64,000 bases of DNA from Candidatus Amesbacteria bacterium (GCA_027331445.1 DAHWUD010000001.1:43157-107156), one strand, 5' to 3'. Positions 1 through 64,000 are shown, counted from the stretch's first letter. The notes: generated by a model from the sequence alone, not told the origin. Translations and numbers: made by a program.

Positions 1-70
1 CTTCTCCGCCTGTCCCAAAATGCCGTGTCCAAGAGTAAAATATTTGATATAAAAAGCTTTAATACCGCCT

Positions 71-1288
71 GTGTTTCACTTCTCCATGTTTAAAAAACTT
101 CCCCTCTATATCATTTTGGGTCTCCTCCTGCGCTTGGTTTTGATGCCCGCGACCGCCCATCCGGATCTGCGGGGTTTTAATTTGGCTGCTTACTTTATCG
201 CCCAAAAAGGTGAAGTATTTACCTTCTATGATCATATGCGCAAACTTCCGCCCACCGACCGTCTGGTCGAAATTTATATTCACGACGGCCAGGGTATTTT
301 TATTTATCCGCCCCTGGCCTATTTAACCCACGCTCTCTTCAATTTAATTCTTTATCCTCTTTATCCTCACGACACCTGGTACAAGCTCATGTACTACTAC
401 GACCAGTTTTTGGTCGACCCCGGCCGCCCCTGGCTGGTATTTCTTTTAAAAGTTCCCTACCTGATCGCTGACGGCTTCAGCTTACTCATCTTGCGCAAAA
501 TTCTGGACCCCCGCCACCGTTTCATCGGCTCCCTGATTTGGATTTTCAACCCCGTCACTCTTTATTCGGCCTACATGGTCGGCCAATTTGATATTTTTAT
601 CGCCATGTTTACCCTGCTGGCCGTTTATTTGTCGCAAAAAAAATCCTATCTTTCTCCCGTGGCATTGGCGCTGGCCGCCGGTTTCAAGCCGTTTACCTTA
701 CTGTTTTTGCCGCTGCTTCCCGGCAAAAAATGGCTCAACGTTTTACTGGGATTTCTGACCTTTTTATTCATCATCGCTCCCTACCTGCCTTCCCAGTCAT
801 TCCGCCGGGACGCTCTTTTAGCCAGCCAAAGCGACAAAATCCTTTATGCCAAAGTCCTGGTCACGGGATCGCAATATTTGTCCTGGTTTTTTGTCGGCCT
901 GTTCCTGATCTATTGGTTTAATTTATTAAAGCCAACATTTTTTTCCACTTTCGCCTGGCTGGCTGCAGCCTTCATGCCTTTTTATGTCTTCAGCGATTAT
1001 CATCCTCAGTGGTTTACCTGGATGGCTCCCATTCTCACGCTCTGCGCCGCCGTTTACACCAAATCCCGCTTACCCATCCTGGTCATGGTCGCCTGTTATT
1101 TTGTTATCGTTCTGACATTCGACAGTTCGCTCAATTTTGGTCTCTTCGGCATTAATTTTACTTTTACTGCCTGGCTGGTGCGTTATTTTCCCCCGGATGA
1201 GTTCGCCTCCCTGGTCAGAAGTCTGTTCGCCGCCACCGCCGTAGTCTTTTTGCTCCGGATTAAAAAACCGGCTACCGATGGCAAATGA
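71..1288 (+). CDS. polytopic integral membrane protein, putative GT-C fold glycosyltransferase (DUF2029/GT87-like)
   Basis: 405 aa ORF, highly hydrophobic with many predicted TM segments; motif IFIYPPLAYLTH resembles the YPP motif of DUF2029/GT87 mannosyltransferases; stop overlaps next gene start (ATGA at 1285). Confidence 0.4.
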   Translation: MFHFSMFKKLPLYIILGLLLRLVLMPATAHPDLRGFNLAAYFIAQKGEVFTFYDHMRKLPPTDRLVEIYIHDGQGIFIYPPLAYLTHALFNLILYPLYPHDTWYKLMYYYDQFLVDPGRPWLVFLLKVPYLIADGFSLLILRKILDPRHRFIGSLIWIFNPVTLYSAYMVGQFDIFIAMFTLLAVYLSQKKSYLSPVALALAAGFKPFTLLFLPLLPGKKWLNVLLGFLTFLFIIAPYLPSQSFRRDALLASQSDKILYAKVLVTGSQYLSWFFVGLFLIYWFNLLKPTFFSTFAWLAAAFMPFYVFSDYHPQWFTWMAPILTLCAAVYTKSRLPILVMVACYFVIVLTFDSSLNFGLFGINFTFTAWLVRYFPPDEFASLVRSLFAATAVVFLLRIKKPATDGK

Positions 1289-3543
1289 AGCGTCATTGGC
1301 CCATCGCCGTCATCTTAATTTTTTTCCTGATCCTCTTTAAGGACTTTTTCTTCCGCGGTTTTATTCCCGTCCCTGCCGATACTTTGGTTGGCGCTTATTA
1401 TCCCTGGCTGGATTATAAATGGGGTTACCCCGTCGGCGTCCCCGTTAAAAACCCGATTATTTCTGACGTTTTTTCTCAATTTTTCATCTGGAAACATCTT
1501 TCCACCGACCTTTTAAAGCAAGGGGTAATGCCGTTCTGGGATCCCTATTCTTTTTCCGGCACCCCGTTTTTGGCTACTTTTCATTCTACCGTGCTCTCTC
1601 CCTGGAATATTTTCTTTCTTTTGCCCAAATACTCCGGGTGGGGGATGAACATCTTCGCCTCTTTCTTATTTGCCGCCGTCTCCATGTATTTTTACTTGTC
1701 ATTATTCGTCCGCCGTCCGCTTGCCCGCCTAGCCGGATCGGTCGTTTTTGCCCTGGCCGGCCCCATGACCACCTGGGGCGAGTTCGGTACCGCGGTTTGG
1801 GCCGCCGGCTGCCTACCGTTGATTTTTTTGAGTTTGGAAATGATCCTCACTTACCGCCGGCTCCGGTTTGCTTTTCTCCTTACCGCCGCCGTAGTTTTAC
1901 TTATCCTTTCCGGTCACGCTCAGCTTCTCACCTACGCCTTTGTCCTGGCACCCTTTTATGTCCTGCTCCGTCGTCCGCCGTCCCGAACTATCTTATTAAT
2001 TGTCCTGGCTTTTGCCGCCGGAGTCATTTTGACTGCCATCCAGTTGATTCCCACCGCGGATTTTCTCACCCGTTCCATCAGAGCCGAGGAGAAATTCTCC
2101 CAGTCATATAATTACGGTCTTGTCCCCGCGTCCCAACTTGTCCGTCTGTGGATGCCCGATTTTTTTGGCCACCCGGCCACCGGCAATACCTGGGGAGGAT
2201 TCGATTATCATGAATATTCCGCCTTTCTGGGCACCCTGGTTCTCCCACTGGTTTTTGCTTCCTTTTTCCTCCCGGCCTCGTTTATCCGCAAATTTTTTTC
2301 TGTGGTTTTTATTTCCAGTCTAGTTTTGGTGGTGGACAGCCCGCTGTCCCGGTTAATTTTCAGCCTGCCTTTACCGCTTTTTACTTATTCTTATGCCAGT
2401 CGGTTATTTTTTCTGACCGGGTTATCGGCGTCGGTCCTGTGCGCCGTTTTTCTGGATTCTCCCCGCTGGCGCCCTGTCGCCGTGGCCTCGTTTTTTCTCC
2501 TGTCTTTGACCGGTCTGGCCCTGGTCCTGGCTCCTGCGTCCTTTCGCCACATCGCCCTCAAAAATTCCCTGCTTCCGGTTTTCCAGCTGCTCGTTTTAAT
2601 CGCCTTCATTTTCATCTCCCGTTTCCGGCGCTTCCTGGTCCCCGCGCTTCTGGTCTTTCTCCTGTTTGATTTAGGCCGGTATTTTGTCAAGTTCACTCCC
2701 TTTGTTCCCTCTCGCCTGGTCTTTCCGACTACCCCCGTCATCAGTTTTTTAACTGATCAACCGGGGCTATTCCGTATTGCCAGGGAGTCGGCTGCCCTCT
2801 TACCTCCCAACACCTGGGCCATGTATCACTTGGAAAACATTGAGGGCTATGACCCCCTTTCTCTCAATAGCTATAGCCATTTTTTCCATGACGTTAACCG
2901 CCAGCCGTATGCCGACACTTCGGGTCGCTTCTCCCAGCTGACCGATTTTCGCCCCCGTTTTCTCGACGCCTTGGACGTCAAATATATTCTGGAAGTGAAA
3001 CCGACCTCTGACAAAAATCTGCCCCCGATCCCGTCTGAGATCCGCAAAAATAATTATCCGCTGGTTTTTTCCGACGGCCACGTTAACGTCTACCAAAACC
3101 CCACCGCTCTGCCCCGGGCCTACTTTGTCTCCCGGGTTGTCACTGCCACCCCTGAAGCTCAGCTAGCCTCATTTCTCGATCGCTCTGATTTTGATCCGAC
3201 TAAGACCGCCATTGTTCCTGTTGCCGCCCCGGTTACGTCCGGCACGGTTTCCGATATCGTCTCCCGCCCCAATTTCTATTCTCTGACCGCCGCAGCTACC
3301 TCTTCCGGTCTCTTGGTTATGGCCAATGCCTACGACCCCGGCTGGACAGCCGCCGTCGACGGCCGCCCCATCCCGGTCTACCGCACCGATGGGGGATTAC
3401 AGTCGATAGTTTTTCCTGGCGGCACCCACCGGGTGGTTTTCACTTACCAGCCCCCTTACTTTGATCTGGCTTTCGCTATTACCCTCTCGGCCTGGGTCGG
3501 CGTAACCATCTGCTTCTTTGTTTCCCGGCCCAAAATTGTATAA
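1285..3543 (+). CDS. YfhO-family membrane protein (putative polyprenyl-P-sugar dependent glycosyltransferase)
   Basis: 752 aa; N-terminal polytopic region plus C-terminal domain with NAYDPGWTAAVDGRPIPVYRTDGGLQSIVFPGGTHRVVFTYQPPYF, matching the conserved C-terminal signature of YfhO (PF09586) as I recall it; ATGA coupling to upstream gene. Confidence 0.6.
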   Translation: MKRHWPIAVILIFFLILFKDFFFRGFIPVPADTLVGAYYPWLDYKWGYPVGVPVKNPIISDVFSQFFIWKHLSTDLLKQGVMPFWDPYSFSGTPFLATFHSTVLSPWNIFFLLPKYSGWGMNIFASFLFAAVSMYFYLSLFVRRPLARLAGSVVFALAGPMTTWGEFGTAVWAAGCLPLIFLSLEMILTYRRLRFAFLLTAAVVLLILSGHAQLLTYAFVLAPFYVLLRRPPSRTILLIVLAFAAGVILTAIQLIPTADFLTRSIRAEEKFSQSYNYGLVPASQLVRLWMPDFFGHPATGNTWGGFDYHEYSAFLGTLVLPLVFASFFLPASFIRKFFSVVFISSLVLVVDSPLSRLIFSLPLPLFTYSYASRLFFLTGLSASVLCAVFLDSPRWRPVAVASFFLLSLTGLALVLAPASFRHIALKNSLLPVFQLLVLIAFIFISRFRRFLVPALLVFLLFDLGRYFVKFTPFVPSRLVFPTTPVISFLTDQPGLFRIARESAALLPPNTWAMYHLENIEGYDPLSLNSYSHFFHDVNRQPYADTSGRFSQLTDFRPRFLDALDVKYILEVKPTSDKNLPPIPSEIRKNNYPLVFSDGHVNVYQNPTALPRAYFVSRVVTATPEAQLASFLDRSDFDPTKTAIVPVAAPVTSGTVSDIVSRPNFYSLTAAATSSGLLVMANAYDPGWTAAVDGRPIPVYRTDGGLQSIVFPGGTHRVVFTYQPPYFDLAFAITLSAWVGVTICFFVSRPKIV

Positions 3544-3553
3544 AATCACTCTG

Positions 3554-5173
3554 ATGGGGTTTTTGATTGGACTTTTGATCTTAATTTCCGCCTTTTTCCG
3601 CGTTCCCGGCCTGGCCCATTACCCCCCCGAACTCTTCGGCGACGAGGTAGACGTCGGCTACCAGGCCATGTCCCTTTTCCACACCGGGCGGGATCTGTAC
3701 AACCAGCCCCTGCCGATTTATCTCCATTCCCTTTCTGAATGGCGGGAAGGTCTGATCGTCTACCAGTTGGTTCCTACCATCGCTATCTTCGGCCATACCC
3801 CACTGGCTGTCCGACTGCCTGAAGCCCTTTTCGGCACGCTCACCCCGCTTATCTTGTTTTTGACTCTCTATTCTTTTACCAGAAATAAAACCCTGGCTTT
3901 CCTGGCATCCCTGTCCCTGGCCCTCATGCCGTGGCATATTATGTATTCCCGGATGGCCGCTTTCGGCGTCGCTACTCTCACCGACTTTCTCCTTCTGGCA
4001 GTTCTTTTTTACCGCCGCCGCCGCTTCGCTTTTTCCTTCCTGTTTTTCGCCTTAGCGATATACACATATAGTACGGCTTATATCTTTGTGCCCTTGTTTT
4101 TAATTGCTCTCTTTTTTGTTCTCAAAACCCGTCCCCGACTTTGGCATTATTTGCTGTTTGTTTTATTTGTTGCCCCCTTGATTTATGAAGTCTTCCTGGG
4201 CCCGGCCCGTCAGCGCTTTGGGGTTTTGAGTTTTACCAGCCAGTCGGAATTTGTAAACAATATTCAAACTCTACGAGTCCAGTACCCCGCTTTAATTGGT
4301 AAAAGTTTCAATAACAAATACCTCGCTTCTCTGAATTTATTTACTCAAAATTATCTCCGGGCTTTTTCTACCGACTTTCTCTTTGTCCGAGGCGATCCGG
4401 TCGTCCGCTCCAGCCTGCAGGTAGTAGGGCAGCTCCTGCCCCTCTCTGCCCCCTTCGTTTTGTTGGGCCTCTTCTTCCTGGCCCAACGTCGGCAGTGGCT
4501 GTGGCTGGTGTGGTTGGGCCTGGCTCCCATCCCCTCGGCCATGACTTATGACGGGGCTTTCCATGCCACCCGCCTGTTCCTCATGGTCCCGCCGTTAGCC
4601 GTCGCCACCGGCCTGGGGCTTAATGAATTTATCAGCTGGTTTCCCCGGGTTGCCAAACCGGCGGTCTCTCTGGTCCTCGCGGGTCTGTTTGCCGTCCATC
4701 TCTTCGGCATCGCCGGCTATTACATATATGTCTACCCCGCTGCTTCCTGGCGCTGGTGGCCCACCGGCTATGCCGCTATTATGACGGATCTGCAAAAATA
4801 CTCCCCCTCATACTCCCATGTCTTCATCAACAACACTTTCGAGCCTTCTCTAATCAGATTTTTATTTTGGACAGATTATTCCCCTGAGCAATTTCATCAG
4901 AATTTTACTCTGGATCAGCCGATTCCCGGCATTGCCCCCTTTTATACCGGGTTTAAACTGGGTGATAAATATTATTTTGGCGACTTTGCAGCTCCCGCGG
5001 GGGTTTCCTATTATGACCATCTGCTGCCGAACAGTCTTTATTTGATCAGTCAAAGGGATAACGTCCCCGGTAACTGGGACTGGAGCGTCAGTCCGCCCGC
5101 CGGTGTCCGGGTCCTGTCCACAGTCAGGACGCCTCTGGGCGATCCGGAGTTTTACCTCATCACTGCCAAATGA
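3554..5173 (+). CDS. PMT/ArnT-like GT-C glycosyltransferase, paralog 1 of 5
   Basis: ORF track 3518..5173; preferred start ATG 3554 (MGFLIGLL...) 10 nt after upstream stop; HYPPELFGDEVDVGYQAMSLF...LPIYLHS, RLPEALFG motif; many TMs; C-terminal soluble domain. Confidence 0.6.
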   Translation: MGFLIGLLILISAFFRVPGLAHYPPELFGDEVDVGYQAMSLFHTGRDLYNQPLPIYLHSLSEWREGLIVYQLVPTIAIFGHTPLAVRLPEALFGTLTPLILFLTLYSFTRNKTLAFLASLSLALMPWHIMYSRMAAFGVATLTDFLLLAVLFYRRRRFAFSFLFFALAIYTYSTAYIFVPLFLIALFFVLKTRPRLWHYLLFVLFVAPLIYEVFLGPARQRFGVLSFTSQSEFVNNIQTLRVQYPALIGKSFNNKYLASLNLFTQNYLRAFSTDFLFVRGDPVVRSSLQVVGQLLPLSAPFVLLGLFFLAQRRQWLWLVWLGLAPIPSAMTYDGAFHATRLFLMVPPLAVATGLGLNEFISWFPRVAKPAVSLVLAGLFAVHLFGIAGYYIYVYPAASWRWWPTGYAAIMTDLQKYSPSYSHVFINNTFEPSLIRFLFWTDYSPEQFHQNFTLDQPIPGIAPFYTGFKLGDKYYFGDFAAPAGVSYYDHLLPNSLYLISQRDNVPGNWDWSVSPPAGVRVLSTVRTPLGDPEFYLITAK

Positions 5174-6417
5174 AAAAAGCACTTCTGGTCCTGGTCATTT
5201 TTACGGCTTTAGCCTTTCGCATTTTCCTTTCCTTCAACAGTAAACAGGGCGACATGTACAACAATTTGGATTGGGGTCAGGGCATGTGGACCTATGGTGC
5301 GGCTCACATTTATGACGTTCCCCAACACAATTGGCCGCACAGCTGGCCCAACCAGCCGCCGGGCAGTCTGTATCTTCAGGCCGCTTCATCCTGGCTGGCT
5401 GGGACCATCGGTTACTTAATCTGGCACCCGGGCATCACCTTCAAGATTCTGCCCTCTCGTTTTATTTGGTGGTGGGATGTCTCCGGCCCGTTGATTTTAA
5501 TCAAATTGCCCTCCATTCTGGCTGATTTCGTGATCGCCTGGGTCATTTACCGTTTTGGCGTCCTGTGGCATCGGCCACGAATTGCCTTATGGGTGGCCTT
5601 TATTTACCTGTTTAATCCGGCCTTGTGGTACAACTCGGCTTTCTGGGGTCAGACCGACAGCCTCGTTGCCGCCTTCGGTCTCTTATCCGTTTTGTTTCTT
5701 CTTGAAGGCCGCCTTTTTCTTTCCCCCCTGTTTCTGGGTCTCTCCTTCATTACCAAGGGTTCCTGGCTGCCCATCGTCCCTCTCTATCTCTTTTATTGGT
5801 GGAAAAATTATCGCCCGGCCTGGCCGAAACTGCTTATTGTCCCGGCCGTTTTTTATTTGCTGGCTCTGCCGTTCCATCCGCATTTGGACCTGCCTTTCTG
5901 GTTTACCCGGCTGTACCTGACCCGGATTCTTCCCGGGGAAACCGCCTGGATTACCGTCATTGCCTTTAACTTTTGGAATCTGTTCTTCCCGGCCTCACTC
6001 ACCCCCGTGACCACACCCATCCTGGGCTTGCCCGCCCTCTACTGGGCCTGGTCCGCCGTCGCCGTATTTTTGGTCCTGATCCTGCGCTATCTGTGGCAAG
6101 ATTCCGCTCCGCATCGGTTCGTTTATGCTGTCATGCTCCTATTTTTTGCCGTCTTTCTCTTCGCCCCCAAAATGCTGCAGCGGTATTTTTATCCCGTATT
6201 TCCTCTTTTATCCCTGGTGCTGATTTTTTCCCGTCGCAAACTTTATTGGTTTATTTATGGCTTGGTTTCCTTCTGTTATCTGGCCAATCTCTATTACCAA
6301 TGGTGGGCCCCGGGGATTTTAGCCCTAGAGCGTCTCTACACCCCCCTATTTATCAAAACAATCAGTATAATCTACTTAGCCTCTTTTTCCGCCTTTTATG
6401 TCCAAAAAAACGTTTAA
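5170..6417 (+). CDS. polytopic membrane protein, putative GT-C glycosyltransferase (DUF2029/GT87-like)
   Basis: 415 aa, very hydrophobic; WPNQPPGSLYLQAASSW loop motif similar to the ORF at 71 and 45225; ATGA overlap with upstream stop. Confidence 0.4.
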   Translation: MKKALLVLVIFTALAFRIFLSFNSKQGDMYNNLDWGQGMWTYGAAHIYDVPQHNWPHSWPNQPPGSLYLQAASSWLAGTIGYLIWHPGITFKILPSRFIWWWDVSGPLILIKLPSILADFVIAWVIYRFGVLWHRPRIALWVAFIYLFNPALWYNSAFWGQTDSLVAAFGLLSVLFLLEGRLFLSPLFLGLSFITKGSWLPIVPLYLFYWWKNYRPAWPKLLIVPAVFYLLALPFHPHLDLPFWFTRLYLTRILPGETAWITVIAFNFWNLFFPASLTPVTTPILGLPALYWAWSAVAVFLVLILRYLWQDSAPHRFVYAVMLLFFAVFLFAPKMLQRYFYPVFPLLSLVLIFSRRKLYWFIYGLVSFCYLANLYYQWWAPGILALERLYTPLFIKTISIIYLASFSAFYVQKNV

Positions 6418-8032
6418 CCTGCTGCTCCTGGTCATTTTAATTTTGGGCGGGCTGGCCCGCCTATCTTCCCTGCACCGTTATCCGGCCGGCTTTACGCCTG
6501 ACGAGGCCGATTTTGGCTACAACGCTTACTCCCTGCTTTTGACCGGCAAAGACGAGTGGGGGACTCCTGCCTGGGCTTTGTTTTACCAAAATCTGCGCTC
6601 TTTCGGAGATTACAAATTGCCCCTGTATGCCTTTTTGGCCGTTCCCACCGTCCGGATTTGGGGTCTTAACGAAATGGCTACCCGCCTGCCCAACGCCGTT
6701 TTCGGCACCCTGGCCATCGCTGGTGTTTGTCTTCTGGCCCAGCAATTGTTTCACCACCGCCGCCTTTCGCTTCTGGCCGCCTTCATGTTCGCCGTTTCTC
6801 CCTGGAGCATCAGTCTCAGCCGGGGAGCCTTTGAATCAAACTTGGTCACCTTTTTTCTGCCTCTGGCCATTTACCTGTACATGCGCTCCCGCTACAGCCT
6901 GTCGGCCGTATTTTTTGCCCTGGACATTTACACCTATCACTCAGCCCGCCTCATTACCCCCTTTATTCTCCTGGCCCTGTTTATTTTCTACCGCCCCAAA
7001 CTCACCCGGTCCCTAATTATTGGCCTGGTTGTCTTCTGTCTGCTGTCACTCCCGGCGGTTATCTCATATACCGGTGCCGGCCAGAGCCGCCTCTCTGATG
7101 TCAGCCTGTTAAATCCCACCGACAACTGGTCCGGTGTGGCTGACCGCCGTTTTCAGGATGCCCAGGCCGGCTTGCCGGATGTCGTCTCCCGCGTGTTCAG
7201 CAACAAGCTCACCACCTTATTTCAACAGTCGGCGGATAATTATCTCTCCTATCTGTCTCCCCAGTTCTTATTTATCCAGGGAGCCGGGGAAGCGACTTAC
7301 GGCATGATTCCCGGCCGCGGCGTTTTGTATCTGGTCGAGGGCGTCTTCCTGATACTTGCCCTTTTTCGCCTCATCCGTCATCCCGTCCGGCCGCTGCTGT
7401 TTGTTTTAACCTTGCTGCTTTTGGGTCCGCTTCCCGCCACATTTGCCAAAGGTCTGGGTTTCTCGGCCAATCGGGCCGCCACCATGCTCCCGTTCCTGAT
7501 TTTGCTGCTGGCCTTCGGCTGGTCTTATCTTCTGGATCTTTCCGGCCGCTATCTCACCGCCGTTACCCTGCTCATTTTTGCCGTCTATCTGGTCCAGGTG
7601 TCCTTCTTTGCCGAAGATTACCTCTATCACGCCCCCCGTCTCAATGCTCCGGCCATGTCCTACGGCTGGGCCGAGGCCGTCAGACGTTTTAAGCCCATTT
7701 CCGGTCAGTATTCTCTTATCAAAATCAGCCGCAGCCTGTCCGAACCGCAGATTTTTATTGCCTTTTATTGGCCCATTCCCCCCGCCGATTATCAGGCCGC
7801 TTCCCGTTCCTGGTCCGATTTCAACCTCAAAGGTTACCGTTTCCTGGACCAGTATGACGGATATCACCTGGGAGATTTCCGTTTCGGCAACCTGAATCCC
7901 GCCGACTCTATTTCCGTTCCCACTTTGTATATCGGCAAACCCGATGAATTTCCCCCAAAGTTCCCTTATTATTTCCAGATTTTTTCTCCCACCGGACTAC
8001 CGGCCATCCAGGTATCCGGCAGACAGCCATGA
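6398..8032 (+). CDS. PMT/ArnT-like GT-C glycosyltransferase, paralog 2 of 5
   Basis: YPAGFTPDEADFGYNAYSLLLTGKDEWG...FGDYKLPLYAF...RLPNAVFG; C-terminal domain with PQIFIAFYWPIPPADY; 20-nt overlap with upstream gene. Confidence 0.6.
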   Translation: MSKKTFNLLLLVILILGGLARLSSLHRYPAGFTPDEADFGYNAYSLLLTGKDEWGTPAWALFYQNLRSFGDYKLPLYAFLAVPTVRIWGLNEMATRLPNAVFGTLAIAGVCLLAQQLFHHRRLSLLAAFMFAVSPWSISLSRGAFESNLVTFFLPLAIYLYMRSRYSLSAVFFALDIYTYHSARLITPFILLALFIFYRPKLTRSLIIGLVVFCLLSLPAVISYTGAGQSRLSDVSLLNPTDNWSGVADRRFQDAQAGLPDVVSRVFSNKLTTLFQQSADNYLSYLSPQFLFIQGAGEATYGMIPGRGVLYLVEGVFLILALFRLIRHPVRPLLFVLTLLLLGPLPATFAKGLGFSANRAATMLPFLILLLAFGWSYLLDLSGRYLTAVTLLIFAVYLVQVSFFAEDYLYHAPRLNAPAMSYGWAEAVRRFKPISGQYSLIKISRSLSEPQIFIAFYWPIPPADYQAASRSWSDFNLKGYRFLDQYDGYHLGDFRFGNLNPADSISVPTLYIGKPDEFPPKFPYYFQIFSPTGLPAIQVSGRQP

Positions 8033-9672
8033 AACGCCTTCTGATTATCCTGCTGGTTTTGTCCCTGCCCACTTTTGCCCTGATGCTGAAATTTGGCATC
8101 TTTACCATGCACGATTTCCACGTCTTTCGCCAGTTCGAGTTTTCCCGCTGTTTTGCCGACGGCGTTTTTCCATGTCGTTGGTCACCCGATTCCGGCCTGG
8201 GTTACGGCGAACCGCTGTTCGTCTTCTATGGCCAGTTTCCTTATTGGCTGGGCCAGATTTTTCGCACCCTGGCCTTTTCCATCATCGATTCGGTCAAAGC
8301 CGTTTTCATTTTATCCCTGGTCGGGTCCGGTCTGACAATGTTTGTCCTGGCCCGGCGCTTCTGGGGCAATCTGGGGGGCTTGGTCAGCGCCGTCTTCTAC
8401 ATGTATGCTCCGTACCGGTCCGTGGATGTCTGGGTCCGCGGCGCCCTGCCGGAAGCCCTGTCCTTTGTTTTTTTCCCGCTGTTGTTTTATTTCCTCGATC
8501 GATACCTGCTGCTAAAAAAAACCAAATACCTGCTTTTCCTTTCCCTGACCTTTGCCCTATTGATCATCAACCACAATCTCTCCACCTACATGATTACCCC
8601 TTTTTTGGGCTTTTTCTGGCTCTTTTATGCCGTCAGGTCCCGCTCCTGGTTTTCCGCCCTGCCCTTAATCGGCGCCGGCCTGCTGTCCGGTCTGCTGGCG
8701 GCCTTTTATCTCCTGCCAGTCCTGTTTGAAAATTCTCTGACCACGGTGACCCAGACCACTCAGGGTTATTACAATTTCCAGCTGCACTACGCTACTTTGC
8801 ACCAGGTCTTCATTTCCCGTTTTTGGGGCTATGGTGGCTCTGTCTGGGGTCCCACCGATGGTTTGAGTTTCTCCGTGGGCCAGCTGCATTGGATTCTGCC
8901 CCTGCTGATTGCCGCCGGCCTGGTCATTTTTCGTAAGTTGCGCCATCCCGGGACACCGCTGTTTTTCTTCTGTCTGGCCATGGGTTTTTTTGCCCTCTTT
9001 CTTACCCACGGCAAATCTGAATTCATCTGGAAACTGATTCCGGGCATGGCCTTTGTCCAATTTCCCTGGCGATTTCTTTCGCCCGCCGTCTTCTTTTTGT
9101 CCCTGGCCGTAGGTATCCTGCCTACCATGATTACTGCCTACCGGTCTCTGGTTTCCGCTCTCTCGGTCGTGGCGGTCGTTTTGGTCAATTTTTCTTTTTA
9201 CCACCCCGACATCTGGCGGCCTATCGGTGATAATCAGCAGTTTCAGGGCAGCTTGTGGAACGAACAGCGCTCCTCCGCCCTTCTGGATTACTGGCCCAAA
9301 ACCGCTCCCGTCTTGCCTGTCCATTTTGCTTCCGTCGATCCCGTGTTTGCTTCCGGCTCCGGTCAGTCTTTACTTTCCCGGCCGCACTCCCAGTCCGCGG
9401 ATTATTCCCTGGAAATTGCTTCTCCCCAGGCTCAGGTGACCTTTCCCATCGTCTATTTCCCCGGTTGGGTAGGGGAGATAGATCGGCGCCCGGTCTATGT
9501 CGGACCCGACCCCGCCGGTTTGATTTCTCTCCCGCTTTCCCGCGGTCTGCATCAGGTCTCCCTGAAATTTATCGATACCCCGGTGCGCTATTGGGGCAAC
9601 GTGATCAGTCTGGCAGCTCTGGTTTTCTGGCTGTTGGGTCTGACCGCCTGTTTAATTTATGACCAGAAGTAG
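8029..9672 (+). CDS. polytopic membrane protein, possible PTPS-related/COG5617-like GT-C family
   Basis: 547 aa; N-terminal motif MHDFHVFRQFEFSRCFADGVFPCRWSPDSGLGYGEPLFVFYGQFPYWL recalled from the PTPS-related integral membrane protein family (PF10131) - unverified; many TMs; C-terminal extracytoplasmic domain; ATGA coupling. Confidence 0.4.
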   Translation: MKRLLIILLVLSLPTFALMLKFGIFTMHDFHVFRQFEFSRCFADGVFPCRWSPDSGLGYGEPLFVFYGQFPYWLGQIFRTLAFSIIDSVKAVFILSLVGSGLTMFVLARRFWGNLGGLVSAVFYMYAPYRSVDVWVRGALPEALSFVFFPLLFYFLDRYLLLKKTKYLLFLSLTFALLIINHNLSTYMITPFLGFFWLFYAVRSRSWFSALPLIGAGLLSGLLAAFYLLPVLFENSLTTVTQTTQGYYNFQLHYATLHQVFISRFWGYGGSVWGPTDGLSFSVGQLHWILPLLIAAGLVIFRKLRHPGTPLFFFCLAMGFFALFLTHGKSEFIWKLIPGMAFVQFPWRFLSPAVFFLSLAVGILPTMITAYRSLVSALSVVAVVLVNFSFYHPDIWRPIGDNQQFQGSLWNEQRSSALLDYWPKTAPVLPVHFASVDPVFASGSGQSLLSRPHSQSADYSLEIASPQAQVTFPIVYFPGWVGEIDRRPVYVGPDPAGLISLPLSRGLHQVSLKFIDTPVRYWGNVISLAALVFWLLGLTACLIYDQK

Positions 9673-11254
9673 TTCGCTTTGCTGGCTGACGGTTTTTTTG
9701 CTCGGCGGCGCTCTCATCCGCCTGGTCGGCCTGGCCCATTATCCCCCCAGTCTCAACTGGGATGAGGTCAGTCTGGGCTACAACGCTTATTCGCTCCTGC
9801 ACTCCGGCAAAGATGAGTGGGGCGTCGCTTTCCCCGCCATTTTCCGGGCCTTCGGGGATTACAAACTCCCGCTGTATGTCTACGCCGACGTCCCGGCCGT
9901 CGCCGTCTTTGGCCTGTCTCCCGCCGGTGTCCGCCTGCCGTCCGCGCTGGCCGGGATCGGCTTGATTGCCGTCAGCTTTCTTCTGGCTTACCGGATTTTT
10001 ACCGACCGCCGGATCGCCGTGCTCACGGCCTTTCTGGTCGCCGTCTCCCAGTGGACGCTGTTTCTTTCCCGGGTGGCGGTTGAAGCCAACCTGGCCGCTT
10101 TTTTCATCAGTTTGGGCATTTATTTGGGCCTGACCAAGCGCTTTTATCTCAGTGCCGTTTTTTTGGGTCTGTCCGTTTGGACTTACAATAGCGCCCGGGT
10201 TTTTGTCCCCCTGCTGGTTTTTGTTTTTATCCTTTTCTCCCTCAGACGCCTGAAATCATTGCTCCTGCCCCTCCTGGTCGCCGGCATATTTATCGTTCCC
10301 ATGTTAATCCAGCTGTTACTGCCCACCGGCCAAGCCAGGTTCGACTGGGTGACACTTATCGATTCCGGCGCCGTGGCTCAGATCGCGGCCTCCCGGGCCT
10401 CCAGCCACTTCCCTTACCCCCGCCTGCTGTACAACAAAGTCACCTATTTCTCCGGCCACTTCCTGGTTAATTATCTGCAGGCGTTGGGACCGGACTTTTT
10501 ATTTATAGACGGGGGCAGCCAGTATCAGTTTAATATTCCCCATTTAGGCCTTCTGGGCCTGGTCAACCTGCCTTTCTTTTATTTGGGTCTTATTTTTCTG
10601 GTTTTTTCCCGCAGCCGGACTTCCGGATTCATTTTGCTCTGGCTGCTTTTGGCTCCGGTCGCCGGCAGTCTGACCCGGGATGCCCCACACACCCTGAGGC
10701 TCATTCCTCTATTGCCCCTGCCCATGCTCATCTCCGCTTTCGGCCTGGTTCGGCTGCCCCGCTATCTTCCGCTTTTAAAATACCCGCTTTACGCAGTTTT
10801 TATCGCCGGTGTAATTTACGCCTTTGCCGACTTTTCTTATGTCTATACCTCCTCTTACCCCGTCCGCTACTCCTGGTCCTGGCAATACGGCTACTCCCAG
10901 GTAGTTTCTTATATCAAACAGCATTATTCTCAATACGACGGCATTATTTTTACCAAAAAATACGGCGAGCCGCACGAATTTGTCCTTTTTTATTGGCCGT
11001 GGCCGCCCGCAGCATACCGTACCGATCCCCGCTTGGTGCGCTATTACCGGACCGATTGGTACTGGGTCGATGCCTTTGCCAAGTTCCGTTTCGTCAACGA
11101 TTGGGACATGACAAAAACCGTTTCCGGTCTTTCCGCCCCCGGTAAGTACCTGATTATTTCCAGTCCCGACAATCCGGTTTCAGTAGGGGAGCTCGGGCAA
11201 ATCGATTTCCTGAACGGCCATCCGGCCTTTATTATTTCCCAAAAGGCTATATGA
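9659..11254 (+). CDS. PMT/ArnT-like GT-C glycosyltransferase, paralog 3 of 5
   Basis: HYPPSLNWDEVSLGYNAYSLLHSGKDEWG...FGDYKLPLYVY...RLPSALAG; C-terminal PHEFVLFYWPWPPAAY. Confidence 0.6.
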   Translation: MTRSSSLCWLTVFLLGGALIRLVGLAHYPPSLNWDEVSLGYNAYSLLHSGKDEWGVAFPAIFRAFGDYKLPLYVYADVPAVAVFGLSPAGVRLPSALAGIGLIAVSFLLAYRIFTDRRIAVLTAFLVAVSQWTLFLSRVAVEANLAAFFISLGIYLGLTKRFYLSAVFLGLSVWTYNSARVFVPLLVFVFILFSLRRLKSLLLPLLVAGIFIVPMLIQLLLPTGQARFDWVTLIDSGAVAQIAASRASSHFPYPRLLYNKVTYFSGHFLVNYLQALGPDFLFIDGGSQYQFNIPHLGLLGLVNLPFFYLGLIFLVFSRSRTSGFILLWLLLAPVAGSLTRDAPHTLRLIPLLPLPMLISAFGLVRLPRYLPLLKYPLYAVFIAGVIYAFADFSYVYTSSYPVRYSWSWQYGYSQVVSYIKQHYSQYDGIIFTKKYGEPHEFVLFYWPWPPAAYRTDPRLVRYYRTDWYWVDAFAKFRFVNDWDMTKTVSGLSAPGKYLIISSPDNPVSVGELGQIDFLNGHPAFIISQKAI

Positions 11255-12840
11255 AAAAATATTTGCTCTGCCTCATCCTCATTTCCCTGTTTGCTCTGGC
11301 TCTGCGTACCATCCGTCTGGCCGACCGCCCCCTTGGTTTTACCTGGGATGAAGCCGCCCTGGGTTACAACGCCTATTCTCTTTTAAAAACCGCCCGGGAC
11401 GAACACGGTCAGTTGCTTCCGGTTATCTTCCGCTCCTTTGGTGATTACAAACCCGGCCTGTACATTTACGCTGACGTTCCTTCAGTGGCCGTTTTCGGCC
11501 TGAATGAGTTTGCCACTCGTCTGCCATCGGCCGTCTTCGGGGTATTGTTGCTGCTGACCTCGGCCTTGTTTGCCTGGAATTTTTTCGGTCGAAAAGTTTC
11601 CCTGCTGACGGCCGGGCTGCTGGCCGTTAATCCCTGGGCTTTGCAATTTTCCCGCGGGGCCTGGGAAGCCAACTTCTCTCTCCTGCTTACTCTTCTGGGA
11701 GCCCTCTTGTTTATCCGTAAAAAATATCTGCTGTCCGCGGTCTTTCTCGGTCTCACCTTTTGGACTTACCAGGGGGCCAAATTGTTCACCCCGCTCGTTA
11801 TCCTGGCCCTGATAATATCTTTCCGCGGCTTTTCCATCAAAAAATTCATGGCCCCGATTCTCGTTCTGGCTTTATTTTTGCTGCCCATCGTCATCGGGTT
11901 TTCCGGCCAGTCCGGCCGTCTGGTCGTCCTAGGTGTTTTCAGTTATACCCGTCCCGCTTCAGTCATTGCCGGCCTGCTCAAACAGGAACGCCTGACCACT
12001 CCCAATTTTTACTTCTGGTTTTTCCATTCCGAATTGTTGGATCAGACCCGGGGTGTTGCCCAACGCTTTCTCAATCATTATTCTCCCCAGTATCTGTTTT
12101 TTTCCGGAGACTGGTCCGATATCCGCCAGGCCACGCCCTATTTCGGCTATTTTTATCTCCCCGAAGTCGTGACCATTCTTTTTGGCCTGCGGTTTGTCTG
12201 CCGCCGTTTTACCTCCGGGGCCCGGTTTCTGCTTTTATGGCTGATCTTCGCGGTTATTCCCTCCGCCCTCTCCCGCGATATCGTTTCCGGCGTGCGCTCT
12301 CTTCCAGAAATTATTCCCCTGGTTATTTTCTCCGCTCTCGGTTTCTCCGGGATTTGGAATAAAAAATTATTATTTATTATTTTGTCCGGCGTCACGGTCT
12401 TTTTGTTTGTAAATTATTTGGATCTGTATTACATTCTGGCTCCGGACTATTCTGCGGCGGCCTGGCTTTATCCCTACAAACCCGCTTTGGCGGCCATCAA
12501 ACCCTACCTCAATTCCAATACCCGGGTGGTCATGACCAATGCCCTGGGCCAGCCGTATATTTTTGTCCTGTTCTACTACCGTGTCGATCCGCTGCAGGCC
12601 CAAAAACAGCTTTCCGGCCAGCCTCAAAATTCCGTGGACGTGGGCGAAGTGGCCTCACTGGATCAATTCATTTTTAAGAAATTCTACTGGCCGGCCGAGC
12701 GGGGGAGTCATCATACCATCTATGTCGGTGATCAGTACGAATTGCCTGCACAGGACCTGCATCAGGCAAATTTGATTCGTCTCAAAGATATTTATTATCC
12801 TGACGGCACTTTAGCCTGGCATATCGTGGAATTGCAGTAA
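11251..12840 (+). CDS. PMT/ArnT-like GT-C glycosyltransferase, paralog 4 of 5
   Basis: RPLGFTWDEAALGYNAYSLLKTARDEHG...FGDYKPGLYIY...RLPSAVFG; C-terminal PYIFVLFYYRVDPLQA; ATGA coupling. Confidence 0.6.
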   Translation: MKKYLLCLILISLFALALRTIRLADRPLGFTWDEAALGYNAYSLLKTARDEHGQLLPVIFRSFGDYKPGLYIYADVPSVAVFGLNEFATRLPSAVFGVLLLLTSALFAWNFFGRKVSLLTAGLLAVNPWALQFSRGAWEANFSLLLTLLGALLFIRKKYLLSAVFLGLTFWTYQGAKLFTPLVILALIISFRGFSIKKFMAPILVLALFLLPIVIGFSGQSGRLVVLGVFSYTRPASVIAGLLKQERLTTPNFYFWFFHSELLDQTRGVAQRFLNHYSPQYLFFSGDWSDIRQATPYFGYFYLPEVVTILFGLRFVCRRFTSGARFLLLWLIFAVIPSALSRDIVSGVRSLPEIIPLVIFSALGFSGIWNKKLLFIILSGVTVFLFVNYLDLYYILAPDYSAAAWLYPYKPALAAIKPYLNSNTRVVMTNALGQPYIFVLFYYRVDPLQAQKQLSGQPQNSVDVGEVASLDQFIFKKFYWPAERGSHHTIYVGDQYELPAQDLHQANLIRLKDIYYPDGTLAWHIVELQ

Positions 12841-12841
12841 T

Positions 12842-14464
12842 ATGCGCAAATTTCTTTTGGTACTCATCTTGATTTTAGCCGCCGCCTTGCGGCTGGTTGC
12901 CCTGACTTCGTTTCCGTCCGGATTTAATGCCGATGAAGCCGCTCTGGGTTACAACGCTTACTCCTTATTGTTAACCGGCAAAGATGAACACGGCCATCCC
13001 TGGCCGGTCAATCTGGAATCCTTCGGTGACTACAAGCCCGCCCTCTATGCCTATCTCTTGATCCCCTTTATCAAAGTCATGGGTTTGACCGAGCTGGCCG
13101 TCCGTCTGCCCTCGGCCCTGTTGGGTATTCTCTCCGTGGCTTTGATTTATGCCTTAGCCAAGCTGCTTGTGCCCAAAGCTAAGTATTTTCCACACCTGGC
13201 CGCTCTCGGCCTGGCCATTTCTCCCTGGGCTATTCACTTTTCCCGCGGCGGTTGGGAAGTCAACCTAGCCACGACCCTGCTTCTGGCCGGCTGTTGGCTC
13301 TTTGTCACCTGGACCCGCTCCTTACGTGTCTGGCACCTGAGCTCAGCCTTTATTTGTTTTGTCCTTACCCTGTATGCTTACCAGTCCACCCGCGTGGTCT
13401 CTCCGCTTTTGGTCATCGGTTTATTGATTATCTATCGCCGCCTGGTTTTTTCTCACTTCCGCCGGTTCGTGATTTCCTGCCTCCTCCCGGTTCTGCTGCT
13501 TGTGCCCTTGGTCATATCTCTGACCGGGGTCGGTGTCGCCTCCCGCTTTTCCGGTGTCGGCCTCACAGCGGATATCGGCCCGGTTAACCGCATTAACCAG
13601 TTCCGCGGCCAGCACTCCGCCCGGACGCAGCTTTTGGCCAAAATTCTCTACAACCGCCCCGTGGTCTACACTCTGAAATTTATCAGCAATTATTTCGATC
13701 ACTTTTCCCCGGTTTTCCTTTTTATCAGCGGTGACGAAGTGGCCAGGAACCGGGTCCCCGAAACCGGGGTCTTATATCTCACCGATTTTATCTTTTTGGC
13801 TCTGGGAGCGGTCTATCTTTGGCGCCGGCCCGGCCCGCATACCCGCCTGATCTGGCTTTGGTTGGGTGTGGCTCCTGTGGCTTCGGCTCTGACTTTTCAG
13901 ACTCCCAGCGCTCTGCGCGCCTTTCCCCTTGTCATCCCGTTGGTCTTATTGATTGCTTTGGGCGTTAATTATTTATTGGATCTGATTAGGAGTAAAAAAT
14001 TACTTGTTTTCTCAAGTATTATTTTAATTATTATTTACGGTTACCAGTTCACCCGTTACCTGCATGAATATTACATCAATTATCCCGCCGCCTACCCGGC
14101 CGCCTGGGAATATGGTTTCAGTCAGTTGGTCCCGTATGTCCAGTCGGTTCAGTCCAAATACCAGCGGGTTTTAGTTACCGATAAATACGATCAGCCTTAT
14201 ATCCTGTTTCTCTTTTTTTCCCGCTACCCGCCGCAGGATTTTCAGAATCATCACGTCCTGACGTTCCGTGACCAGTTCAATTTCAGCACCGTTCGTGATT
14301 ACGGCAAGTTTCACTTTGCTTCCACCCCCTGGGACCAGGTGCGGGACATTCATTCGGCTCTCATCGTCGCCGCTCCCGAAGACATCCCGAGCGTGGGTGT
14401 TAATATTGTCAAAACCATTTATTTTCCCAACGGCGATCCCGCCTTTAAGATTATTTCCAACTGA
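12842..14464 (+). CDS. PMT/ArnT-like GT-C glycosyltransferase, paralog 5 of 5
   Basis: FPSGFNADEAALGYNAYSLLLTGKDEHG...FGDYKPALYAY...RLPSALLG; C-terminal PYILFLFFSRYPPQDF; start 1 nt after upstream stop. Confidence 0.6.
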   Translation: MRKFLLVLILILAAALRLVALTSFPSGFNADEAALGYNAYSLLLTGKDEHGHPWPVNLESFGDYKPALYAYLLIPFIKVMGLTELAVRLPSALLGILSVALIYALAKLLVPKAKYFPHLAALGLAISPWAIHFSRGGWEVNLATTLLLAGCWLFVTWTRSLRVWHLSSAFICFVLTLYAYQSTRVVSPLLVIGLLIIYRRLVFSHFRRFVISCLLPVLLLVPLVISLTGVGVASRFSGVGLTADIGPVNRINQFRGQHSARTQLLAKILYNRPVVYTLKFISNYFDHFSPVFLFISGDEVARNRVPETGVLYLTDFIFLALGAVYLWRRPGPHTRLIWLWLGVAPVASALTFQTPSALRAFPLVIPLVLLIALGVNYLLDLIRSKKLLVFSSIILIIIYGYQFTRYLHEYYINYPAAYPAAWEYGFSQLVPYVQSVQSKYQRVLVTDKYDQPYILFLFFSRYPPQDFQNHHVLTFRDQFNFSTVRDYGKFHFASTPWDQVRDIHSALIVAAPEDIPSVGVNIVKTIYFPNGDPAFKIISN

Positions 14465-15240
14465 TGGCCAAACCCACTCTCTCAGTCGTTCTGGCGATTT
14501 TCAATGAGGCCGCCAATCTGCCCCGCTGCCTGGATTCGGTCAAGGGCCTGGCCGATGAAATTATCGTCGTCGATGGTCAGTCGTCAGACAACTCGGTGTC
14601 CATTGCCGAATCCTACGGGGCCAAAATTATAGAGACTACCAACAAGCCCAACTTCCATATCAACAAACAGCTGGGACTGGAGGCTGCTACCCGTGACTGG
14701 ATTCTCCAGCTGGATGCCGACGAGTGTTTAAGCGACCCTTTAAAATCGGAGATCAAGCGGGTCCTGGCTTCTCCCGGGGAGTTTGTCGGGTTTTGGCTGC
14801 CCCGTAAAAATTATTTTTTGGGCCGGTTTTTGACCAAGGGCGGCCAGTACCCGGATTACACTTTGCGGCTGTATAAACGGGGGCAGGGGAGACTGCCGGC
14901 CCACGATGTTCACGAACAGGCGGTCGTTTCCGGTCCTACTTCGCACCTGCAGTTTGATCTCCTGCATTACGGCACGCCCGACTTTTCCAATTATCTGCTC
15001 CGGTTCAATCGTTATACCTCGCTCACCGCCTCCGAATTCTCCAAAAAACATCTGCCTCTGAACCTTTTTTGCGCCGTTTATTATTTATTTATTAAATCTT
15101 TCTGGGAATTTGCCAAAATTTATTTTCGCCACAAAGGTTTTGTAGACGGCTTTCCCGGCTTCGTTTTTGCCCTGTTTTCCGGCCTGCATTACGCTGTCGC
15201 TTACATTAAATATTGGCAGATTTCCCGTTTCCCGGCATGA
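14464..15240 (+). CDS. GT2 family (GT-A fold) glycosyltransferase
   Basis: LSVVLAIFNEAANLPRCLDSV...EIIVVDGQSSDNS...LQLDADE (DXD); 1-nt overlap with upstream stop; paralogous to 55422..56168. Confidence 0.7.
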   Translation: MAKPTLSVVLAIFNEAANLPRCLDSVKGLADEIIVVDGQSSDNSVSIAESYGAKIIETTNKPNFHINKQLGLEAATRDWILQLDADECLSDPLKSEIKRVLASPGEFVGFWLPRKNYFLGRFLTKGGQYPDYTLRLYKRGQGRLPAHDVHEQAVVSGPTSHLQFDLLHYGTPDFSNYLLRFNRYTSLTASEFSKKHLPLNLFCAVYYLFIKSFWEFAKIYFRHKGFVDGFPGFVFALFSGLHYAVAYIKYWQISRFPA

Positions 15241-16271
15241 TTAAAGTCGGCTTTATAACCACCCCGCTTTCCGGTGCTCACGCCGTGAGGGGCGTCGGTT
15301 TCTACACCAGACTCCTTTTGTCACATCTTCATGCCCTGGCTTCACGATACGATGTCGCCCTGACTGAAATTTCCGTTCCCTCCCCGGATTTTGATCTGAT
15401 TCATTACCCCTTTTTTGATCTTTTCTACCACACCCTGCCTTTTACTAAGGCAGCCAGAACCATAGTCACCATCCACGACGTCATCCCTTTGGAATTCCCC
15501 GATCATTACCCTCCCGGCCTCCGCGGCCGCCTTAACCTCAAGCAGCAAAAATTGTCTCTCCGCTCGGTTTCCGGGGTTTTTACCGATTCTTATGCTTCCG
15601 TTAAATCGATTCATAAATACCTGGGGGTTCCCCGCGATCGGATCAAACTCATTTATTTAGCCGCTTCAGAAATTTACCGTCCCCAAAAAGTTTCCGCCGT
15701 CGTTTCCCAAAAATATTCCCTGCCCCAAAAATTTGCCCTGTTCGTGGGCGACATTAATTGGAACAAAAATCTTCCCGCCCTAGTCCAATCCTGCCTGACT
15801 CTGGGCGTAGATTTGGTAATAGTGGGCAAGCAGGCGGCTCAGGTCGACGCTTTGGACCTCTCTCACCCCGAACTGCGTCACATCGCCCGGTTGCGGCAGC
15901 TTTTCTCTTCTCCCCTGATTCACCGCCCGGGTTTCGTGCCCGATGCCGATTTGGTGGAAATTTACAATGCAGCCGCGGTTTATTGCCAGCCTTCTTTTGC
16001 CGAAGGGTTCGGTATCCCCATCGTCGAAGCCATGGCTTGCGGCACCCCCGTTGTCTGTAGTGACACCTCTTCTATGCCTGAAATAGCCGGAGAAGCCGCC
16101 GTTTATTTTTCCCCGTCAGATCCCGAGGCTCTCCAAAAGTCCCTTTTCCGGGTCCTTTCCGACGCCCCGCTTCGCCGCCGGCTCTCCCGATTAGGGCTGG
16201 TTCAGGCCCGCAAATTCTCCTGGCGGCAAACCGCCGCTGCCACTCTTCAGGCCTATCAAAACTCGCTATGA
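15237..16271 (+). CDS. GT4 family (GT-B fold) glycosyltransferase
   Basis: ORF track 15213..16271; start ATG 15237 gives ATGA overlap; C-terminal EGFGIPIVEAMACGTPVVCSDTSSMPEIAGEAAVYF signature of GT4/GT1 retaining transferases. Confidence 0.7.
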   Translation: MIKVGFITTPLSGAHAVRGVGFYTRLLLSHLHALASRYDVALTEISVPSPDFDLIHYPFFDLFYHTLPFTKAARTIVTIHDVIPLEFPDHYPPGLRGRLNLKQQKLSLRSVSGVFTDSYASVKSIHKYLGVPRDRIKLIYLAASEIYRPQKVSAVVSQKYSLPQKFALFVGDINWNKNLPALVQSCLTLGVDLVIVGKQAAQVDALDLSHPELRHIARLRQLFSSPLIHRPGFVPDADLVEIYNAAAVYCQPSFAEGFGIPIVEAMACGTPVVCSDTSSMPEIAGEAAVYFSPSDPEALQKSLFRVLSDAPLRRRLSRLGLVQARKFSWRQTAAATLQAYQNSL

Positions 16272-17401
16272 AACTGCGCTTCCTGATTTCAGCCTTGCTT
16301 ATCTGGCAAGTCATCATCTCCGCCGGCACTTGGCTCTCCGTCCGCAATCTGCCGTTGCGGGACAAGTTTTTCGGCGGCATGGAGTTGGCCGGTCCCCTCG
16401 ATCCCAACCCCTTTTTACGTAACCCCATTCTCTATGCCCGGGCCAACTTTGACGGCGTTCATTATGTTAATTTAGCCAAAGGCAGTAGTTTTGGCCTGAG
16501 CCAGGAAGTATTTTTCCCTTTTTACATCAAACTTCTAAGTCTTTTGGGACCGGTGTTTAAAAATTACAATTCCGCCGGGGTGTTTATTTCCCTGGCCTCT
16601 TTTGCCGCCGGTTCATATATTCTTCTTCGCCTGCTGCAGTTGGATTTTTCCTGGCCCGTCGTCAAGTGGACTTACCTGGCTCTGCTCCTGTTTCCCACCG
16701 CCTTTTATTTCAGCTTCGTCTACACCGAAGGGCTATTTTTCTTTCTCTCCGTGGCCTGTTTTTACTTTGCCAGGACGGGCCGCTGGTGGCTGGCCGGTCT
16801 TGTCGGGGCCTTGGCCTGTTACACCAGGATTACCGGTATCCTGCTTTTTCCGGCCCTGCTCATCGAATATTTTTCGGCCCCTGCCAGGAAATTCAGTTCC
16901 CTGCTCGCCGTCTGCCTGGTCCCCGTGGGCCTGGCAGTTTTTATGCTTCAGTTATCTCACACCTTTCATGACCCGTTGGCTTTTATCCACGCCCAGTCCG
17001 ATTTTTTTCAGGGCCGGACCGATCATCTGGTCCTCCTGCCCCAGGTGTTTTGGCGCTACCTGAAAATCTTTCTGTCCTTCAACCCGTCCGACCCCCTCCT
17101 TTTTACCTTGCTACTGGAATTTTTTACCGCCCTGGTATTTTTAGTTTTGAACCTGCTGTCGCTTTTCCGCCTGCGGTTTTCCTATATTTTTTTTAGTTTT
17201 GCGGCCTTTCTCTTACCCCCCCTTACCGGGTCTTTTACTTCTCTGCCCCGCTATGTTTTGGCCGGGTTCCCCGTTTTTATCCTTCTGGGCTCATCTCTCT
17301 CCCGCGCCCGGACGGTAAATCGGGTAATATATATCAGCTTGAGCCTGTTCCTGGGCTTATTTTTCCTGTCCTTATTTGTCCGCGGTTACTGGGTCTCATG
17401 A
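16268..17401 (+). CDS. PIG-V/GT76-like mannosyltransferase (polytopic membrane GT-C)
   Basis: 377 aa hydrophobic; NFDGVHYVNLAKGSSFGLSQEVFFPFY resembles the WD.EHF..IAE.GY..EH..AFFP motif of Mannosyl_trans2 (PF04188). Confidence 0.4.
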   Translation: MKLRFLISALLIWQVIISAGTWLSVRNLPLRDKFFGGMELAGPLDPNPFLRNPILYARANFDGVHYVNLAKGSSFGLSQEVFFPFYIKLLSLLGPVFKNYNSAGVFISLASFAAGSYILLRLLQLDFSWPVVKWTYLALLLFPTAFYFSFVYTEGLFFFLSVACFYFARTGRWWLAGLVGALACYTRITGILLFPALLIEYFSAPARKFSSLLAVCLVPVGLAVFMLQLSHTFHDPLAFIHAQSDFFQGRTDHLVLLPQVFWRYLKIFLSFNPSDPLLFTLLLEFFTALVFLVLNLLSLFRLRFSYIFFSFAAFLLPPLTGSFTSLPRYVLAGFPVFILLGSSLSRARTVNRVIYISLSLFLGLFFLSLFVRGYWVS

Positions 17402-18648
17402 AACAGAAAGTCCTCCGCCTTGTCCGCCATCCGCTGTTTTCCGGCAGCGCCGTCATGATTATCGGCACCAATTTAAATAACGTCCTCAGCTACCTGTTTC
17501 ATTTGTTCATGGGTCGGATGCTGGGTCCCGCGGCTTACGGCGAAATGGCGGCCCTGTTTTCACTGATTATTTTGGTCAGTACTGTTCCTTCGTCCCTGAG
17601 CCTGGCCGTGATTAAATTTGTCTCCTCCGCCAAAAACCCGGACTCTCTCTCCCGGTTTATGAGTTTGATCCTGGTTTGGTCAGGCTTGGTAGGCGGGGTC
17701 ATCACCCTGCTACTGTTGTTGTTTTCCCGTCCCCTTTCCTCATTTTTAAATCTGAGTTCCCCCGTACCGGTTTTCATTATCTCCTGGGCCTTCGTTTTTC
17801 TGCTGCCTTCATTTGCCCTCAAATCCGCCCTCCAGGGTTTGCTTCAGTTCAATAGCTATGTTGTCAACATTTTGGCCGAGAGCGGATCCAAACTTCTGTT
17901 TGGTATTCTCTTTGTCCAGATCGGCTGGTCGGTTTCCGGTTCCATATCCGGGATTCTCGTTTCCACTTTAATTGGCCTGTTTATCGGTTATCTCTACGTC
18001 AGTAAAACCGTCCGCTTCGCCTTTCCCAAGTTTTTTCCCCTCGGCAGTTTCCTTCGCTATTCGGTCCCGGTCATGATTTACTCGCTGGCCGGGACCTCGC
18101 TTTTTACCACTGACCTGATTTTGGTCAAGCATTTCTTTTCTCCTTTTGACGCCGGGACGTATGCCGCTTTGTCCACCATGGGAAAAATTATTATCTTCGG
18201 CGCCGGCCCGGTCTCCGGGGTGATGTTTCCCCTGGTTTCCCGGCGGCACGCCTCCCATGACCATTACCGAAAAATATTTTGGTATGGCTTTGCGCTGACC
18301 GGCGCCATTTGCCTGGCGGTTTTGGCAGTTTACTTTGCTTTTCCCCGGTTTGCCGTCAGCCTTCTCTACGGTCATAAATATCTGCAGGCTGCCGGGCTGC
18401 TTTTCCCCTTTGGCATTTTTATTACTCTTTATACCCTGTCCTCTTTTTTGGTGGGTTTTTTCCTGTCCGTCAGTTATACCCGGGTGGTTTGGATCACCGT
18501 CCTGGCAGCAGTAGCCCAAATTATCGGGATTTTCCTTTTCCATTCCACTATTTTTTCAGTGATCTTTGTCTCAATCATAGTTTCACTTTTACTGTTTCTG
18601 GGGCTTCTGGCAGCATTAAAAATAAAAACTGCTAAAATCCTGGCATGA
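17398..18648 (+). CDS. polysaccharide biosynthesis protein, MOP/Wzx-like flippase
   Basis: 416 aa, about 12 predicted TM segments, no soluble domain; position within the glycan locus; ATGA coupling. Confidence 0.45.
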   Translation: MKQKVLRLVRHPLFSGSAVMIIGTNLNNVLSYLFHLFMGRMLGPAAYGEMAALFSLIILVSTVPSSLSLAVIKFVSSAKNPDSLSRFMSLILVWSGLVGGVITLLLLLFSRPLSSFLNLSSPVPVFIISWAFVFLLPSFALKSALQGLLQFNSYVVNILAESGSKLLFGILFVQIGWSVSGSISGILVSTLIGLFIGYLYVSKTVRFAFPKFFPLGSFLRYSVPVMIYSLAGTSLFTTDLILVKHFFSPFDAGTYAALSTMGKIIIFGAGPVSGVMFPLVSRRHASHDHYRKIFWYGFALTGAICLAVLAVYFAFPRFAVSLLYGHKYLQAAGLLFPFGIFITLYTLSSFLVGFFLSVSYTRVVWITVLAAVAQIIGIFLFHSTIFSVIFVSIIVSLLLFLGLLAALKIKTAKILA

Positions 18649-19454
18649 AGGTCTCCTTGCTCTCTGTAATTGTCCCTACTTACAAACAGCAAAAAACCAT
18701 CACCCGGGATCTTTGGCGAATTAAATCGGTCTTATCCAAACTGCGTTATCCCTCGGAATTAATTTGCGTTGTCGACGGCACTTCCGACGACCACACTTTT
18801 ATCAAAGCCAAGGCTTTTGCCGCCCACCGCCGGAACATCAAAGTAGTTGGCTACCCTACCAACAAAGGTAAGGGCCACGCCGTCCGCTTTGGCATGGCCC
18901 GCTCCCGGGGCAACATTGTCGCCTTTATAGATGCCGGCATGGATATCAATCCCAACGGCTTGTCCATGATTTTGGAGCATTTTGAATGGTACAGCGCCGA
19001 CATTATCGTCGGATCCAAGCGCCATCCTGTTTCCAAAGTTAATTACCCCTGGCAGCGGCGTATATTTTCTTACGGCTACCAATTACTGGTCCGGCTGCTG
19101 TTTCATCTTAAAATTCGTGACACCCAGGTGGGTCTGAAATGCTATCGTCGCGAGGTGCTGGAGAAGGTATTGCCCCGCTTAATTATCAAGACTTACGCCT
19201 TTGATATCGAAATTTTGGCCGTCGCCCATTACCTGGGCTTCACCCGTATTTACGAGGCCCCCGTGGAGGTCAAGCTGGACTTCGGCAAAAACTCCACCAT
19301 TACCAGTAAGAAACTTTGGTATTTTATTTTTCGCATGTTTCTGGATACCTTGGCCGTGTATTACCGCCTCCGGCTTCTTCACTATTATTCTCGCCGCAAT
19401 CGCCGTAAATGGATCTATGACTCAGAACTAAATTTCCGCGTTAACACCGTTTAG
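18645..19454 (+). CDS. GT2 polyprenyl-phosphate sugar synthase (DPM1/GtrB-like)
   Basis: LSVIVPTYKQQKTITRDL...VVDGTSDDHT...IDAGMDINPNGLSMILEHFEWYSADIIVGSKRH; architecture typical of Dpm1/GtrB/ArnC-type enzymes that make polyprenyl-P-monosaccharide donors for GT-C enzymes. Confidence 0.6.
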   Translation: MKVSLLSVIVPTYKQQKTITRDLWRIKSVLSKLRYPSELICVVDGTSDDHTFIKAKAFAAHRRNIKVVGYPTNKGKGHAVRFGMARSRGNIVAFIDAGMDINPNGLSMILEHFEWYSADIIVGSKRHPVSKVNYPWQRRIFSYGYQLLVRLLFHLKIRDTQVGLKCYRREVLEKVLPRLIIKTYAFDIEILAVAHYLGFTRIYEAPVEVKLDFGKNSTITSKKLWYFIFRMFLDTLAVYYRLRLLHYYSRRNRRKWIYDSELNFRVNTV

Positions 19455-19463
19455 CCCATCCGC

Positions 19464-21314
19464 ATGTATCTTGCTTACCTGATCATTTTTCTGGCGGTCT
19501 TGCTGTTTTTTATCTTCCCGGCAGGCGCCCTCCTCGGTGACTGGTTCCTGCAGACCGATTCTTCCCCCGCCATTTCCGTTTCCCTGGGCCTGCTTGTGGT
19601 TACCCTGGAAGCCTATCTTTTAGGCCTGAGCCATTTGTACCCCCTGACCTTGCCTCTAATTGTTCTACAGGCCATTATCATCTGGCGGTACTTCCATCGC
19701 CGACATCTCTTTGTCAGCCTGCTTTCTCCCCGCCGCCTGTCATTGGTGGGAGCCGGTTTTGTTCTCCTGAGCGTTTTTATAAACAGCCTCCAGTTATTCC
19801 CTTTTGGTGCCGTCACCTCTAAAGGAATTTCTCTGTACGGGGCCCACTTTGTCGATTCCACCTGGCATTTGTCGCTCATCAACAGCCTTTCCCGATCCGT
19901 TCCCCCGCCCAACCCCCTTTATTCTGGCCTTCTGGTCACCAATTACCACTATTTGGTTGATCTGCAAATAGCTCTCATTCACAATCTTACCCGCATTCCC
20001 GTTCCGGTCTTATATTTCCAAATCATCGGCCCCTTTTACCTGTTGCTGCTCTCACTTCTGATTTATCGCTTTTCCGTTTCCTTATCGGGTCGGGCGCTCA
20101 CGGGAGTAATGGCTCTCTGTTTTATTATGCTGAGCAGCAATTGGTATTATTTTGCCCGGCTGGTTTTTCCTCTCGCGTCTGTTACTCCTTCAGTTGCCTG
20201 GGTCGAATTTTTCACCACCAAAACCGTCAATTATCCCTTATTGGTTTCACTCATCCTCCTTTTTGTTGTCCTTGAGATTATTCGGACAAGGCCCAGTCTT
20301 TCCCTTGCCCAAGCTCTTGTTTTGGGCTTTTTAACGGGCAGCATTTTTGGTATTAAGTCGCATACCGCCGTAGTTTTAGTGGCTGCATTGGGTTTCGTAG
20401 CTCTGCTAAATCTTTTTAGGAAAAATTTTTACTGGCCCCTCGTTTTTGTAGTTTCACTCATCACCGTTTTTATATTTTCCCAGTTGGTAATTTCCTCTCC
20501 CGCAGGGGGACTGCAATTTAGTCCCCTGTGGTTTATCAAAGTGATGTATGAAAGCACAGACCATTTAAATTTCCCCACCTGGGAGCTTCGCCGTCAGACT
20601 TTGTTAGCTCTCGGCTCATATCTCGGAATCGTCAGATTGTATTTCCAAGGCCTGTCCTGGTTTTTGTTCTTAAACTTCGGCCCCTTGCTTTTAGGTGTTG
20701 TGGCCCTGCTTGATAAAAAATTGGACCGGAATATAAAAACAGTTTTACTGGGTCTTTTTCTATTCGGGCTGTTGGCCACCTTTTTGTTTATTTATACCGC
20801 CACTGCCATTGTCACCATCCAGTTTGTTTACCTGTCGCTAGTCGCGGCCTCAATTCTAACTGCCTATTTTCTGTCCCGATTTTCCCGTTTTGTGGCCGTT
20901 TTCGCTTTTGTCGTCATCTGGCTGTCATTGCTTCCGGGCACTGCTTCCCTTACCGCCCAATATCTTAATTGGTCAAAGTCCTACAGTGTCTCTCCGGCCT
21001 TAACCGCCGCCTTAGTGTTCTTGACCAAGCTGCCTCCGGGAACCATTCTCACCGATGACACCTTTTCCGCCGGGTCATTCGTCCCAGCCTATTCAGGGGA
21101 CACCGTATATTTGGGCGACCATCAAATTTTAACCAGCTTGGGAATCGATTACTCAGATCGGAAAAAATACCCCGTTTCCTGCATCAAACCGCCGTACTCA
21201 ATAGCTTATATCCTTGCTCGCAGCCCCGTCTTAGATTGTCAGGCCCCGATTTTTGATTTAAACGGTGTTTATATCTACTTGGCCTCAAATAGTCCCCACA
21301 GCAGGTTACCGTAA
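19464..21314 (+). CDS. large polytopic membrane protein, function unknown (possible GT-C/polymerase)
   Basis: 616 aa, hydrophobic throughout; GC content drops in its 3' half; its 3' end overlaps the convergent minus-strand MTase gene by 40 nt. Confidence 0.4.
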   Translation: MYLAYLIIFLAVLLFFIFPAGALLGDWFLQTDSSPAISVSLGLLVVTLEAYLLGLSHLYPLTLPLIVLQAIIIWRYFHRRHLFVSLLSPRRLSLVGAGFVLLSVFINSLQLFPFGAVTSKGISLYGAHFVDSTWHLSLINSLSRSVPPPNPLYSGLLVTNYHYLVDLQIALIHNLTRIPVPVLYFQIIGPFYLLLLSLLIYRFSVSLSGRALTGVMALCFIMLSSNWYYFARLVFPLASVTPSVAWVEFFTTKTVNYPLLVSLILLFVVLEIIRTRPSLSLAQALVLGFLTGSIFGIKSHTAVVLVAALGFVALLNLFRKNFYWPLVFVVSLITVFIFSQLVISSPAGGLQFSPLWFIKVMYESTDHLNFPTWELRRQTLLALGSYLGIVRLYFQGLSWFLFLNFGPLLLGVVALLDKKLDRNIKTVLLGLFLFGLLATFLFIYTATAIVTIQFVYLSLVAASILTAYFLSRFSRFVAVFAFVVIWLSLLPGTASLTAQYLNWSKSYSVSPALTAALVFLTKLPPGTILTDDTFSAGSFVPAYSGDTVYLGDHQILTSLGIDYSDRKKYPVSCIKPPYSIAYILARSPVLDCQAPIFDLNGVYIYLASNSPHSRLP

Positions 21315-22024
21315 GTTATTCCTGACTTCAGTTCCAGCCTGCACAGCCGCCCGGCAGCCATTTTGCCGGGAACCAAAAAAGAAAATAAGTTAAACGATCC
21401 GATCCTTTCTTTTACTAATCCCGCACTTTCCAAAATCTCCTCCAGGTTTTTCGGATCATACTTCGCCAGATGCTGTTCATCCTCCAACTTGGGCACGGCA
21501 CTGACCAGGTCCAACAGCCTCTCCAGTATCCGCCACGAACTTTTGTAGTTGGGCGTGATAATGCATATCCAGCCCCGGGGATTGAGCATTTTGGTGAGCT
21601 GTTTCAACATTGCTTTTGCCTCCCCGATTCTAATGTGCTCGATCACGTCCATCATGACTATCAGGTCAAACTTTTCTGCTATCCCGGCTTGCCCGATGCT
21701 TCGGATGTCTGCTTGCCTCAATGTCACATTCTTAATTTTTTTATCATTCAGTGTTTTTTTCAAAAAGGCCAATGCCTCATCATTGTAATCCACACCCACA
21801 ATTTTCGCGACGGATTTGGCAAATCTGAATTCAAAATTGCCGGAACCTGTTCCCAGGTCAAGAATCTTCATATTCGGACGAATTAATCCTTCCACTGCAA
21901 TCAGCTTGTTGTTATGCCAATTGGATTGAAAAAAATTTCCGCTTCTGATTGCCTTATACTGATAATCCGCCGGAATTCCCAACTGCTTTTCTATAATAGT
22001 CCCTTTAAGACGGCTTTTTGTCAT
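21275..22024 (-). CDS. class I SAM-dependent methyltransferase
   Basis: ILDLGTGSGNF (motif I), VGVDYNDEALAF, DLIVMMDVIEH, LNPRGWICIITPN. Confidence 0.75.
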   Translation of the reverse strand: MTKSRLKGTIIEKQLGIPADYQYKAIRSGNFFQSNWHNNKLIAVEGLIRPNMKILDLGTGSGNFEFRFAKSVAKIVGVDYNDEALAFLKKTLNDKKIKNVTLRQADIRSIGQAGIAEKFDLIVMMDVIEHIRIGEAKAMLKQLTKMLNPRGWICIITPNYKSSWRILERLLDLVSAVPKLEDEQHLAKYDPKNLEEILESAGLVKERIGSFNLFSFLVPGKMAAGRLCRLELKSGITYGNLLWGLFEAK

Positions 22025-22054
22025 ATAATACTCGCTGGATATAGATCATTATAT
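22024..22054 (+). promoter_or_regulatory. candidate divergent promoter region (TATAAT at 22024-22029) between minus-strand MTase and GT4 gene
   Basis: 31-nt AT-rich intergenic spacer TATAATACTCGCTGGATATAGATCATTATAT between divergent start codons; perfect -10 hexamer; no -35 assessed. Confidence 0.2.
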
Positions 22055-23176
22055 ATGAACATTCTCATTTTAAATTGGCGGGATCCCAAAAATCCGCGTT
22101 CCGGTGGTGCAGAAGTCATCACTTATAAATACGCTAAATATTGGACTTCCCGGGGCCACCATGTTTTTTGGGTATCTAATTATTTTTCCGGTGCCAAATT
22201 AATCTCGTACGAACCAAACTTGACGATTTTCAGAATTAGGCCCGAACTTGGATACACGGTTAAAGGTTTAATCCTCTCATACCCGTTATTTCTCCGGAAC
22301 GCAACCGGAAAGGCCATCCAGATAATGAAAGAAAACCGGATAGATTTGGTCGTCGACGAAATTCATGGGTTGCCTTTTTTTACCCCTTTTTATTCCAGAC
22401 CCCGGCACGTCTTGCTTGTCTGTGAAGTAGCCGGACCAATTTGGGACAAGATGTTCCCTTTCCCCATTAGTAAAATCGGTAAACTCCTCGAAAAGATAAT
22501 TTACATTCTTTATCAGAATACTGAAACTTGGGCCATATCCCAAAATTCCCAAAAGGACATCTTTAATCTAAATCACAATAAAAATATTAAAATTCTTCCT
22601 TTGGGGATAGATCCTTCTCCTATTTCGTCGAAACCTAAATTTCCCTATCCTTCGGCCGTTTTCCTGGGACGGTTGGTCAGGATGAAGGGGATTGAATCAG
22701 CAATTTACGCCGCCGGCAGGATAAGCTATGAATTCCCCAAATTTAAACTTTACGTTGCCGGAGCCGGGTCTGAAGAATACCTGAATTTTCTCAAAAGCAA
22801 AGCCAAAGAAATAAAGGCCCGAAACAGCGTAATATTTTGCGGATACCTTTCCGACGCTCAAAAAAAACAGTTATTGGCCAAAAGCCATTTTCTTATTCAT
22901 CCATCTTTCAAGGAGGGCTTCGGATTAACCATTCTCGAAGCGGCTTCTGTGGGCACACCGGCGATAGCCAGGAAAGGCAGCAGTCTCGATGAGTTAGTCA
23001 AAGACAGGGTGACTGGATTTTTATTTACGAAAGATTCGGATATCAGCGCCTGTTTTAAAGCAGGCATGCTCAAGTCAAATTACGCCGCGCTGCAGTCAAC
23101 GGCAGTCCTGAATAGCCGAAGGTATTTCTGGGATGCTGTCCTTAAGAAATCCGGTTCAATCACCGGAATAAAATGA
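22055..23176 (+). CDS. GT4 family glycosyltransferase
   Basis: ORF track 21914..23176 overlaps the minus-strand MTase; preferred start ATG 22055 (MNILILNWRDPKNPRSGGAEV); C-terminal KEGFGLTILEAASVGTPAIARKGSSLDELV. Confidence 0.7.
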   Translation: MNILILNWRDPKNPRSGGAEVITYKYAKYWTSRGHHVFWVSNYFSGAKLISYEPNLTIFRIRPELGYTVKGLILSYPLFLRNATGKAIQIMKENRIDLVVDEIHGLPFFTPFYSRPRHVLLVCEVAGPIWDKMFPFPISKIGKLLEKIIYILYQNTETWAISQNSQKDIFNLNHNKNIKILPLGIDPSPISSKPKFPYPSAVFLGRLVRMKGIESAIYAAGRISYEFPKFKLYVAGAGSEEYLNFLKSKAKEIKARNSVIFCGYLSDAQKKQLLAKSHFLIHPSFKEGFGLTILEAASVGTPAIARKGSSLDELVKDRVTGFLFTKDSDISACFKAGMLKSNYAALQSTAVLNSRRYFWDAVLKKSGSITGIK

Positions 23177-24291
23177 ATATGCCAGTATATATATTCATCG
23201 GCACAACGGCAGAATTTATTAAAATTTCACCGGTCATTAAAGAGCTTAGAAGGAATCATGTCCAGTTTTGCCTAATTACTTCAGGCCAGGGAAAAATAAA
23301 TTTTGAGGAATTCAGGCCGTATCTTGGCCCTATAAAAGCCGACATCTCATTCGAACACAAGGGAGAAAAATCGTCTACCTTACATTTTGCCGTCTGGGCA
23401 GTCAGGACTCTGCTCGTGAGTTTGGTGTCGCTTCGGGACGTATTCCCAAAGTCAGATCGCGGGCAAACCCTCCTCGTCGTCCACGGCGATACCGTGTCTT
23501 CCCTGTGGGGTGCGCTGATCGCCTATGTCTACAAACTAAAGTTGGTTCATATCGAATCGGGACTGCGGTCATTCAATTTTTTGGAGCCTTTCCCTGAGGA
23601 AATATGCAGATATTTGCTTTCCCGGGTTGCCCGCATTAATTTTTGCCCCAATCAATGGAGTGTTGATAATTTAAGATCACGAAAGGGTATTAAAATTGAT
23701 ACTTTCCAAAACACACTCATTGATATTCATAAGTTTGCGGTCAGCCGAAAAATTAAACCGCCGCACATTCCTTCGAAATATTTTGTCCTGGTGATTCACC
23801 GCCAGGAACATGTAATTTTTGACCGCGGGAAGACACTCAGGATTATTAAGGAAATTTTAAATGCCACACCCCGATTGCCGTGCGTCTTTATCATGCATCG
23901 TCTGACCTCGAATTTTATTGACTCGCTGGGGCTTGAAGACTCATTTTTGAAAAATAAGCGCCTTATTTTATTGCCTAGGCTCTCATATTTTGAGTTTACC
24001 TCCCTTTTGCATAACTCTCAGTTTGTCATCACGGACGGAGGCAGCAACCAGGAAGAGTGCTATTACCTGGGCAAACCCTGCCTGATACTGAGAAATAGAA
24101 CCGAGAGAATTGAGGGTCTGGGTGAAAATGCGGTCCTGGGAGGCTTCAGCACAAAATATATTAGGGACTTTATCGGCAATTATAAACAATACGTTCGTCG
24201 TCCTATTGCCGCTTCCGCATCTCCGTCCGGGATAATCGGAAATTACCTGAAGGACTCGATACGGGACACTTCCAATTATGGCCGGAATTAA
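23173..24291 (+). CDS. UDP-N-acetylglucosamine 2-epimerase-like (non-hydrolysing, WecB/MnaA family)
   Basis: LLVVHGDTVSSLWGALIAYVYKLKLVHIESGLRSFNFLEPFPEEICRYL and FVITDGGSNQEECYYLGKPCLILRNRTERIEG align with the HVEAGLRS...PFPEE and SGGIQEEAP...RDTTERPE regions of WecB. Confidence 0.7.
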   Translation: MNMPVYIFIGTTAEFIKISPVIKELRRNHVQFCLITSGQGKINFEEFRPYLGPIKADISFEHKGEKSSTLHFAVWAVRTLLVSLVSLRDVFPKSDRGQTLLVVHGDTVSSLWGALIAYVYKLKLVHIESGLRSFNFLEPFPEEICRYLLSRVARINFCPNQWSVDNLRSRKGIKIDTFQNTLIDIHKFAVSRKIKPPHIPSKYFVLVIHRQEHVIFDRGKTLRIIKEILNATPRLPCVFIMHRLTSNFIDSLGLEDSFLKNKRLILLPRLSYFEFTSLLHNSQFVITDGGSNQEECYYLGKPCLILRNRTERIEGLGENAVLGGFSTKYIRDFIGNYKQYVRRPIAASASPSGIIGNYLKDSIRDTSNYGRN

Positions 24292-25345
24292 AATCAGCAT
24301 AATTGTTGCCACTTTTAACTCCGAATCCACGCTTCCCCAAGTCCTGGCCTCAATCGATAGACAAAAATTTCCCAAAAAATCGATTGAAACGTTAGTAGTT
24401 GACGGAGGCTCTACGGATAGGACCAAACAAATAGCCAGGAAGTTTGGTGCCAGGATCATCAATAATCCGAAAACCCAGCAAAACTATGCTAAATTCCTGG
24501 GTTTTACCAGAAGTCACGGAAGATATCTTCTTTTTTTAGACTCGGACGAAATGCTCGTGGACCCGACGAGCCTCAGGCGCAAAATCGATTTTTTTTCAAA
24601 ACACCACGAAATAAAGGTCGCTATTCCCAGCGGTTATCTGACCGGTCCCAAAAACTCAATTGTTGCCAATTTTGTGAATGAATTTGGGGATCCTTTTTCC
24701 TTTTTCATCTATCGTCTCTCAAAAAGTTCCGACAGGTTTATACGGACCATGCGCGGTCGATACCCGGTCCGGCTAGAAAATGACAACTTCCTGGTAGTGG
24801 AAATCAAAAATGCTTCTCAAATTCCGATCCTTGAGCTGACGGCCGGCGGTAGCATGTTTGATTCGATTTATTTCAGGCAAAACTTCCCAACTGCAATCCG
24901 CGGCCCCGAACTGCTAAATCATGCCTTCTATCTGATCAACTCGCTGTCACCCCTGCTGGCAATTACTAAGGACGACCCGATTATTCACCACCCATCCGGC
25001 TCTCTTAAAAATTACCTGAACAAGCTTTCCTGGCGCATCAAGAACAATATCTATTTTAAGGATACTATGGGAATTTCAGGGTACTCTGGCAGGGAGGAAT
25101 ACCAAATTGGTCTGACAAACCGATTAAAAAAATTCATGTTTATTCCTTATTGCCTCACAATTCTATTTCCGGTAGTTGATTCAATCTCATTATCCGTTTC
25201 CCGTAAAGATGTGAAATATTTGCTTCATTTCCCGTTAAGTGAATATACAGCCATGTTGATCATTTTTCATTTAGTTGCGAAATCCTTCGGAATCATGCCT
25301 TCGCTCAACACTTATGGATCCAATCAGCTCATCGCAAAACCTTGA
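24278..25345 (+). CDS. GT2 family glycosyltransferase
   Basis: ISIIVATFNSESTLPQVLASIDRQKF...VVDGGSTDRT...LFLDSDE. Confidence 0.65.
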   Translation: MAGIKISIIVATFNSESTLPQVLASIDRQKFPKKSIETLVVDGGSTDRTKQIARKFGARIINNPKTQQNYAKFLGFTRSHGRYLLFLDSDEMLVDPTSLRRKIDFFSKHHEIKVAIPSGYLTGPKNSIVANFVNEFGDPFSFFIYRLSKSSDRFIRTMRGRYPVRLENDNFLVVEIKNASQIPILELTAGGSMFDSIYFRQNFPTAIRGPELLNHAFYLINSLSPLLAITKDDPIIHHPSGSLKNYLNKLSWRIKNNIYFKDTMGISGYSGREEYQIGLTNRLKKFMFIPYCLTILFPVVDSISLSVSRKDVKYLLHFPLSEYTAMLIIFHLVAKSFGIMPSLNTYGSNQLIAKP

Positions 25346-25357
25346 TTACCTTTGATT

Positions 25358-26197
25358 CTACGCTTCCCAGAAGCTGTTCTGAATTGACAATTTAGCCAGG
25401 GGATGGAAGTTTTTTGATAAATATTGAGTCAGTCTTTTTACATCGAACGCATCCTCGATTAACATCGTTGCACCATTGTATCTATCAAAAAAATGTTTAG
25501 CCCCTTGTAGTACTTCCACCTCATGCCCCTCTACATCAATCTTAACGAAGACTTTGGATTTGAATTTCAATCGCGGATTTTTGAATATACTGTCGAGCTT
25601 GGCCGTCTTGACGGTAATTTGTTCACTCGTTTTAAAGCTCACAATCATTTTTGCCGGTTTGAAATAGTAAAACCTCTTTAATCCGTCGTGGTTACTTAAG
25701 GCGACGTTAAACAACCGGACATTTTTTAGTTTGTTTTCCCTCACGTTTTTAGAAAGTAGCTTGAAACTCACCGGATCCGGCTCAAACGAAACGGTTTTTA
25801 AGTGAGAGCCATGCGTATTTGCCAATTTAGCAATAGCCACGGTGTATTTACCGAATCCGGCTCCAATATCAATAAATGTCACATCAACCCCTTCGAGGAT
25901 TTCTTTGATTATTAGCGAAATTAATTTATTTATGTCCACTCTTTCAAACGCGGGGGAAGCAGTCTCAATGTCAAACAGCGTTTCCCTGACAAAAAAATTC
26001 CCAAACCTTGTTTTTAGTAATAATTCCTTTGATCGTGTAGTTGTTGCCGATTTAAACTTCAGAAGCGCGTAAAAAAGGAATTCAAATTCATTAATGAATA
26101 CCTTGAATTGATAATTGCGGCATTCAAAAGGGGAAATTAGTTTACAAAATATTAATTGAGGATAAAACCTCAACTTTGATAGTACATCCATCCGCAT
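25358..26197 (-). CDS. FkbM-family methyltransferase
   Basis: FIDIGAGFGKYTVAIAKL ... VKIDVEGHEVEVLQGA, the characteristic FkbM pair of motifs. Confidence 0.7.
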   Translation of the reverse strand: MRMDVLSKLRFYPQLIFCKLISPFECRNYQFKVFINEFEFLFYALLKFKSATTTRSKELLLKTRFGNFFVRETLFDIETASPAFERVDINKLISLIIKEILEGVDVTFIDIGAGFGKYTVAIAKLANTHGSHLKTVSFEPDPVSFKLLSKNVRENKLKNVRLFNVALSNHDGLKRFYYFKPAKMIVSFKTSEQITVKTAKLDSIFKNPRLKFKSKVFVKIDVEGHEVEVLQGAKHFFDRYNGATMLIEDAFDVKRLTQYLSKNFHPLAKLSIQNSFWEA

Positions 26198-26256
26198 AGT
26201 GGGATTTTATCCCAACCATTGGGTTAAAGCCATGTTCCGAGTTATACTTGTAGCCA

Positions 26257-28467
26257 GTGATTTCAGAGAGACGACCGCATAACAAAGCAGTCACCAAATA
26301 TTATCTCCTTGCCCTTGTACTGGTAGTTGTTGTTTCGCATTGGCAGTGGATATTTCAAAATGCATACTATAGCTGGGGTGATGTCCGTTTTCCGGCCCAA
26401 TTTGTTGACACATGGAAGAATTTATTTGTTCTCCCCTCACTCTGGTCGTCATATTACAATGGCTTGGGGGGAATCGACCTTCTTTTATCGTGGTTTCCGT
26501 CTTTTAATGTTGTTTTTGCCGGACTGGCATCCGTTGGCTTAGACTCCAGAGTAGTATTTAGGCTCTTTTACTTGATTCCTATTCCCTTTCTCTCCACCAT
26601 CGGCAGTTTTCTTTTGGCCAGGCACTTTACCAAAAGCAACCTGGCCGGGTTTATTAGTGCCTTGGTATTCTCTTTTAATGTCGGCTTTCTTTTGGCTGAA
26701 ACGGGTAGCCCGACCATCTCATTGGCCGAAGGCCTGGCTCCGCTGATCTTGTTTTCGTATTCCGTCTACCTGAAATCCGGAAAAGCAAAACATGGTTTAT
26801 TAACGGGTTTATTGAGCTTTATTTGTGCTTCTTACGAGTTCCGGATTTTCTACATTATTGCTTTTATTTTGATATTTTATAGCATTTTTTTCCATCTTTT
26901 TGAGCTCAAGATAACCGTTCATAATGCCAGGAGGCGAATTTTTCTGTCTCTGTTGCCGCTGCTGGTAGTTCTGTTTCTCAGCCTCTATTGGATTCTTCCG
27001 CTATTCTTTACCCATAATCTGGCCGGCAATGCCTTGTTTAATCGGAGTTTGTTTGGGGATAAATTTTCATCCCTTAGACAATCAATAGCTTTATTTTCTC
27101 CGTGGTGGACGGGAGGGCACGGCTACGCGGGGGGGGTTGTTCAACCCATTCCCCGGCAGTTTTGGATCATCCCAATTCTCGTCATCTTGGGGTTCGTCGT
27201 CAATATCAAAAACAAATATGTCTATTATTTCGTTTTCCTCAGTTTATTGGGCATCCTGCTTACCAAGCAGTCAGATTATCCTTTCCCGGATTTATACAGC
27301 TGGCTATTCACTCACTTTCCCGGATTCAATGCCTATAGGGAAGCCAGCAAGTTTTTGGTGATTCTTTACCTGGGGTATTCGGTATTGATTGGTTTTTTTG
27401 TTTCCTGGATCGACAGAAATTTCATCAATTCCAAATTTCTTCATTTCTTTAAATTACTCGTAGTGGTAGAAATTGCTTCATTATTCCTGGTAAATGCCAG
27501 GCCCTTTGTCATCGGTAGCATCGGAGGGCTTTTTACACCCAAACACCTGCCAGCGGAGTATCAAACTCTTAAAAATTTCTTGATCTCTGACAGAGAATAT
27601 TATCGAACCCTTTGGATTCCCACCAACAGCCTCTGGGGATATTTTGACAATCTCCACCCGGTAATAAATATGCATACTTCATATTTTGATACCTGGGGAA
27701 ATATCTTTTCCACAAGACCGGATTTTCGGATCATGCCGGACACCAGCAGATACATTACCAACGACAATCATCAGGCTTTCAATTTTCTGTATCAGAACTA
27801 TTCCGCAAACTTGATAAACATCCTCTCGATTAAGTATGTAATTGTGCCGTTAAAAGATACCCAAAACGATGACGACATGTTTGTCAATTACGGGATGAAT
27901 GACAGGCAGTATATTCTGGATTTTCTGAACCGGTTGCCTTTCCTTAAAAAAATAGATATCAACACCCCCCATATTGATGTTTACGAAAACAAGAGTTTTC
28001 GCCCCCTTTTTTATCTTACCGATTCACCCCCCTCAATATTTGACTCAAAACCAGCTTCCTTTTCTGCTGTCGCGTATCAGAGCTTTAGCTCCACCCGGTA
28101 TCTGATTCGGGTAAACCACCTCAAAGATCCCGAAATTCTTAGTTTTTCACAATCGTATTCTCCCGATTGGACTTTATATATGGGAAAAATAAATCCACTG
28201 CTGGCGATTTTCACTTCTAAATCTCTGTCGTCACAAATGCACAGCCAAGCAGATTCCACGTTTAACACTTTTTATTTGTCGCCCGATGAAATAAAAAAAG
28301 ACTTCGCCCCGTCATCGTATCAAACAAACCCTGATGGCAGCATCAATTTTACGGCCACTTTATATTTGAAGAGCCAATCGTATGTTTATTACGGAACGGT
28401 CATGTCCGTAGCCGCTTTGATATCCATCTTGGCATTTTTGATCGTCCTTCCCCGGAATAAGCGTTGA
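26257..28467 (+). CDS. large polytopic membrane protein with C-terminal extracytoplasmic domain (paralog A; putative GT-C)
   Basis: 736 aa; about 13 TMs then soluble domain and a final TM; shares HFPGFNAYREASKF, LWIPT, IKYVIVPL, NTPHIDVYENKSFRP, TNPDGSINFTATLYLK with the ORF at 35137. Confidence 0.5.
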   Translation: MISERRPHNKAVTKYYLLALVLVVVVSHWQWIFQNAYYSWGDVRFPAQFVDTWKNLFVLPSLWSSYYNGLGGIDLLLSWFPSFNVVFAGLASVGLDSRVVFRLFYLIPIPFLSTIGSFLLARHFTKSNLAGFISALVFSFNVGFLLAETGSPTISLAEGLAPLILFSYSVYLKSGKAKHGLLTGLLSFICASYEFRIFYIIAFILIFYSIFFHLFELKITVHNARRRIFLSLLPLLVVLFLSLYWILPLFFTHNLAGNALFNRSLFGDKFSSLRQSIALFSPWWTGGHGYAGGVVQPIPRQFWIIPILVILGFVVNIKNKYVYYFVFLSLLGILLTKQSDYPFPDLYSWLFTHFPGFNAYREASKFLVILYLGYSVLIGFFVSWIDRNFINSKFLHFFKLLVVVEIASLFLVNARPFVIGSIGGLFTPKHLPAEYQTLKNFLISDREYYRTLWIPTNSLWGYFDNLHPVINMHTSYFDTWGNIFSTRPDFRIMPDTSRYITNDNHQAFNFLYQNYSANLINILSIKYVIVPLKDTQNDDDMFVNYGMNDRQYILDFLNRLPFLKKIDINTPHIDVYENKSFRPLFYLTDSPPSIFDSKPASFSAVAYQSFSSTRYLIRVNHLKDPEILSFSQSYSPDWTLYMGKINPLLAIFTSKSLSSQMHSQADSTFNTFYLSPDEIKKDFAPSSYQTNPDGSINFTATLYLKSQSYVYYGTVMSVAALISILAFLIVLPRNKR

Positions 28468-28493
28468 TCTCAGGCATGTAGTACAATTCACCC

Positions 28494-29390
28494 ATGACTT
28501 ACCCGACAAAGGTATTACTCACCGGAAGCACGGGACTTTTGGGGAGAGCCGTTCTGGCCACCGCCCCCGGCAGTTACAAAGTTTTCCCGGTTTTTTCAAA
28601 AAATCCCCCTTTAAATCTTGGTTATAAATTTCTTCAGACGGATATTACAAAGAAAAACGAAGTTAACGCGATATTCGAAAAAGTTAAACCGGATGTGGTT
28701 ATCCACGCCGCTTCAATAGGCAATGTAGACTATTGTGAGAGAAATCAGGAAGAAGCTTTCAAGGTAAACGTCACCGGCACCGAAAACCTGGTCAAACTTT
28801 GCCAAAAAATTGGTTCCCGACTGGTCTTTATTTCCTCGAACGCAGTTTTTGACGGGTTCCACCCGCCATATTCTGAAACTAGTCAGGTAGCCCCGGTAAA
28901 TTGCTACGGTCAAACCAAGGTCGCTGCTGAAAAAATTGTTTCCCAAAGCGGCCTCGACTTTCTCATCATACGTTTTACCCTCATGTACGGATGGAATAAT
29001 TCCAATCAGAGGTCAAATGCCGTTACCTGGCTATTGGACAAGTTGAGAAGAGGCGAGGATGTAAATCTGGTTACCGATACTTATGTCAACCCCGTCTTTA
29101 ATCTTCAGGCTGCTGAATGCCTCTGGAAGGCTCTGTTTTTGGGTAAGACCGGAATCTACCACGTCGGGGGAGGAGAGCGGGTCAATCGCTACCTGCTTGG
29201 TCTGAAAACCGCTCAAGTGTTTGGATTTGAAACCTCGTTTATCAAACCGGTCACAAGCGATTTTTTTCCGGGAATTGCCCAGCGCATGCCGGACACCACC
29301 TTTGATACTTCCCAAATGCAGCGAGAACTCAAAATTCGGCCCCTAAAAATCTTAACCGGTCTGAAAATCATGCGGCATATCAGCATATGA
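28494..29390 (+). CDS. RmlD-like NAD(P)-dependent 4-ketosugar reductase (dTDP-4-dehydrorhamnose reductase family)
   Basis: KVLLTGSTGLLGRAV (Rossmann), KPDVVIHAASIGNVDYCE, SSNAVFDG...YSETSQVAPVNCYGQTKVAAEK (YxxxK), FLIIRFTLMYGW - collinear with E. coli RmlD blocks. Confidence 0.6.
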   Translation: MTYPTKVLLTGSTGLLGRAVLATAPGSYKVFPVFSKNPPLNLGYKFLQTDITKKNEVNAIFEKVKPDVVIHAASIGNVDYCERNQEEAFKVNVTGTENLVKLCQKIGSRLVFISSNAVFDGFHPPYSETSQVAPVNCYGQTKVAAEKIVSQSGLDFLIIRFTLMYGWNNSNQRSNAVTWLLDKLRRGEDVNLVTDTYVNPVFNLQAAECLWKALFLGKTGIYHVGGGERVNRYLLGLKTAQVFGFETSFIKPVTSDFFPGIAQRMPDTTFDTSQMQRELKIRPLKILTGLKIMRHISI

Positions 29391-30592
29391 CAAAAGAGAA
29401 GATTCTATTTGCCCCTATTCACTACTTCTATGGAAAAAACTACGGCAGCGAAATGATCTGTGCCCACGACATTTTTAGCCGTGTGGTCAAACTCCGCCCC
29501 AGGTCTTTAGCCGTCAGCCTTACAAAGCTCGACCAGGAAAACGATACCTCTCACCTTTTATATAAATATTCCATCCCCAAACCCTTTTTTCCGGGTCTAA
29601 TAGACAATTTCAAGTTGATTTTTTTTTATACACGGCACGGACTTTCGCGAATAAGAAAGCACCATTACTCGGTCATCCACCATGTTTTCCCTTTTCGTAT
29701 CGGCCGCACTTTTAATCCGTTGTTCGTTCTCCTTGGGAAAAATATCAACAAAGTAATTGGTCCGGTGATGGTATCAGTAAACTACCCTAATGAAGACCTC
29801 AAAAAAGATTCTTTTTTTGACCTGAACGAAAATCCCATTTCGGCTTTAACTATAAGAGTTCTTGACCCGTTTTTTTCAGTTCTCTGCAAAATGACACTCG
29901 ACAAAGCCAACACGGTGGTAGCTCTGAACGAAACCGCCAAAAGAGAATTAGTGGCCTACGGAGTGCCTTCTCAAAAAATAAAAATAATACCCATCGGCAT
30001 TGATACCCGGAAGTTTACTTACATCCCGTTAAAAGAAAAAGATCGAAAAAACTTTAATCTCCTGACTCTGGGATATCTGACCCGGCGTAAAGGAACAGAG
30101 CTTACTGTCAAAGCCTTGCAGTTGGTAAAAAGAGAATTCCCGAAGGTTCATTTGACCGTTATCGGAGATGGTCCCCAGCGCCGGGAGTTGGAAAATTTAT
30201 CCAGGGAGTTGGATCTGGCAAAAAATGTCACCTTCGCCGGGTTTGTAAATTATGAACGTTTATCACGGGAATATCAGAATTCACACCTTCTGGTCAGTAT
30301 GAGCCGGGCAGAAAGCTGGGGCCAGGTATATATCGATGCCATGGCTTGCGGGCTCCCCGTCATCACCAGCAGGAACGACGGTTCTAATGAAATAGTCATA
30401 AATGGAAAAACGGGCTATTTGGTTGATCAGGAAGACTATGCTTCACTGGCCCGAAAGATTATTAATCTGATTCAACACCCGAAAATTATGAATAGACTTG
30501 GCCACAATGCCAGGCTGGAAGTGGAAAGGAAATACGATTGGGATAAGGTAATTATCCCTGAATACTTGAATATTTACGATAATTTAAAGTGA
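29387..30592 (+). CDS. GT4 family glycosyltransferase
   Basis: LLTLGYLTRRKGTELTVKAL ... ESWGQVYIDAMACGLPVITSRNDGSNEIVINGKTGYLV; ATGA coupling. Confidence 0.7.
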   Translation: MTKEKILFAPIHYFYGKNYGSEMICAHDIFSRVVKLRPRSLAVSLTKLDQENDTSHLLYKYSIPKPFFPGLIDNFKLIFFYTRHGLSRIRKHHYSVIHHVFPFRIGRTFNPLFVLLGKNINKVIGPVMVSVNYPNEDLKKDSFFDLNENPISALTIRVLDPFFSVLCKMTLDKANTVVALNETAKRELVAYGVPSQKIKIIPIGIDTRKFTYIPLKEKDRKNFNLLTLGYLTRRKGTELTVKALQLVKREFPKVHLTVIGDGPQRRELENLSRELDLAKNVTFAGFVNYERLSREYQNSHLLVSMSRAESWGQVYIDAMACGLPVITSRNDGSNEIVINGKTGYLVDQEDYASLARKIINLIQHPKIMNRLGHNARLEVERKYDWDKVIIPEYLNIYDNLK

Positions 30593-30605
30593 CAGTGCTT
30601 CTTCG

Positions 30606-31373
30606 ATGAACGTAATTACTCACAGAGGACTGGAGCCCTCACAAAAAAACTTTCCTCCCGAAAGCAGCCTGGAGGCCTTTAAAAGTCATTTGGAGAGGGG
30701 ATTTGGCATCGAGTTTGACCCTTACTTTACGTCTGGAGACATACTGGTCACCCATAACTTGTCAAAACCCTCACCGTCATTGATTCAGGTTCTGAATTTG
30801 ATTAGAAAACAAGGAAATACGTCTCCCAACGCCTTGCATTTCAAAGGCAAATTTCAAACCTCAAAAAAAACGGATAAGCTACTTAAGATTCTGAGTCTAT
30901 ACCCGGATGTGGTGTCCGGTCTGATAATTTTTGATGTTAAACCGGAAATAGCTCCTATTATTAGATCAAAGTTACCTGCCGTCGGATTGGCTCCTTCAGT
31001 AGCTGATGAATATGACATATCTCGTTACAATTCAGCTGTGTCAGGAACATTACTTTCTGTTTCCGAAGCTATCAGATATAAATCGTATTACGATTGGGCT
31101 TGGCTCGATGAGTGGGACCTCCAAAAACCGGGCGGCCTAAGTAAAAAGTTCTATACTCAAAAAACCTTTTCAACATTAAGACGGGCTGGATATAAAATTG
31201 CGGCAGTCACCCCTGAGTTACATGGCACTTCCCCGGGACTTCTTGGCGGCGAGTTCCACCCAGATTCCCAAACATTACCAGGGCTTATGAAAAGAATTTC
31301 GGAAATCATTTCTCTGCACCCCGATTCCGTCTGCACGGATTATCCTGAGGAAGTTAAAAAACTTATTCTTTAA
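30606..31373 (+). CDS. glycerophosphodiester phosphodiesterase (GDPD/GP-PDE)-like protein
   Basis: MNVITHRGLEP...ESSLEAFKSHLERGFGIEFDPYFTSGDILVTHN matches the HRG...EN...E.D..L..DG..V..HD catalytic N-terminus of GDPD enzymes; C-terminal SVCTDYPEEV. Confidence 0.5.
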   Translation: MNVITHRGLEPSQKNFPPESSLEAFKSHLERGFGIEFDPYFTSGDILVTHNLSKPSPSLIQVLNLIRKQGNTSPNALHFKGKFQTSKKTDKLLKILSLYPDVVSGLIIFDVKPEIAPIIRSKLPAVGLAPSVADEYDISRYNSAVSGTLLSVSEAIRYKSYYDWAWLDEWDLQKPGGLSKKFYTQKTFSTLRRAGYKIAAVTPELHGTSPGLLGGEFHPDSQTLPGLMKRISEIISLHPDSVCTDYPEEVKKLIL

Positions 31374-32082
31374 AATTCGTTTCAAAAAATTTCACATCAT
31401 CCGGGGTTCCCATCTCCCACATGCTTGAAGCTACGGAAATTGAGAGTCGGTCCCCGCGTTCTATCAGTTGGTTATAAACAGGTGCGACATAGTATTCGTT
31501 GTTAACCTTTAATCCCTTTTTTATCATCTCTTCCGCTGCCCAAACAAAGTCTCTCCCGTGGGAAAAATAATAAGCTCCGACATTGGCATATTTTGAAATG
31601 GGTTTCTTTTCGGCGATTTCAACCACCCACCCTCTCTTATCGACCTTCGTAAAACTCCATTTGGGGTCATCGTCTTCAAAAACTAAAATAATTCCCTTGA
31701 CGTCTTTGGGTTTTTTGACGATATCCTCCTCAACGCTTGATTTATAATAGTGGTCAGTATCCATGATTAGCACGTCCTCATCATTATTTATTAAATCCCG
31801 GGCCAGTAATACCGTGCAGGCAGCACCCTCCGTTACATCCGGGGTATAAACAACCTTAATGTTTTTACCCAACAATTTACGCAGCTTGGTTACCAGGCCA
31901 TATTTATCTTCGTGATCTTTTCTTGCGATAAATATAAAATCTGAATGCGGGACCCAGGGAACTGATTCGATAGCTCTTTGTACCATTGGCTTGCCCATTA
32001 CCGGAATAAATGGTTTTGGAGTCGTTATCCCAGCCTTCAAAAATCTCGAACCTCTTCCGGCAATTGGCATGACTACCTTCAT
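31363..32082 (-). CDS. sugar-phosphate (or phospho-alcohol) nucleotidyltransferase, paralog 1
   Basis: VVMPIAGRGSRFLKAGITTPKPFIPVMGKPMVQRAIES - NTP_transferase G-loop; 239 aa; 3' end overlaps convergent + gene by 11 nt. Confidence 0.6.
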   Translation of the reverse strand: MKVVMPIAGRGSRFLKAGITTPKPFIPVMGKPMVQRAIESVPWVPHSDFIFIARKDHEDKYGLVTKLRKLLGKNIKVVYTPDVTEGAACTVLLARDLINNDEDVLIMDTDHYYKSSVEEDIVKKPKDVKGIILVFEDDDPKWSFTKVDKRGWVVEIAEKKPISKYANVGAYYFSHGRDFVWAAEEMIKKGLKVNNEYYVAPVYNQLIERGDRLSISVASSMWEMGTPDDVKFFETNFKE

Positions 32083-32870
32083 ACTTGCACCCTTCTTCCG
32101 ATATAGGCTAAAAATTGAACTAAATCTTCAATTGTCCCCATCCCATGCATAGACCTCGACTTTATGGGGAAAGTCGTCACGTAGCATCCATTCAATATCA
32201 TCTCATTATAAACCGGACATACGTAAAATTCTCCGTTTAGGGAGATGTTTTTTTCCAGCATGGAAAACGCGGATTTAACAAATTCTTTTCCACTTTCAAA
32301 ATAGTATATCCCGGCAGTCGCGTTCTGGGATATAACTTTCTTTTCCGCCGTCTCAATTACTTCCCCTTTTGAATTCGTTTTCGCATAGCTCCACCTGGGG
32401 TGCGATGATTCAAATGTCATTATCACTCCGTCCGCATTGGTTTTTCGGGAAAATAAAATAAACTTATTAATGTCCTCGTCAATATACTGGTCGGAATTTA
32501 CTATCATCAATTCGTCATCGCTGTCTATGTAATCAACCGCTGTTAGCACGGAACACAATGCCCCGCTCGTGGGCCTGACCAGCTTGACTGTCTTATAATT
32601 TCCTTCTGCTGAGACGTTGAATATCTCATACAGAGAGTACTTGTCATAATGTTCGTTTAAACACACAAAAATAAATCTGTGATTACATTTCGGTTTTACG
32701 TTTTCAATAACCCATTGAATCATCGGTTTTCCACCCACGTCAATCAAAGGTTTGGGAAAGGTGTAGCCGGCTTGAGCGAATGTTTTTCCACCACCAGCCA
32801 TGGGTATGACAATGTTCAACGTTTTTGATAATTTCACCCTAACCTCCTTCATATTTGTCTCCTTTAACAC
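32079..32870 (-). CDS. sugar-phosphate nucleotidyltransferase, paralog 2
   Basis: IVIPMAGGGKTFAQAGYTFPKPLIDVGGKPMIQWVIEN; shares EFYVCPVYNEMI / EYYVAPVYNQLI and GT.EDL / GTPDDV blocks with paralog 1. Confidence 0.6.
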   Translation of the reverse strand: MLKETNMKEVRVKLSKTLNIVIPMAGGGKTFAQAGYTFPKPLIDVGGKPMIQWVIENVKPKCNHRFIFVCLNEHYDKYSLYEIFNVSAEGNYKTVKLVRPTSGALCSVLTAVDYIDSDDELMIVNSDQYIDEDINKFILFSRKTNADGVIMTFESSHPRWSYAKTNSKGEVIETAEKKVISQNATAGIYYFESGKEFVKSAFSMLEKNISLNGEFYVCPVYNEMILNGCYVTTFPIKSRSMHGMGTIEDLVQFLAYIGRRVQV

Positions 32871-33162
32871 TGGGGATTTTTATAACCACATTTAAACCAG
32901 ATCTTAAGCAGCTAAACTTCACTTTTTCGCCGGGATTAACTTTAATAATTTGTCCGGGTGCAATATCCGCTTTGTTTATTCGGAAAAGGCCACTTGTCAC
33001 CACCGTGAATTCAGTAGCAACCTTGTGAAAGTGAGTTGGCTCTTCCTCCCCGGTTTTGTATTTTTTGATCGCAATCTCAAAGTGCTTGGTCTTAACCAGT
33101 GTCGGTTTAAAGTCTCCAATGAACCATCCCTTTTTAAACTTTTTGACGGAATATTTCTGCAT
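32839..33162 (-). CDS. small cupin-domain protein
   Basis: 107 aa; EEPTHFHKVATEFTVVTSGLF...PGEKVKF pattern typical of a single cupin barrel. Confidence 0.35.
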   Translation of the reverse strand: MQKYSVKKFKKGWFIGDFKPTLVKTKHFEIAIKKYKTGEEEPTHFHKVATEFTVVTSGLFRINKADIAPGQIIKVNPGEKVKFSCLRSGLNVVIKIPSVKGDKYEGG

Positions 33163-33167
33163 TCCTT

Positions 33168-33827
33168 TTACAGCAGCTTGTGCTTCTCCATCAATGTCAA
33201 ATTAACCTCATGGAATCCTTTCACTTCAATTACCCTGCCCCCCGATGCTTTTGCAGCTTTTATTCCATGAGGAGCATCCTCGATAATCACGGTTTCATTT
33301 GGTTTTACTTTCAAAATTCTGAAAGCAGCTAAATATATATCAGGAGCTGGCTTTGTTTTGTAACCTTCATCATTTCCTAACACCAGATCAAAAAAATGGT
33401 CTATTCCTGATCTTCTTAGCATATTTTCAACGGAATATTTTTGTGCGTTACTGCAGCATGCCAGTTTGTATCCCTTCCTCTTGAGGTGAGTAAGCATAAT
33501 CAGCTTTTCATAAGAAGGTCGACACTTATTTGACACCTCCTCTTCGGTATATCTTTTTTTAAGGGATTTAATAACCGGGTGAATGCCCCACGGAATTTCT
33601 CCCCTTTCGGATAAAATTTTCAACTTTTCTGTAGTCGGCAGACCATTGTAAACTTTCAGGTGTTCTTCTCTTCCAATTTCACTCCCGAATAACCTTAAAG
33701 CCCGATTTAAAGCTTCATAATGCCACTCGGTTGCATCCACCAACACCCCATCTAAATCAAACATGACCGCACTTGTCCGCATCAGACTCATTCTATAATC
33801 ATCACCAACAATATTCAACTTGCCCAA
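33168..33827 (-). CDS. HAD-superfamily hydrolase (subfamily IA, beta-phosphoglucomutase/phosphatase-like)
   Basis: AVMFDLDGVLVDATEWHYEAL (DxDG motif I), LACCSNAQ, VIIEDAPHGIKAAKASG (motif IV). Confidence 0.6.
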   Translation of the reverse strand: MGKLNIVGDDYRMSLMRTSAVMFDLDGVLVDATEWHYEALNRALRLFGSEIGREEHLKVYNGLPTTEKLKILSERGEIPWGIHPVIKSLKKRYTEEEVSNKCRPSYEKLIMLTHLKRKGYKLACCSNAQKYSVENMLRRSGIDHFFDLVLGNDEGYKTKPAPDIYLAAFRILKVKPNETVIIEDAPHGIKAAKASGGRVIEVKGFHEVNLTLMEKHKLL

Positions 33828-33877
33828 ATATCGGTTCTTAAGCTATTAAATAATCAAAAATAATATAGAATAATCTC
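33828..33877. promoter_or_regulatory. candidate divergent promoter region between minus-strand HAD/NT cassette and + strand genes
   Basis: 50-nt AT-rich spacer (…TTAAGCTATTAAATAATCAAAAATAATATAGAATAATCTC) between divergent start codons, contains TATAGAAT -10-like element. Confidence 0.2.
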
Positions 33878-35125
33878 ATGCTCGATCTTTCCGAGGTTAG
33901 CCATGTGATTGGCGCAAATCATTGGTCCGGGGAAATAAACCAGCTTTATCGTCCGTCTTCAATAGTGCCTTCGGAGTCTCAAAATATTGTCTATTTTTTT
34001 AATTCCCTCAGGTCGCCCAAGTACCTCCCTGTCGCCCTGAAAGAATGGTTCTCCTTGGTAAAAGTTACTGGTTACTTGGTTCTTGATTACAAAGAAGGAG
34101 AAGGACTTAGTTGGCAGACGATCGAAGAAAGCATGTGGTGGTTACACAAGGCCCAGTATACGATTGTTTATCACGATACAGTTGCTTGTTCCGCATTTAA
34201 ACCAGTTTCGGAAAAATCGCTTTTTGCCGAAATAAAATCATACTCAAATCGGAACGGATTTGCAGACACCCCTGTTTCCAAAGGCACACTAATGCGCTTT
34301 GTTTGCCAAAAGAACATTTCTTCTCAAATGCCCAGCGATTCAATTGACAAATGGTCGTTTGGAATCATATCCAACGGTCAACGTGATGATTGGACCGCAC
34401 AAATTATAACATCGATTAGAAAACAAAAAATCCCTCATTACGAAATATTAATTTGCGGTAGGTACGGCGGTGACGTCGGGAAAGATACGCGGATTATACC
34501 TTTTTCCGATCGGGACTCCCTGGGATGGATTACCAGGAAGAAGAATCTTCTAGCCCGGGCCTCCCGATATGAAAACCTTTGTCTCTTACACAACCGTATG
34601 TTGTTGGCGGACGGCTGGTATGAGGGCATGAAAAAATGGGGAAACACTTTTGAAGTATTAAACACCATTCAAACCCAAAAAATAAACGGTAAAAGAGGTA
34701 ATTCTTGGGAGGAAACAACCCTCGCCTTTTACCGAAAATTATCAATGTATACGCCGAGAACAATTTTTCATTTCACAGCAAATCTCGATTACAAAGATTG
34801 GGGTAAATACATTATGACCTATGGTCAGTCAATCATTATCAAAAGACGAATCGTGCTTCAGGTCCCGCTGAATGAAACATTATATTGGAAAACGCCGGAA
34901 GACCATTTGTTTTCGTATGACTTGGTTGATAGGGGTTATATTTTGCGTCTGAATCCTTTTAGCGAGCTGATAAATCTTGATTCAAAGAACTGGGGCACCG
35001 ATACTCACTTGTTGTTTTCGCCGACCTCTCGGGGGAGAGAATCTGGCCCATTAGTCAAGGTGGCTTTTAGGACAACCATTCTCTTTATATTATCTAGATT
35101 TAATAAATTGATTCTCAGGACGTAA
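33878..35125 (+). CDS. hypothetical protein, possible GT-A-like central domain
   Basis: 415 aa, soluble; region WSFGIISNGQRDDWTAQIITSIRKQKIPHYEILICG loosely resembles the start of a GT-A domain; no confident family. Confidence 0.3.
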   Translation: MLDLSEVSHVIGANHWSGEINQLYRPSSIVPSESQNIVYFFNSLRSPKYLPVALKEWFSLVKVTGYLVLDYKEGEGLSWQTIEESMWWLHKAQYTIVYHDTVACSAFKPVSEKSLFAEIKSYSNRNGFADTPVSKGTLMRFVCQKNISSQMPSDSIDKWSFGIISNGQRDDWTAQIITSIRKQKIPHYEILICGRYGGDVGKDTRIIPFSDRDSLGWITRKKNLLARASRYENLCLLHNRMLLADGWYEGMKKWGNTFEVLNTIQTQKINGKRGNSWEETTLAFYRKLSMYTPRTIFHFTANLDYKDWGKYIMTYGQSIIIKRRIVLQVPLNETLYWKTPEDHLFSYDLVDRGYILRLNPFSELINLDSKNWGTDTHLLFSPTSRGRESGPLVKVAFRTTILFILSRFNKLILRT

Positions 35126-35136
35126 AATCACTCAAA

Positions 35137-37311
35137 ATGAAACACCTTCTGCAAATATCCAAAAGGCACCTAACTGCTCTTAGTCTCATATTCCTGCTAA
35201 TTATAAATCTTATTGCTTACCATATCTGGTTTTTCGGTACCCCTATCCTTACAAGTGGTGACTGGTGGTTCGCTTACTCGGAGAGTACCCGGGAGTTATT
35301 GACAATCCCCCAACTCTGGACTGCCAACACAAATATCGGCTCTATCAGTCTCGCCCTGACCTTCGCGCCTAAGCTTCTGTTGAATGGGCTCTTGTCAGCC
35401 TACAACATCTCTCCCCAGCTTAACAATGAAATTACCTATCTATGGCCCACTGTGATCCTTTCTTCCATCGGTTACTATTTATTGGGAAAAAAGATCGTCG
35501 GCAGCCATATTGCCGGCATTTTTTCCTCCATCACCTTTTCCTTCAGTGTTATAAACATCGGAATCCGCAGTGGTCATCTTACGTTGGCTACCGCTCACGC
35601 GTTTGCCCCATTCGCACTTTTATGGCTAATCAAGGGTTTCCAGTCCAAAAAATATCAGGATTTCATCATCGCTGGGTTTTGGGGTTATCTGGTCAGTTTC
35701 AATGAGGTTAGGGCTTTTTATGTCTTAGCCATGGCCATGGGAATATGTTATTTATATTACACATTTATTATCGACAAGTTTAAAACAAGATGGGTAATCA
35801 AAAACACACTTTTGTTTGGGATGACTATGGGCATTGCTTTGTTGTTGAACGCGTATTGGTTATTGCCGTTTGCCCTTGTTACTCCTGAACCCAATAGCGG
35901 TTTCGAATTACTCGGTCGGACTTTGTTTGGCGGACCCAATTACAACATTTTGTATAGTTTCACTTCCTGGAACATCTGGTGGACCGGAAAACTACAAGCC
36001 TCCGCAGTTCAGCCTATCCCGATTTATTTTTGGATAATTCCATTTATAGCCTTTCTCGGGCTATTACTGCGCAAAAAGAACCAAAATGTCATATTGTTCG
36101 GACTAATCGCCTTGCTGGGAATGTTTCTTGGCAAGCAGGGAGGCGCCCCCTTTACCAACGTTTATCAATGGCTTTATTCTCATGTTCCTGGTTTTAACGC
36201 GTTTAGGGAAGCCAGCAAGTTCAATTTGTTAATCTTAACAGGATATTCAATAATGATCGGGGCCTTTTTAGATTGGTTATGGAAGAAGACCGTCGTCGCA
36301 CACCAAAAAAAATACCTGGGATTCGCCCTCATATTTTTACTGGGATTCATTTACCTATGGAACGCCAAACCGCTTATCACAGGCGAGATTGGTTCAATTT
36401 TTATTCCCAGACATATTCCACCCCAATATCTGAGTGTAAAATCTTATCTTCAGTCACAGCCTGGATACTTTAAAATTCTTTGGATTCCTACGATTTCGAG
36501 ATGGGGAATTTTTACCAACGACCACCCTTCTTTAAATACAATTGAATTAGTGCAAAGTGACTGGGATTATTTAATTTACAATTATGTTCATAACACCACC
36601 CGCGGCACTGATCAGGGAAAGTTACTATATTTCATCAACCGGTCCGATTTCTCAAACATTTTAAATGACTCATCAATAAAGTACATCATCGTCCCCCTAG
36701 TAGATACAGCCAATGATGATAATTTTTATGTTTACTATGGTAGAAGGGATAAATACATCGATCAGCTTGACCGCAAAGGCTATCTAAAGAAGATTAATAT
36801 CAATACGCCGGGAATTTCCATATATGAAAACACAACCTTTAGACCTCATTTCTACATCACCGCAGACACTCCTTCTCTGGATTCATCACAGCCATACAGC
36901 CCCGTCACATTTTATAGAGTGAATAGTACTCAATATGCGGTCGAGTTGACTAACGTCAGTGGCAAAGAGAGTCTTAACTTTTCGGAAAGGTTCCATCCTG
37001 ACTGGAAAGTCAGAGTTGGAAATTTCTCTTGGTGGCGGGCCATTCTGAGCAGGTCATACTTCCTGCCTGATCGGTTTCACTTCTCGGACGGAACCAGAAT
37101 GAACTCATTCACCATTGATCCTCAATACTTAATTAAAAACTACCCAGCTTCGGTGTCCACCAATCCCGACGGAAGTATAAATGTAAAATTGACTCTCTAT
37201 TTTAAACCTGAGGCCTATGTATACGTTGGCATGATTGTAGCCATGGCTACCTTTCTGGGCGGTGTCTGTTTTATAATATTTCAGAAGAGAAACAAACACG
37301 GCCATGGATAA
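35137..37311 (+). CDS. large polytopic membrane protein with C-terminal extracytoplasmic domain (paralog B of 26257..28467)
   Basis: 724 aa; HVPGFNAFREASKF, ILWIPT, IKYIIVPLVDTANDDNFYVYYG, NTPGISIYENTTFRPHFY, TNPDGSINVKLTLYFK shared with paralog A. Confidence 0.5.
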   Translation: MKHLLQISKRHLTALSLIFLLIINLIAYHIWFFGTPILTSGDWWFAYSESTRELLTIPQLWTANTNIGSISLALTFAPKLLLNGLLSAYNISPQLNNEITYLWPTVILSSIGYYLLGKKIVGSHIAGIFSSITFSFSVINIGIRSGHLTLATAHAFAPFALLWLIKGFQSKKYQDFIIAGFWGYLVSFNEVRAFYVLAMAMGICYLYYTFIIDKFKTRWVIKNTLLFGMTMGIALLLNAYWLLPFALVTPEPNSGFELLGRTLFGGPNYNILYSFTSWNIWWTGKLQASAVQPIPIYFWIIPFIAFLGLLLRKKNQNVILFGLIALLGMFLGKQGGAPFTNVYQWLYSHVPGFNAFREASKFNLLILTGYSIMIGAFLDWLWKKTVVAHQKKYLGFALIFLLGFIYLWNAKPLITGEIGSIFIPRHIPPQYLSVKSYLQSQPGYFKILWIPTISRWGIFTNDHPSLNTIELVQSDWDYLIYNYVHNTTRGTDQGKLLYFINRSDFSNILNDSSIKYIIVPLVDTANDDNFYVYYGRRDKYIDQLDRKGYLKKININTPGISIYENTTFRPHFYITADTPSLDSSQPYSPVTFYRVNSTQYAVELTNVSGKESLNFSERFHPDWKVRVGNFSWWRAILSRSYFLPDRFHFSDGTRMNSFTIDPQYLIKNYPASVSTNPDGSINVKLTLYFKPEAYVYVGMIVAMATFLGGVCFIIFQKRNKHGHG

Positions 37312-38137
37312 AGTATCGATAGTAGTCGCTACCTATAACGAATCGACAAACATCAAAAATCTCCTGTCCTCCTGCTTTTCTCAGAGTTACCCAAATATTG
37401 AAATTGTTCTGGTAGACAGCCTAAAGACGTCAGACTCAACCACTCAGATTGCCCGGAAGTTTACATCTCAGGTCTTCCGTTACGGGCAGGAAAGAAGCGT
37501 TCAAAGAAATTATGGCGCCCTAAAGGCATCTGGAAAATATTTACTGATTTTAGACGCCGATATGCAGATTGATTCTCATGTGGTAGTATCATGCCTTGAA
37601 GTCATCCGTAAACACCCCGACACCCAGGCCGTGATTATCCCTGAGCTATCAATTGGGGAAGGATATTGGGCTAAATGCAAAGCCCTAGAAAGAAACTGTT
37701 ATTTAGGCGACCCCTCAATTGAGGCGCCCAGATTTTTTAGTCGGTCTGCCTTTCTCAAGCTGGGAGGCTATAATCCCCGTATGATCTCCGGTGAAGATTG
37801 GGACCTGCATCGTCGATTCAAGAGAATAGGGGATATCGGCAGAATTTCAAACTTAATTTTTCACAATGAAGGTCGACTCAGCTTACTAAAGGATATCCAA
37901 AAGAAATTCTATTATTCACGAAAATCTTCTGCCTACATTGAATCCAACGTAACTGGAGTAAAGGGAATCTTTCTTTTCCTCTTTAGACCAGCCTTTGTCC
38001 GTAACTGGAAAAAACTATTGAGCGATCCTATCCACTTACCAGGGTTAATTGTTATGAAGTCACTTGAATTTTCAACGGGGGCAATTGCTATTGCCAGTCA
38101 AAGTGCCTTTTGGTCAAAATTATTTAGTTTTTCATAG
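37304..38137 (+). CDS. GT2 family glycosyltransferase
   Basis: VSIVVATYNESTNIKNLLSSCFSQSYPNIEIVLVDS...LLILDADM. Confidence 0.65.
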   Translation: MDKVSIVVATYNESTNIKNLLSSCFSQSYPNIEIVLVDSLKTSDSTTQIARKFTSQVFRYGQERSVQRNYGALKASGKYLLILDADMQIDSHVVVSCLEVIRKHPDTQAVIIPELSIGEGYWAKCKALERNCYLGDPSIEAPRFFSRSAFLKLGGYNPRMISGEDWDLHRRFKRIGDIGRISNLIFHNEGRLSLLKDIQKKFYYSRKSSAYIESNVTGVKGIFLFLFRPAFVRNWKKLLSDPIHLPGLIVMKSLEFSTGAIAIASQSAFWSKLFSFS

Positions 38138-38139
38138 CT

Positions 38140-38835
38140 ATGAAGAACCTCCTTCGAGAAACCCCGAATACCAACTTACATGGACGCCGCTTATACAGTG
38201 TCAACTTTGTTGCCGACAAAGACATTCGCTCAAAGAAAATTTTGGACATCGGCTGCGGATTTGGGTGGTGTGAGGTTAACTTCTTAAACCGCGGGGTTGG
38301 GGAAATTGTCGCCACCGAAATCTCCACAGCAGACTTGAATGCCATACGCTCTGGCCTTAAACATCCCAGGTTAAAAACCCGGGTGGCCAGCGCCCTGAAT
38401 CTCCCTTTTACAGCTAACATTTTTGACACGGTCGTTTGCTGGGAAGTCATCGAACACCTCCCCTTTCATACCGAAAATGAAATGTTCTCCCAAATATTTC
38501 GGGTTCTAAAACCCGGTGGCTCATTTTATCTGTCAACCCCGTTTGCCCATCCCATCTCCATGTTGTCAGATCCTGCCTGGTTATTAATTCATCATCGCCA
38601 TTATTCCCAGGAACAATTATCTTCTTACGGGAGACAACACGGCTTTATTACGGAAGAAGTTTTTACTCGCGGTCGGAATTGGGAAGCCATTTTCATCTTG
38701 GACCTATATTTTTCCAAGTGGTTCCTCCGTCACCCTCCGCTTCTTGGCGATTTTTTAGACCGTCGGATTGATATAGAATACAAACTACCGGGGTACATAG
38801 GCATTTTTGTAAAATATCGTAAACCATACAAATGA
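38140..38835 (+). CDS. class I SAM-dependent methyltransferase
   Basis: ILDIGCGFGWCEV, FDTVVCWEVIEHL, LKPGGSFYLSTP. Confidence 0.7.
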   Translation: MKNLLRETPNTNLHGRRLYSVNFVADKDIRSKKILDIGCGFGWCEVNFLNRGVGEIVATEISTADLNAIRSGLKHPRLKTRVASALNLPFTANIFDTVVCWEVIEHLPFHTENEMFSQIFRVLKPGGSFYLSTPFAHPISMLSDPAWLLIHHRHYSQEQLSSYGRQHGFITEEVFTRGRNWEAIFILDLYFSKWFLRHPPLLGDFLDRRIDIEYKLPGYIGIFVKYRKPYK

Positions 38836-39533
38836 CTAATATTTTTCACCACCTTTACAAAGGAGCGGAAGAGATAAATACCGCTAATTTGATCGCCTGT
38901 CTGAAAAGAACCGGACCCCACAAGAGTTTACTGGATGTAGGCTGCTGGGACGGCAAAAACACTCTGATTTGGGCCAGGGCGGCCGGAGCCAAACAGCTAT
39001 ATGGCTTGGAAGCCGTCAGATCAGCATCCAAGATAGCTAACCAAAAACATATCCGGACATTTTCTGCCCGGGCCGACCGTGACAGGTGGCCGTTTCCCCC
39101 CCACTCTTTTAACTGCGTCATCTCCAATCAGGTGATTGAGCATTTGAGCGATCTTGATCATTTTTTCTCAGAAAGCTCCCGTGTCCTTACCCGGGGCGGA
39201 TATCTTATTTCTAGTACCAATAACCTCTCCAGCTGGCATAATATTTTTGCGACTCTTTTAGGTTGGGCTCCTTTTGATTTTTCAAATTCTTCTTCGAAAG
39301 CCCAAGGTATTGGCAACCCATTAGCTGTCCACCGGGGGGAACATGACCCCCGTGGCTCCACCTGGACCCACAAGTGCATCTATACCACCCGCTGGTTATC
39401 CGAATGGGGTCGGCTTTATCATTTGGAACTAAAATATGTTTATGGGGCCGGTTACTACCCCTTTCCTGCCTGGCTGGGACGGCTCGAACCCACTCACGCC
39501 GCTTTTATCACCCTCGCCATGCAATCTTCATGA
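38832..39533 (+). CDS. class I SAM-dependent methyltransferase
   Basis: LLDVGCWDGKNT, FNCVISNQVIEHL, LTRGGYLISSTNN; ATGA coupling. Confidence 0.65.
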   Translation: MTNIFHHLYKGAEEINTANLIACLKRTGPHKSLLDVGCWDGKNTLIWARAAGAKQLYGLEAVRSASKIANQKHIRTFSARADRDRWPFPPHSFNCVISNQVIEHLSDLDHFFSESSRVLTRGGYLISSTNNLSSWHNIFATLLGWAPFDFSNSSSKAQGIGNPLAVHRGEHDPRGSTWTHKCIYTTRWLSEWGRLYHLELKYVYGAGYYPFPAWLGRLEPTHAAFITLAMQSS

Positions 39534-40606
39534 CCATTCTGGCTTTATGTTGGCATCCGGGTAAGACGAATATTCAAACTGCCGGCGGTTTTAAGCGTTT
39601 TTATGAGGTACTCAAACACGCACCCTGCCCAGTTACCGTTCTGGACAAATACCCCAGTATCTACTCTCAGATTAATAATCCCCGGGTGACCGTTATTGAA
39701 TATGGGCGAAATCGGGAATTTACCTGGATAACCGACCGGTTTGTTTCCGCCTGCTACCTTCTGCTACAGGCCTTTCGTCTCCGGCCGCGCCCATCCGTTA
39801 TATATGTTCCCTTTAGCGAATTGCCGCATTTATCCTTCGTTGCTGTCATCTTGAAATTGGCCTTTCACTGCCGCCTGGTATTTTGCAATCTGAATATCAA
39901 CAGAATTTACACCGACCGGCTGGCCAACGTCTTTTTTCATCTCTTTGCCGACGAAATTATCACCCTGTCAAAGCCTCTTCAAAATGATCTGGCCAAAACC
40001 GGAATCTTTGCTACCTACGTCAATGGAGTCGGTTATGCCCCCCGTACGACGAGCATCCGTCACATAAAAAAACTCTATGACGCGATTTTTATTGGCCGTC
40101 ACACCCAGGAAAAAGGATTTAAGGACATGCTCGAAATTTGGGATATTTTGGTCAACCAGTGCTCGCACAAATTGAAATTGGTTACAATAGGGGACATTCC
40201 ACTGGTTTCTAAAAAGGGTATCGACGCCACCATCCGCCGCCTGGACTTGGGAAATACAATCAATTTTTGTGGAAACGTTTCTGACGACCAAAAAAATCTT
40301 CTCATAGGCCAATCGAAGATTTGCGTTTTTCCTTCATATTTTGAGGGCTGGGGTATTGTTCCCATGGAATGCCTGTCTGCTGGTTTGCCCGTAGTGGCTT
40401 ACAATCTTCCCGTATACCGCGAAAGTATTTCCTCCTCCAAGGCCTTCAGAGTCGTCCCCCTCGGGGACAAAGAGCGGTTTGCGTCCGAGGTGATTTCCGT
40501 GTTAAAACACTATTTACAACTTTCTCGGGAAGCCTTGAAGTGGGAACCGGCCTACACTTGGGATGCTATCTCTCACAAAGAATGGAAACTTATATGCCCC
40601 AGTTGA
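39530..40606 (+). CDS. GT4 family glycosyltransferase
   Basis: ORF track 39374..40606; preferred start ATG 39530 (ATGA overlap); C-terminal FEGWGIVPMECLSAGLPVVAYNLPVYRE. Confidence 0.6.
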   Translation: MTILALCWHPGKTNIQTAGGFKRFYEVLKHAPCPVTVLDKYPSIYSQINNPRVTVIEYGRNREFTWITDRFVSACYLLLQAFRLRPRPSVIYVPFSELPHLSFVAVILKLAFHCRLVFCNLNINRIYTDRLANVFFHLFADEIITLSKPLQNDLAKTGIFATYVNGVGYAPRTTSIRHIKKLYDAIFIGRHTQEKGFKDMLEIWDILVNQCSHKLKLVTIGDIPLVSKKGIDATIRRLDLGNTINFCGNVSDDQKNLLIGQSKICVFPSYFEGWGIVPMECLSAGLPVVAYNLPVYRESISSSKAFRVVPLGDKERFASEVISVLKHYLQLSREALKWEPAYTWDAISHKEWKLICPS

Positions 40607-41535
40607 ACGACATCATCAAGCCTAGTTTAAAACCGGCTCTAAAAAAAGGAGTTATCCCGAATTTCTTAACCCGTCTGGACAGGAATAAATCTCACCAGAG
40701 CGCTATCTGGTCGGCCAAGACTTACTCTACGGATCCCAGAACCCATGTCTTTACTACCATCCAAGAACATTTCAGCAACCGCCTTATTCATAGCTTAAAT
40801 ATTCCTAAAAACGGCGTAGTTGTCGACGTCGGTTGTTTTATTGGCGAAAAACTTTGGCAAATTGACAAAACTGAACCCTATTTAGGGGTGGGAATAGATA
40901 TCGCCATTCCGTCACTGGTTGCAGCCAAAAAGATTGACATTTATGGACACAAATTCATCGTTGCCGATATGGAAAATCTTCCCTTCAGGAATAATTCTGT
41001 TGACTTAATTATGGCTTTTGATGTTTTTGAGCATTTATCTCATCCGAAAAAAGGCTTTTCGGAAGTCGCCCGGGTGCTTAAACCCGGGGGACAGATATTG
41101 CTCCATACACCTATTAAGGACAATAAATGGTCCATGTTTTGGTGGAAACAACGACTATCCCCTCAAGCAGCTTTAAGGGATTATCAAGACGTCGGCCATA
41201 CGGCTGACAGAATATTATCCAGCAAGCAAATTCTCTCTTCACTTAGAAAAAACAACCTTCGTCCCAACAGGGAAATTTACTACAATTCCTTCTTCGTTCA
41301 TTTTTGGGATCGGGAGTTTATCAGAACTGCTGGCCAGCTCCTTACCAGACTATCTGCCACGCCAGGACCAAAAATTAATCAGGCTCGCACCCTTCATAAG
41401 GGCAACTTAGGCAAGATGAGGCGAGTATACGGCAGATATCTCATTCCCTTGCTCGAGGCTCTCTCCTTTCCTGATATGCTTTTATCCAAGTTGAAAGTCG
41501 GTAATACCTATTTCGTCCTTGCGACAAAGGATTAG
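40594..41535 (+). CDS. class I SAM-dependent methyltransferase
   Basis: ORF track 40369..41535; preferred start ATG 40594; VVDVGCFIGEKLWQ, VDLIMAFDVFEHL, LKPGGQILLHTP. Confidence 0.6.
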   Translation: MPQLNDIIKPSLKPALKKGVIPNFLTRLDRNKSHQSAIWSAKTYSTDPRTHVFTTIQEHFSNRLIHSLNIPKNGVVVDVGCFIGEKLWQIDKTEPYLGVGIDIAIPSLVAAKKIDIYGHKFIVADMENLPFRNNSVDLIMAFDVFEHLSHPKKGFSEVARVLKPGGQILLHTPIKDNKWSMFWWKQRLSPQAALRDYQDVGHTADRILSSKQILSSLRKNNLRPNREIYYNSFFVHFWDREFIRTAGQLLTRLSATPGPKINQARTLHKGNLGKMRRVYGRYLIPLLEALSFPDMLLSKLKVGNTYFVLATKD

Positions 41536-41537
41536 CA

Positions 41538-42656
41538 ATGCTGAAACTTCTTTTTTATTCACCGGTGAAACTTCAGGCTGGAGGTGGCTGCGAGCGTTGG
41601 CACTGTGACATTACCAATTCTTTAAAACATCAATTTTCCGACCAGGTGGAGATTGTGACAGCTGATTTAGGAGACAACAAGTGGACCGAAGATTATTTGC
41701 ACAAACAGCTGAGAGGCATCCCGTATACTCAGTTACATTTTTTACATTTCTTAGGTGTCCTAGTCCCGACACCGAAAACGGCATTTTTTTTGTACCGAAA
41801 ATTCTGCGAATCAGACGCAATTCATTTTATCTATGGGTTTGCTGGACAGGACATCATGGTACTTCTTTTAAAGTTGTTTACTCGTAAGCGTGTAGTTGTT
41901 GGCCATCATGCCCCCATCTTTCATTCGTCGCCATTCCACAATTTTTACATGAGCAACATTTCTTCCAGATTACTGAATTTTTTTGATGCTCATCAGACCT
42001 TGAATTCGCTGGATAAATCCTATATGGAAAAAAAATGGAAAATAAAGAATGTTCACTTTATCCCTAGCGGCATCAGAATAGAGCGTTTCTCCCCCCATGG
42101 CAGGAAGTCTCACTCCGTCCTAACTTGTCTAAGTGTGGGCAGGTATGAATTACAAAAAGGATTTGATTTCCTGTTGGAAGCCATCGATATGTTTAATCGC
42201 ACCATTCCCAACAACTCAGCCCGGTTCTATTTCGTTGGGGCTGGAACTTTAAAAACTTTGATTGCCCGGTTTGCCAGAAAAAACCCTAATATCTTTGATT
42301 TAGGTTATATCCCTTACGAAAAGATGCCCTCAATTTACGCCAAGTCGGATTTATTTATTCTTTCTTCGCGTGAAGAACCGTTCGGCCTGGTTTTGGTGGA
42401 AGCGTGGGCGTCTGGAATACCGGTATTGGCAACTCGCACTGAAGGACCAAACGACATGCTAAATCCCCGCAATGGCATTTTTATATCTGAAATTTCTGCT
42501 GATGCTATGTGTAAATCACTCATTTCTATGTATAGACTCTGGTCTTGCGGTCGGTTAAAATCGAAATTTAAGACATCCGATCTCTTAAACAGTGCCCAAA
42601 AATTCAGCATCGACTTGACTGCCCAAAGAATGCACGATCAATTATTTCAGGTATGA
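41538..42656 (+). CDS. GT4 family glycosyltransferase
   Basis: EEPFGLVLVEAWASGIPVLATRTEGPNDML. Confidence 0.65.
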   Translation: MLKLLFYSPVKLQAGGGCERWHCDITNSLKHQFSDQVEIVTADLGDNKWTEDYLHKQLRGIPYTQLHFLHFLGVLVPTPKTAFFLYRKFCESDAIHFIYGFAGQDIMVLLLKLFTRKRVVVGHHAPIFHSSPFHNFYMSNISSRLLNFFDAHQTLNSLDKSYMEKKWKIKNVHFIPSGIRIERFSPHGRKSHSVLTCLSVGRYELQKGFDFLLEAIDMFNRTIPNNSARFYFVGAGTLKTLIARFARKNPNIFDLGYIPYEKMPSIYAKSDLFILSSREEPFGLVLVEAWASGIPVLATRTEGPNDMLNPRNGIFISEISADAMCKSLISMYRLWSCGRLKSKFKTSDLLNSAQKFSIDLTAQRMHDQLFQV

Positions 42657-43444
42657 CAGCTTTTTTAATACAATTAATTTTACTGCTCACTGACGCGGAC
42701 ATCTCCATTTCAGACAGGCTCAGATACCTCTTTCTCATCCCCATTTCCTTGTTTGCCTCAGCTACGCCTTTTGGCCTAAGGCGTACCTATTCTCTTAAAG
42801 GTGCCCAATTCTATTATTTAGGCAACCATCGCAACCTCTTTTTAGATCATTTGTCGAGCCATCTTAATGTCTATAAAAAATATTATCGTAATGCTGAAAC
42901 CGTAATTGATATCGGAGCCAGCTTCGGCACTTTTCCTCTCATCGCCTCATACTTCAACCCCCAGACACACTTCTATTGTCTGGAAATGGCCAAATCCAGT
43001 TTTCAAATACTTCAAAAGAATCTCCAAAATGTCACACGAGCCTCGGCATATTGTCTTGCAGCGGGAAGTAGTAATAAACAGATTACCTATTTCTATAATC
43101 GGGATTACCCCGAGGGCTCCCTGATTAACAGTCGTGGGAAAGCCAACAATTCTGTCCAAATGACCACACTCGACAATTTTGTTAAGGTCCATAAAATTTC
43201 TCGAGTTTCACTTTTAAAAATTGATACCGAGGGTTATGAATTAAACGTCTTAAAAGGGGCACGGGAGACTTTAAATATCACCCGCTCCGTTATCGTTGAG
43301 ACGGATTTTACCCCCCCCAACCTGTCAGCAGTTTTTGATTTACTCTCTCACAGAGGTTTCGTGTTGGTGAACTTCGGAGAAGTCAATTTCAATCGTCTAA
43401 CTAACCGTATTGGGTCGTGCGACCTGGTTTTTCAGAAAGTCTAA
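42653..43444 (+). CDS. FkbM-family methyltransferase
   Basis: VIDIGASFGTFPL ... LKIDTEGYELNVLKGARETL; ATGA coupling. Confidence 0.65.
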   Translation: MTAFLIQLILLLTDADISISDRLRYLFLIPISLFASATPFGLRRTYSLKGAQFYYLGNHRNLFLDHLSSHLNVYKKYYRNAETVIDIGASFGTFPLIASYFNPQTHFYCLEMAKSSFQILQKNLQNVTRASAYCLAAGSSNKQITYFYNRDYPEGSLINSRGKANNSVQMTTLDNFVKVHKISRVSLLKIDTEGYELNVLKGARETLNITRSVIVETDFTPPNLSAVFDLLSHRGFVLVNFGEVNFNRLTNRIGSCDLVFQKV

Positions 43445-43445
43445 T

Positions 43446-44126
43446 ATGCCTGTTAATTTAAAACAACATTACGATACCAACTGGCAACGCCTGGAAGGCT
43501 ATCAGATGTCGGAAAAAATTGCCCGGGTGGGCTACGCTCTTTTGTCGCATTACCCAGGTCGTCGCTGTTTGGATGTTGGCTGCGGAGACGGAACCAACCT
43601 AGAGAAACTGAAACAGATTGGCCTGGATGCCTGGGGCTGTGACATTTCAAGCGTCGCCGTCGGTAAGACCCGCCGGAAAGGGTTTCACGCCCAAGTAGTC
43701 GATCTGAACAACGATAAACTGCCTTATAAAAGCGGACAATTTGATATTGTTTGGTTGACGGACGTAATCGAGCACGTTTTTTGGCCCGAGTCAGTTATCC
43801 GGGAGCTATCGCGGATCACAGTCCCCGGCGGTTTACTTTTTATTTCCACCCCCAATGTTTCTTGGTGGGGTAACCGGTTTCAGCTCCTTTTCGGCCATAC
43901 TCTGACTGATATCCACCCTGAACATATTCATTGGTACAACCATACTGGTCTGATTCACCTTCTCACGGCCAATAATTACGCTGTAGTAGGGGAAGTTTCT
44001 TATAAAAGGCTTATCCCGTATCCGATTACCGCGGCCCTTCCTTGGCTGGAAGCCTTAAATCCGATTGCTGCCCCAAATTCCCTTTTTAGCTTCACCTTTG
44101 CCGTATTGGCACGAAACAGGCGATAA
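43446..44126 (+). CDS. class I SAM-dependent methyltransferase
   Basis: ORF track 43410..44126; preferred start ATG 43446 just after upstream TAA; CLDVGCGDGTNL, FDIVWLTDVIEHV, VPGGLLFISTPN. Confidence 0.7.
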   Translation: MPVNLKQHYDTNWQRLEGYQMSEKIARVGYALLSHYPGRRCLDVGCGDGTNLEKLKQIGLDAWGCDISSVAVGKTRRKGFHAQVVDLNNDKLPYKSGQFDIVWLTDVIEHVFWPESVIRELSRITVPGGLLFISTPNVSWWGNRFQLLFGHTLTDIHPEHIHWYNHTGLIHLLTANNYAVVGEVSYKRLIPYPITAALPWLEALNPIAAPNSLFSFTFAVLARNRR

Positions 44127-44134
44127 TTGTCGTC

Positions 44135-45235
44135 ATGAAAGCACCAAAAGCTGTTAAATCATTGATTATCATCATCGGCATCCCGGCTCTTTTGTTTATC
44201 TTGGGCTTTTTTCTCTCCTCAGTCCAGTTTTACCGCCAGGAAATCAGTTTTTTAAGCTTAACCAAGAACCATTCCACCAACGACATTACTTCTTCTCCGG
44301 CAGGAAATCTGCTGGCTGGAAACAAAATCAGTGGGAAATTTGTCGCCTATGACGATTACCTTGGTATCGTTAGCGTCAGGTTTGATACATTCTACCGAAT
44401 TAATGACGACTGGCTTGTTTTTAGAATTAAACAGCTGGGTGATTCAAAGTGGTACTACGAAAACTACTATAAGGTTGATCAATTTCAGTCTCACGAACTT
44501 TTTCCATTCGGATTCCCCATCATTAAAAATTCGGCCGGAAAGACATATGTTTTTGAAATCGAATCGACAACAGGAACCTCTGATGATTCAGTAGCGCTGG
44601 ACAAAACCTACCCGGTGTTTATCAGTATTTACAAATACCCCAGAAAAGTGGTTTTCAGCGGTTTTGGGCCTTTGCAGAAATTCCTACCTGAAAAGTTAGC
44701 TAGCTTTAGAAACGAAAACATCGGGAGGACAATTCAAGCTAATAAAACCATTAGGTTCATCTTCAAGAAATTTTTTAACATAGTTATCAATACTCAAATC
44801 CCGGTACTAGGTTTCTTTTATTTTCTTCCACTGATTATTTATCTCTTTTGGCTAGTGATTTACCGACGACCAAAAACTAAGAAGTCTTATATGCTGGCAA
44901 TTCTTTTTTTGCTGACGTTCATCGAGATAATAATAATTGCAGAATCGATTGACTTTATAGTTTTGGAAATATTTCTCATGTGGATCTGGGCTGTTTGGTA
45001 TTACAAATTGAAGAATCTGGACATTTTTGTTCTTGCCTTTATTTTGTTAGGTCTTTGCCCTCTGTTTTTGTTGATGAATCTTAATGATATTTCCGAGAAA
45101 ATTGGTGCCTGGTCATTCCTGTTTTTTGTCATCGCTATCTTCCAACTCGCTATCGAACAAAAATTTCATCACGGAAGAAGAGTCAGCATTCTCAGTGTTT
45201 TGCGAAAAATTCCTAAAGACTTCCATGACCGCTAA
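44135..45235 (+). CDS. hypothetical membrane protein (N-terminal anchor, ~190-aa extracytoplasmic domain, C-terminal TM bundle)
   Basis: 366 aa; TM at residues ~8-30, soluble segment, then 4-5 hydrophobic segments; AT-rich like the rest of the island. Confidence 0.4.
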   Translation: MKAPKAVKSLIIIIGIPALLFILGFFLSSVQFYRQEISFLSLTKNHSTNDITSSPAGNLLAGNKISGKFVAYDDYLGIVSVRFDTFYRINDDWLVFRIKQLGDSKWYYENYYKVDQFQSHELFPFGFPIIKNSAGKTYVFEIESTTGTSDDSVALDKTYPVFISIYKYPRKVVFSGFGPLQKFLPEKLASFRNENIGRTIQANKTIRFIFKKFFNIVINTQIPVLGFFYFLPLIIYLFWLVIYRRPKTKKSYMLAILFLLTFIEIIIIAESIDFIVLEIFLMWIWAVWYYKLKNLDIFVLAFILLGLCPLFLLMNLNDISEKIGAWSFLFFVIAIFQLAIEQKFHHGRRVSILSVLRKIPKDFHDR

Positions 45236-46571
45236 CAAATTTTCTCTTCCACTAGTCTTTCTGGCCTTCATTATCATTTTGTCTCAAACCCAATTCACAC
45301 CCTGGCCGGAAATGTTGCTCTGGCCGTATCTTATTAACCATGGCTGGCTGGCCTACCGCGATATTGCCATCGCCCATTCTCCCCTTCTCCCTTACCTACT
45401 GGCCGGTTACTATAAATTTTTCGGGGAATCACTTCTGTCATTGAAAATATTTTCCTGGATTCTGGTACTTTTTTCAGCTCTGCTTACCTACTTTATCGCC
45501 AAAAAATTGTTTGGGAAAAACCCCGCCCTGGCCGCTTTCCTGCTTTTCCTGGTCTTACAGTACAGGTATGAAGGGAATGGTGTCTGGTTTGATGTCTTGC
45601 TTGCCCCGCTGTTTCTTCTCGTTTACTTTTCGCTCAAGGAAAAAAAATACGTTTGGTTCGGTTTTTTTTGGGCCCTCGCGTTTTTTGTCAAGCAAACCGC
45701 AGTCTGGCTTTTAATTCCGGTTTTATTTACATTTATTAGCCGGAAATTTCCGGTGCCGAAACTATTTACGGCTTTTTTGGGAGCTTTACCCGTTTTATTG
45801 GTCATTCTTTTTTTTCTGATCATTTCCCGGGACATTCCTTACTACTTTTTTTGGAGCATTCAATTCGGTCTGTTCATCCTGCCCCGGATGCCGCCCCAAT
45901 ATCCCAGCCTCAGTCAATTTGTCTCCGGCTCCTGGCCTTTCCTGATCGCTTTTTTTATCCCGTTGATAAAATCATCTCCCCGGAGACAAATCAGCCTGGA
46001 ACTACTCTTTTTTGGTTTTTTTTCGGCCTTCGGAGTCATCCCGCGCTGGGAGCTCTTTCATTTCCAGCCGGCTCTGCCCTTCCTCAGTTTATTGGTGGTC
46101 CAAATACTGCAGCACGCCTCCTGGGTCGGTCGCTACTCCAAATTAGCTTTGGGCATCTTCGTGACGGTATTCGCTGTCATCTTTATATTCCACACTAAAA
46201 ATATTTTATTCCGTCCAGATCGGTTTTCTGAACCCGAAGTTAGCCAGGCTGAAATCTATACATTGGCCCATACCCTGCCGGGAGACACTATATTTATCCT
46301 CAACTGGTGGGACAGTCTCTATGCTCAAACCGGCAGACTGCCGCCCAAACCCTGGGTTCCTCAACTGCCCCAATACCTGTCTCTGCCCGGCATGCAGGAA
46401 GCCCTGATCGCCGGGCTCTCTTCGCATCCTCCAAAATTAATCCTGTTTAAGCTCTATGACTCCGGGTCGTACATTCCGAAAAAACTTGATGCCTATATTT
46501 TTTCCCACTACACAGAAGTTATTTTCATTGGGAATCAGTACGAAGTTCTGGCCCCGATCCGGAATGAATAA
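45225..46571 (+). CDS. polytopic membrane protein, putative GT-C glycosyltransferase (DUF2029-like)
   Basis: ORF track 45084..46571; preferred start ATG 45225 (MTANKFSLPLVFLAF); YRDIAIAHSPLLPYLLAGYY loop motif; GC-rich codon usage resumes within this gene. Confidence 0.4.
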   Translation: MTANKFSLPLVFLAFIIILSQTQFTPWPEMLLWPYLINHGWLAYRDIAIAHSPLLPYLLAGYYKFFGESLLSLKIFSWILVLFSALLTYFIAKKLFGKNPALAAFLLFLVLQYRYEGNGVWFDVLLAPLFLLVYFSLKEKKYVWFGFFWALAFFVKQTAVWLLIPVLFTFISRKFPVPKLFTAFLGALPVLLVILFFLIISRDIPYYFFWSIQFGLFILPRMPPQYPSLSQFVSGSWPFLIAFFIPLIKSSPRRQISLELLFFGFFSAFGVIPRWELFHFQPALPFLSLLVVQILQHASWVGRYSKLALGIFVTVFAVIFIFHTKNILFRPDRFSEPEVSQAEIYTLAHTLPGDTIFILNWWDSLYAQTGRLPPKPWVPQLPQYLSLPGMQEALIAGLSSHPPKLILFKLYDSGSYIPKKLDAYIFSHYTEVIFIGNQYEVLAPIRNE

Positions 46572-47967
46572 GTTTTGGGTCGGTTTTGGAATTTTCATTG
46601 CCTTTTGTTTGCTTTATTGGTACCGCCTGCCGCAATCTCTTTACATCAATACCGATTACGGAAAGGATCTGTTCGCCATTGCCAAAATCTCCCGGGGCCA
46701 TTTCTCGCTTCTCGGCCCGGTATTGAGCGCCGGATTTTTTGCCGGGCCCTATTATTACTACCTCATGGTTCCGGCCTTGTTGCTGTCCGGATTTAACCCC
46801 TATGCCCTGGCCGCCACCAGTGTAGTTTTATTCTCGTCTTCCCTGGCTGCGGCCTTTTATTTTTTCAGCCGGAAGTTTTCCCTCGTCTCCTCCGTCCTGG
46901 CCGTCCTGGCTTTGGGAATTTCACCGCTTTTCATTATGGCTGCCCGGGAGCCGGCCAACGGCCTGACTTATTTACCTCTCCTCCTGCTTTTTATCTGTTT
47001 GGTTTATTTTCAGCCCCGGTTTTCGTTATGGTCGGTTATGGCCCTGGGTCTTTTGGCGGGTGTGATTCTTAATTTTGACCCCGTCTCGGTTTTGGCCCTT
47101 TTCCCTCTCACCCTTTATTTGATCTTCAAAATCGGTCTTAAAAAAGCCGTCATTTACGGATTTTTTGTCCTCATCACCTATCTGCCTCTGATGGCCTTTG
47201 AAGTCAAAAACAATTTTGTCATTTCCCGGGGATTTTTCCTCTACAAAAATTACCGGACGTTTTTAAATAACAATAATGTCGTCGGCGCGGTTTCCGGCAG
47301 TAAAAATTTAATCGAAAATTTCTCCCTCATTTCCTCCCGTTTGTTCCCGCTGGTCGGCCTGACCCCCCTCGTCTGGTTGTTGCTGGTTTCAGTCCCGCTC
47401 ACCATCCGCCGCTTACGCCCCGGGTCGTTCATTATTTCCCTCATTTCTTTTGTCCTAACCGTTGTCCTGGTCCGCTTCAAGCTGGAAATCCACTACCTGT
47501 TTCCGGTTTCGCTGCTGCTGCTGTTCTCGCTGCTTTATGCCGTTGCTTCCCTCAAAAAAACGGTCCTGCTTCTTGTCGTGGTCGTCCTGCTTGTCGCCGG
47601 GTTTCCCGTCAGCCGCTATCGTCCCACCACTCAGACATTTTCCCTATTTCAAAACGCCGTTGACTTTACTCTTAGCCACCGCCTCATTGACCCGCAGACG
47701 CCGTTTAACCTGATTGCCATTACGGACCCGCATGATTATGTCCCTATCGGCAATGAATACCGCTTTGCTTATTTAAAGCGGGGGTTGGCCGTTAACACCG
47801 AGTTCCAATACCCCCAGTCCCGGGTGCTGCTTTTGTTTTCCCAGATCGGGGATTTCGATATCAGCAGTCTGAATAACTGGGAAGTAGACCAGTTTGGCCG
47901 GTCGTATTTGAAAAACTATCAGGAATTTCACGCCGGCCAGGTGATCATCTACCGGGTGGAAAAGTAG
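46564..47967 (+). CDS. polytopic membrane protein, putative GT-C glycosyltransferase
   Basis: ORF track 46456..47967; preferred start ATG 46564 (ATGA overlap; MNKFWVGFGIFIAF); hydrophobic throughout with C-terminal soluble tail. Confidence 0.4.
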   Translation: MNKFWVGFGIFIAFCLLYWYRLPQSLYINTDYGKDLFAIAKISRGHFSLLGPVLSAGFFAGPYYYYLMVPALLLSGFNPYALAATSVVLFSSSLAAAFYFFSRKFSLVSSVLAVLALGISPLFIMAAREPANGLTYLPLLLLFICLVYFQPRFSLWSVMALGLLAGVILNFDPVSVLALFPLTLYLIFKIGLKKAVIYGFFVLITYLPLMAFEVKNNFVISRGFFLYKNYRTFLNNNNVVGAVSGSKNLIENFSLISSRLFPLVGLTPLVWLLLVSVPLTIRRLRPGSFIISLISFVLTVVLVRFKLEIHYLFPVSLLLLFSLLYAVASLKKTVLLLVVVVLLVAGFPVSRYRPTTQTFSLFQNAVDFTLSHRLIDPQTPFNLIAITDPHDYVPIGNEYRFAYLKRGLAVNTEFQYPQSRVLLLFSQIGDFDISSLNNWEVDQFGRSYLKNYQEFHAGQVIIYRVEK

Positions 47968-47990
47968 GGCATTTCTCATATAATGGCCTG

Positions 47991-48755
47991 GTGGCATCAC
48001 CCAACATGGACGAGGGTCTTCTAGATCGCTTTCACGCCATCGAGGAAAAACATTGGTGGTGGGCCGGCCGGCGCCGGCTAGTCGGCATGTTATTGGCCGC
48101 GGACCATCCTCAAAAAATGCTGGACATCGGTTGCGGCACCGGAGAAACCCTTACTTACCTGCATCAGCTCTACCCCCGGGCCCAACTGTATGGTATTGAC
48201 ACTTCAGATGCCGCCGTCAGGTATTCCAAAAACCGCGGCCACCGGCACATCTACAAAGCTTCTGCTCTCAAGCTGCCCTTTCCGGACAAATTTTTTGACG
48301 CCGTCCTGTTTCTGGATGTGTTAGAACACATCGCCCGGGATAAGCAGGCCCTTTTGGAATCAAAACGCGTCCTCAAGCCCGGCGGTAAAATTATTATTAC
48401 CGGTCCAGCCCTACAGTTTATTTGGTCCCGCCATGATACCCGTCAGGGTCATGTCCGCCGTTTTACCCGCCGCCAAATCCGGGCTCTGGCCCGATCGGTC
48501 GGTTTGGATGTGGTTTTTATCAGTTATTTTAATTTCATTTTTAGCCCCGTCATTATTTCCGTCCGTCTGCTGTCCAAACTGCCGTTTCTGGCCAAATTAT
48601 CCGATTACGACAACGGCATCAATTTTGACATCGCCGATTACGGCCTGGTTAATTCGCTTTTAACCAAGCTCTTCGTCACCGAGATTAACCAGCTGAAATA
48701 TCTGCATTATCCCTGGGGTATTTCCCTGGGCGCGAGTCTAAAAAAACTGCGCTAG
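47991..48755 (+). CDS. class I SAM-dependent methyltransferase
   Basis: [40 protein letters not shown]; alternative start at 48006. Confidence 0.7.
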
Positions 48756-49445
48756 GTTGTACTTCAAAATGCACCACACGGCCCACACCCCATCTTTCCA
48801 GTCAATCTTTTTTCCTTCGCCGTAGCTTCTCCCTGAATAACTGATTCCTACTTCATAAATCCGGCATTTCATAGCCGCAACTTTGGCTGTAAACTCTGGC
48901 TCGAACCCGAATCTATTTTCCTCGATGACTAATTTTTTGGCTACATCCCTGGTAAACGCTTTATACCCGGTTTCCATGTCAGTCAGGTTTAAGTTGGTAA
49001 GGATGTTAGATAGAACTGTCAGCCAGCCGTTACCCACACTATGCCAGAAATAATGCACCCGGTGCGGCATCTGGCTCACAAATCTCGATCCGTAAACCAC
49101 GTCCGCCTGCCCCGCCGCTATCGGCTTTATCAATAGGGGATATTCCTGTGGGTCATACTCCAGATCCGCGTCCTGGATGATCACCACCTCCCCGGAAACT
49201 TTTTTTAGCCCGGCCCGGATGGCTGCTCCCTTGCCGGTATTTTTTTCCGTTTTTATCCCCACTACTTCCCGGCCGGTATTTTTTTTAATTTCCCTCCAGG
49301 TGCCGTCCATGGACCCGTCGTCTACCGCAATTATTTCCTTTTTTACCCCCGGAATTTTAACCGCCCGTACCCGCCTGATGGCCGTACCGATCGTCCGCTC
49401 CTCATTGTACGCGGGTATGATTATGGACAACTTCTTTATTCGCAT
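48738..49445 (-). CDS. GT2 polyprenol-monophosphate sugar synthase (Dpm1/Ppm1-like)
   Basis: 235 aa; [21 protein letters not shown]...[13 protein letters not shown]...[10 protein letters not shown]...[20 protein letters not shown]...ADVVYGSRF - the compact DPM synthase architecture; only minus-strand gene in this region. Confidence 0.7.
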
Positions 49446-49475
49446 ATGAGCCGCATTATAGCGTAAAATCTATCT

Positions 49476-50753
49476 ATGAAAATTGCAATTATCGGCGCCG
49501 GCTTTACCGGATTGGCGGCCGCTGATGTTTTGCTTCATCAAAGCCATGAAGTGACAGTCTTTGAAAAGGCTGACGTCGCCGGGGGTTTAGCAGCGGGGTT
49601 TAAAGACCCGGGTTGGGACTGGTCGCTGGAGAAGCATTATCATCACCTCTTCACCTCAGACGCTTTTATCCGCGATCTGGCGGCTCACATCGGCCATCCG
49701 CTGGAATTTCATCGTCCGGCCACTTCCACCTGGGTCCCCCAGGGGATTTACCGGCTGGATTCTCCGCTGCACCTTCTGCTTTTTCCCGGGTTACCATTTT
49801 TAGACCGCCTGCGCACCGGGTTGGTTCTGGGTTTTTTTAAATTGAATCCCTTTTGGCGGCCGCTGGAAAAAATTACCGCCGAGAAATTTATCCTAGCCGC
49901 CATGGGCCGGGCCTCCTGGCGCGTGCTTTGGCAGCCTTTGCTCGAGCATAAATTCGGCCGTTACTCATCCCGGGTTTCCGCTTCCTGGTTCTGGGCCCGG
50001 ATCTACAAACGCAGCCCCGTTTTGGGGTATCCGGAAGGCGGATTTCAATCTCTGGCCGCTTCCCTGACCGGGCATCTGCAAACCGCCGGCGGCCGTTTTA
50101 TTTTCAACACCGGCATCGAGAAAATTACTCCCGTGACTGACGGCCTGGGTTTACTAACCGACTCCCAAAAAGCGTTTACCTTCGATCGGGTAATTTGCAC
50201 GCTGCCGTCCCCGTTGTTTACCAGAATCTGTCCCGCCCTGCCTGCCGCTTATCAAAACCACTTAAATTCCCTGTCCGGTGTCGGCGCCGTCAATCTGGTT
50301 TTGGCACTTAAAAAACCGTTCCTACCCCGGCACATTTACTGGCTCAACGTCAACGTCCCCGGGACCCCGTTTTTGGCCGTGGTGGAGCACACCAATTTTA
50401 TTTCCTCCTCTCATTACTCCGGCCGGCATCTGGTCTATCTCGGCAATTATCTGCCTTTCGCCCACCCTTATTTTCAGAAAAATCCGGACCAGCTGCTTTC
50501 GGAATTTTTACCTGCCCTCCGGCGAATTAACCCGGATTTTGACCCTTCCTGGGTCGTCGGCAGTTGGGTCTGGAAAGCTCCTTTCGCTCAACCCATCGTC
50601 CCCATAAATTATTCCTCTGCATTACCCTCCATCGCTACCCCCGTTCCGCATCTTTTCCTGGCGAATATTCAGCAGGTTTATCCCTGGGACAGAGGGACTA
50701 ATTACGCTGTAGAATTGGGACAAAGAGCCGCTAAATTATGTTTGACAGATTGA
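49476..50753 (+). CDS. FAD/NAD(P)-binding oxidoreductase (amine-oxidase / protoporphyrinogen-oxidase-like fold)
   Basis: N-terminal MKIAIIGAGFTGLAAADVLLHQSHEVTVFEKADVAGGLAAGF dinucleotide-binding motif; 425 aa. Confidence 0.55.
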   Translation: MKIAIIGAGFTGLAAADVLLHQSHEVTVFEKADVAGGLAAGFKDPGWDWSLEKHYHHLFTSDAFIRDLAAHIGHPLEFHRPATSTWVPQGIYRLDSPLHLLLFPGLPFLDRLRTGLVLGFFKLNPFWRPLEKITAEKFILAAMGRASWRVLWQPLLEHKFGRYSSRVSASWFWARIYKRSPVLGYPEGGFQSLAASLTGHLQTAGGRFIFNTGIEKITPVTDGLGLLTDSQKAFTFDRVICTLPSPLFTRICPALPAAYQNHLNSLSGVGAVNLVLALKKPFLPRHIYWLNVNVPGTPFLAVVEHTNFISSSHYSGRHLVYLGNYLPFAHPYFQKNPDQLLSEFLPALRRINPDFDPSWVVGSWVWKAPFAQPIVPINYSSALPSIATPVPHLFLANIQQVYPWDRGTNYAVELGQRAAKLCLTD

Positions 50754-51997
50754 AAGCCCACGCCCGGACTGCCACCGCCCGCCAATCTGCTCTGACCTCC
50801 GTCAGCACCCTGGCCAATGGTTTTTTGGGAGCCTTATTCTATTTCCTGCTGGCCCGGCTTTTGGGGGCTTTCGACTACGGCGTTTTTTCCGTCATCGTTA
50901 CCACCATGATCACCCTGGCCGCCGTCTTCGATTTCGGTTCGGATCAAAGTCTCATCATGTTTGTTCCCAAATTCCCCGCCCCGGAATTTTTCCCCTACGC
51001 AAAGCTGGCTCTGCTGGTAAAATTAGCCAGCAGTTTGGTCATTTTTTTAGCCTTTTACTTTTTTTCCACCCCCATCGCCGGATCCGTATTTCACCAGCCG
51101 TCCCTCTCCGCCGCCCTGCCGCTGGTCGGCATCGGCGTTTTCACCCAGCTGCTGTTTTCCTTTTCTACTTCGCTGGCCCAGGCCCAGCAGAAATATCTTC
51201 TGTGGGGCGGCCTGTTTGTCGGCACCAATTTTTTCCGTCTGCTGTTTCTGTTTTTGCTCTATTTCTCGGCGCATCTTCATAGCCTGTCAGTCATTTTTAT
51301 TTATTTGTTGTTTCCTTTTCTGGGCTTTCTCTTTTACGTTCTGGTTACCCGCCTGCACTTTGGCCGGGCCCGCATTACCGGCGCCGTCGTCCGGCGGTTC
51401 TTCTCCTTCAATAAATGGGTGGTGGGATTTACCCTTCTCTCCGCCGTGGCTTCCCGTTTGGACGTTTTCTTTACCGCCCGATACGCCAACCTGGTGGCCG
51501 TCGGGGTTTACAGTCTGGCCGGTCAGATCGCCACCATCATGCCTCAGCTGACTTCCGCCATCGGCGCCGTTACCGCTCCCAAGTTTTCGTCTTTTACCTC
51601 TTCCCGCCAGACATCGGTTTATACCGGCAAGACGGTCCTGCTCAGTTTCGGGGTGGCTGTAATCTCGGCCCTGGTGCTGATTCCTCTCTCGTTGGTCGTT
51701 TTCTCATTCTCCGGAAAATCTTACTCCGCCGGCTTCGGACCGTTTTTACTGCTCCTGTTGTCGTTGGCCATATTCCTGATCACCGCTCCCGTCCGCGATG
51801 GTCTGTTGTATTACTATGCCCGGCCGCAGATCTTTTTTTATACCGCGGTTTTGCAGATTTTGGTTTCCTGTCTGGCCAGCCCGGTCTTCATTCTCCGGTA
51901 CTCCATCGCCGGAGCCGCCTTCGTGGTTTTGCTGAATACCCTGCTTACCACCGTCATCTATCTCGTCTTTTATTTCCGTCTTAAAGAAACTTCATGA
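50738..51997 (+). CDS. Wzx-like oligosaccharide flippase (MOP superfamily polysaccharide biosynthesis protein)
   Basis: LANGFLGALFYFLLARLLGAFDYGVFSV N-terminus typical of Wzx/PST proteins; about 12 TMs over 419 aa. Confidence 0.55.
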   Translation: MFDRLKAHARTATARQSALTSVSTLANGFLGALFYFLLARLLGAFDYGVFSVIVTTMITLAAVFDFGSDQSLIMFVPKFPAPEFFPYAKLALLVKLASSLVIFLAFYFFSTPIAGSVFHQPSLSAALPLVGIGVFTQLLFSFSTSLAQAQQKYLLWGGLFVGTNFFRLLFLFLLYFSAHLHSLSVIFIYLLFPFLGFLFYVLVTRLHFGRARITGAVVRRFFSFNKWVVGFTLLSAVASRLDVFFTARYANLVAVGVYSLAGQIATIMPQLTSAIGAVTAPKFSSFTSSRQTSVYTGKTVLLSFGVAVISALVLIPLSLVVFSFSGKSYSAGFGPFLLLLLSLAIFLITAPVRDGLLYYYARPQIFFYTAVLQILVSCLASPVFILRYSIAGAAFVVLLNTLLTTVIYLVFYFRLKETS

Positions 51998-52839
51998 CCG
52001 TTCCGCGCATTACCGTCCATACCCTGGTGAGAAACGAATCCCGCTGGATTTGGTTTGCCCTGATGTCCATCATTAATTATGTCGATGAAATTATGGTTTG
52101 GGACACGGGATCGACTGATGACACGGTTGCTGTCATCAAATCCATTTCCGATCCCAAGCTGCATTTTCAGGAAGTCGGGGAAGTGACCCCGGAATCGTTT
52201 ACCCTCATGCACAACCGCATGTTGCGGCAGACTCACACCGACTGGATGTTAATCCTGGATGGTGATGAAATCTGGCCCTTCCCCGTTATCAGCTCTTTGG
52301 TCACGGCCATCCGCAGCCAGGGAGGAAACTTCGATTTTTTTGTCTGCCATCACTATGACCTCTTGGGTGACGTTTACCACTATCAGGAAGAAACCGGAGG
52401 CCAGTATCAGATTGGTGAATATTCCGGCCAATTTTCTATCCGGGCGGTTAATTTGGCCCGTCTTCCCGGCCTGCATTTTTGCAAACCCCACGGCCAGATA
52501 GGCTTGTTTACAGCCGACGGTCCACTGCTCCAGGATTTACCCACCGCCGCCTACAAACTTCTTCCGGGTTCCTACTTTCACGCGACCCACTTGGTCCGTT
52601 CCTCGTCCCTGAACCTTGACCTCCAGGTCATCAAACGCTCTTCAAAATACAAATACGAACTCGGTCTGGCCTTTCCCCAGGACTTTTCTTATACGGAAGT
52701 CTTTTACCTGCCCCGGCCCCGGCTGGTCCCCTCACCCTGGGTTCGTCGCTCTTTCGGCTATACCCTTAATGCTCTTTGGCAAACTCCACTTAAGATTGCC
52801 AAACGCCGGCTTTTGGCCACACCCAAATCCGGCTACTGA
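51994..52839 (+). CDS. GT2-like (GT-A fold) glycosyltransferase, tandem paralog 1
   Basis: ITVHTLVRNESRWIWFALMSIINYVDEIMVWDTGSTDDT...LILDGDEIWP; ATGA coupling. Confidence 0.5.
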   Translation: MTVPRITVHTLVRNESRWIWFALMSIINYVDEIMVWDTGSTDDTVAVIKSISDPKLHFQEVGEVTPESFTLMHNRMLRQTHTDWMLILDGDEIWPFPVISSLVTAIRSQGGNFDFFVCHHYDLLGDVYHYQEETGGQYQIGEYSGQFSIRAVNLARLPGLHFCKPHGQIGLFTADGPLLQDLPTAAYKLLPGSYFHATHLVRSSSLNLDLQVIKRSSKYKYELGLAFPQDFSYTEVFYLPRPRLVPSPWVRRSFGYTLNALWQTPLKIAKRRLLATPKSGY

Positions 52840-52840
52840 T

Positions 52841-53671
52841 ATGACCCGGCCACGTCTTGTCGCCCACACCGTTGTCAGAAATGAAGAGTGCTGGGTATGG
52901 TACGCTCTCCGTTCGGCTCTGCCGTTCGTGGATCAGATCCTGGTCTGGGACACCGGCTCCGTGGACCGAACTGTCCCCATTATCAAATCTATTCATTCCC
53001 CCAAATTAAAATTTCGGACCGTCCCCCTCACTCCTGATGAATCCGCCCTGTCCCGTACCCGTCAGCGTATGTTGCAGTCGACCCGGGCCGGTTGGTTGAT
53101 GATTCTGGACGGTGATGAAGTCTGGCCGGAATCATCCCTCAAACAAATCGTTGATTTCATTGCCGAGAAAGGCCGGAATTATGACTCTATCATCGTTCCG
53201 ACTTTAAACTGTGTTGGGGACATCTTTCATATCTGCAGTCAAAAATCCGGCCACTACAAAATTGCCGGTCAGATCGGTCACTACAACCTCCGTTTCATAA
53301 ATTTGCATCGGGTTAAGGGCCTGCATGTTTCCAATCTCCCGGGTAAACTTCAGGGTTACTTTGACGGCCACGGGGTTCAGGTTCAGGATCGTGACCACCG
53401 GCGCATTGCCTTTTTAGACGCTCCCTATTTGCATCTGACTCATCTCACCCGCTCCCGGCAGCGCCGAAATGAAACCGCCGTCTATTGGCGAGCCGTCAAA
53501 AAACGTATAGAATTGGGCCTTCCCATGCCCGAAAACTTTGTTTATCCGCAGGTGTTCCGGTTGTCCGCACCCGCCGGGTCAGCCTTTCCCTGGACCCGCC
53601 GCTCCCGGGCCTATGTTCTGGCAGCCCATCTTTTCCGACCGGCCCGGAGTTTAAAACGTCTGTTTTTTTGA
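52841..53671 (+). CDS. GT2-like (GT-A fold) glycosyltransferase, tandem paralog 2
   Basis: ORF track 52616..53671; preferred start ATG 52841 directly after upstream stop; LVAHTVVRNEECWVWYALRSALPFVDQILVWDTGSVDRT...MILDGDEVWP - collinear with 51994 product. Confidence 0.5.
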   Translation: MTRPRLVAHTVVRNEECWVWYALRSALPFVDQILVWDTGSVDRTVPIIKSIHSPKLKFRTVPLTPDESALSRTRQRMLQSTRAGWLMILDGDEVWPESSLKQIVDFIAEKGRNYDSIIVPTLNCVGDIFHICSQKSGHYKIAGQIGHYNLRFINLHRVKGLHVSNLPGKLQGYFDGHGVQVQDRDHRRIAFLDAPYLHLTHLTRSRQRRNETAVYWRAVKKRIELGLPMPENFVYPQVFRLSAPAGSAFPWTRRSRAYVLAAHLFRPARSLKRLFF

Positions 53672-53673
53672 AC

Positions 53674-54411
53674 GTGACCGATTACTACCAAATTGCCCAA
53701 GCCGCGAGCCTTAAAATCGGTAACCATTCCGGTCTGCTTTATTTGCGGCAGCTTTGCCGGCAGGCCCCCAAAATTCTGGATGTCGGTTGTGGTGAGGGTT
53801 CCAGGCTGGTTACACTTTTACCTCAAAGTCGGATCGGGTGGGGGATAGATGCCTCAAAAAAAGCCATCACTCAGGCCAAAAAACAATACCCCCATCACCG
53901 TTTTCAGGTAGCCGATGCCGCCCGTCTGCCCTTTGCCGACGGTTTTTTTGATCTTACCTATTCCGCTTTTACCCTAGAGCACGTCCTCGATCCTCAAACG
54001 GTTATTTCCGAAATGTTTCGCGTCACCCGCCCCGGGGGCCTGGTGGTCATTCTCTGTCCTAATTACGGTGCTCCCAACCGTCGCTCTCCGGTTTCCGCCG
54101 CCTCTCCCTGGCGCAAATTAGTTTCCGGCCTCTGGCAGGACTTCTTTCCCCGCCCCGGTCTCAATTGGCAGACCGTCGTCCCCCGAGAAATCTACCGGCA
54201 CATCGATGATGACACCACTGTCGAGCCCTATTTGCACTCACTCCTGCATTATCTTTCGCCTTTTCACCGCATCGTTTTGGCTTCTTCGGTTTGGGATCAG
54301 GAGCCGCCCTCCCGCCACACTCGTAAGGGTCTGATCCGGCTTCTAGGTAAGTGGCAGGCTTTTCCTTTTAAATATTGGGGCCCCCAACTCTTTGCCGTAG
54401 CTATAAAATAA
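53674..54411 (+). CDS. class I SAM-dependent methyltransferase
   Basis: ORF track 53485..54411 overlaps upstream gene by 187 nt; in-frame GTG at 53674 preferred; ILDVGCGEGSRLV, FDLTYSAFTLEHV, TRPGGLVVILCPN. Confidence 0.55.
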   Translation: MTDYYQIAQAASLKIGNHSGLLYLRQLCRQAPKILDVGCGEGSRLVTLLPQSRIGWGIDASKKAITQAKKQYPHHRFQVADAARLPFADGFFDLTYSAFTLEHVLDPQTVISEMFRVTRPGGLVVILCPNYGAPNRRSPVSAASPWRKLVSGLWQDFFPRPGLNWQTVVPREIYRHIDDDTTVEPYLHSLLHYLSPFHRIVLASSVWDQEPPSRHTRKGLIRLLGKWQAFPFKYWGPQLFAVAIK

Positions 54412-54414
54412 CTT

Positions 54415-55416
54415 ATGCACCTGGCCTTTCTCTCCTATTATTCCGGAAAAAATAATCGGGGCGCCGAAACCTACGTCCACGAATTAGCCAATCACCTGGT
54501 TCCCTCCGCCGCTTCCGTCACCGTTTTTCAGTCCGGCCCCCCCCGGGTCGGGTCCAATTACCACACCCGGACTCTGGCTCTGTCCCTGCCGGAATTTAAC
54601 CGCCGGGTTTTTTCTCTCTTGTCGCCAAACCTGGATGTTTTAATCCCCGCCAACGGCCGTTTTCAAAGCCTCTTTGCTAAATTCTGGTCCCTGCACCACC
54701 GCGCCCGGATCGTTATTTCCGGCCAGTCGGGCCTTGGTCTTGATGACCGCCTCAACCTCTGGTGCTTTCCCGATACTTTTGTCGGTCTCACCGATTTTCA
54801 GTGCCGCTGGGCCAAAAAAACCAATCCGTTTGCCAAAGTTACTCATATCCCCAACGGAGTGAATTTAGAAGCTTTCTCTGCCCGGGTTTCTCCCCTGACT
54901 CTTGATTTGCCCCGGCCGGTAATTCTCTATGTGGCCGCGTTAGAATCCATCAAGCGCCAGGAATTGTTGATACGGGCCGTCGCCCGCACCCCGGCTTCTC
55001 TGCTTTTGGTGGGGCGGGGCAGTCAGTTTGATAAATTAAATCGTCTGGGCCACCGGCTTTTACCCCGGCGTTTTCAGATATCTGCTTTTTCTCCTTCCCA
55101 AATGCCCGCCGTCTATCCGGCCGCCGATCTGTTTGCCTATCCCACTTCACCATTTGAATCCTTCGGCATTTCCATGCTGGAGGCAATGGCTTGCGGGCTG
55201 CCGGTGGTTGCCGCCGACGATCCGATTCGCCGGGAAATTGTGGGTGGCGCCGGCTGGTTTGCCGATCCGGCCGATACCGCCGGGTTTGCCCGTACCCTGA
55301 CTGCCGCCCTTACCGGTCAGCCCGCCGTGTCGCCCCGTGATCGGGCCGCCGAATTTTCCTGGGCCGCCTCCGCCACCGCCTATGAAAAATTATTTGCTTC
55401 TATCAGGACCGTCTGA
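54415..55416 (+). CDS. GT4 family glycosyltransferase
   Basis: FESFGISMLEAMACGLPVVAADDPIRREIVGGAGWF. Confidence 0.65.
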   Translation: MHLAFLSYYSGKNNRGAETYVHELANHLVPSAASVTVFQSGPPRVGSNYHTRTLALSLPEFNRRVFSLLSPNLDVLIPANGRFQSLFAKFWSLHHRARIVISGQSGLGLDDRLNLWCFPDTFVGLTDFQCRWAKKTNPFAKVTHIPNGVNLEAFSARVSPLTLDLPRPVILYVAALESIKRQELLIRAVARTPASLLLVGRGSQFDKLNRLGHRLLPRRFQISAFSPSQMPAVYPAADLFAYPTSPFESFGISMLEAMACGLPVVAADDPIRREIVGGAGWFADPADTAGFARTLTAALTGQPAVSPRDRAAEFSWAASATAYEKLFASIRTV

Positions 55417-55421
55417 AATCT

Positions 55422-56168
55422 ATGCCCGCCTTTTCCGTTAATTTGATTGTCCGCGATGCGTCCGCGACCCTGACCTCGACCCTGACCGGTCTCCGTGATC
55501 TTTCGGATGACATCGTCGTCGTGGTAGACTCCCGCTCCTCTGATGCCAGCGAAGCCATCGCCAAAAAATTTACTTCCCGGGTTTTTACCCATCCCTTTTC
55601 TGATTACTCCGCCCAAAGAACCTTCGCCCTGACTCACGCCCGGCATGACTGGGTCTTATCCCTAGACGCGGACGAAGACGTTTCGCCGGATCTGCACCGC
55701 TTTTTGCGGGAGTTTTCCGCCTCCCCCTCTTCCGGATTTTCCGCCTATCTGCTTCCCCGGCACAACCTTATTTTCGGGCGCGTCATCAGGCATACCAACT
55801 GGGACCCCCACGGCCTTATCCGTCTGTTTGAAAAAACCCGGGGTCAGTGGCGCGGCCGGATTCACGAGCAATGGTTCACCACCGGTCCGGTCAGCCGCGT
55901 CACCGCTCCGCTCATCCACCATAATTATTCCACCGTCGCCGGCTTTCTTTCCCGGCTCGATACCTATACGACTGCCGAGGCCCGGGAACACCCGCGATTC
56001 AGCTGGCCGGCGCTGATCTGCTCGCCCGTCTGGGAATTTATTCGCCGTTTTGTCATTCATGCGGGATTCCTCGACGGTTTTCATGGCTTGTTTCTAAGTT
56101 TCCTCATGGGCTTTTATAAACTGTCCGTCTGGGTAAAAGTATGGCAAAACCAATACGTCGCTATCTGA
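55422..56168 (+). CDS. GT2 family glycosyltransferase (paralog of 14464..15240)
   Basis: FSVNLIVRDASATLTSTLTGLRDLSDDIVVVVDSRSSDAS...VLSLDADE; C-terminal GFLDGFHGLFLSF similar to GFVDGFPGFVFALF of 14464 product. Confidence 0.65.
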   Translation: MPAFSVNLIVRDASATLTSTLTGLRDLSDDIVVVVDSRSSDASEAIAKKFTSRVFTHPFSDYSAQRTFALTHARHDWVLSLDADEDVSPDLHRFLREFSASPSSGFSAYLLPRHNLIFGRVIRHTNWDPHGLIRLFEKTRGQWRGRIHEQWFTTGPVSRVTAPLIHHNYSTVAGFLSRLDTYTTAEAREHPRFSWPALICSPVWEFIRRFVIHAGFLDGFHGLFLSFLMGFYKLSVWVKVWQNQYVAI

Positions 56169-57532
56169 TTTTTCTCATTCTGGCCCTCGGTCTGGCCCTG
56201 CGTCTGGTTAATTTGTCCCAAAGTTTTTGGTTGGACGAGGCCACCCAGGGTCAGCTGTCTGCCCTTTCTCTGTCCCAGATCTGGTTCGGTCGGGGAGGGG
56301 ACTTCCATCCCCCGCTGTATTATCTTTTCTCCCATTACTGGCTTTTGGTCTCGCATTCCGAAGTCTGGTTGAGATTTCCCTCGATTATTTTCAGTCTGGT
56401 CAACATATATATTTTGTACCTGTTTGCCAAGCTCCTCTTTAAAACCTCCGTCTGGGCGCCTTACCTGGCCGCATTTCTGCTTGCCATTGCCCCCTTCAGT
56501 ATTTACTATTCCCAGGAATTCCGTTCCTACTCTCTCCTCTGCCTTTTGGGCACCTTATCCATGTATTTTTTTTACCGGCGCCGTTATTTCACCGTCGCTT
56601 TTGTCAACACTCTTGCCGTATACACGCATTATGCAGCCGTCTTTTTCATCGTTACCCAGTTTGTGATTTGGTTTATTTATTTTCGTGACCGCCACCGGCA
56701 GTTTTTCCTGTCGCAGTTGATCCTGGTAATTTTATATCTGCCCTGGCTGCCCCAGTTCCTTCGCCAGTTGCATTCCGGGATCAGCATCAAAAATTATTTC
56801 CCCGGCTGGTATCAGGTTTTAAGTGTTGCTCCGCTTAAAGCCTTTCCGGTTGTGCTTTTTAAAATCGCCGCCGGCCGCATCGATTTTCTCAACCGCTATT
56901 TGTATGGTCTGTATATCGTTTCCGTCTTCGCCATTGTTTTCTCCGGTCTGCTGTTCGCCCCTAAATTCCGCTATTTCCTCCTGTCCTGGTTATTTTTGCC
57001 AGTATTTCTGCTCATCATCATCTCTCTGGCCCTGCCCCAAACCCAGCCCTTCCGGGTAATTTTTATTCTGCCGGCCCTGGTTTTACTCCTCACCCAAGCC
57101 TGCCTGCGCTTCCCCCGGCTGTTTATCACCCTGCTTTTATACATTGCCCTGGTCGGAAACATCACCTATTTTACCCGTCCCCGGCTGCAGCGCGAGCAGT
57201 GGCGCCAGGCCATATCCTATCTGCAGTCCCGGGCCGCCCCCACCACGCTAGTGGCCGTCAAATTCACCGCCAAGTTCTCTCCTTTTTACTGGTACGATCC
57301 ATCTTTGCCGGTAGCCCCCCTGGTTTCTGCCTACCCCGCCGGTTCTGCCGACCTGGCCGCCCATCTGTCTGCCCTGCCGCCCTCCGTTCGTTCGCTCTAT
57401 GTCCTGGATTATCTGGGCGATTTGACCGATCCGCGCCACCTGACGGCCCCGGCCCTAACCGCCGCCGGCTTTTCCGAAGTCTCTGCCCAAGATTTTTCCG
57501 GCGTCGGCATTATCCGTCTCTACGAGCGTTAG
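56141..57532 (+). CDS. PMT_2/GT39-like GT-C glycosyltransferase
   Basis: LRLVNLSQSFWLDEATQGQLS...DFHPPLYYLFSHYW, the DE...hPPLyY signature of PMT_2 (PF13231); 463 aa polytopic. Confidence 0.55.
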   Translation: MAKPIRRYLIFLILALGLALRLVNLSQSFWLDEATQGQLSALSLSQIWFGRGGDFHPPLYYLFSHYWLLVSHSEVWLRFPSIIFSLVNIYILYLFAKLLFKTSVWAPYLAAFLLAIAPFSIYYSQEFRSYSLLCLLGTLSMYFFYRRRYFTVAFVNTLAVYTHYAAVFFIVTQFVIWFIYFRDRHRQFFLSQLILVILYLPWLPQFLRQLHSGISIKNYFPGWYQVLSVAPLKAFPVVLFKIAAGRIDFLNRYLYGLYIVSVFAIVFSGLLFAPKFRYFLLSWLFLPVFLLIIISLALPQTQPFRVIFILPALVLLLTQACLRFPRLFITLLLYIALVGNITYFTRPRLQREQWRQAISYLQSRAAPTTLVAVKFTAKFSPFYWYDPSLPVAPLVSAYPAGSADLAAHLSALPPSVRSLYVLDYLGDLTDPRHLTAPALTAAGFSEVSAQDFSGVGIIRLYER

Positions 57533-57542
57533 CCCCCAATAG

Positions 57543-58649
57543 ATGGCATATAATCAATTCATGCGCGTGGGGATTGACGTTTCACAGGCCGTTTACGGCA
57601 CCGGGGTTTCCGACTACACGCTCAATTTGGTTGAATCCTTGGGCCACATTTCCGGTCTTGACCTATCTTTATTTGCCTCCGGTTTGCGCCGGGGCCGCAC
57701 TCTGCGGCGACTTTTTCCCCACTCCCGCTTATACCCCTTTCCCCCCACCGCCCTGCATTATCTCTGGAATATCCTGCACCTGGTAAATGTCGAACACTTT
57801 ACCGGACCCATCGACGTCTTTCATGCCTCCGACTGGACCCAGCCCCCCTCTTCCCGGCCCACCGTCACCACCGTCCACGATCTGTCTCCCGTCCTGCTGC
57901 CGGGTGAAATGCGTAGCGGCGGATATCGGGATATCGTCGCCGTTCAAACTGCCCGTCTGCATTGGGCCGTCAAAGAATGTGCCAAAATTATCTGTGTATC
58001 CCGGTCCACGGCCGCCGATCTGCAGTCTGTTAGTCACGTCCCTGCCTCCCGCCTCGCCGTCATTCCCGAAGCCCTGCCTTCCCGGTTTGACCTTGACCCT
58101 CCGCCGGAACAGGTCGCAACTGTAAAAAAGAAATATCATTTGACCGACTACTTAATTTCGGTCGGCACTGCTCATCCCCGAAAAAATTTTCTCCGTCTGG
58201 CCCAATCTTTTATCAAATTTAGGTCTTTATACCGGCTTCCTGACCGACTGGTCCTCGCCGGCGCCTCGGGCTGGGGTCCCCGTCTGCCCCGTGACCCCGC
58301 CTTGGTCACCCCTGGATATTTACCCGATCCCGAATTAGCCGCCCTGGTCAAAGGTGCCGCCGCTTTTGTTTTCCCTTCACTTTATGAAGGTTTTGGTCTG
58401 CCGCTGCTGCTGGCTTGGCGCCAGCAGGTCCCCACAGTAACCTCCAACGTCTCTTCCCTACCTGAGGTCGCTGGTAAAGCCGCCGTTTTGGTCAACCCGC
58501 TTGATGAAGAAGCTATCGCGCAGGGGATTTCCCAAGCCATTAAATCCCGTGCCCGCTTAGTCGCCGCCGGAACGGCCAGGTTGTCCGAATTCAGCTGGCC
58601 CGATATCGCAGATAAAACTTACTCCGTCTACAAATCCGTATGCTTATAG
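57543..58649 (+). CDS. GT4 family glycosyltransferase, tandem paralog 1
   Basis: YEGFGLPLLLAWRQQVPTVTSNVSSLPEVAGKAAVLV. Confidence 0.65.
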   Translation: MAYNQFMRVGIDVSQAVYGTGVSDYTLNLVESLGHISGLDLSLFASGLRRGRTLRRLFPHSRLYPFPPTALHYLWNILHLVNVEHFTGPIDVFHASDWTQPPSSRPTVTTVHDLSPVLLPGEMRSGGYRDIVAVQTARLHWAVKECAKIICVSRSTAADLQSVSHVPASRLAVIPEALPSRFDLDPPPEQVATVKKKYHLTDYLISVGTAHPRKNFLRLAQSFIKFRSLYRLPDRLVLAGASGWGPRLPRDPALVTPGYLPDPELAALVKGAAAFVFPSLYEGFGLPLLLAWRQQVPTVTSNVSSLPEVAGKAAVLVNPLDEEAIAQGISQAIKSRARLVAAGTARLSEFSWPDIADKTYSVYKSVCL

Positions 58650-59734
58650 GTATCGATGCCAACGAAGCCAATCTTACCCCCAATCGGGTGGGCATAAATC
58701 AGTATGCCTACGGCGTTTTAAAAGCTTTGTGGAACCTTAAAGCTCCTCATGAATTTATTATTTATCTTAAAACTCCGCCCCTTCCCGATTTACCGCCCGC
58801 CCGTTCCGGCTGGACTTATCGGGTTCTGTCTTTTCCCAAATTTTGGACCCAGACCCGCCTGCCTTGGGATTTATACCGGCACCGTCCCCGCCCCGACGTC
58901 TTTCTCAGTCTTACCCATTACGCCCCCCGCTGGTCCCCCATGCCCATCGTGGTGGAAATTATGGATCTGGGATTTCTAAAAGACCCCGGCCAATTTACTC
59001 CCCGCGACTTTAATCAATTAAAGACCTGGACCGCCTATTCCGTATCCCGGGCCGCAAAAATAATTACCATCTCTCGGCATACCAAATCCGATATCATCAG
59101 CACCTATCACCGCTCCCCGGCAGATATCGCCGTCACTTATCCCGGATTCGATCCCCGCCTTTATTTTCCGCATCATCAGCCCGGCGTCCTGAAAAAATAT
59201 CATCTCCGTGAGCCCTATTTTTTGTTCGTCAGCAGTCTCAAGCCCAGCAAAAACCTGACGGGGCTGATTTCGGCCTTTTCCGAATTTCCGGACTCCGGCT
59301 ACTCGCTGGTCATTGTCGGCAAAAAAGCCTGGCTCTACGAAGACATTTTTGCTTTGGTGGCCAAAATGCATTTGGAAAACCGGGTCATCTTCACTGGGTT
59401 TATTCCCGAAGCTGATAAACCGGCTTTAATGTCCCGGGCGGCCGCTTTTGTCCTCCCCAGTTTTTATGAAGGATTTGGCATTCCTGTTTTGGAAGCCATG
59501 GCTTGCGGCGTTCCCGTCGTGGTTTCCCGGGTCGCCAGTCTTCCCGAAGTGGCCGGGGACGCCGGAATTTATGTCGATCCTCATTCTTCCACCTCGATTA
59601 CTGCCGGTTTAACTACCGCCGTCGGGACTGCCCGATCACAATTTGTGGCCCGGGGTCTGGCTAGAGTAAAATTATTCAGTTGGGCCAAAACCGCCCGCGT
59701 TACACTCTCGGTTTTAGAAAGCTTATCCGCCTAA
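58640..59734 (+). CDS. GT4 family glycosyltransferase, tandem paralog 2
   Basis: YEGFGIPVLEAMACGVPVVVSRVASLPEVAGDAGIYV; N-terminal GIDANEANL... collinear with 57543 product. Confidence 0.7.
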   Translation: MLIGIDANEANLTPNRVGINQYAYGVLKALWNLKAPHEFIIYLKTPPLPDLPPARSGWTYRVLSFPKFWTQTRLPWDLYRHRPRPDVFLSLTHYAPRWSPMPIVVEIMDLGFLKDPGQFTPRDFNQLKTWTAYSVSRAAKIITISRHTKSDIISTYHRSPADIAVTYPGFDPRLYFPHHQPGVLKKYHLREPYFLFVSSLKPSKNLTGLISAFSEFPDSGYSLVIVGKKAWLYEDIFALVAKMHLENRVIFTGFIPEADKPALMSRAAAFVLPSFYEGFGIPVLEAMACGVPVVVSRVASLPEVAGDAGIYVDPHSSTSITAGLTTAVGTARSQFVARGLARVKLFSWAKTARVTLSVLESLSA

Positions 59735-59737
59735 ATT

Positions 59738-60334
59738 ATGTTAACCGATCGCATGGGCCAGAAACTATCACCGTCCCAGGTGGCCAAAAAAGGCGCCAAT
59801 CGCCTGCGCAACATCTGGCTCGACCTGCTTCTTTTTAAACTCTATGTCGTGGGTTATATTCCTTTTCATTCCGTCCGCAATTTCATTTACCGTCTGGCCG
59901 GGATCCGCTTGGGAGCGGGCAGCACCCTGCACATGTGGGCCCGTTTTTTTCAGCCCCAAAACATTCACATCGGCGCCGACACCATCATCGGCGACCACGC
60001 TTTTCTCGACGGCCGGGCCCCGCTGACCATCGGCGACCACGTGGATATTGCCTCCCAGGTGTTGATTTACAATTCCGAGCACGATATCAACTCCGATGAC
60101 TTTCACGCCGTCGAGTCACCCGTCACCATCGGCGACTTTGTCTTTATCGGCCCCCGCGCTATCATTATGCCCGGCGTCACCATCAGCAGGGGAGCCATAG
60201 TTGCCGGCGGAGCCGTTGTCACCCGGGACGTCCCTGAATTCACCATCGTGGGCGGTGTTCCGGCCAAAGAGATCGGGCAGCGTCAGAACAAACATCCCCA
60301 TTACCGCTTGGGCCGGGCGCGACTGTTCCAATAA
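59738..60334 (+). CDS. hexapeptide-repeat (left-handed beta-helix) sugar O-acetyltransferase
   Basis: IGDHAFLDGRAPLTIGDHVDIASQVLIYN...VTIGDFVFIGPRAIIMPGVTISRGAIVAGGAVVTRDVPEFTIVGGVPAKEIGQR - repeated [LIV]GxxxxI hexapeptides. Confidence 0.7.
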   Translation: MLTDRMGQKLSPSQVAKKGANRLRNIWLDLLLFKLYVVGYIPFHSVRNFIYRLAGIRLGAGSTLHMWARFFQPQNIHIGADTIIGDHAFLDGRAPLTIGDHVDIASQVLIYNSEHDINSDDFHAVESPVTIGDFVFIGPRAIIMPGVTISRGAIVAGGAVVTRDVPEFTIVGGVPAKEIGQRQNKHPHYRLGRARLFQ

Positions 60335-60335
60335 T

Positions 60336-60854
60336 ATGCGCAGATTGCTGACTTTCCTGTTTATGCTGTTGATTTTGGTAACAGCCGTCTATTTGGCACT
60401 GCCGTCGCCCGCTTTTCCTCCCCCCCCGCCTAATTCCCTGCAATCGGATGAGCCGGCGGATACTGAAAGTGTTTACCGCCGGGCCTACTACACCGATTAC
60501 TCCCGGTCTGAAATTATGGCTTATTATAAAAAACAGTTTCAGTCTTCCCCCCTCGGCCGTCTTCCGCTGTTGCAGATTCGTCTCAACTATCCGCCCGAAG
60601 ATGCTTTCACTTACATCCGCGACCAGACCCAAAGCTCCTGGCTGGAGGAATTGGTCCATCCGGGCCGGGAATCAATTTTTATTAACGGATTCTATCCCAC
60701 CAAGCCGACGGAGCAGATCAATATCAACGGGGTCCACTACCTCAATAAAATTACTGTCCATTACTATCCCTCCCGGGCCGTCAGCCGCCTCACGGTCCTG
60801 GCCCTTACAGTCATCGCCGTTATCTGGTTGAAAAAGGAATATGGCCAAGTTTAA
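60336..60854 (+). CDS. hypothetical bitopic protein (N- and C-terminal TM, proline-rich linker)
   Basis: ORF track 60201..60854; preferred start ATG 60336 two nt after upstream stop; MRRLLTFLFMLLILVTAVYLALPSPAFPPPPPNS... Confidence 0.4.
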   Translation: MRRLLTFLFMLLILVTAVYLALPSPAFPPPPPNSLQSDEPADTESVYRRAYYTDYSRSEIMAYYKKQFQSSPLGRLPLLQIRLNYPPEDAFTYIRDQTQSSWLEELVHPGRESIFINGFYPTKPTEQININGVHYLNKITVHYYPSRAVSRLTVLALTVIAVIWLKKEYGQV

Positions 60855-62190
60855 CCTGATTCTTTTAGTTTTAATCCTCCTCTTTATACCTTTGTATCCC
60901 AAGTTTCCTTTGCTCGGCGTCAGCGGCACTTATGTTTCCATCCGCCTTGACGATTTGGTCGTAGCCTTGGTCTTCGCCGTCTTTGCCGCCCAGTCTCTAA
61001 AAAGGAAATTTTCCGATTTTTTCACTCCGCTGTCCCGGTCTGTCCTCCTTTATTTATTCACGGGAGTCGTCGCCACTTTTTCCGCCATCTTCGTCATCAA
61101 AAGTTCGGATCTGTCCCAGGGAGTTCTCTATACTCTCCGGCATTTCGAGTACTTTACCCTGTTTTACTGCGGCTATGCCTTCACCAAAAAAACCACCGAT
61201 CTGCACTTTATTACCCGGGTGATTCTGGTGGTCAGCGTCCTTATTTCATTTTACGGCTTGGGCCAGGCCTTTTTCAATTTTCCCGTCATCTCCACCACCA
61301 ACAGCGAATTCTCCAAAGGCCTGGCTTTGACTTTGGGGCCGGGGGCCAGAATTAACTCCACTTTTGCTGGTCAGTACGACCTGGCCGCTTATTGTATGTT
61401 TCCGTTGCTGTTGATTATTGCCCTGCTGCCCTACGCCAAACCCAAGTGGTTTTTGATTTTCGTCGGTGGCCTGCTCTATTGGACATTGCTCTTGTCCGCC
61501 TCGCGCATCACCTTTTTCAGTTTCGTGGCCTCCGCCGGTTTACTCCTCTTAGTTATCCGCCGCCGCCTCTGGCTGATCCCTCTGGGTTTTATTGCCGTCA
61601 TCGGGGTGCTTATGTCGCCCCAACTGCGCGGCCGTTATTTGGACCTCATTACTACCCGGCTTAAACTTTCATCCGCTGTCACGGTTTACGCTCAAAGCCC
61701 CTCTCTCCCTCCCGCTTCCGCTTCGGCAGTTTCTAAAAATGTCGCCACCCCGGCCGCGGCTTTAGTCCCGTCCGCCCAGCCGGAAGACCGCTCGACCGAT
61801 ATCCGTCTGCAGGTGGAATGGCCCCGGGCAATCCGGGCCTTCACCAAAAACCCGGTTTTGGGTACGGGTTTCTCTTCCGTCGGCCTGGCCGTGGATAACG
61901 ATTTGCTGCGGTCGCTGGCCGAGACCGGACTCGTCGGCACCGTCGCTTTCCTGTTGATTTTCATCCGCTTTTTCAAAAGCTCCTGGTCATATCTCATCCG
62001 CTATCCGGCAGATCACCCCACACTGGCGGCTTCTTTTGTGGCCGCCTTTTCCCTGGGCCTGTTCGGATTGATCATAAATGCCCTGTTTATAGACATTTTT
62101 ACCGCTTCCAAAATCGCTTTTACCACCTGGTGCCTGATGGGTGTGAGCGAAAAAATCATCTACTTAAGCTATGATACCGGTACAGTATGA
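60841..62190 (+). CDS. O-antigen ligase / polymerase-like membrane protein (Wzy_C family)
   Basis: 449 aa, about 10-12 TMs with a large extracytoplasmic loop containing LLLSASRITFFSF (conserved SR of Wzy_C/WaaL family). Confidence 0.45.
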   Translation: MAKFNLILLVLILLFIPLYPKFPLLGVSGTYVSIRLDDLVVALVFAVFAAQSLKRKFSDFFTPLSRSVLLYLFTGVVATFSAIFVIKSSDLSQGVLYTLRHFEYFTLFYCGYAFTKKTTDLHFITRVILVVSVLISFYGLGQAFFNFPVISTTNSEFSKGLALTLGPGARINSTFAGQYDLAAYCMFPLLLIIALLPYAKPKWFLIFVGGLLYWTLLLSASRITFFSFVASAGLLLLVIRRRLWLIPLGFIAVIGVLMSPQLRGRYLDLITTRLKLSSAVTVYAQSPSLPPASASAVSKNVATPAAALVPSAQPEDRSTDIRLQVEWPRAIRAFTKNPVLGTGFSSVGLAVDNDLLRSLAETGLVGTVAFLLIFIRFFKSSWSYLIRYPADHPTLAASFVAAFSLGLFGLIINALFIDIFTASKIAFTTWCLMGVSEKIIYLSYDTGTV

Positions 62191-63626
62191 AAATTAAAGC
62201 CCGCTACCTTATCCTGGTCGCCATCTTGATTTTGGGATTTGCCCTGCGTCTGTACAAGATTCACAACCCGGTCGCTGACTGGCATTCCTGGCGTCAGGCA
62301 GACACTTCCGCCGTCACCCGCAATTTTGTCAAATACGGCATCGATCTTCTACATCCCCGCTACGACGATTTTTCTGACGTCTCCGGCAAAGGCTTGTTCA
62401 ATCCTCACGGCTACCGGTTTGTCGAATTTCCCATCTTTAATCTGATTCATTATTTTCTCTTCCGGCTGTATCCCCGGCTGACCCTGGAAGTTTGGGGCCG
62501 GCTGACTTCGGTTTTGGCCGCCCTGGTTTCGGCCGTTTTCCTGTTCGCTTATGTTTCCCGGCGCACCCGGCCGGGTATCGGCCTGCTTTCCGCTTTCTTT
62601 TATCTCACTCTCCCGTACAACATTTATTTCACCCGCACCATCCTTCCGGATCCGTTGATGGTCACTTTCGTCCTCGCCGGGATTTATTATTTTGATAACT
62701 GGTTTACCAAATCCCGCCGTCTGGACTTGGTTTTGGGGATCGTCGCCTGCACCGCCGCCATTCTTGTAAAACCTCCCGCCGTTTTCTTTCTTCTCCCCAT
62801 TCCTTATCTGGCCTGGAAGAAATATGGCCTGAAAGCCTTTAAAAAGTTTTACCTCTACCTGGCCGGTTTTATCATCATCTTGCCGTTTATTGCCTGGCGC
62901 ATCTGGATGCTTCGCTATCCCGAAGGCATTCCGGCCAGCGGCTGGTTATTAAACGGCAATCACATCCGTTTTAAAGGCGCTTTTTTCCAATGGCTCTTCG
63001 GCCAGCGGCTGGGGGATTTGATTTTGGGCAACTGGGGCCTCATCCCTTTCGGCGCCGGCCTGATTGCCGCTATCGGCCTGGCCCCTGAATTTTTAATTTG
63101 GTTTCTTTCCTCGCTGATTTATCTCACCGTCTTTGCCACCGGCAACATTCAGCACGATTATTATCAAATTGGCATTATCCCCTCCGTGGCCATTCTTTTA
63201 GCCATCGGCACTCACTCGCTGTTTGTTTCCCGGGGATCGTTTTTCCAAAAGATTGCCCGGGGTGCGCTGGCTTTGGTTTCACTGGCTTTTATGTTCGCCT
63301 TTGGTTGGTATGCCGTGAGAGGGGACTACCAGGTCAACCATTGGGAAATTGTCCACGCCGGCCAGGCCGTCGACCATCTCGTCCCCAAAGACGCCCACGT
63401 CGTGGCTCCGTATCTGGGCGACACGGCTTTTCTTTACCAGACCAATCGCGACGGCTTTCCCTATATGGTCATGCCGATTAAGGATATGATCGACCGGTTT
63501 AACATCACTTACTATGTCTCGACCAATTTTGACAATCAGACCAATGCCATTATGAAAAAATATACCGTTACAGAGAAAACCCCCGAATTTGTCATCGTCA
63601 AGTTGGTTGAACCCAAGAGGCCCTAG
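62187..63626 (+). CDS. GT-C glycosyltransferase (ArnT/PMT_2-like)
   Basis: LRLYKIHNPVADWHSWRQADTSAVTRNF N-terminal loop after first TM, polytopic N-terminal half plus C-terminal soluble domain; ATGA coupling. Confidence 0.45.
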   Translation: MKIKARYLILVAILILGFALRLYKIHNPVADWHSWRQADTSAVTRNFVKYGIDLLHPRYDDFSDVSGKGLFNPHGYRFVEFPIFNLIHYFLFRLYPRLTLEVWGRLTSVLAALVSAVFLFAYVSRRTRPGIGLLSAFFYLTLPYNIYFTRTILPDPLMVTFVLAGIYYFDNWFTKSRRLDLVLGIVACTAAILVKPPAVFFLLPIPYLAWKKYGLKAFKKFYLYLAGFIIILPFIAWRIWMLRYPEGIPASGWLLNGNHIRFKGAFFQWLFGQRLGDLILGNWGLIPFGAGLIAAIGLAPEFLIWFLSSLIYLTVFATGNIQHDYYQIGIIPSVAILLAIGTHSLFVSRGSFFQKIARGALALVSLAFMFAFGWYAVRGDYQVNHWEIVHAGQAVDHLVPKDAHVVAPYLGDTAFLYQTNRDGFPYMVMPIKDMIDRFNITYYVSTNFDNQTNAIMKKYTVTEKTPEFVIVKLVEPKRP

Positions 63627-63629
63627 TCT

Positions 63630-64000
63630 ATGAAAATCCTCATGCTGACGCCGTATTTACCTTATCCCTTGCTGTCCGGCGGTCAAATCCGCAGTTACAA
63701 TTTAATAAAAAATCTCAGCTCCAAACACGACATAACTCTTTTTAGTCTTATCAAGGATGAATCGGAAACCCGGTACCTGCCCGAGTTGGCCAAATTTTGT
63801 ACTTCTGTCCAGGTTTTCAAGCGCACTTTTTCTCCCTGGGCCCCCCGCAATATTTTTCGGGCCGGGTTTACGTCTTACCCTTTTTTGGTTACCCGCAATT
63901 TGGTCGATCAGACCAAATCCGCCGTCGCCGCCGAGATTGCCGCCCACCACTACGATCTGATTCACGCCGAAACTTTTTACATGATGCCCAATATTCCCCA
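63630..64000 (+). CDS. GT4 family glycosyltransferase, 5' partial (runs off window end)
   Basis: Not in the ORF track because no stop is reached; ATG 63630 three nt after upstream TAG; MKILMLTPYLPYPLLSGGQIRSYNLIKNLSSKHDITLFSL is a typical GT4 N-terminal domain start. Confidence 0.5.
   Translation, partial: MKILMLTPYLPYPLLSGGQIRSYNLIKNLSSKHDITLFSLIKDESETRYLPELAKFCTSVQVFKRTFSPWAPRNIFRAGFTSYPFLVTRNLVDQTKSAVAAEIAAHHYDLIHAETFYMMPNIP

What the first reader, a model, noticed from the sequence alone, without database searches (positions are those of the whole stretch)
30606..33827. Convergent donor-synthesis cassette: GDPD-like gene facing a minus-strand operon of two paralogous nucleotidyltransferases, a cupin and a HAD phosphatase
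This is the only multi-gene minus-strand block in the window (31363-33827). It holds two roughly 240-260-aa NTP-transferase paralogs (G-loops MPIAGRGSRF and IPMAGGGKTF, shared C-terminal YV.PVYN blocks), a 107-aa cupin and a beta-PGM-type HAD enzyme (DLDGVL). The + strand GDPD-like gene ends 11 nt inside the first nucleotidyltransferase.

The combination mutase-or-phosphatase + two nucleotidyltransferases + cupin (possible epimerase or isomerase) + phosphodiesterase is not a standard dTDP-, UDP- or GDP-sugar set. It could make an activated phospho-alcohol or unusual sugar (CDP-glycerol-like, CDP-ribitol-like or a heptose-like donor) for a phosphodiester-linked decoration.
Basis: inference. Interest (0 to 1): 0.55.

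Follow-up and report, generated by a model that had tools for sequence, protein, structure and literature searches.

The report
BcbE-type sugar-activation cassette, product unknown
The five genes are real and belong to a gene module found across bacteria, archaea, plasmids and cyanophages that probably makes a nucleotide-activated sugar for decorating a surface glycan, but its product has never been identified.

Summary
All five ORFs, their motifs and the 11-nt convergent overlap are present.

The cassette is not a one-off. Both nucleotidyltransferases (NTs) fall in the uncharacterised 4EVW/"BcbE-like" clade, not with RmlA, GalU, HddC, TarI or LicC. I sampled 81 related loci from DPANN archaea, Patescibacteria, SAR11, Proteobacteria, Treponema, Firmicutes and others.
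- A GDPD-type phosphodiesterase lies beside the NT in 64 loci.
- A HAD-IA hydrolase lies beside it in 60.
- The small cupin occurs in 41, and a second NT in 41.
- Cupin and second NT travel together (Fisher p = 6e-7).
- HAD–NT, cupin–NT and NT–NT fusions occur.

The convergent GDPD-like gene is therefore a core component. The divergent 415-aa gene (33878-35125) is a GT-A glycosyltransferase that recurs with the module.

The HAD looks more like a sugar-phosphate phosphatase than beta-phosphoglucomutase. The cupin's nearest structures are phosphomannose and lyxose isomerases. NT2 lacks the G-loop arginine.

My best reading is synthesis of an unusual NDP-sugar, possibly a ketose such as fructose, which is the only genetic phenotype known for BcbE. 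The glycosyltransferase would then transfer it. The product and the phosphodiesterase's role are unresolved. A phosphodiester-linked donor is not excluded.

The parts
30606..31373 (+). GDPD-superfamily phosphodiesterase (255 aa), a core component of the module
   Evidence: It has no Pfam hit on its own. A family profile (A2, 21 sequences) matches solved GDPDs at E = 6.5e-21. H6, R7, G8, E36, D38, H50 and K80 are invariant. A homologue lies next to the NT in 64 of 81 loci. The window copy and its L003 relative lack a roughly 40-aa insert after H50 and lack the usual Asp after that His: the window has H-N and L003 H-H.
31363..32082 (-). NT1: BcbE/4EVW-type nucleotidyltransferase with a canonical G-loop (AGRGSRF). 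It is the presumed catalytic NT.
   Evidence: Pfam NTP_transferase, 45.5 bits. Best solved relative is 4EVW, E = 1.3e-21. It belongs to clade c1 of the NT tree (TDxDHYF, NxGAYYF), which is associated with the long GDPD form and the p415 glycosyltransferase. K23, D110 and E158-K159 are invariant.
32079..32870 (-). NT2: a paralogous NT (40% identical to NT1) with an altered G-loop (AGGGKTF, no Arg). It is the cupin-linked partner. The likely true start is the ATG at 32852.
   Evidence: It is fused to the cupin in the relative L003 (360 aa). It belongs to clade c2. Unpaired c2 members have a canonical G-loop. The c2 members paired with a c1 NT do not (window GGGKTF, L003 GTGRSF, L021 GEGTSF).
32839..33162 (-). 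Small single-domain cupin (107 aa) with the HxHxxxxE metal motif. It is a candidate sugar or sugar-phosphate aldose-ketose isomerase.
33168..33827 (-). HAD-IA hydrolase, most likely a sugar-phosphate phosphatase. The gene caller's start at 33791 gives 207 aa.
   Evidence: HAD_2, 119.8 bits. The beta-PGM equivalog scores 82 bits against a cut-off of 189. The best solved relative is TM1254, a phosphorylated-carbohydrate phosphatase (E = 7e-21), followed by the MtlD phosphatase domain, CbbY and beta-PGM. A homologue is adjacent in 60 of 81 loci and is fused to the NT in 22.
33792..33877 (.). AT-rich divergent intergenic region between the HAD operon and the p415 operon. It presumably holds the promoters, but this is inferred.
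   Evidence: Sequence. The consensus promoter scan shows no enrichment over shuffled sequence (12 found, 11.5 expected), so this part is inference only.
33878..35125 (+). p415: a GT-A-fold glycosyltransferase with an N-terminal methyltransferase-like domain. It is the candidate user of the donor.
35137..37311 (+). A 724-aa polytopic membrane protein directly downstream of p415. It may be the membrane transferase of the same decoration system, but this is tentative.
   Evidence: No Pfam hit. It is 34% identical to its paralogue at 26257-28467. A homologue follows the p415 homologue in L003, L004 and L005, and one is present in L016. Its role is inferred from position only.

Best explanation
The cassette is one copy of a conserved, widely distributed module that makes an unusual nucleotide-activated sugar for glycan decoration.

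The core of the module has three parts:
- a GDPD-type phosphodiesterase;
- a HAD-IA sugar-phosphate phosphatase;
- a BcbE/4EVW-type nucleotidyltransferase.

An accessory pair consists of a small metal-binding cupin and a second NT paralogue. The window has all five, plus a dedicated GT-A glycosyltransferase (p415) read divergently.

Proposed flow (inferred):
1. A central hexose or ketose phosphate is processed by the HAD, which removes a phosphate.
2. The cupin interconverts aldose and ketose forms.
3. NT1, which has the canonical G-loop, joins the resulting sugar phosphate to an NMP.
4. NT2 has lost the G-loop arginine and is fused to the cupin in a close relative. It acts as a non-canonical partner subunit that binds substrate or product, rather than as a second independent pyrophosphorylase.
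5. p415 transfers the sugar onto the glycan built by the surrounding 24-kb glycosyltransferase and methyltransferase island.

The phosphodiesterase is a true pathway member and keeps its catalytic residues. Its step is unknown.

The most likely class of product is a ketose-type sugar such as fructose. I hold the general statement (an NDP-sugar donor module) at about 0.5 and the ketose identity at about 0.3.

Shown: gene content, family and fold assignments, conservation, co-occurrence and fusions.
Inferred: substrates, the order of steps, any NT1-NT2 association, and the role of p415.
For: 1. Family. Both NTs are closest to PDB 4EVW. They keep the K23, D110 and E158-K159 positions of sugar-1-phosphate NTs. 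Homologues are named 'glycosyltransferase family 2 protein' or 'capsular biosynthesis protein' by NCBI.

2. Spread. The word-indexed search found 1117 clusters (90% identity). The full scan found 722 clusters (50% identity) at E <= 1e-30. At least 590 GTDB species carry a relative. The module also occurs on plasmids and in T4-like cyanophages.

3. Co-occurrence in 81 loci. Phosphodiesterase 64, HAD 60, cupin 41, two or more NTs 41, and all five components 25. Cupin against second NT gives p = 6e-7.

4. Fusions. HAD-NT occurs in 22 loci and in a cyanophage. Cupin-NT2 is fused in L003. NTb-NTa is fused in a Rhizobium plasmid protein of 508 aa. Many such architectures appear among the top 150 representatives.

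5. Degenerate partner. All 23 bacterial clade-B NTs lack the G-loop Arg and sit in loci with a cupin. The three c2 copies paired with a c1 NT, including NT2, also lack it.

6. HAD. It is nearest to sugar-phosphate phosphatases.

7. Cupin. Its top structural neighbours are phosphomannose isomerase and lyxose/mannose isomerase.

8. p415. It has a GT-A fold and recurs with the module in distant taxa.

9. Ketose hints.
- P. multocida bcbE mutants lose the capsule's fructose side chain (PMC13552107).
- A xylulokinase-like FGGY kinase replaces the HAD in DPANN and CPR loci (Fisher p = 2e-4).
- The cupin's neighbours interconvert aldoses with 2-ketoses.
Against: - No substrate or product is known for any member of the family. 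The link to P. multocida BcbE rests on database names (IPR016873 in PMC11641403; CDD name from memory), not on a sequence comparison made here.
- FGGY kinases phosphorylate non-anomeric hydroxyls. GDPD enzymes act on phosphodiesters. Both facts fit a CDP-ketose or CDP-polyol donor at least as well as a glycosyl donor.
- The C. jejuni HS1 capsule carries fructose without any such module in its 11-gene locus (PMC7901785). The module is therefore not needed for every bacterial fructosylation.
- p415 accompanies only 18 of 81 loci. The window's own copy has Asn at a nearly invariant Asp.
- The association statistics are not corrected for phylogeny.
Confidence: 0.5

Rival explanations
1. The module makes a nucleotide-activated phospho-alcohol or non-anomeric sugar phosphate, of the CDP-glycerol, CDP-ribitol, CDP-xylulose or CDP-6-fructose type. 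That group is installed as a phosphodiester-linked substituent. The GDPD-type enzyme supplies, trims or edits the phosphodiester.
For: - A GDPD-type phosphodiesterase is the most constant partner (64 of 81 loci).
- In DPANN and CPR variants, an FGGY kinase closest to xylulokinase sits directly upstream of one NT. Such kinases make terminal phosphate esters.
- The HAD also resembles polyol-phosphate phosphatases: the MtlD phosphatase domain in PDB and HxpB at 59 bits.
- NT1 and NT2 give weak IspD matches (25.6 and 17.4 bits).
- There is precedent for NTs acting on fructose-6-P and xylulose-5-P (PMC10918830).
Against: - The precedent enzymes (HS5.18, TarI, Abp1) are IspD-family (PF01128) and are paired with an SDR reductase. 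Here the IspD matches are below threshold, and no reductase is conserved with the module.
- No TagF-, LicD- or Stealth-type phosphotransferase is conserved with the module. The recurrent transferase is GT-A.
- The NTs sit nearest the sugar-1-phosphate NTs such as RmlA, GlmU-N and GalU.
- The only genetic phenotype for the family, in P. multocida BcbE, concerns a fructose side chain described as attached to ManNAcA, with no phosphate mentioned.
Confidence: 0.25
2. This is a GDP-mannose-like three-step route built from non-orthologous parts. The cupin acts as a sugar-6-phosphate isomerase, like PMI. The HAD acts as a phosphomutase, like beta-PGM or eukaryotic PMM. The NT acts as the pyrophosphorylase and makes an ordinary NDP-aldohexose.
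For: - The HAD is in the beta-PGM subfamily neighbourhood (PGMB-YQAB-SF, 97 bits; beta-PGM structures at E = 2e-15).
- NT + cupin fusions mirror bifunctional PMI-GMP enzymes (own knowledge; fusion seen).
- HAD-NT fusions fit consecutive steps.
Against: - The HAD is below both beta-PGM thresholds. In the HMMER alignment to TM1254, its cap motif GLPTTEKL pairs with that phosphatase's GVPEREGL. By my own alignment to the L. lactis beta-PGM sequence recalled from memory, it lacks the distal-phosphate Arg49 of beta-PGM.
- This route leaves the near-universal phosphodiesterase without a role.
- An FGGY kinase, which does not make anomeric phosphates, substitutes for the HAD in some loci.
- The core module lacks the cupin in about half of the loci.
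Confidence: 0.15
3. The adjacency is incidental. The GDPD-like gene and p415 are unrelated neighbours of a generic sugar-nucleotide operon. The two NTs simply make two different common donors.
For: - The GDPD-like gene is on the opposite strand here.
- p415 is absent from most related loci.
- In DPANN loci, both NT copies have canonical G-loops.
Against: - The phosphodiesterase is adjacent in 64 of 81 loci across bacteria, archaea, plasmids and phages. It often sits between the NT and the HAD on the same strand.
- The relative L003 keeps all six genes despite a rearrangement.
- Fusions tie the HAD, the cupin and both NT types together.
Confidence: 0.04

Closest known systems
PDB 4EVW, Vibrio cholerae 'nucleoside-diphosphate-sugar pyrophosphorylase' (structural genomics; no published function found)
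   Same: It is the best solved relative of both NTs (E = 1.3e-21 and 2.6e-16, full length). It shares the AG..SRF G-loop region, the W-S-F/Y, AEK and Y-hydrophobic-x-P-hydrophobic-Y-N blocks (4EVW: YIAPLYN), and is about 250 aa long.
   Different: Identity is only about 30%. The gammaproteobacterial 4EVW-like subfamily, seen in the E. coli O20/O137 cluster and an ST131 plasmid, is partnered by a small HAD and an APH-family kinase-like protein rather than by a GDPD phosphodiesterase and a cupin.
Pasteurella multocida BcbE (capsule type B), prototype of InterPro IPR016873 / CDD GT2_BcbE_like
   Same: It carries the same family label as the window NTs' homologues ('capsular biosynthesis protein', 'glycosyltransferase family 2 protein'). 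It sits in a glycan locus. Its mutants lose a side-chain sugar, fructose (PMC13552107).
   Different: I could not compare the sequences directly. BcbE's biochemical activity is unknown, and so are the domain families of its partners BcbF and BcbG. The window organism is an uncultured bacterium, apparently of the Patescibacteria type, with a different gene set.
Bifunctional type II phosphomannose isomerase / GDP-mannose pyrophosphorylase (ManC, AlgA, XanB)
   Different: The domain order is reversed (cupin N-terminal in L003). The cupin is much smaller. The NT is far below the mannose-1-P guanylyltransferase threshold (31 bits against 440). No alpha-phosphohexomutase is present.
HAD phosphatase + nucleotidyltransferase pathways: KdsC/KdsB (CMP-Kdo), Kdn/Neu5Ac-9-P phosphatase + CMP-synthetase, GmhB/HddC, MupP-AmgK-MurU
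   Same: The logic is the same: a HAD phosphatase prepares the sugar that an NT then activates. The HAD and NT are adjacent or fused (pathways from own knowledge).
   Different: Those HADs belong to other subfamilies (IIIA/C0), except MupP. Those NTs belong to other families. None of those pathways includes a GDPD-type phosphodiesterase or a degenerate second NT.
Catalytic/non-catalytic NT pairs (GalU/GalF, ADP-glucose pyrophosphorylase small/large subunits, GMPPB/GMPPA)
   Same: There are two paralogous NTs, one of which has lost a catalytic G-loop residue. They are adjacent, and sometimes fused.
   Different: No physical interaction has been tested here. The degenerate copy is strictly tied to a cupin, which has no counterpart in those systems.
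CDP-alditol/CDP-ketose pathways (TarI/TarJ, Abp1/Abp2, C. jejuni HS5.18/HS5.17)
   Same: An NT acts on a non-anomeric ketose phosphate from central metabolism to decorate capsules. Fructose-6-P is a proven NT substrate (PMC10918830).
   Different: Those NTs are IspD-family and are paired with an SDR reductase. Here the NTs are PF00483/4EVW-type, with no conserved reductase.

Membership tests
Pfam PF00483 NTP_transferase (sugar-phosphate nucleotidyltransferase superfamily) | Score above the Pfam gathering threshold, with the G-loop, Lys, Asp and E-K motifs present | tested here: met
   NT1 scores 45.5 bits and NT2 49.3 bits against 21.2. K23, D110, E158 and K159 are invariant across 25 family members. 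NT2 lacks the G-loop Arg.
RmlA / GalU / GlmU / ManC / HddC / MurU equivalogs (NCBIfam) | Whole-protein score above the curated equivalog cut-off | tested here: not met
   The best scores are Arch_glmU at 64.7 against 292, rmlA_long at 57 against 320, galU at 34.5 against 327, HddC at 26 against 300, and MurU at about 20-23 against 250.
IspD / TarI / LicC-type cytidylyltransferases (PF01128, PF12804) | Score above the Pfam gathering threshold | tested here: inconclusive
   IspD scores 25.6 (NT1) and 17.4 (NT2) against 27, so it is not met. NTP_transf_3 scores 24.8 (NT1, not met) and 37.2 (NT2, met). In both proteins these matches are weaker than PF00483 and overlap it.
4EVW / 'BcbE-like' NT clade | Closest full-length similarity to 4EVW and to proteins labelled BcbE-like, with the shared WS(F/Y), AEK and (F/Y)Y(V/I)xP(V/L)YN blocks | tested here: met
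   4EVW is the top PDB hit for both NTs, 13 and 11 orders of magnitude ahead of the next hits (RmlA for NT1, a 6-deoxy-D-mannoheptose pathway protein for NT2). The blocks are conserved in 120 NT sequences.
4EVW / 'BcbE-like' NT clade | Direct sequence similarity to P. multocida BcbE itself | not testable with these tools
   The BcbE sequence is not in any collection I could query. The link rests on database names (CDD name from memory).
Glycerophosphodiester phosphodiesterase (GDPD) superfamily | Sequence or profile similarity to GDPDs, plus the catalytic His-Arg, the Glu/Asp metal ligands and the second His | tested here: met
   The single sequence gives no Pfam hit and E = 1.2 to 3no3. The family profile gives E = 6.5e-21 to 2pz0 and matches more than 25 other GDPD structures. 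H6, R7, E36, D38, H50 and K80 are invariant. Substrate was not tested.
Cupin superfamily | Double-stranded beta-helix fold and the HxH...E motif | tested here: met
Cupin-type phosphomannose / lyxose isomerases | Specific similarity beyond the shared fold, or activity | tested here: inconclusive
HAD superfamily, subfamily IA | Four HAD motifs and a C1 cap, with a score above threshold | tested here: met
   HAD_2 scores 119.8 bits against 23.8. HAD-SF-IA-v3 scores 58.3 against 29.4. The motifs DLDGVL, CCSN, K-x-KPAP and EDA are visible in the sequence.
Beta-phosphoglucomutase (bPGM equivalog) | Score above the equivalog cut-off, and the cap-domain Arg49 that binds the distal phosphate | tested here: not met
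   bPGM scores 82 bits against 189. PGMB-YQAB-SF scores 97 against 153. In the HMMER alignment to the phosphatase TM1254, the cap motif GLPTTEKL pairs with its GVPEREGL. That no Arg stands at the beta-PGM Arg49 position rests on my own alignment to the L. lactis sequence recalled from memory.
GT-A fold glycosyltransferases (for p415) | GT-A fold, plus an acidic metal-binding (DxD-like) motif | tested here: inconclusive

The most novel reading that the evidence does not exclude
The module may be a kinase-free route for activating a ketose at its tertiary anomeric carbon.

Proposed steps:
1. A ketose 1-phosphate is formed. The HAD makes it from a bisphosphate such as fructose-1,6-bisphosphate. 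In DPANN and CPR variants, the FGGY kinase makes it from the free ketose.
2. One NT converts it to NDP-1-ketose.
3. The GDPD/PI-PLC-like phosphodiesterase lets the neighbouring anomeric 2-OH attack the phosphodiester. NMP is released and a ketose 1,2-cyclic phosphate forms. The same enzyme then opens the ring to give ketose 2-phosphate.
4. An NT converts this to NDP-2-ketofuranose. This is a true fructofuranosyl or xylulofuranosyl donor for the GT-A transferase.

This would account for every conserved component. It would also supply the missing nucleotide donor for the Fruf and Xulf residues of bacterial glycans. It is speculation, and no step has been tested.
Probability: 0.08. Interest if true: 0.85.

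Novelty: new member of a known kind. Interest (0 to 1): 0.55.

Why it matters
This NT family is catalogued in CDD and InterPro as 'BcbE-like', and one structure (4EVW) has been solved. I found no biochemical function for it in the literature I could search, and no curated NCBIfam equivalog. The only phenotype is the loss of a fructose side chain in P. multocida (2026).

This analysis shows that the NT nearly always travels with a GDPD-type phosphodiesterase and a HAD phosphatase. It often travels with a cupin and a degenerate second NT as well. The module occurs in SAR11, DPANN archaea, Patescibacteria, gut Firmicutes and Bacteroidales, an IncP plasmid of P. aeruginosa and T4-like cyanophages. 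A module that widespread with no known product is a clear gap in glycobiology.

If the product is a ketofuranose donor, the module would answer an open question. [quoted passage not shown]

The window copy itself is an ordinary member. Its value is as an entry point. It keeps all parts plus a dedicated GT-A transferase in 4.5 kb.

Tried and rejected
- Single-sequence Pfam, NCBIfam and PDB searches of the GDPD-like protein, p415 and the 724-aa membrane protein gave nothing. Only family profiles or structure prediction resolved the first two.
- I looked for a published function of the family. BcbE has genetics only. KfoE is called a fructosyltransferase, but I could not establish its family. 4EVW appears in one unrelated paper. 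Searches for ketose-nucleotide terms and for V. cholerae core fructose gave nothing relevant. CpgD and HS5.18 belong to other NT families.
- I tried to tie the 4EVW-like trio in the E. coli O20/O137 cluster to a known sugar. The review says the O20 structure does not fit that locus. I rejected this as evidence.
- I considered the HAD as a beta-PGM-type mutase and downgraded the idea.
- I considered the upstream RmlD-like reductase and GT4 as parts of the cassette. They are absent from the closest relative L003 and are not conserved with the module. I left them out.
- The promoter and terminator scan was uninformative.
- Exact-sequence cluster look-ups gave no names or taxon.
- The AFDB library was unavailable for a fold search.
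- The window's own species is not among the GTDB representatives. The best match is 56% identical.

Full report
**1. The observation**

- A 255-aa plus-strand gene lies at 30606-31373.
- Four tightly packed minus-strand genes follow: NT1 (31363-32082, 239 aa), NT2 (32079-32870, 263 aa), a 107-aa ORF (32839-33162) and a HAD gene (33168-33827).
- Public gene calls for the identical contig start NT2 at the ATG at 32852 (257 aa) and the HAD at 33791 (207 aa).
- The stop codons at 31371-31373 (+) and 31363-31365 (-) give the stated 11-nt convergent overlap.
- NT2 and NT1 overlap by 4 nt. The cupin and NT2 overlap by 14 or 32 nt. The HAD and cupin genes are 5 nt apart.
- No other multi-gene minus-strand block exists in the window.
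- NT1 and NT2 are 40% identical.

The cassette sits in a stretch of about 24 kb at about 42% GC (22-46 kb). The flanks are at about 52% GC. The stretch is filled with GT4 and GT2 glycosyltransferases and SAM or FkbM methyltransferases. The flanks hold arrays of PMT_2-type membrane glycosyltransferases, YfhO, a Wzx-type flippase and a Wzy_C protein.

**2. What the five proteins are**

- **NTs.** Both pass Pfam NTP_transferase. They reach no NCBIfam equivalog. RmlA, GalU, GlmU, ManC, HddC and MurU are all far below their cut-offs. Their best solved relative by a wide margin is 4EVW, an unpublished structural-genomics 'nucleoside-diphosphate-sugar pyrophosphorylase' from Vibrio cholerae (E = 1.3e-21 and 2.6e-16, against about 1e-8 for RmlA).
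- **HAD.** It is a HAD-IA protein. It is below the beta-PGM thresholds. It is closest to the sugar-phosphate phosphatase TM1254, then to the mannitol-1-P phosphatase domain of MtlD, then CbbY, then beta-PGM. In the HMMER alignment, its cap motif GLPTTEKL pairs with TM1254's GVPEREGL. By my own alignment to the L. lactis beta-PGM sequence recalled from memory, it lacks the Arg that binds the distal phosphate in beta-PGM.
- **GDPD-like protein.** It is invisible to Pfam as a single sequence. A profile of 21 homologues hits more than 25 solved GDPDs (best E = 6.5e-21). The catalytic H-R-G, E-x-D, His and Lys positions are invariant.

**3. A sixth member**

The 415-aa gene read divergently from the HAD (33878-35125) has no Pfam, NCBIfam or PDB sequence match. 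Its family is small: 54 hits, mostly unnamed, a few named as Patescibacteria-group MAGs and one as Serratia. It gave a high-confidence model (pLDDT 92, pTM 0.91).

In the closest relative (L003, with NT1 82% identical), the six genes are all present but rearranged. HAD, a cupin-NT2 fusion of 360 aa and NT1 lie on one strand. The GDPD-like gene lies 2 kb away, divergent from the p415 homologue. The set survives an inversion, which argues for one functional unit.

**4. The cassette is a member of a very widespread module**

The word-indexed search found 1117 NT1 relatives. The exhaustive scan found 722 clusters (50% identity) at E <= 1e-30. A scan of one genome per species found at least 590 carriers.

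The 80 best loci span many groups: DPANN archaea, Patescibacteria, SAR11, Gammaproteobacteria, Betaproteobacteria and Alphaproteobacteria, Treponema, Lachnospiraceae, Bacteroidales, Verrucomicrobia, Planctomycetota and others.

An HMM census of 81 loci (six-frame translations, E <= 1e-6) gave these counts:

| Component | Loci (of 81) |
|---|---|
| GDPD-type phosphodiesterase | 64 |
| HAD | 60 |
| Cupin | 41 |
| Two or more NTs | 41 |
| p415-type GT-A domain | 18 |
| FGGY kinase | 10 |
| Phosphodiesterase + HAD + NT together | 54 |
| All five cassette components | 25 |

The phosphodiesterase comes in three sizes:
- about 285 aa in CPR and DPANN loci;
- about 210 aa in most bacteria, where NCBI calls it 'phosphodiesterase';
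- about 145 aa in SAR11, which keeps only the N-terminal catalytic motifs (hhalign probability 97.8%).

Typical gene orders are:
- PDE-HAD-NTb-cupin-NTa, in Treponema, Lachnospiraceae, Bacteroidales, Planctomycetota and Rugamonas;
- NTa-PDE-HAD-NTb-cupin, in Xanthobacteraceae and a P. aeruginosa IncP plasmid;
- miniPDE followed by a HAD-NT fusion, in SAR11.

T4-like cyanophages carry a HAD-NT fusion, a second HAD and the mini-PDE.

**5. Internal logic from co-occurrence and fusions**

- The cupin and a second NT come together. The counts are 32 loci with both, 9 with the cupin only, 9 with a second NT only and 31 with neither (Fisher p = 6e-7).
- HAD-NT fusions occur in 22 loci. A cupin-NT fusion occurs in L003. 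An NTb-NTa fusion of 508 aa occurs on Rhizobium plasmids.
- The top 150 representatives include many proteins of about 450, 350 and 500 aa with the matching domain layouts.
- A neighbour-joining tree of 120 NT domains, with motif read-out, shows distinct clades.
  - The bacterial 'NTb' clade has a degenerate G-loop (for example MGKSTFF or AG-NLYF) with no arginine. All 23 of its members sit in loci with a cupin.
  - NT1 belongs to clade c1, which has a canonical AGxGSRF. This clade is mostly from DPANN and CPR organisms and is usually accompanied by the long GDPD form and p415.
  - NT2 belongs to clade c2, the type fused to the HAD in SAR11. Unpaired c2 members are canonical. The three c2 copies paired with a c1 NT (window GGGKTF, L003 GTGRSF, L021 GEGTSF) have lost the Ser-Arg.
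- In RmlA-type enzymes this arginine contacts the leaving pyrophosphate (own knowledge). The second copy is therefore probably not an ordinary pyrophosphorylase. A partner role like that of GalF is more likely, or a nucleotide-sugar-binding role that serves the cupin. This is inference.
- In nine DPANN, CPR and Dehalococcoidia loci, an FGGY kinase sits directly upstream of one NT. A tenth FGGY hit, in L081, lies apart on the opposite strand and is probably unrelated. The kinases tested are nearest xylulokinase (229-263 bits, below the 380-bit cut-off). In these loci the HAD is usually missing. The counts are 2 loci with both, 8 with the kinase only, 58 with the HAD only and 13 with neither (p = 2e-4).
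- None of these statistics is corrected for phylogeny.

**6. What it most likely does**

The shown facts point to a pathway that starts from a sugar phosphate and ends in a nucleotide-linked sugar. Those facts are an NT nearest the sugar-1-phosphate NTs, a sugar-phosphate-phosphatase-like HAD fused or adjacent to it, a cupin nearest aldose-ketose isomerases, and a GT-A transferase as the recurrent neighbour.

The only experimental information on the family is genetic. In P. multocida type B, bcbE and bcbG mutants make a capsule that lacks the fructose side chain (PMC13552107). The link from BcbE to this family rests on database labelling. A Vibrio 241-aa 'bcbE-like' protein carries IPR016873, and NCBI names the homologues 'glycosyltransferase family 2' or 'capsular biosynthesis protein'. 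I could not compare the sequences.

The fructose phenotype, the isomerase-like cupin and the xylulokinase-like kinase together hint at a ketose. Each hint is weak. [quoted passage not shown] The question is therefore open.

The catalytic residues of the phosphodiesterase are intact and its association is the strongest of all. It must do chemistry in the pathway, but I cannot assign its step. The 'novel case' gives one scheme that would use every component.

**7. Rivals**

The phosphodiesterase, the FGGY kinase and the polyol-phosphatase-like HAD all fit it. Against it, the proven CDP-ketose and CDP-alditol NTs are IspD-family enzymes with SDR reductase partners. No phosphotransferase of the TagF, LicD or Stealth type travels with the module. 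The recurrent transferase is GT-A.
- A GDP-mannose-like route with the HAD as mutase is weakened by the HAD's phosphatase-like features. It also leaves the phosphodiesterase unexplained.
- Coincidental adjacency is contradicted by the census.

**8. Related variants seen elsewhere**

A more distant (about 28%) 4EVW-like subfamily in E. coli is partnered by a small HAD and an APH-family kinase-like protein. It occurs in the O20/O137 galF-gnd cluster and on an ST131 plasmid beside Stealth and TagF-like genes. This layout recalls the phosphatase-kinase-NT logic of MupP-AmgK-MurU (own knowledge).

A table in the C. jejuni HS1 paper lists, in strain IA3902, adjacent genes for a 619-aa 'dTDP-glucose pyrophosphorylase', a 109-aa unknown protein, a 111-aa 'ketosteroid isomerase', a 241-aa 'glycosyl transferase' and a 219-aa HAD (PMC7901785). 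This looks like the same module, but I did not test it by sequence.

**9. Verdict**

The genes do form a donor-synthesis cassette that includes the GDPD-like gene, and it is not a standard sugar-nucleotide set.
- The cassette is a member of a large, conserved and biochemically uncharacterised module, not a local oddity.
- The proposed donors (CDP-glycerol, CDP-ribitol, heptose) have no specific support.
- The window copy has two deviations at otherwise conserved aspartates: GDPD H-D becomes H-N, and p415 H-D-R becomes H-N-R. All reading frames are intact.

Noticed in passing
window 22000-46000 against the flanks 1-22000 and 46000-64000: The cassette lies in a stretch of about 24 kb at about 42% GC, inside flanks at about 52% GC. 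The plus strand of the flanks is strongly T- and C-rich (AT skew down to -0.41). Almost every gene in the 64 kb is on the plus strand.
   Followed up: partly
window 3518-14464: Seven consecutive, end-to-end ORFs fill this stretch. Six are about 530-550 aa and one (5170-6417) is 415 aa. The three long ones I scanned give weak PMT_2 (GT-C) matches. More PMT_2 proteins lie at 45084-46571, 56141-57532 and 62187-63626. This is an unusually large battery of membrane glycosyltransferases.
   Followed up: partly
window 26257-28467 and 35137-37311: Two polytopic membrane proteins of 736 and 724 aa are 34% identical and match no Pfam family. They bracket the cassette. Homologues follow the p415 homologue in L003-L005, and one occurs in L016. 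Their layout of many transmembrane helices plus a large soluble domain suggests a GT-C-like transferase, but this is untested.
   Followed up: partly
window 33878-35125 (residue 239) and 30606-31373 (residue 51): The window's p415 has Asn where at least 90% of homologues have Asp (H-D-R becomes H-N-R). The GDPD-like protein has H-N where most have H-D, and it lacks a roughly 40-aa insert. These may be altered or weakened activities in this lineage.
   Followed up: no
window 28494-29390: An RmlD-like reductase scores 180 bits against a cut-off of 224. No RmlA, RmlB or RmlC partner was seen among the ORFs I scanned. It is absent from the related locus L003.
   Followed up: no
L090 (Synechococcus phage S-CAM9, NC_031922.1, 146507-155220): T4-like cyanophages (19 Synechococcus phage records) carry the core module: a HAD-NT fusion of 461 aa, a second HAD and a mini-phosphodiesterase. 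It sits beside glycosyltransferases and a nucleotide-sugar epimerase.
   Followed up: partly
L086 (P. aeruginosa PA83 IncP plasmid, NZ_CP017294.1, 114837-119765): A conjugative clinical plasmid carries the full five-gene module (NT, phosphodiesterase, HAD, NT, cupin). It is followed by a 591-aa protein with a p415-type GT-A domain, then a GMC oxidoreductase and a WavE-family LPS protein.
   Followed up: partly
L088 (Rhizobium tumorigenes plasmid, NZ_CP117259.1), locus 5839-9493: A short phosphodiesterase and a HAD are followed by a single 508-aa protein. Its N-terminal half is an NT with a degenerate G-loop, and its C-terminal half is a canonical NT. The genes lie next to an erythritol-catabolism-like cluster.
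   Followed up: partly
L089 (E. coli O20:H12 chromosome, galF-gnd locus) and L087 (E. coli ST131 plasmid pMB9366_2): A distant 4EVW-like NT sits with a small HAD and a roughly 530-aa APH-family kinase-like protein. On the plasmid this trio lies beside Stealth, TagF-like and capsular biosynthesis genes (probably KpsC and KpsS by size and position). The published O20 structure is reported not to fit the galF-gnd locus.
   Followed up: partly
L007-L010, L012-L015, L017: In these DPANN, CPR and Dehalococcoidia loci, a xylulokinase-like FGGY kinase sits immediately upstream of one NT. The HAD is absent in all but L007. This suggests two alternative ways of supplying the NT substrate.
   Followed up: partly
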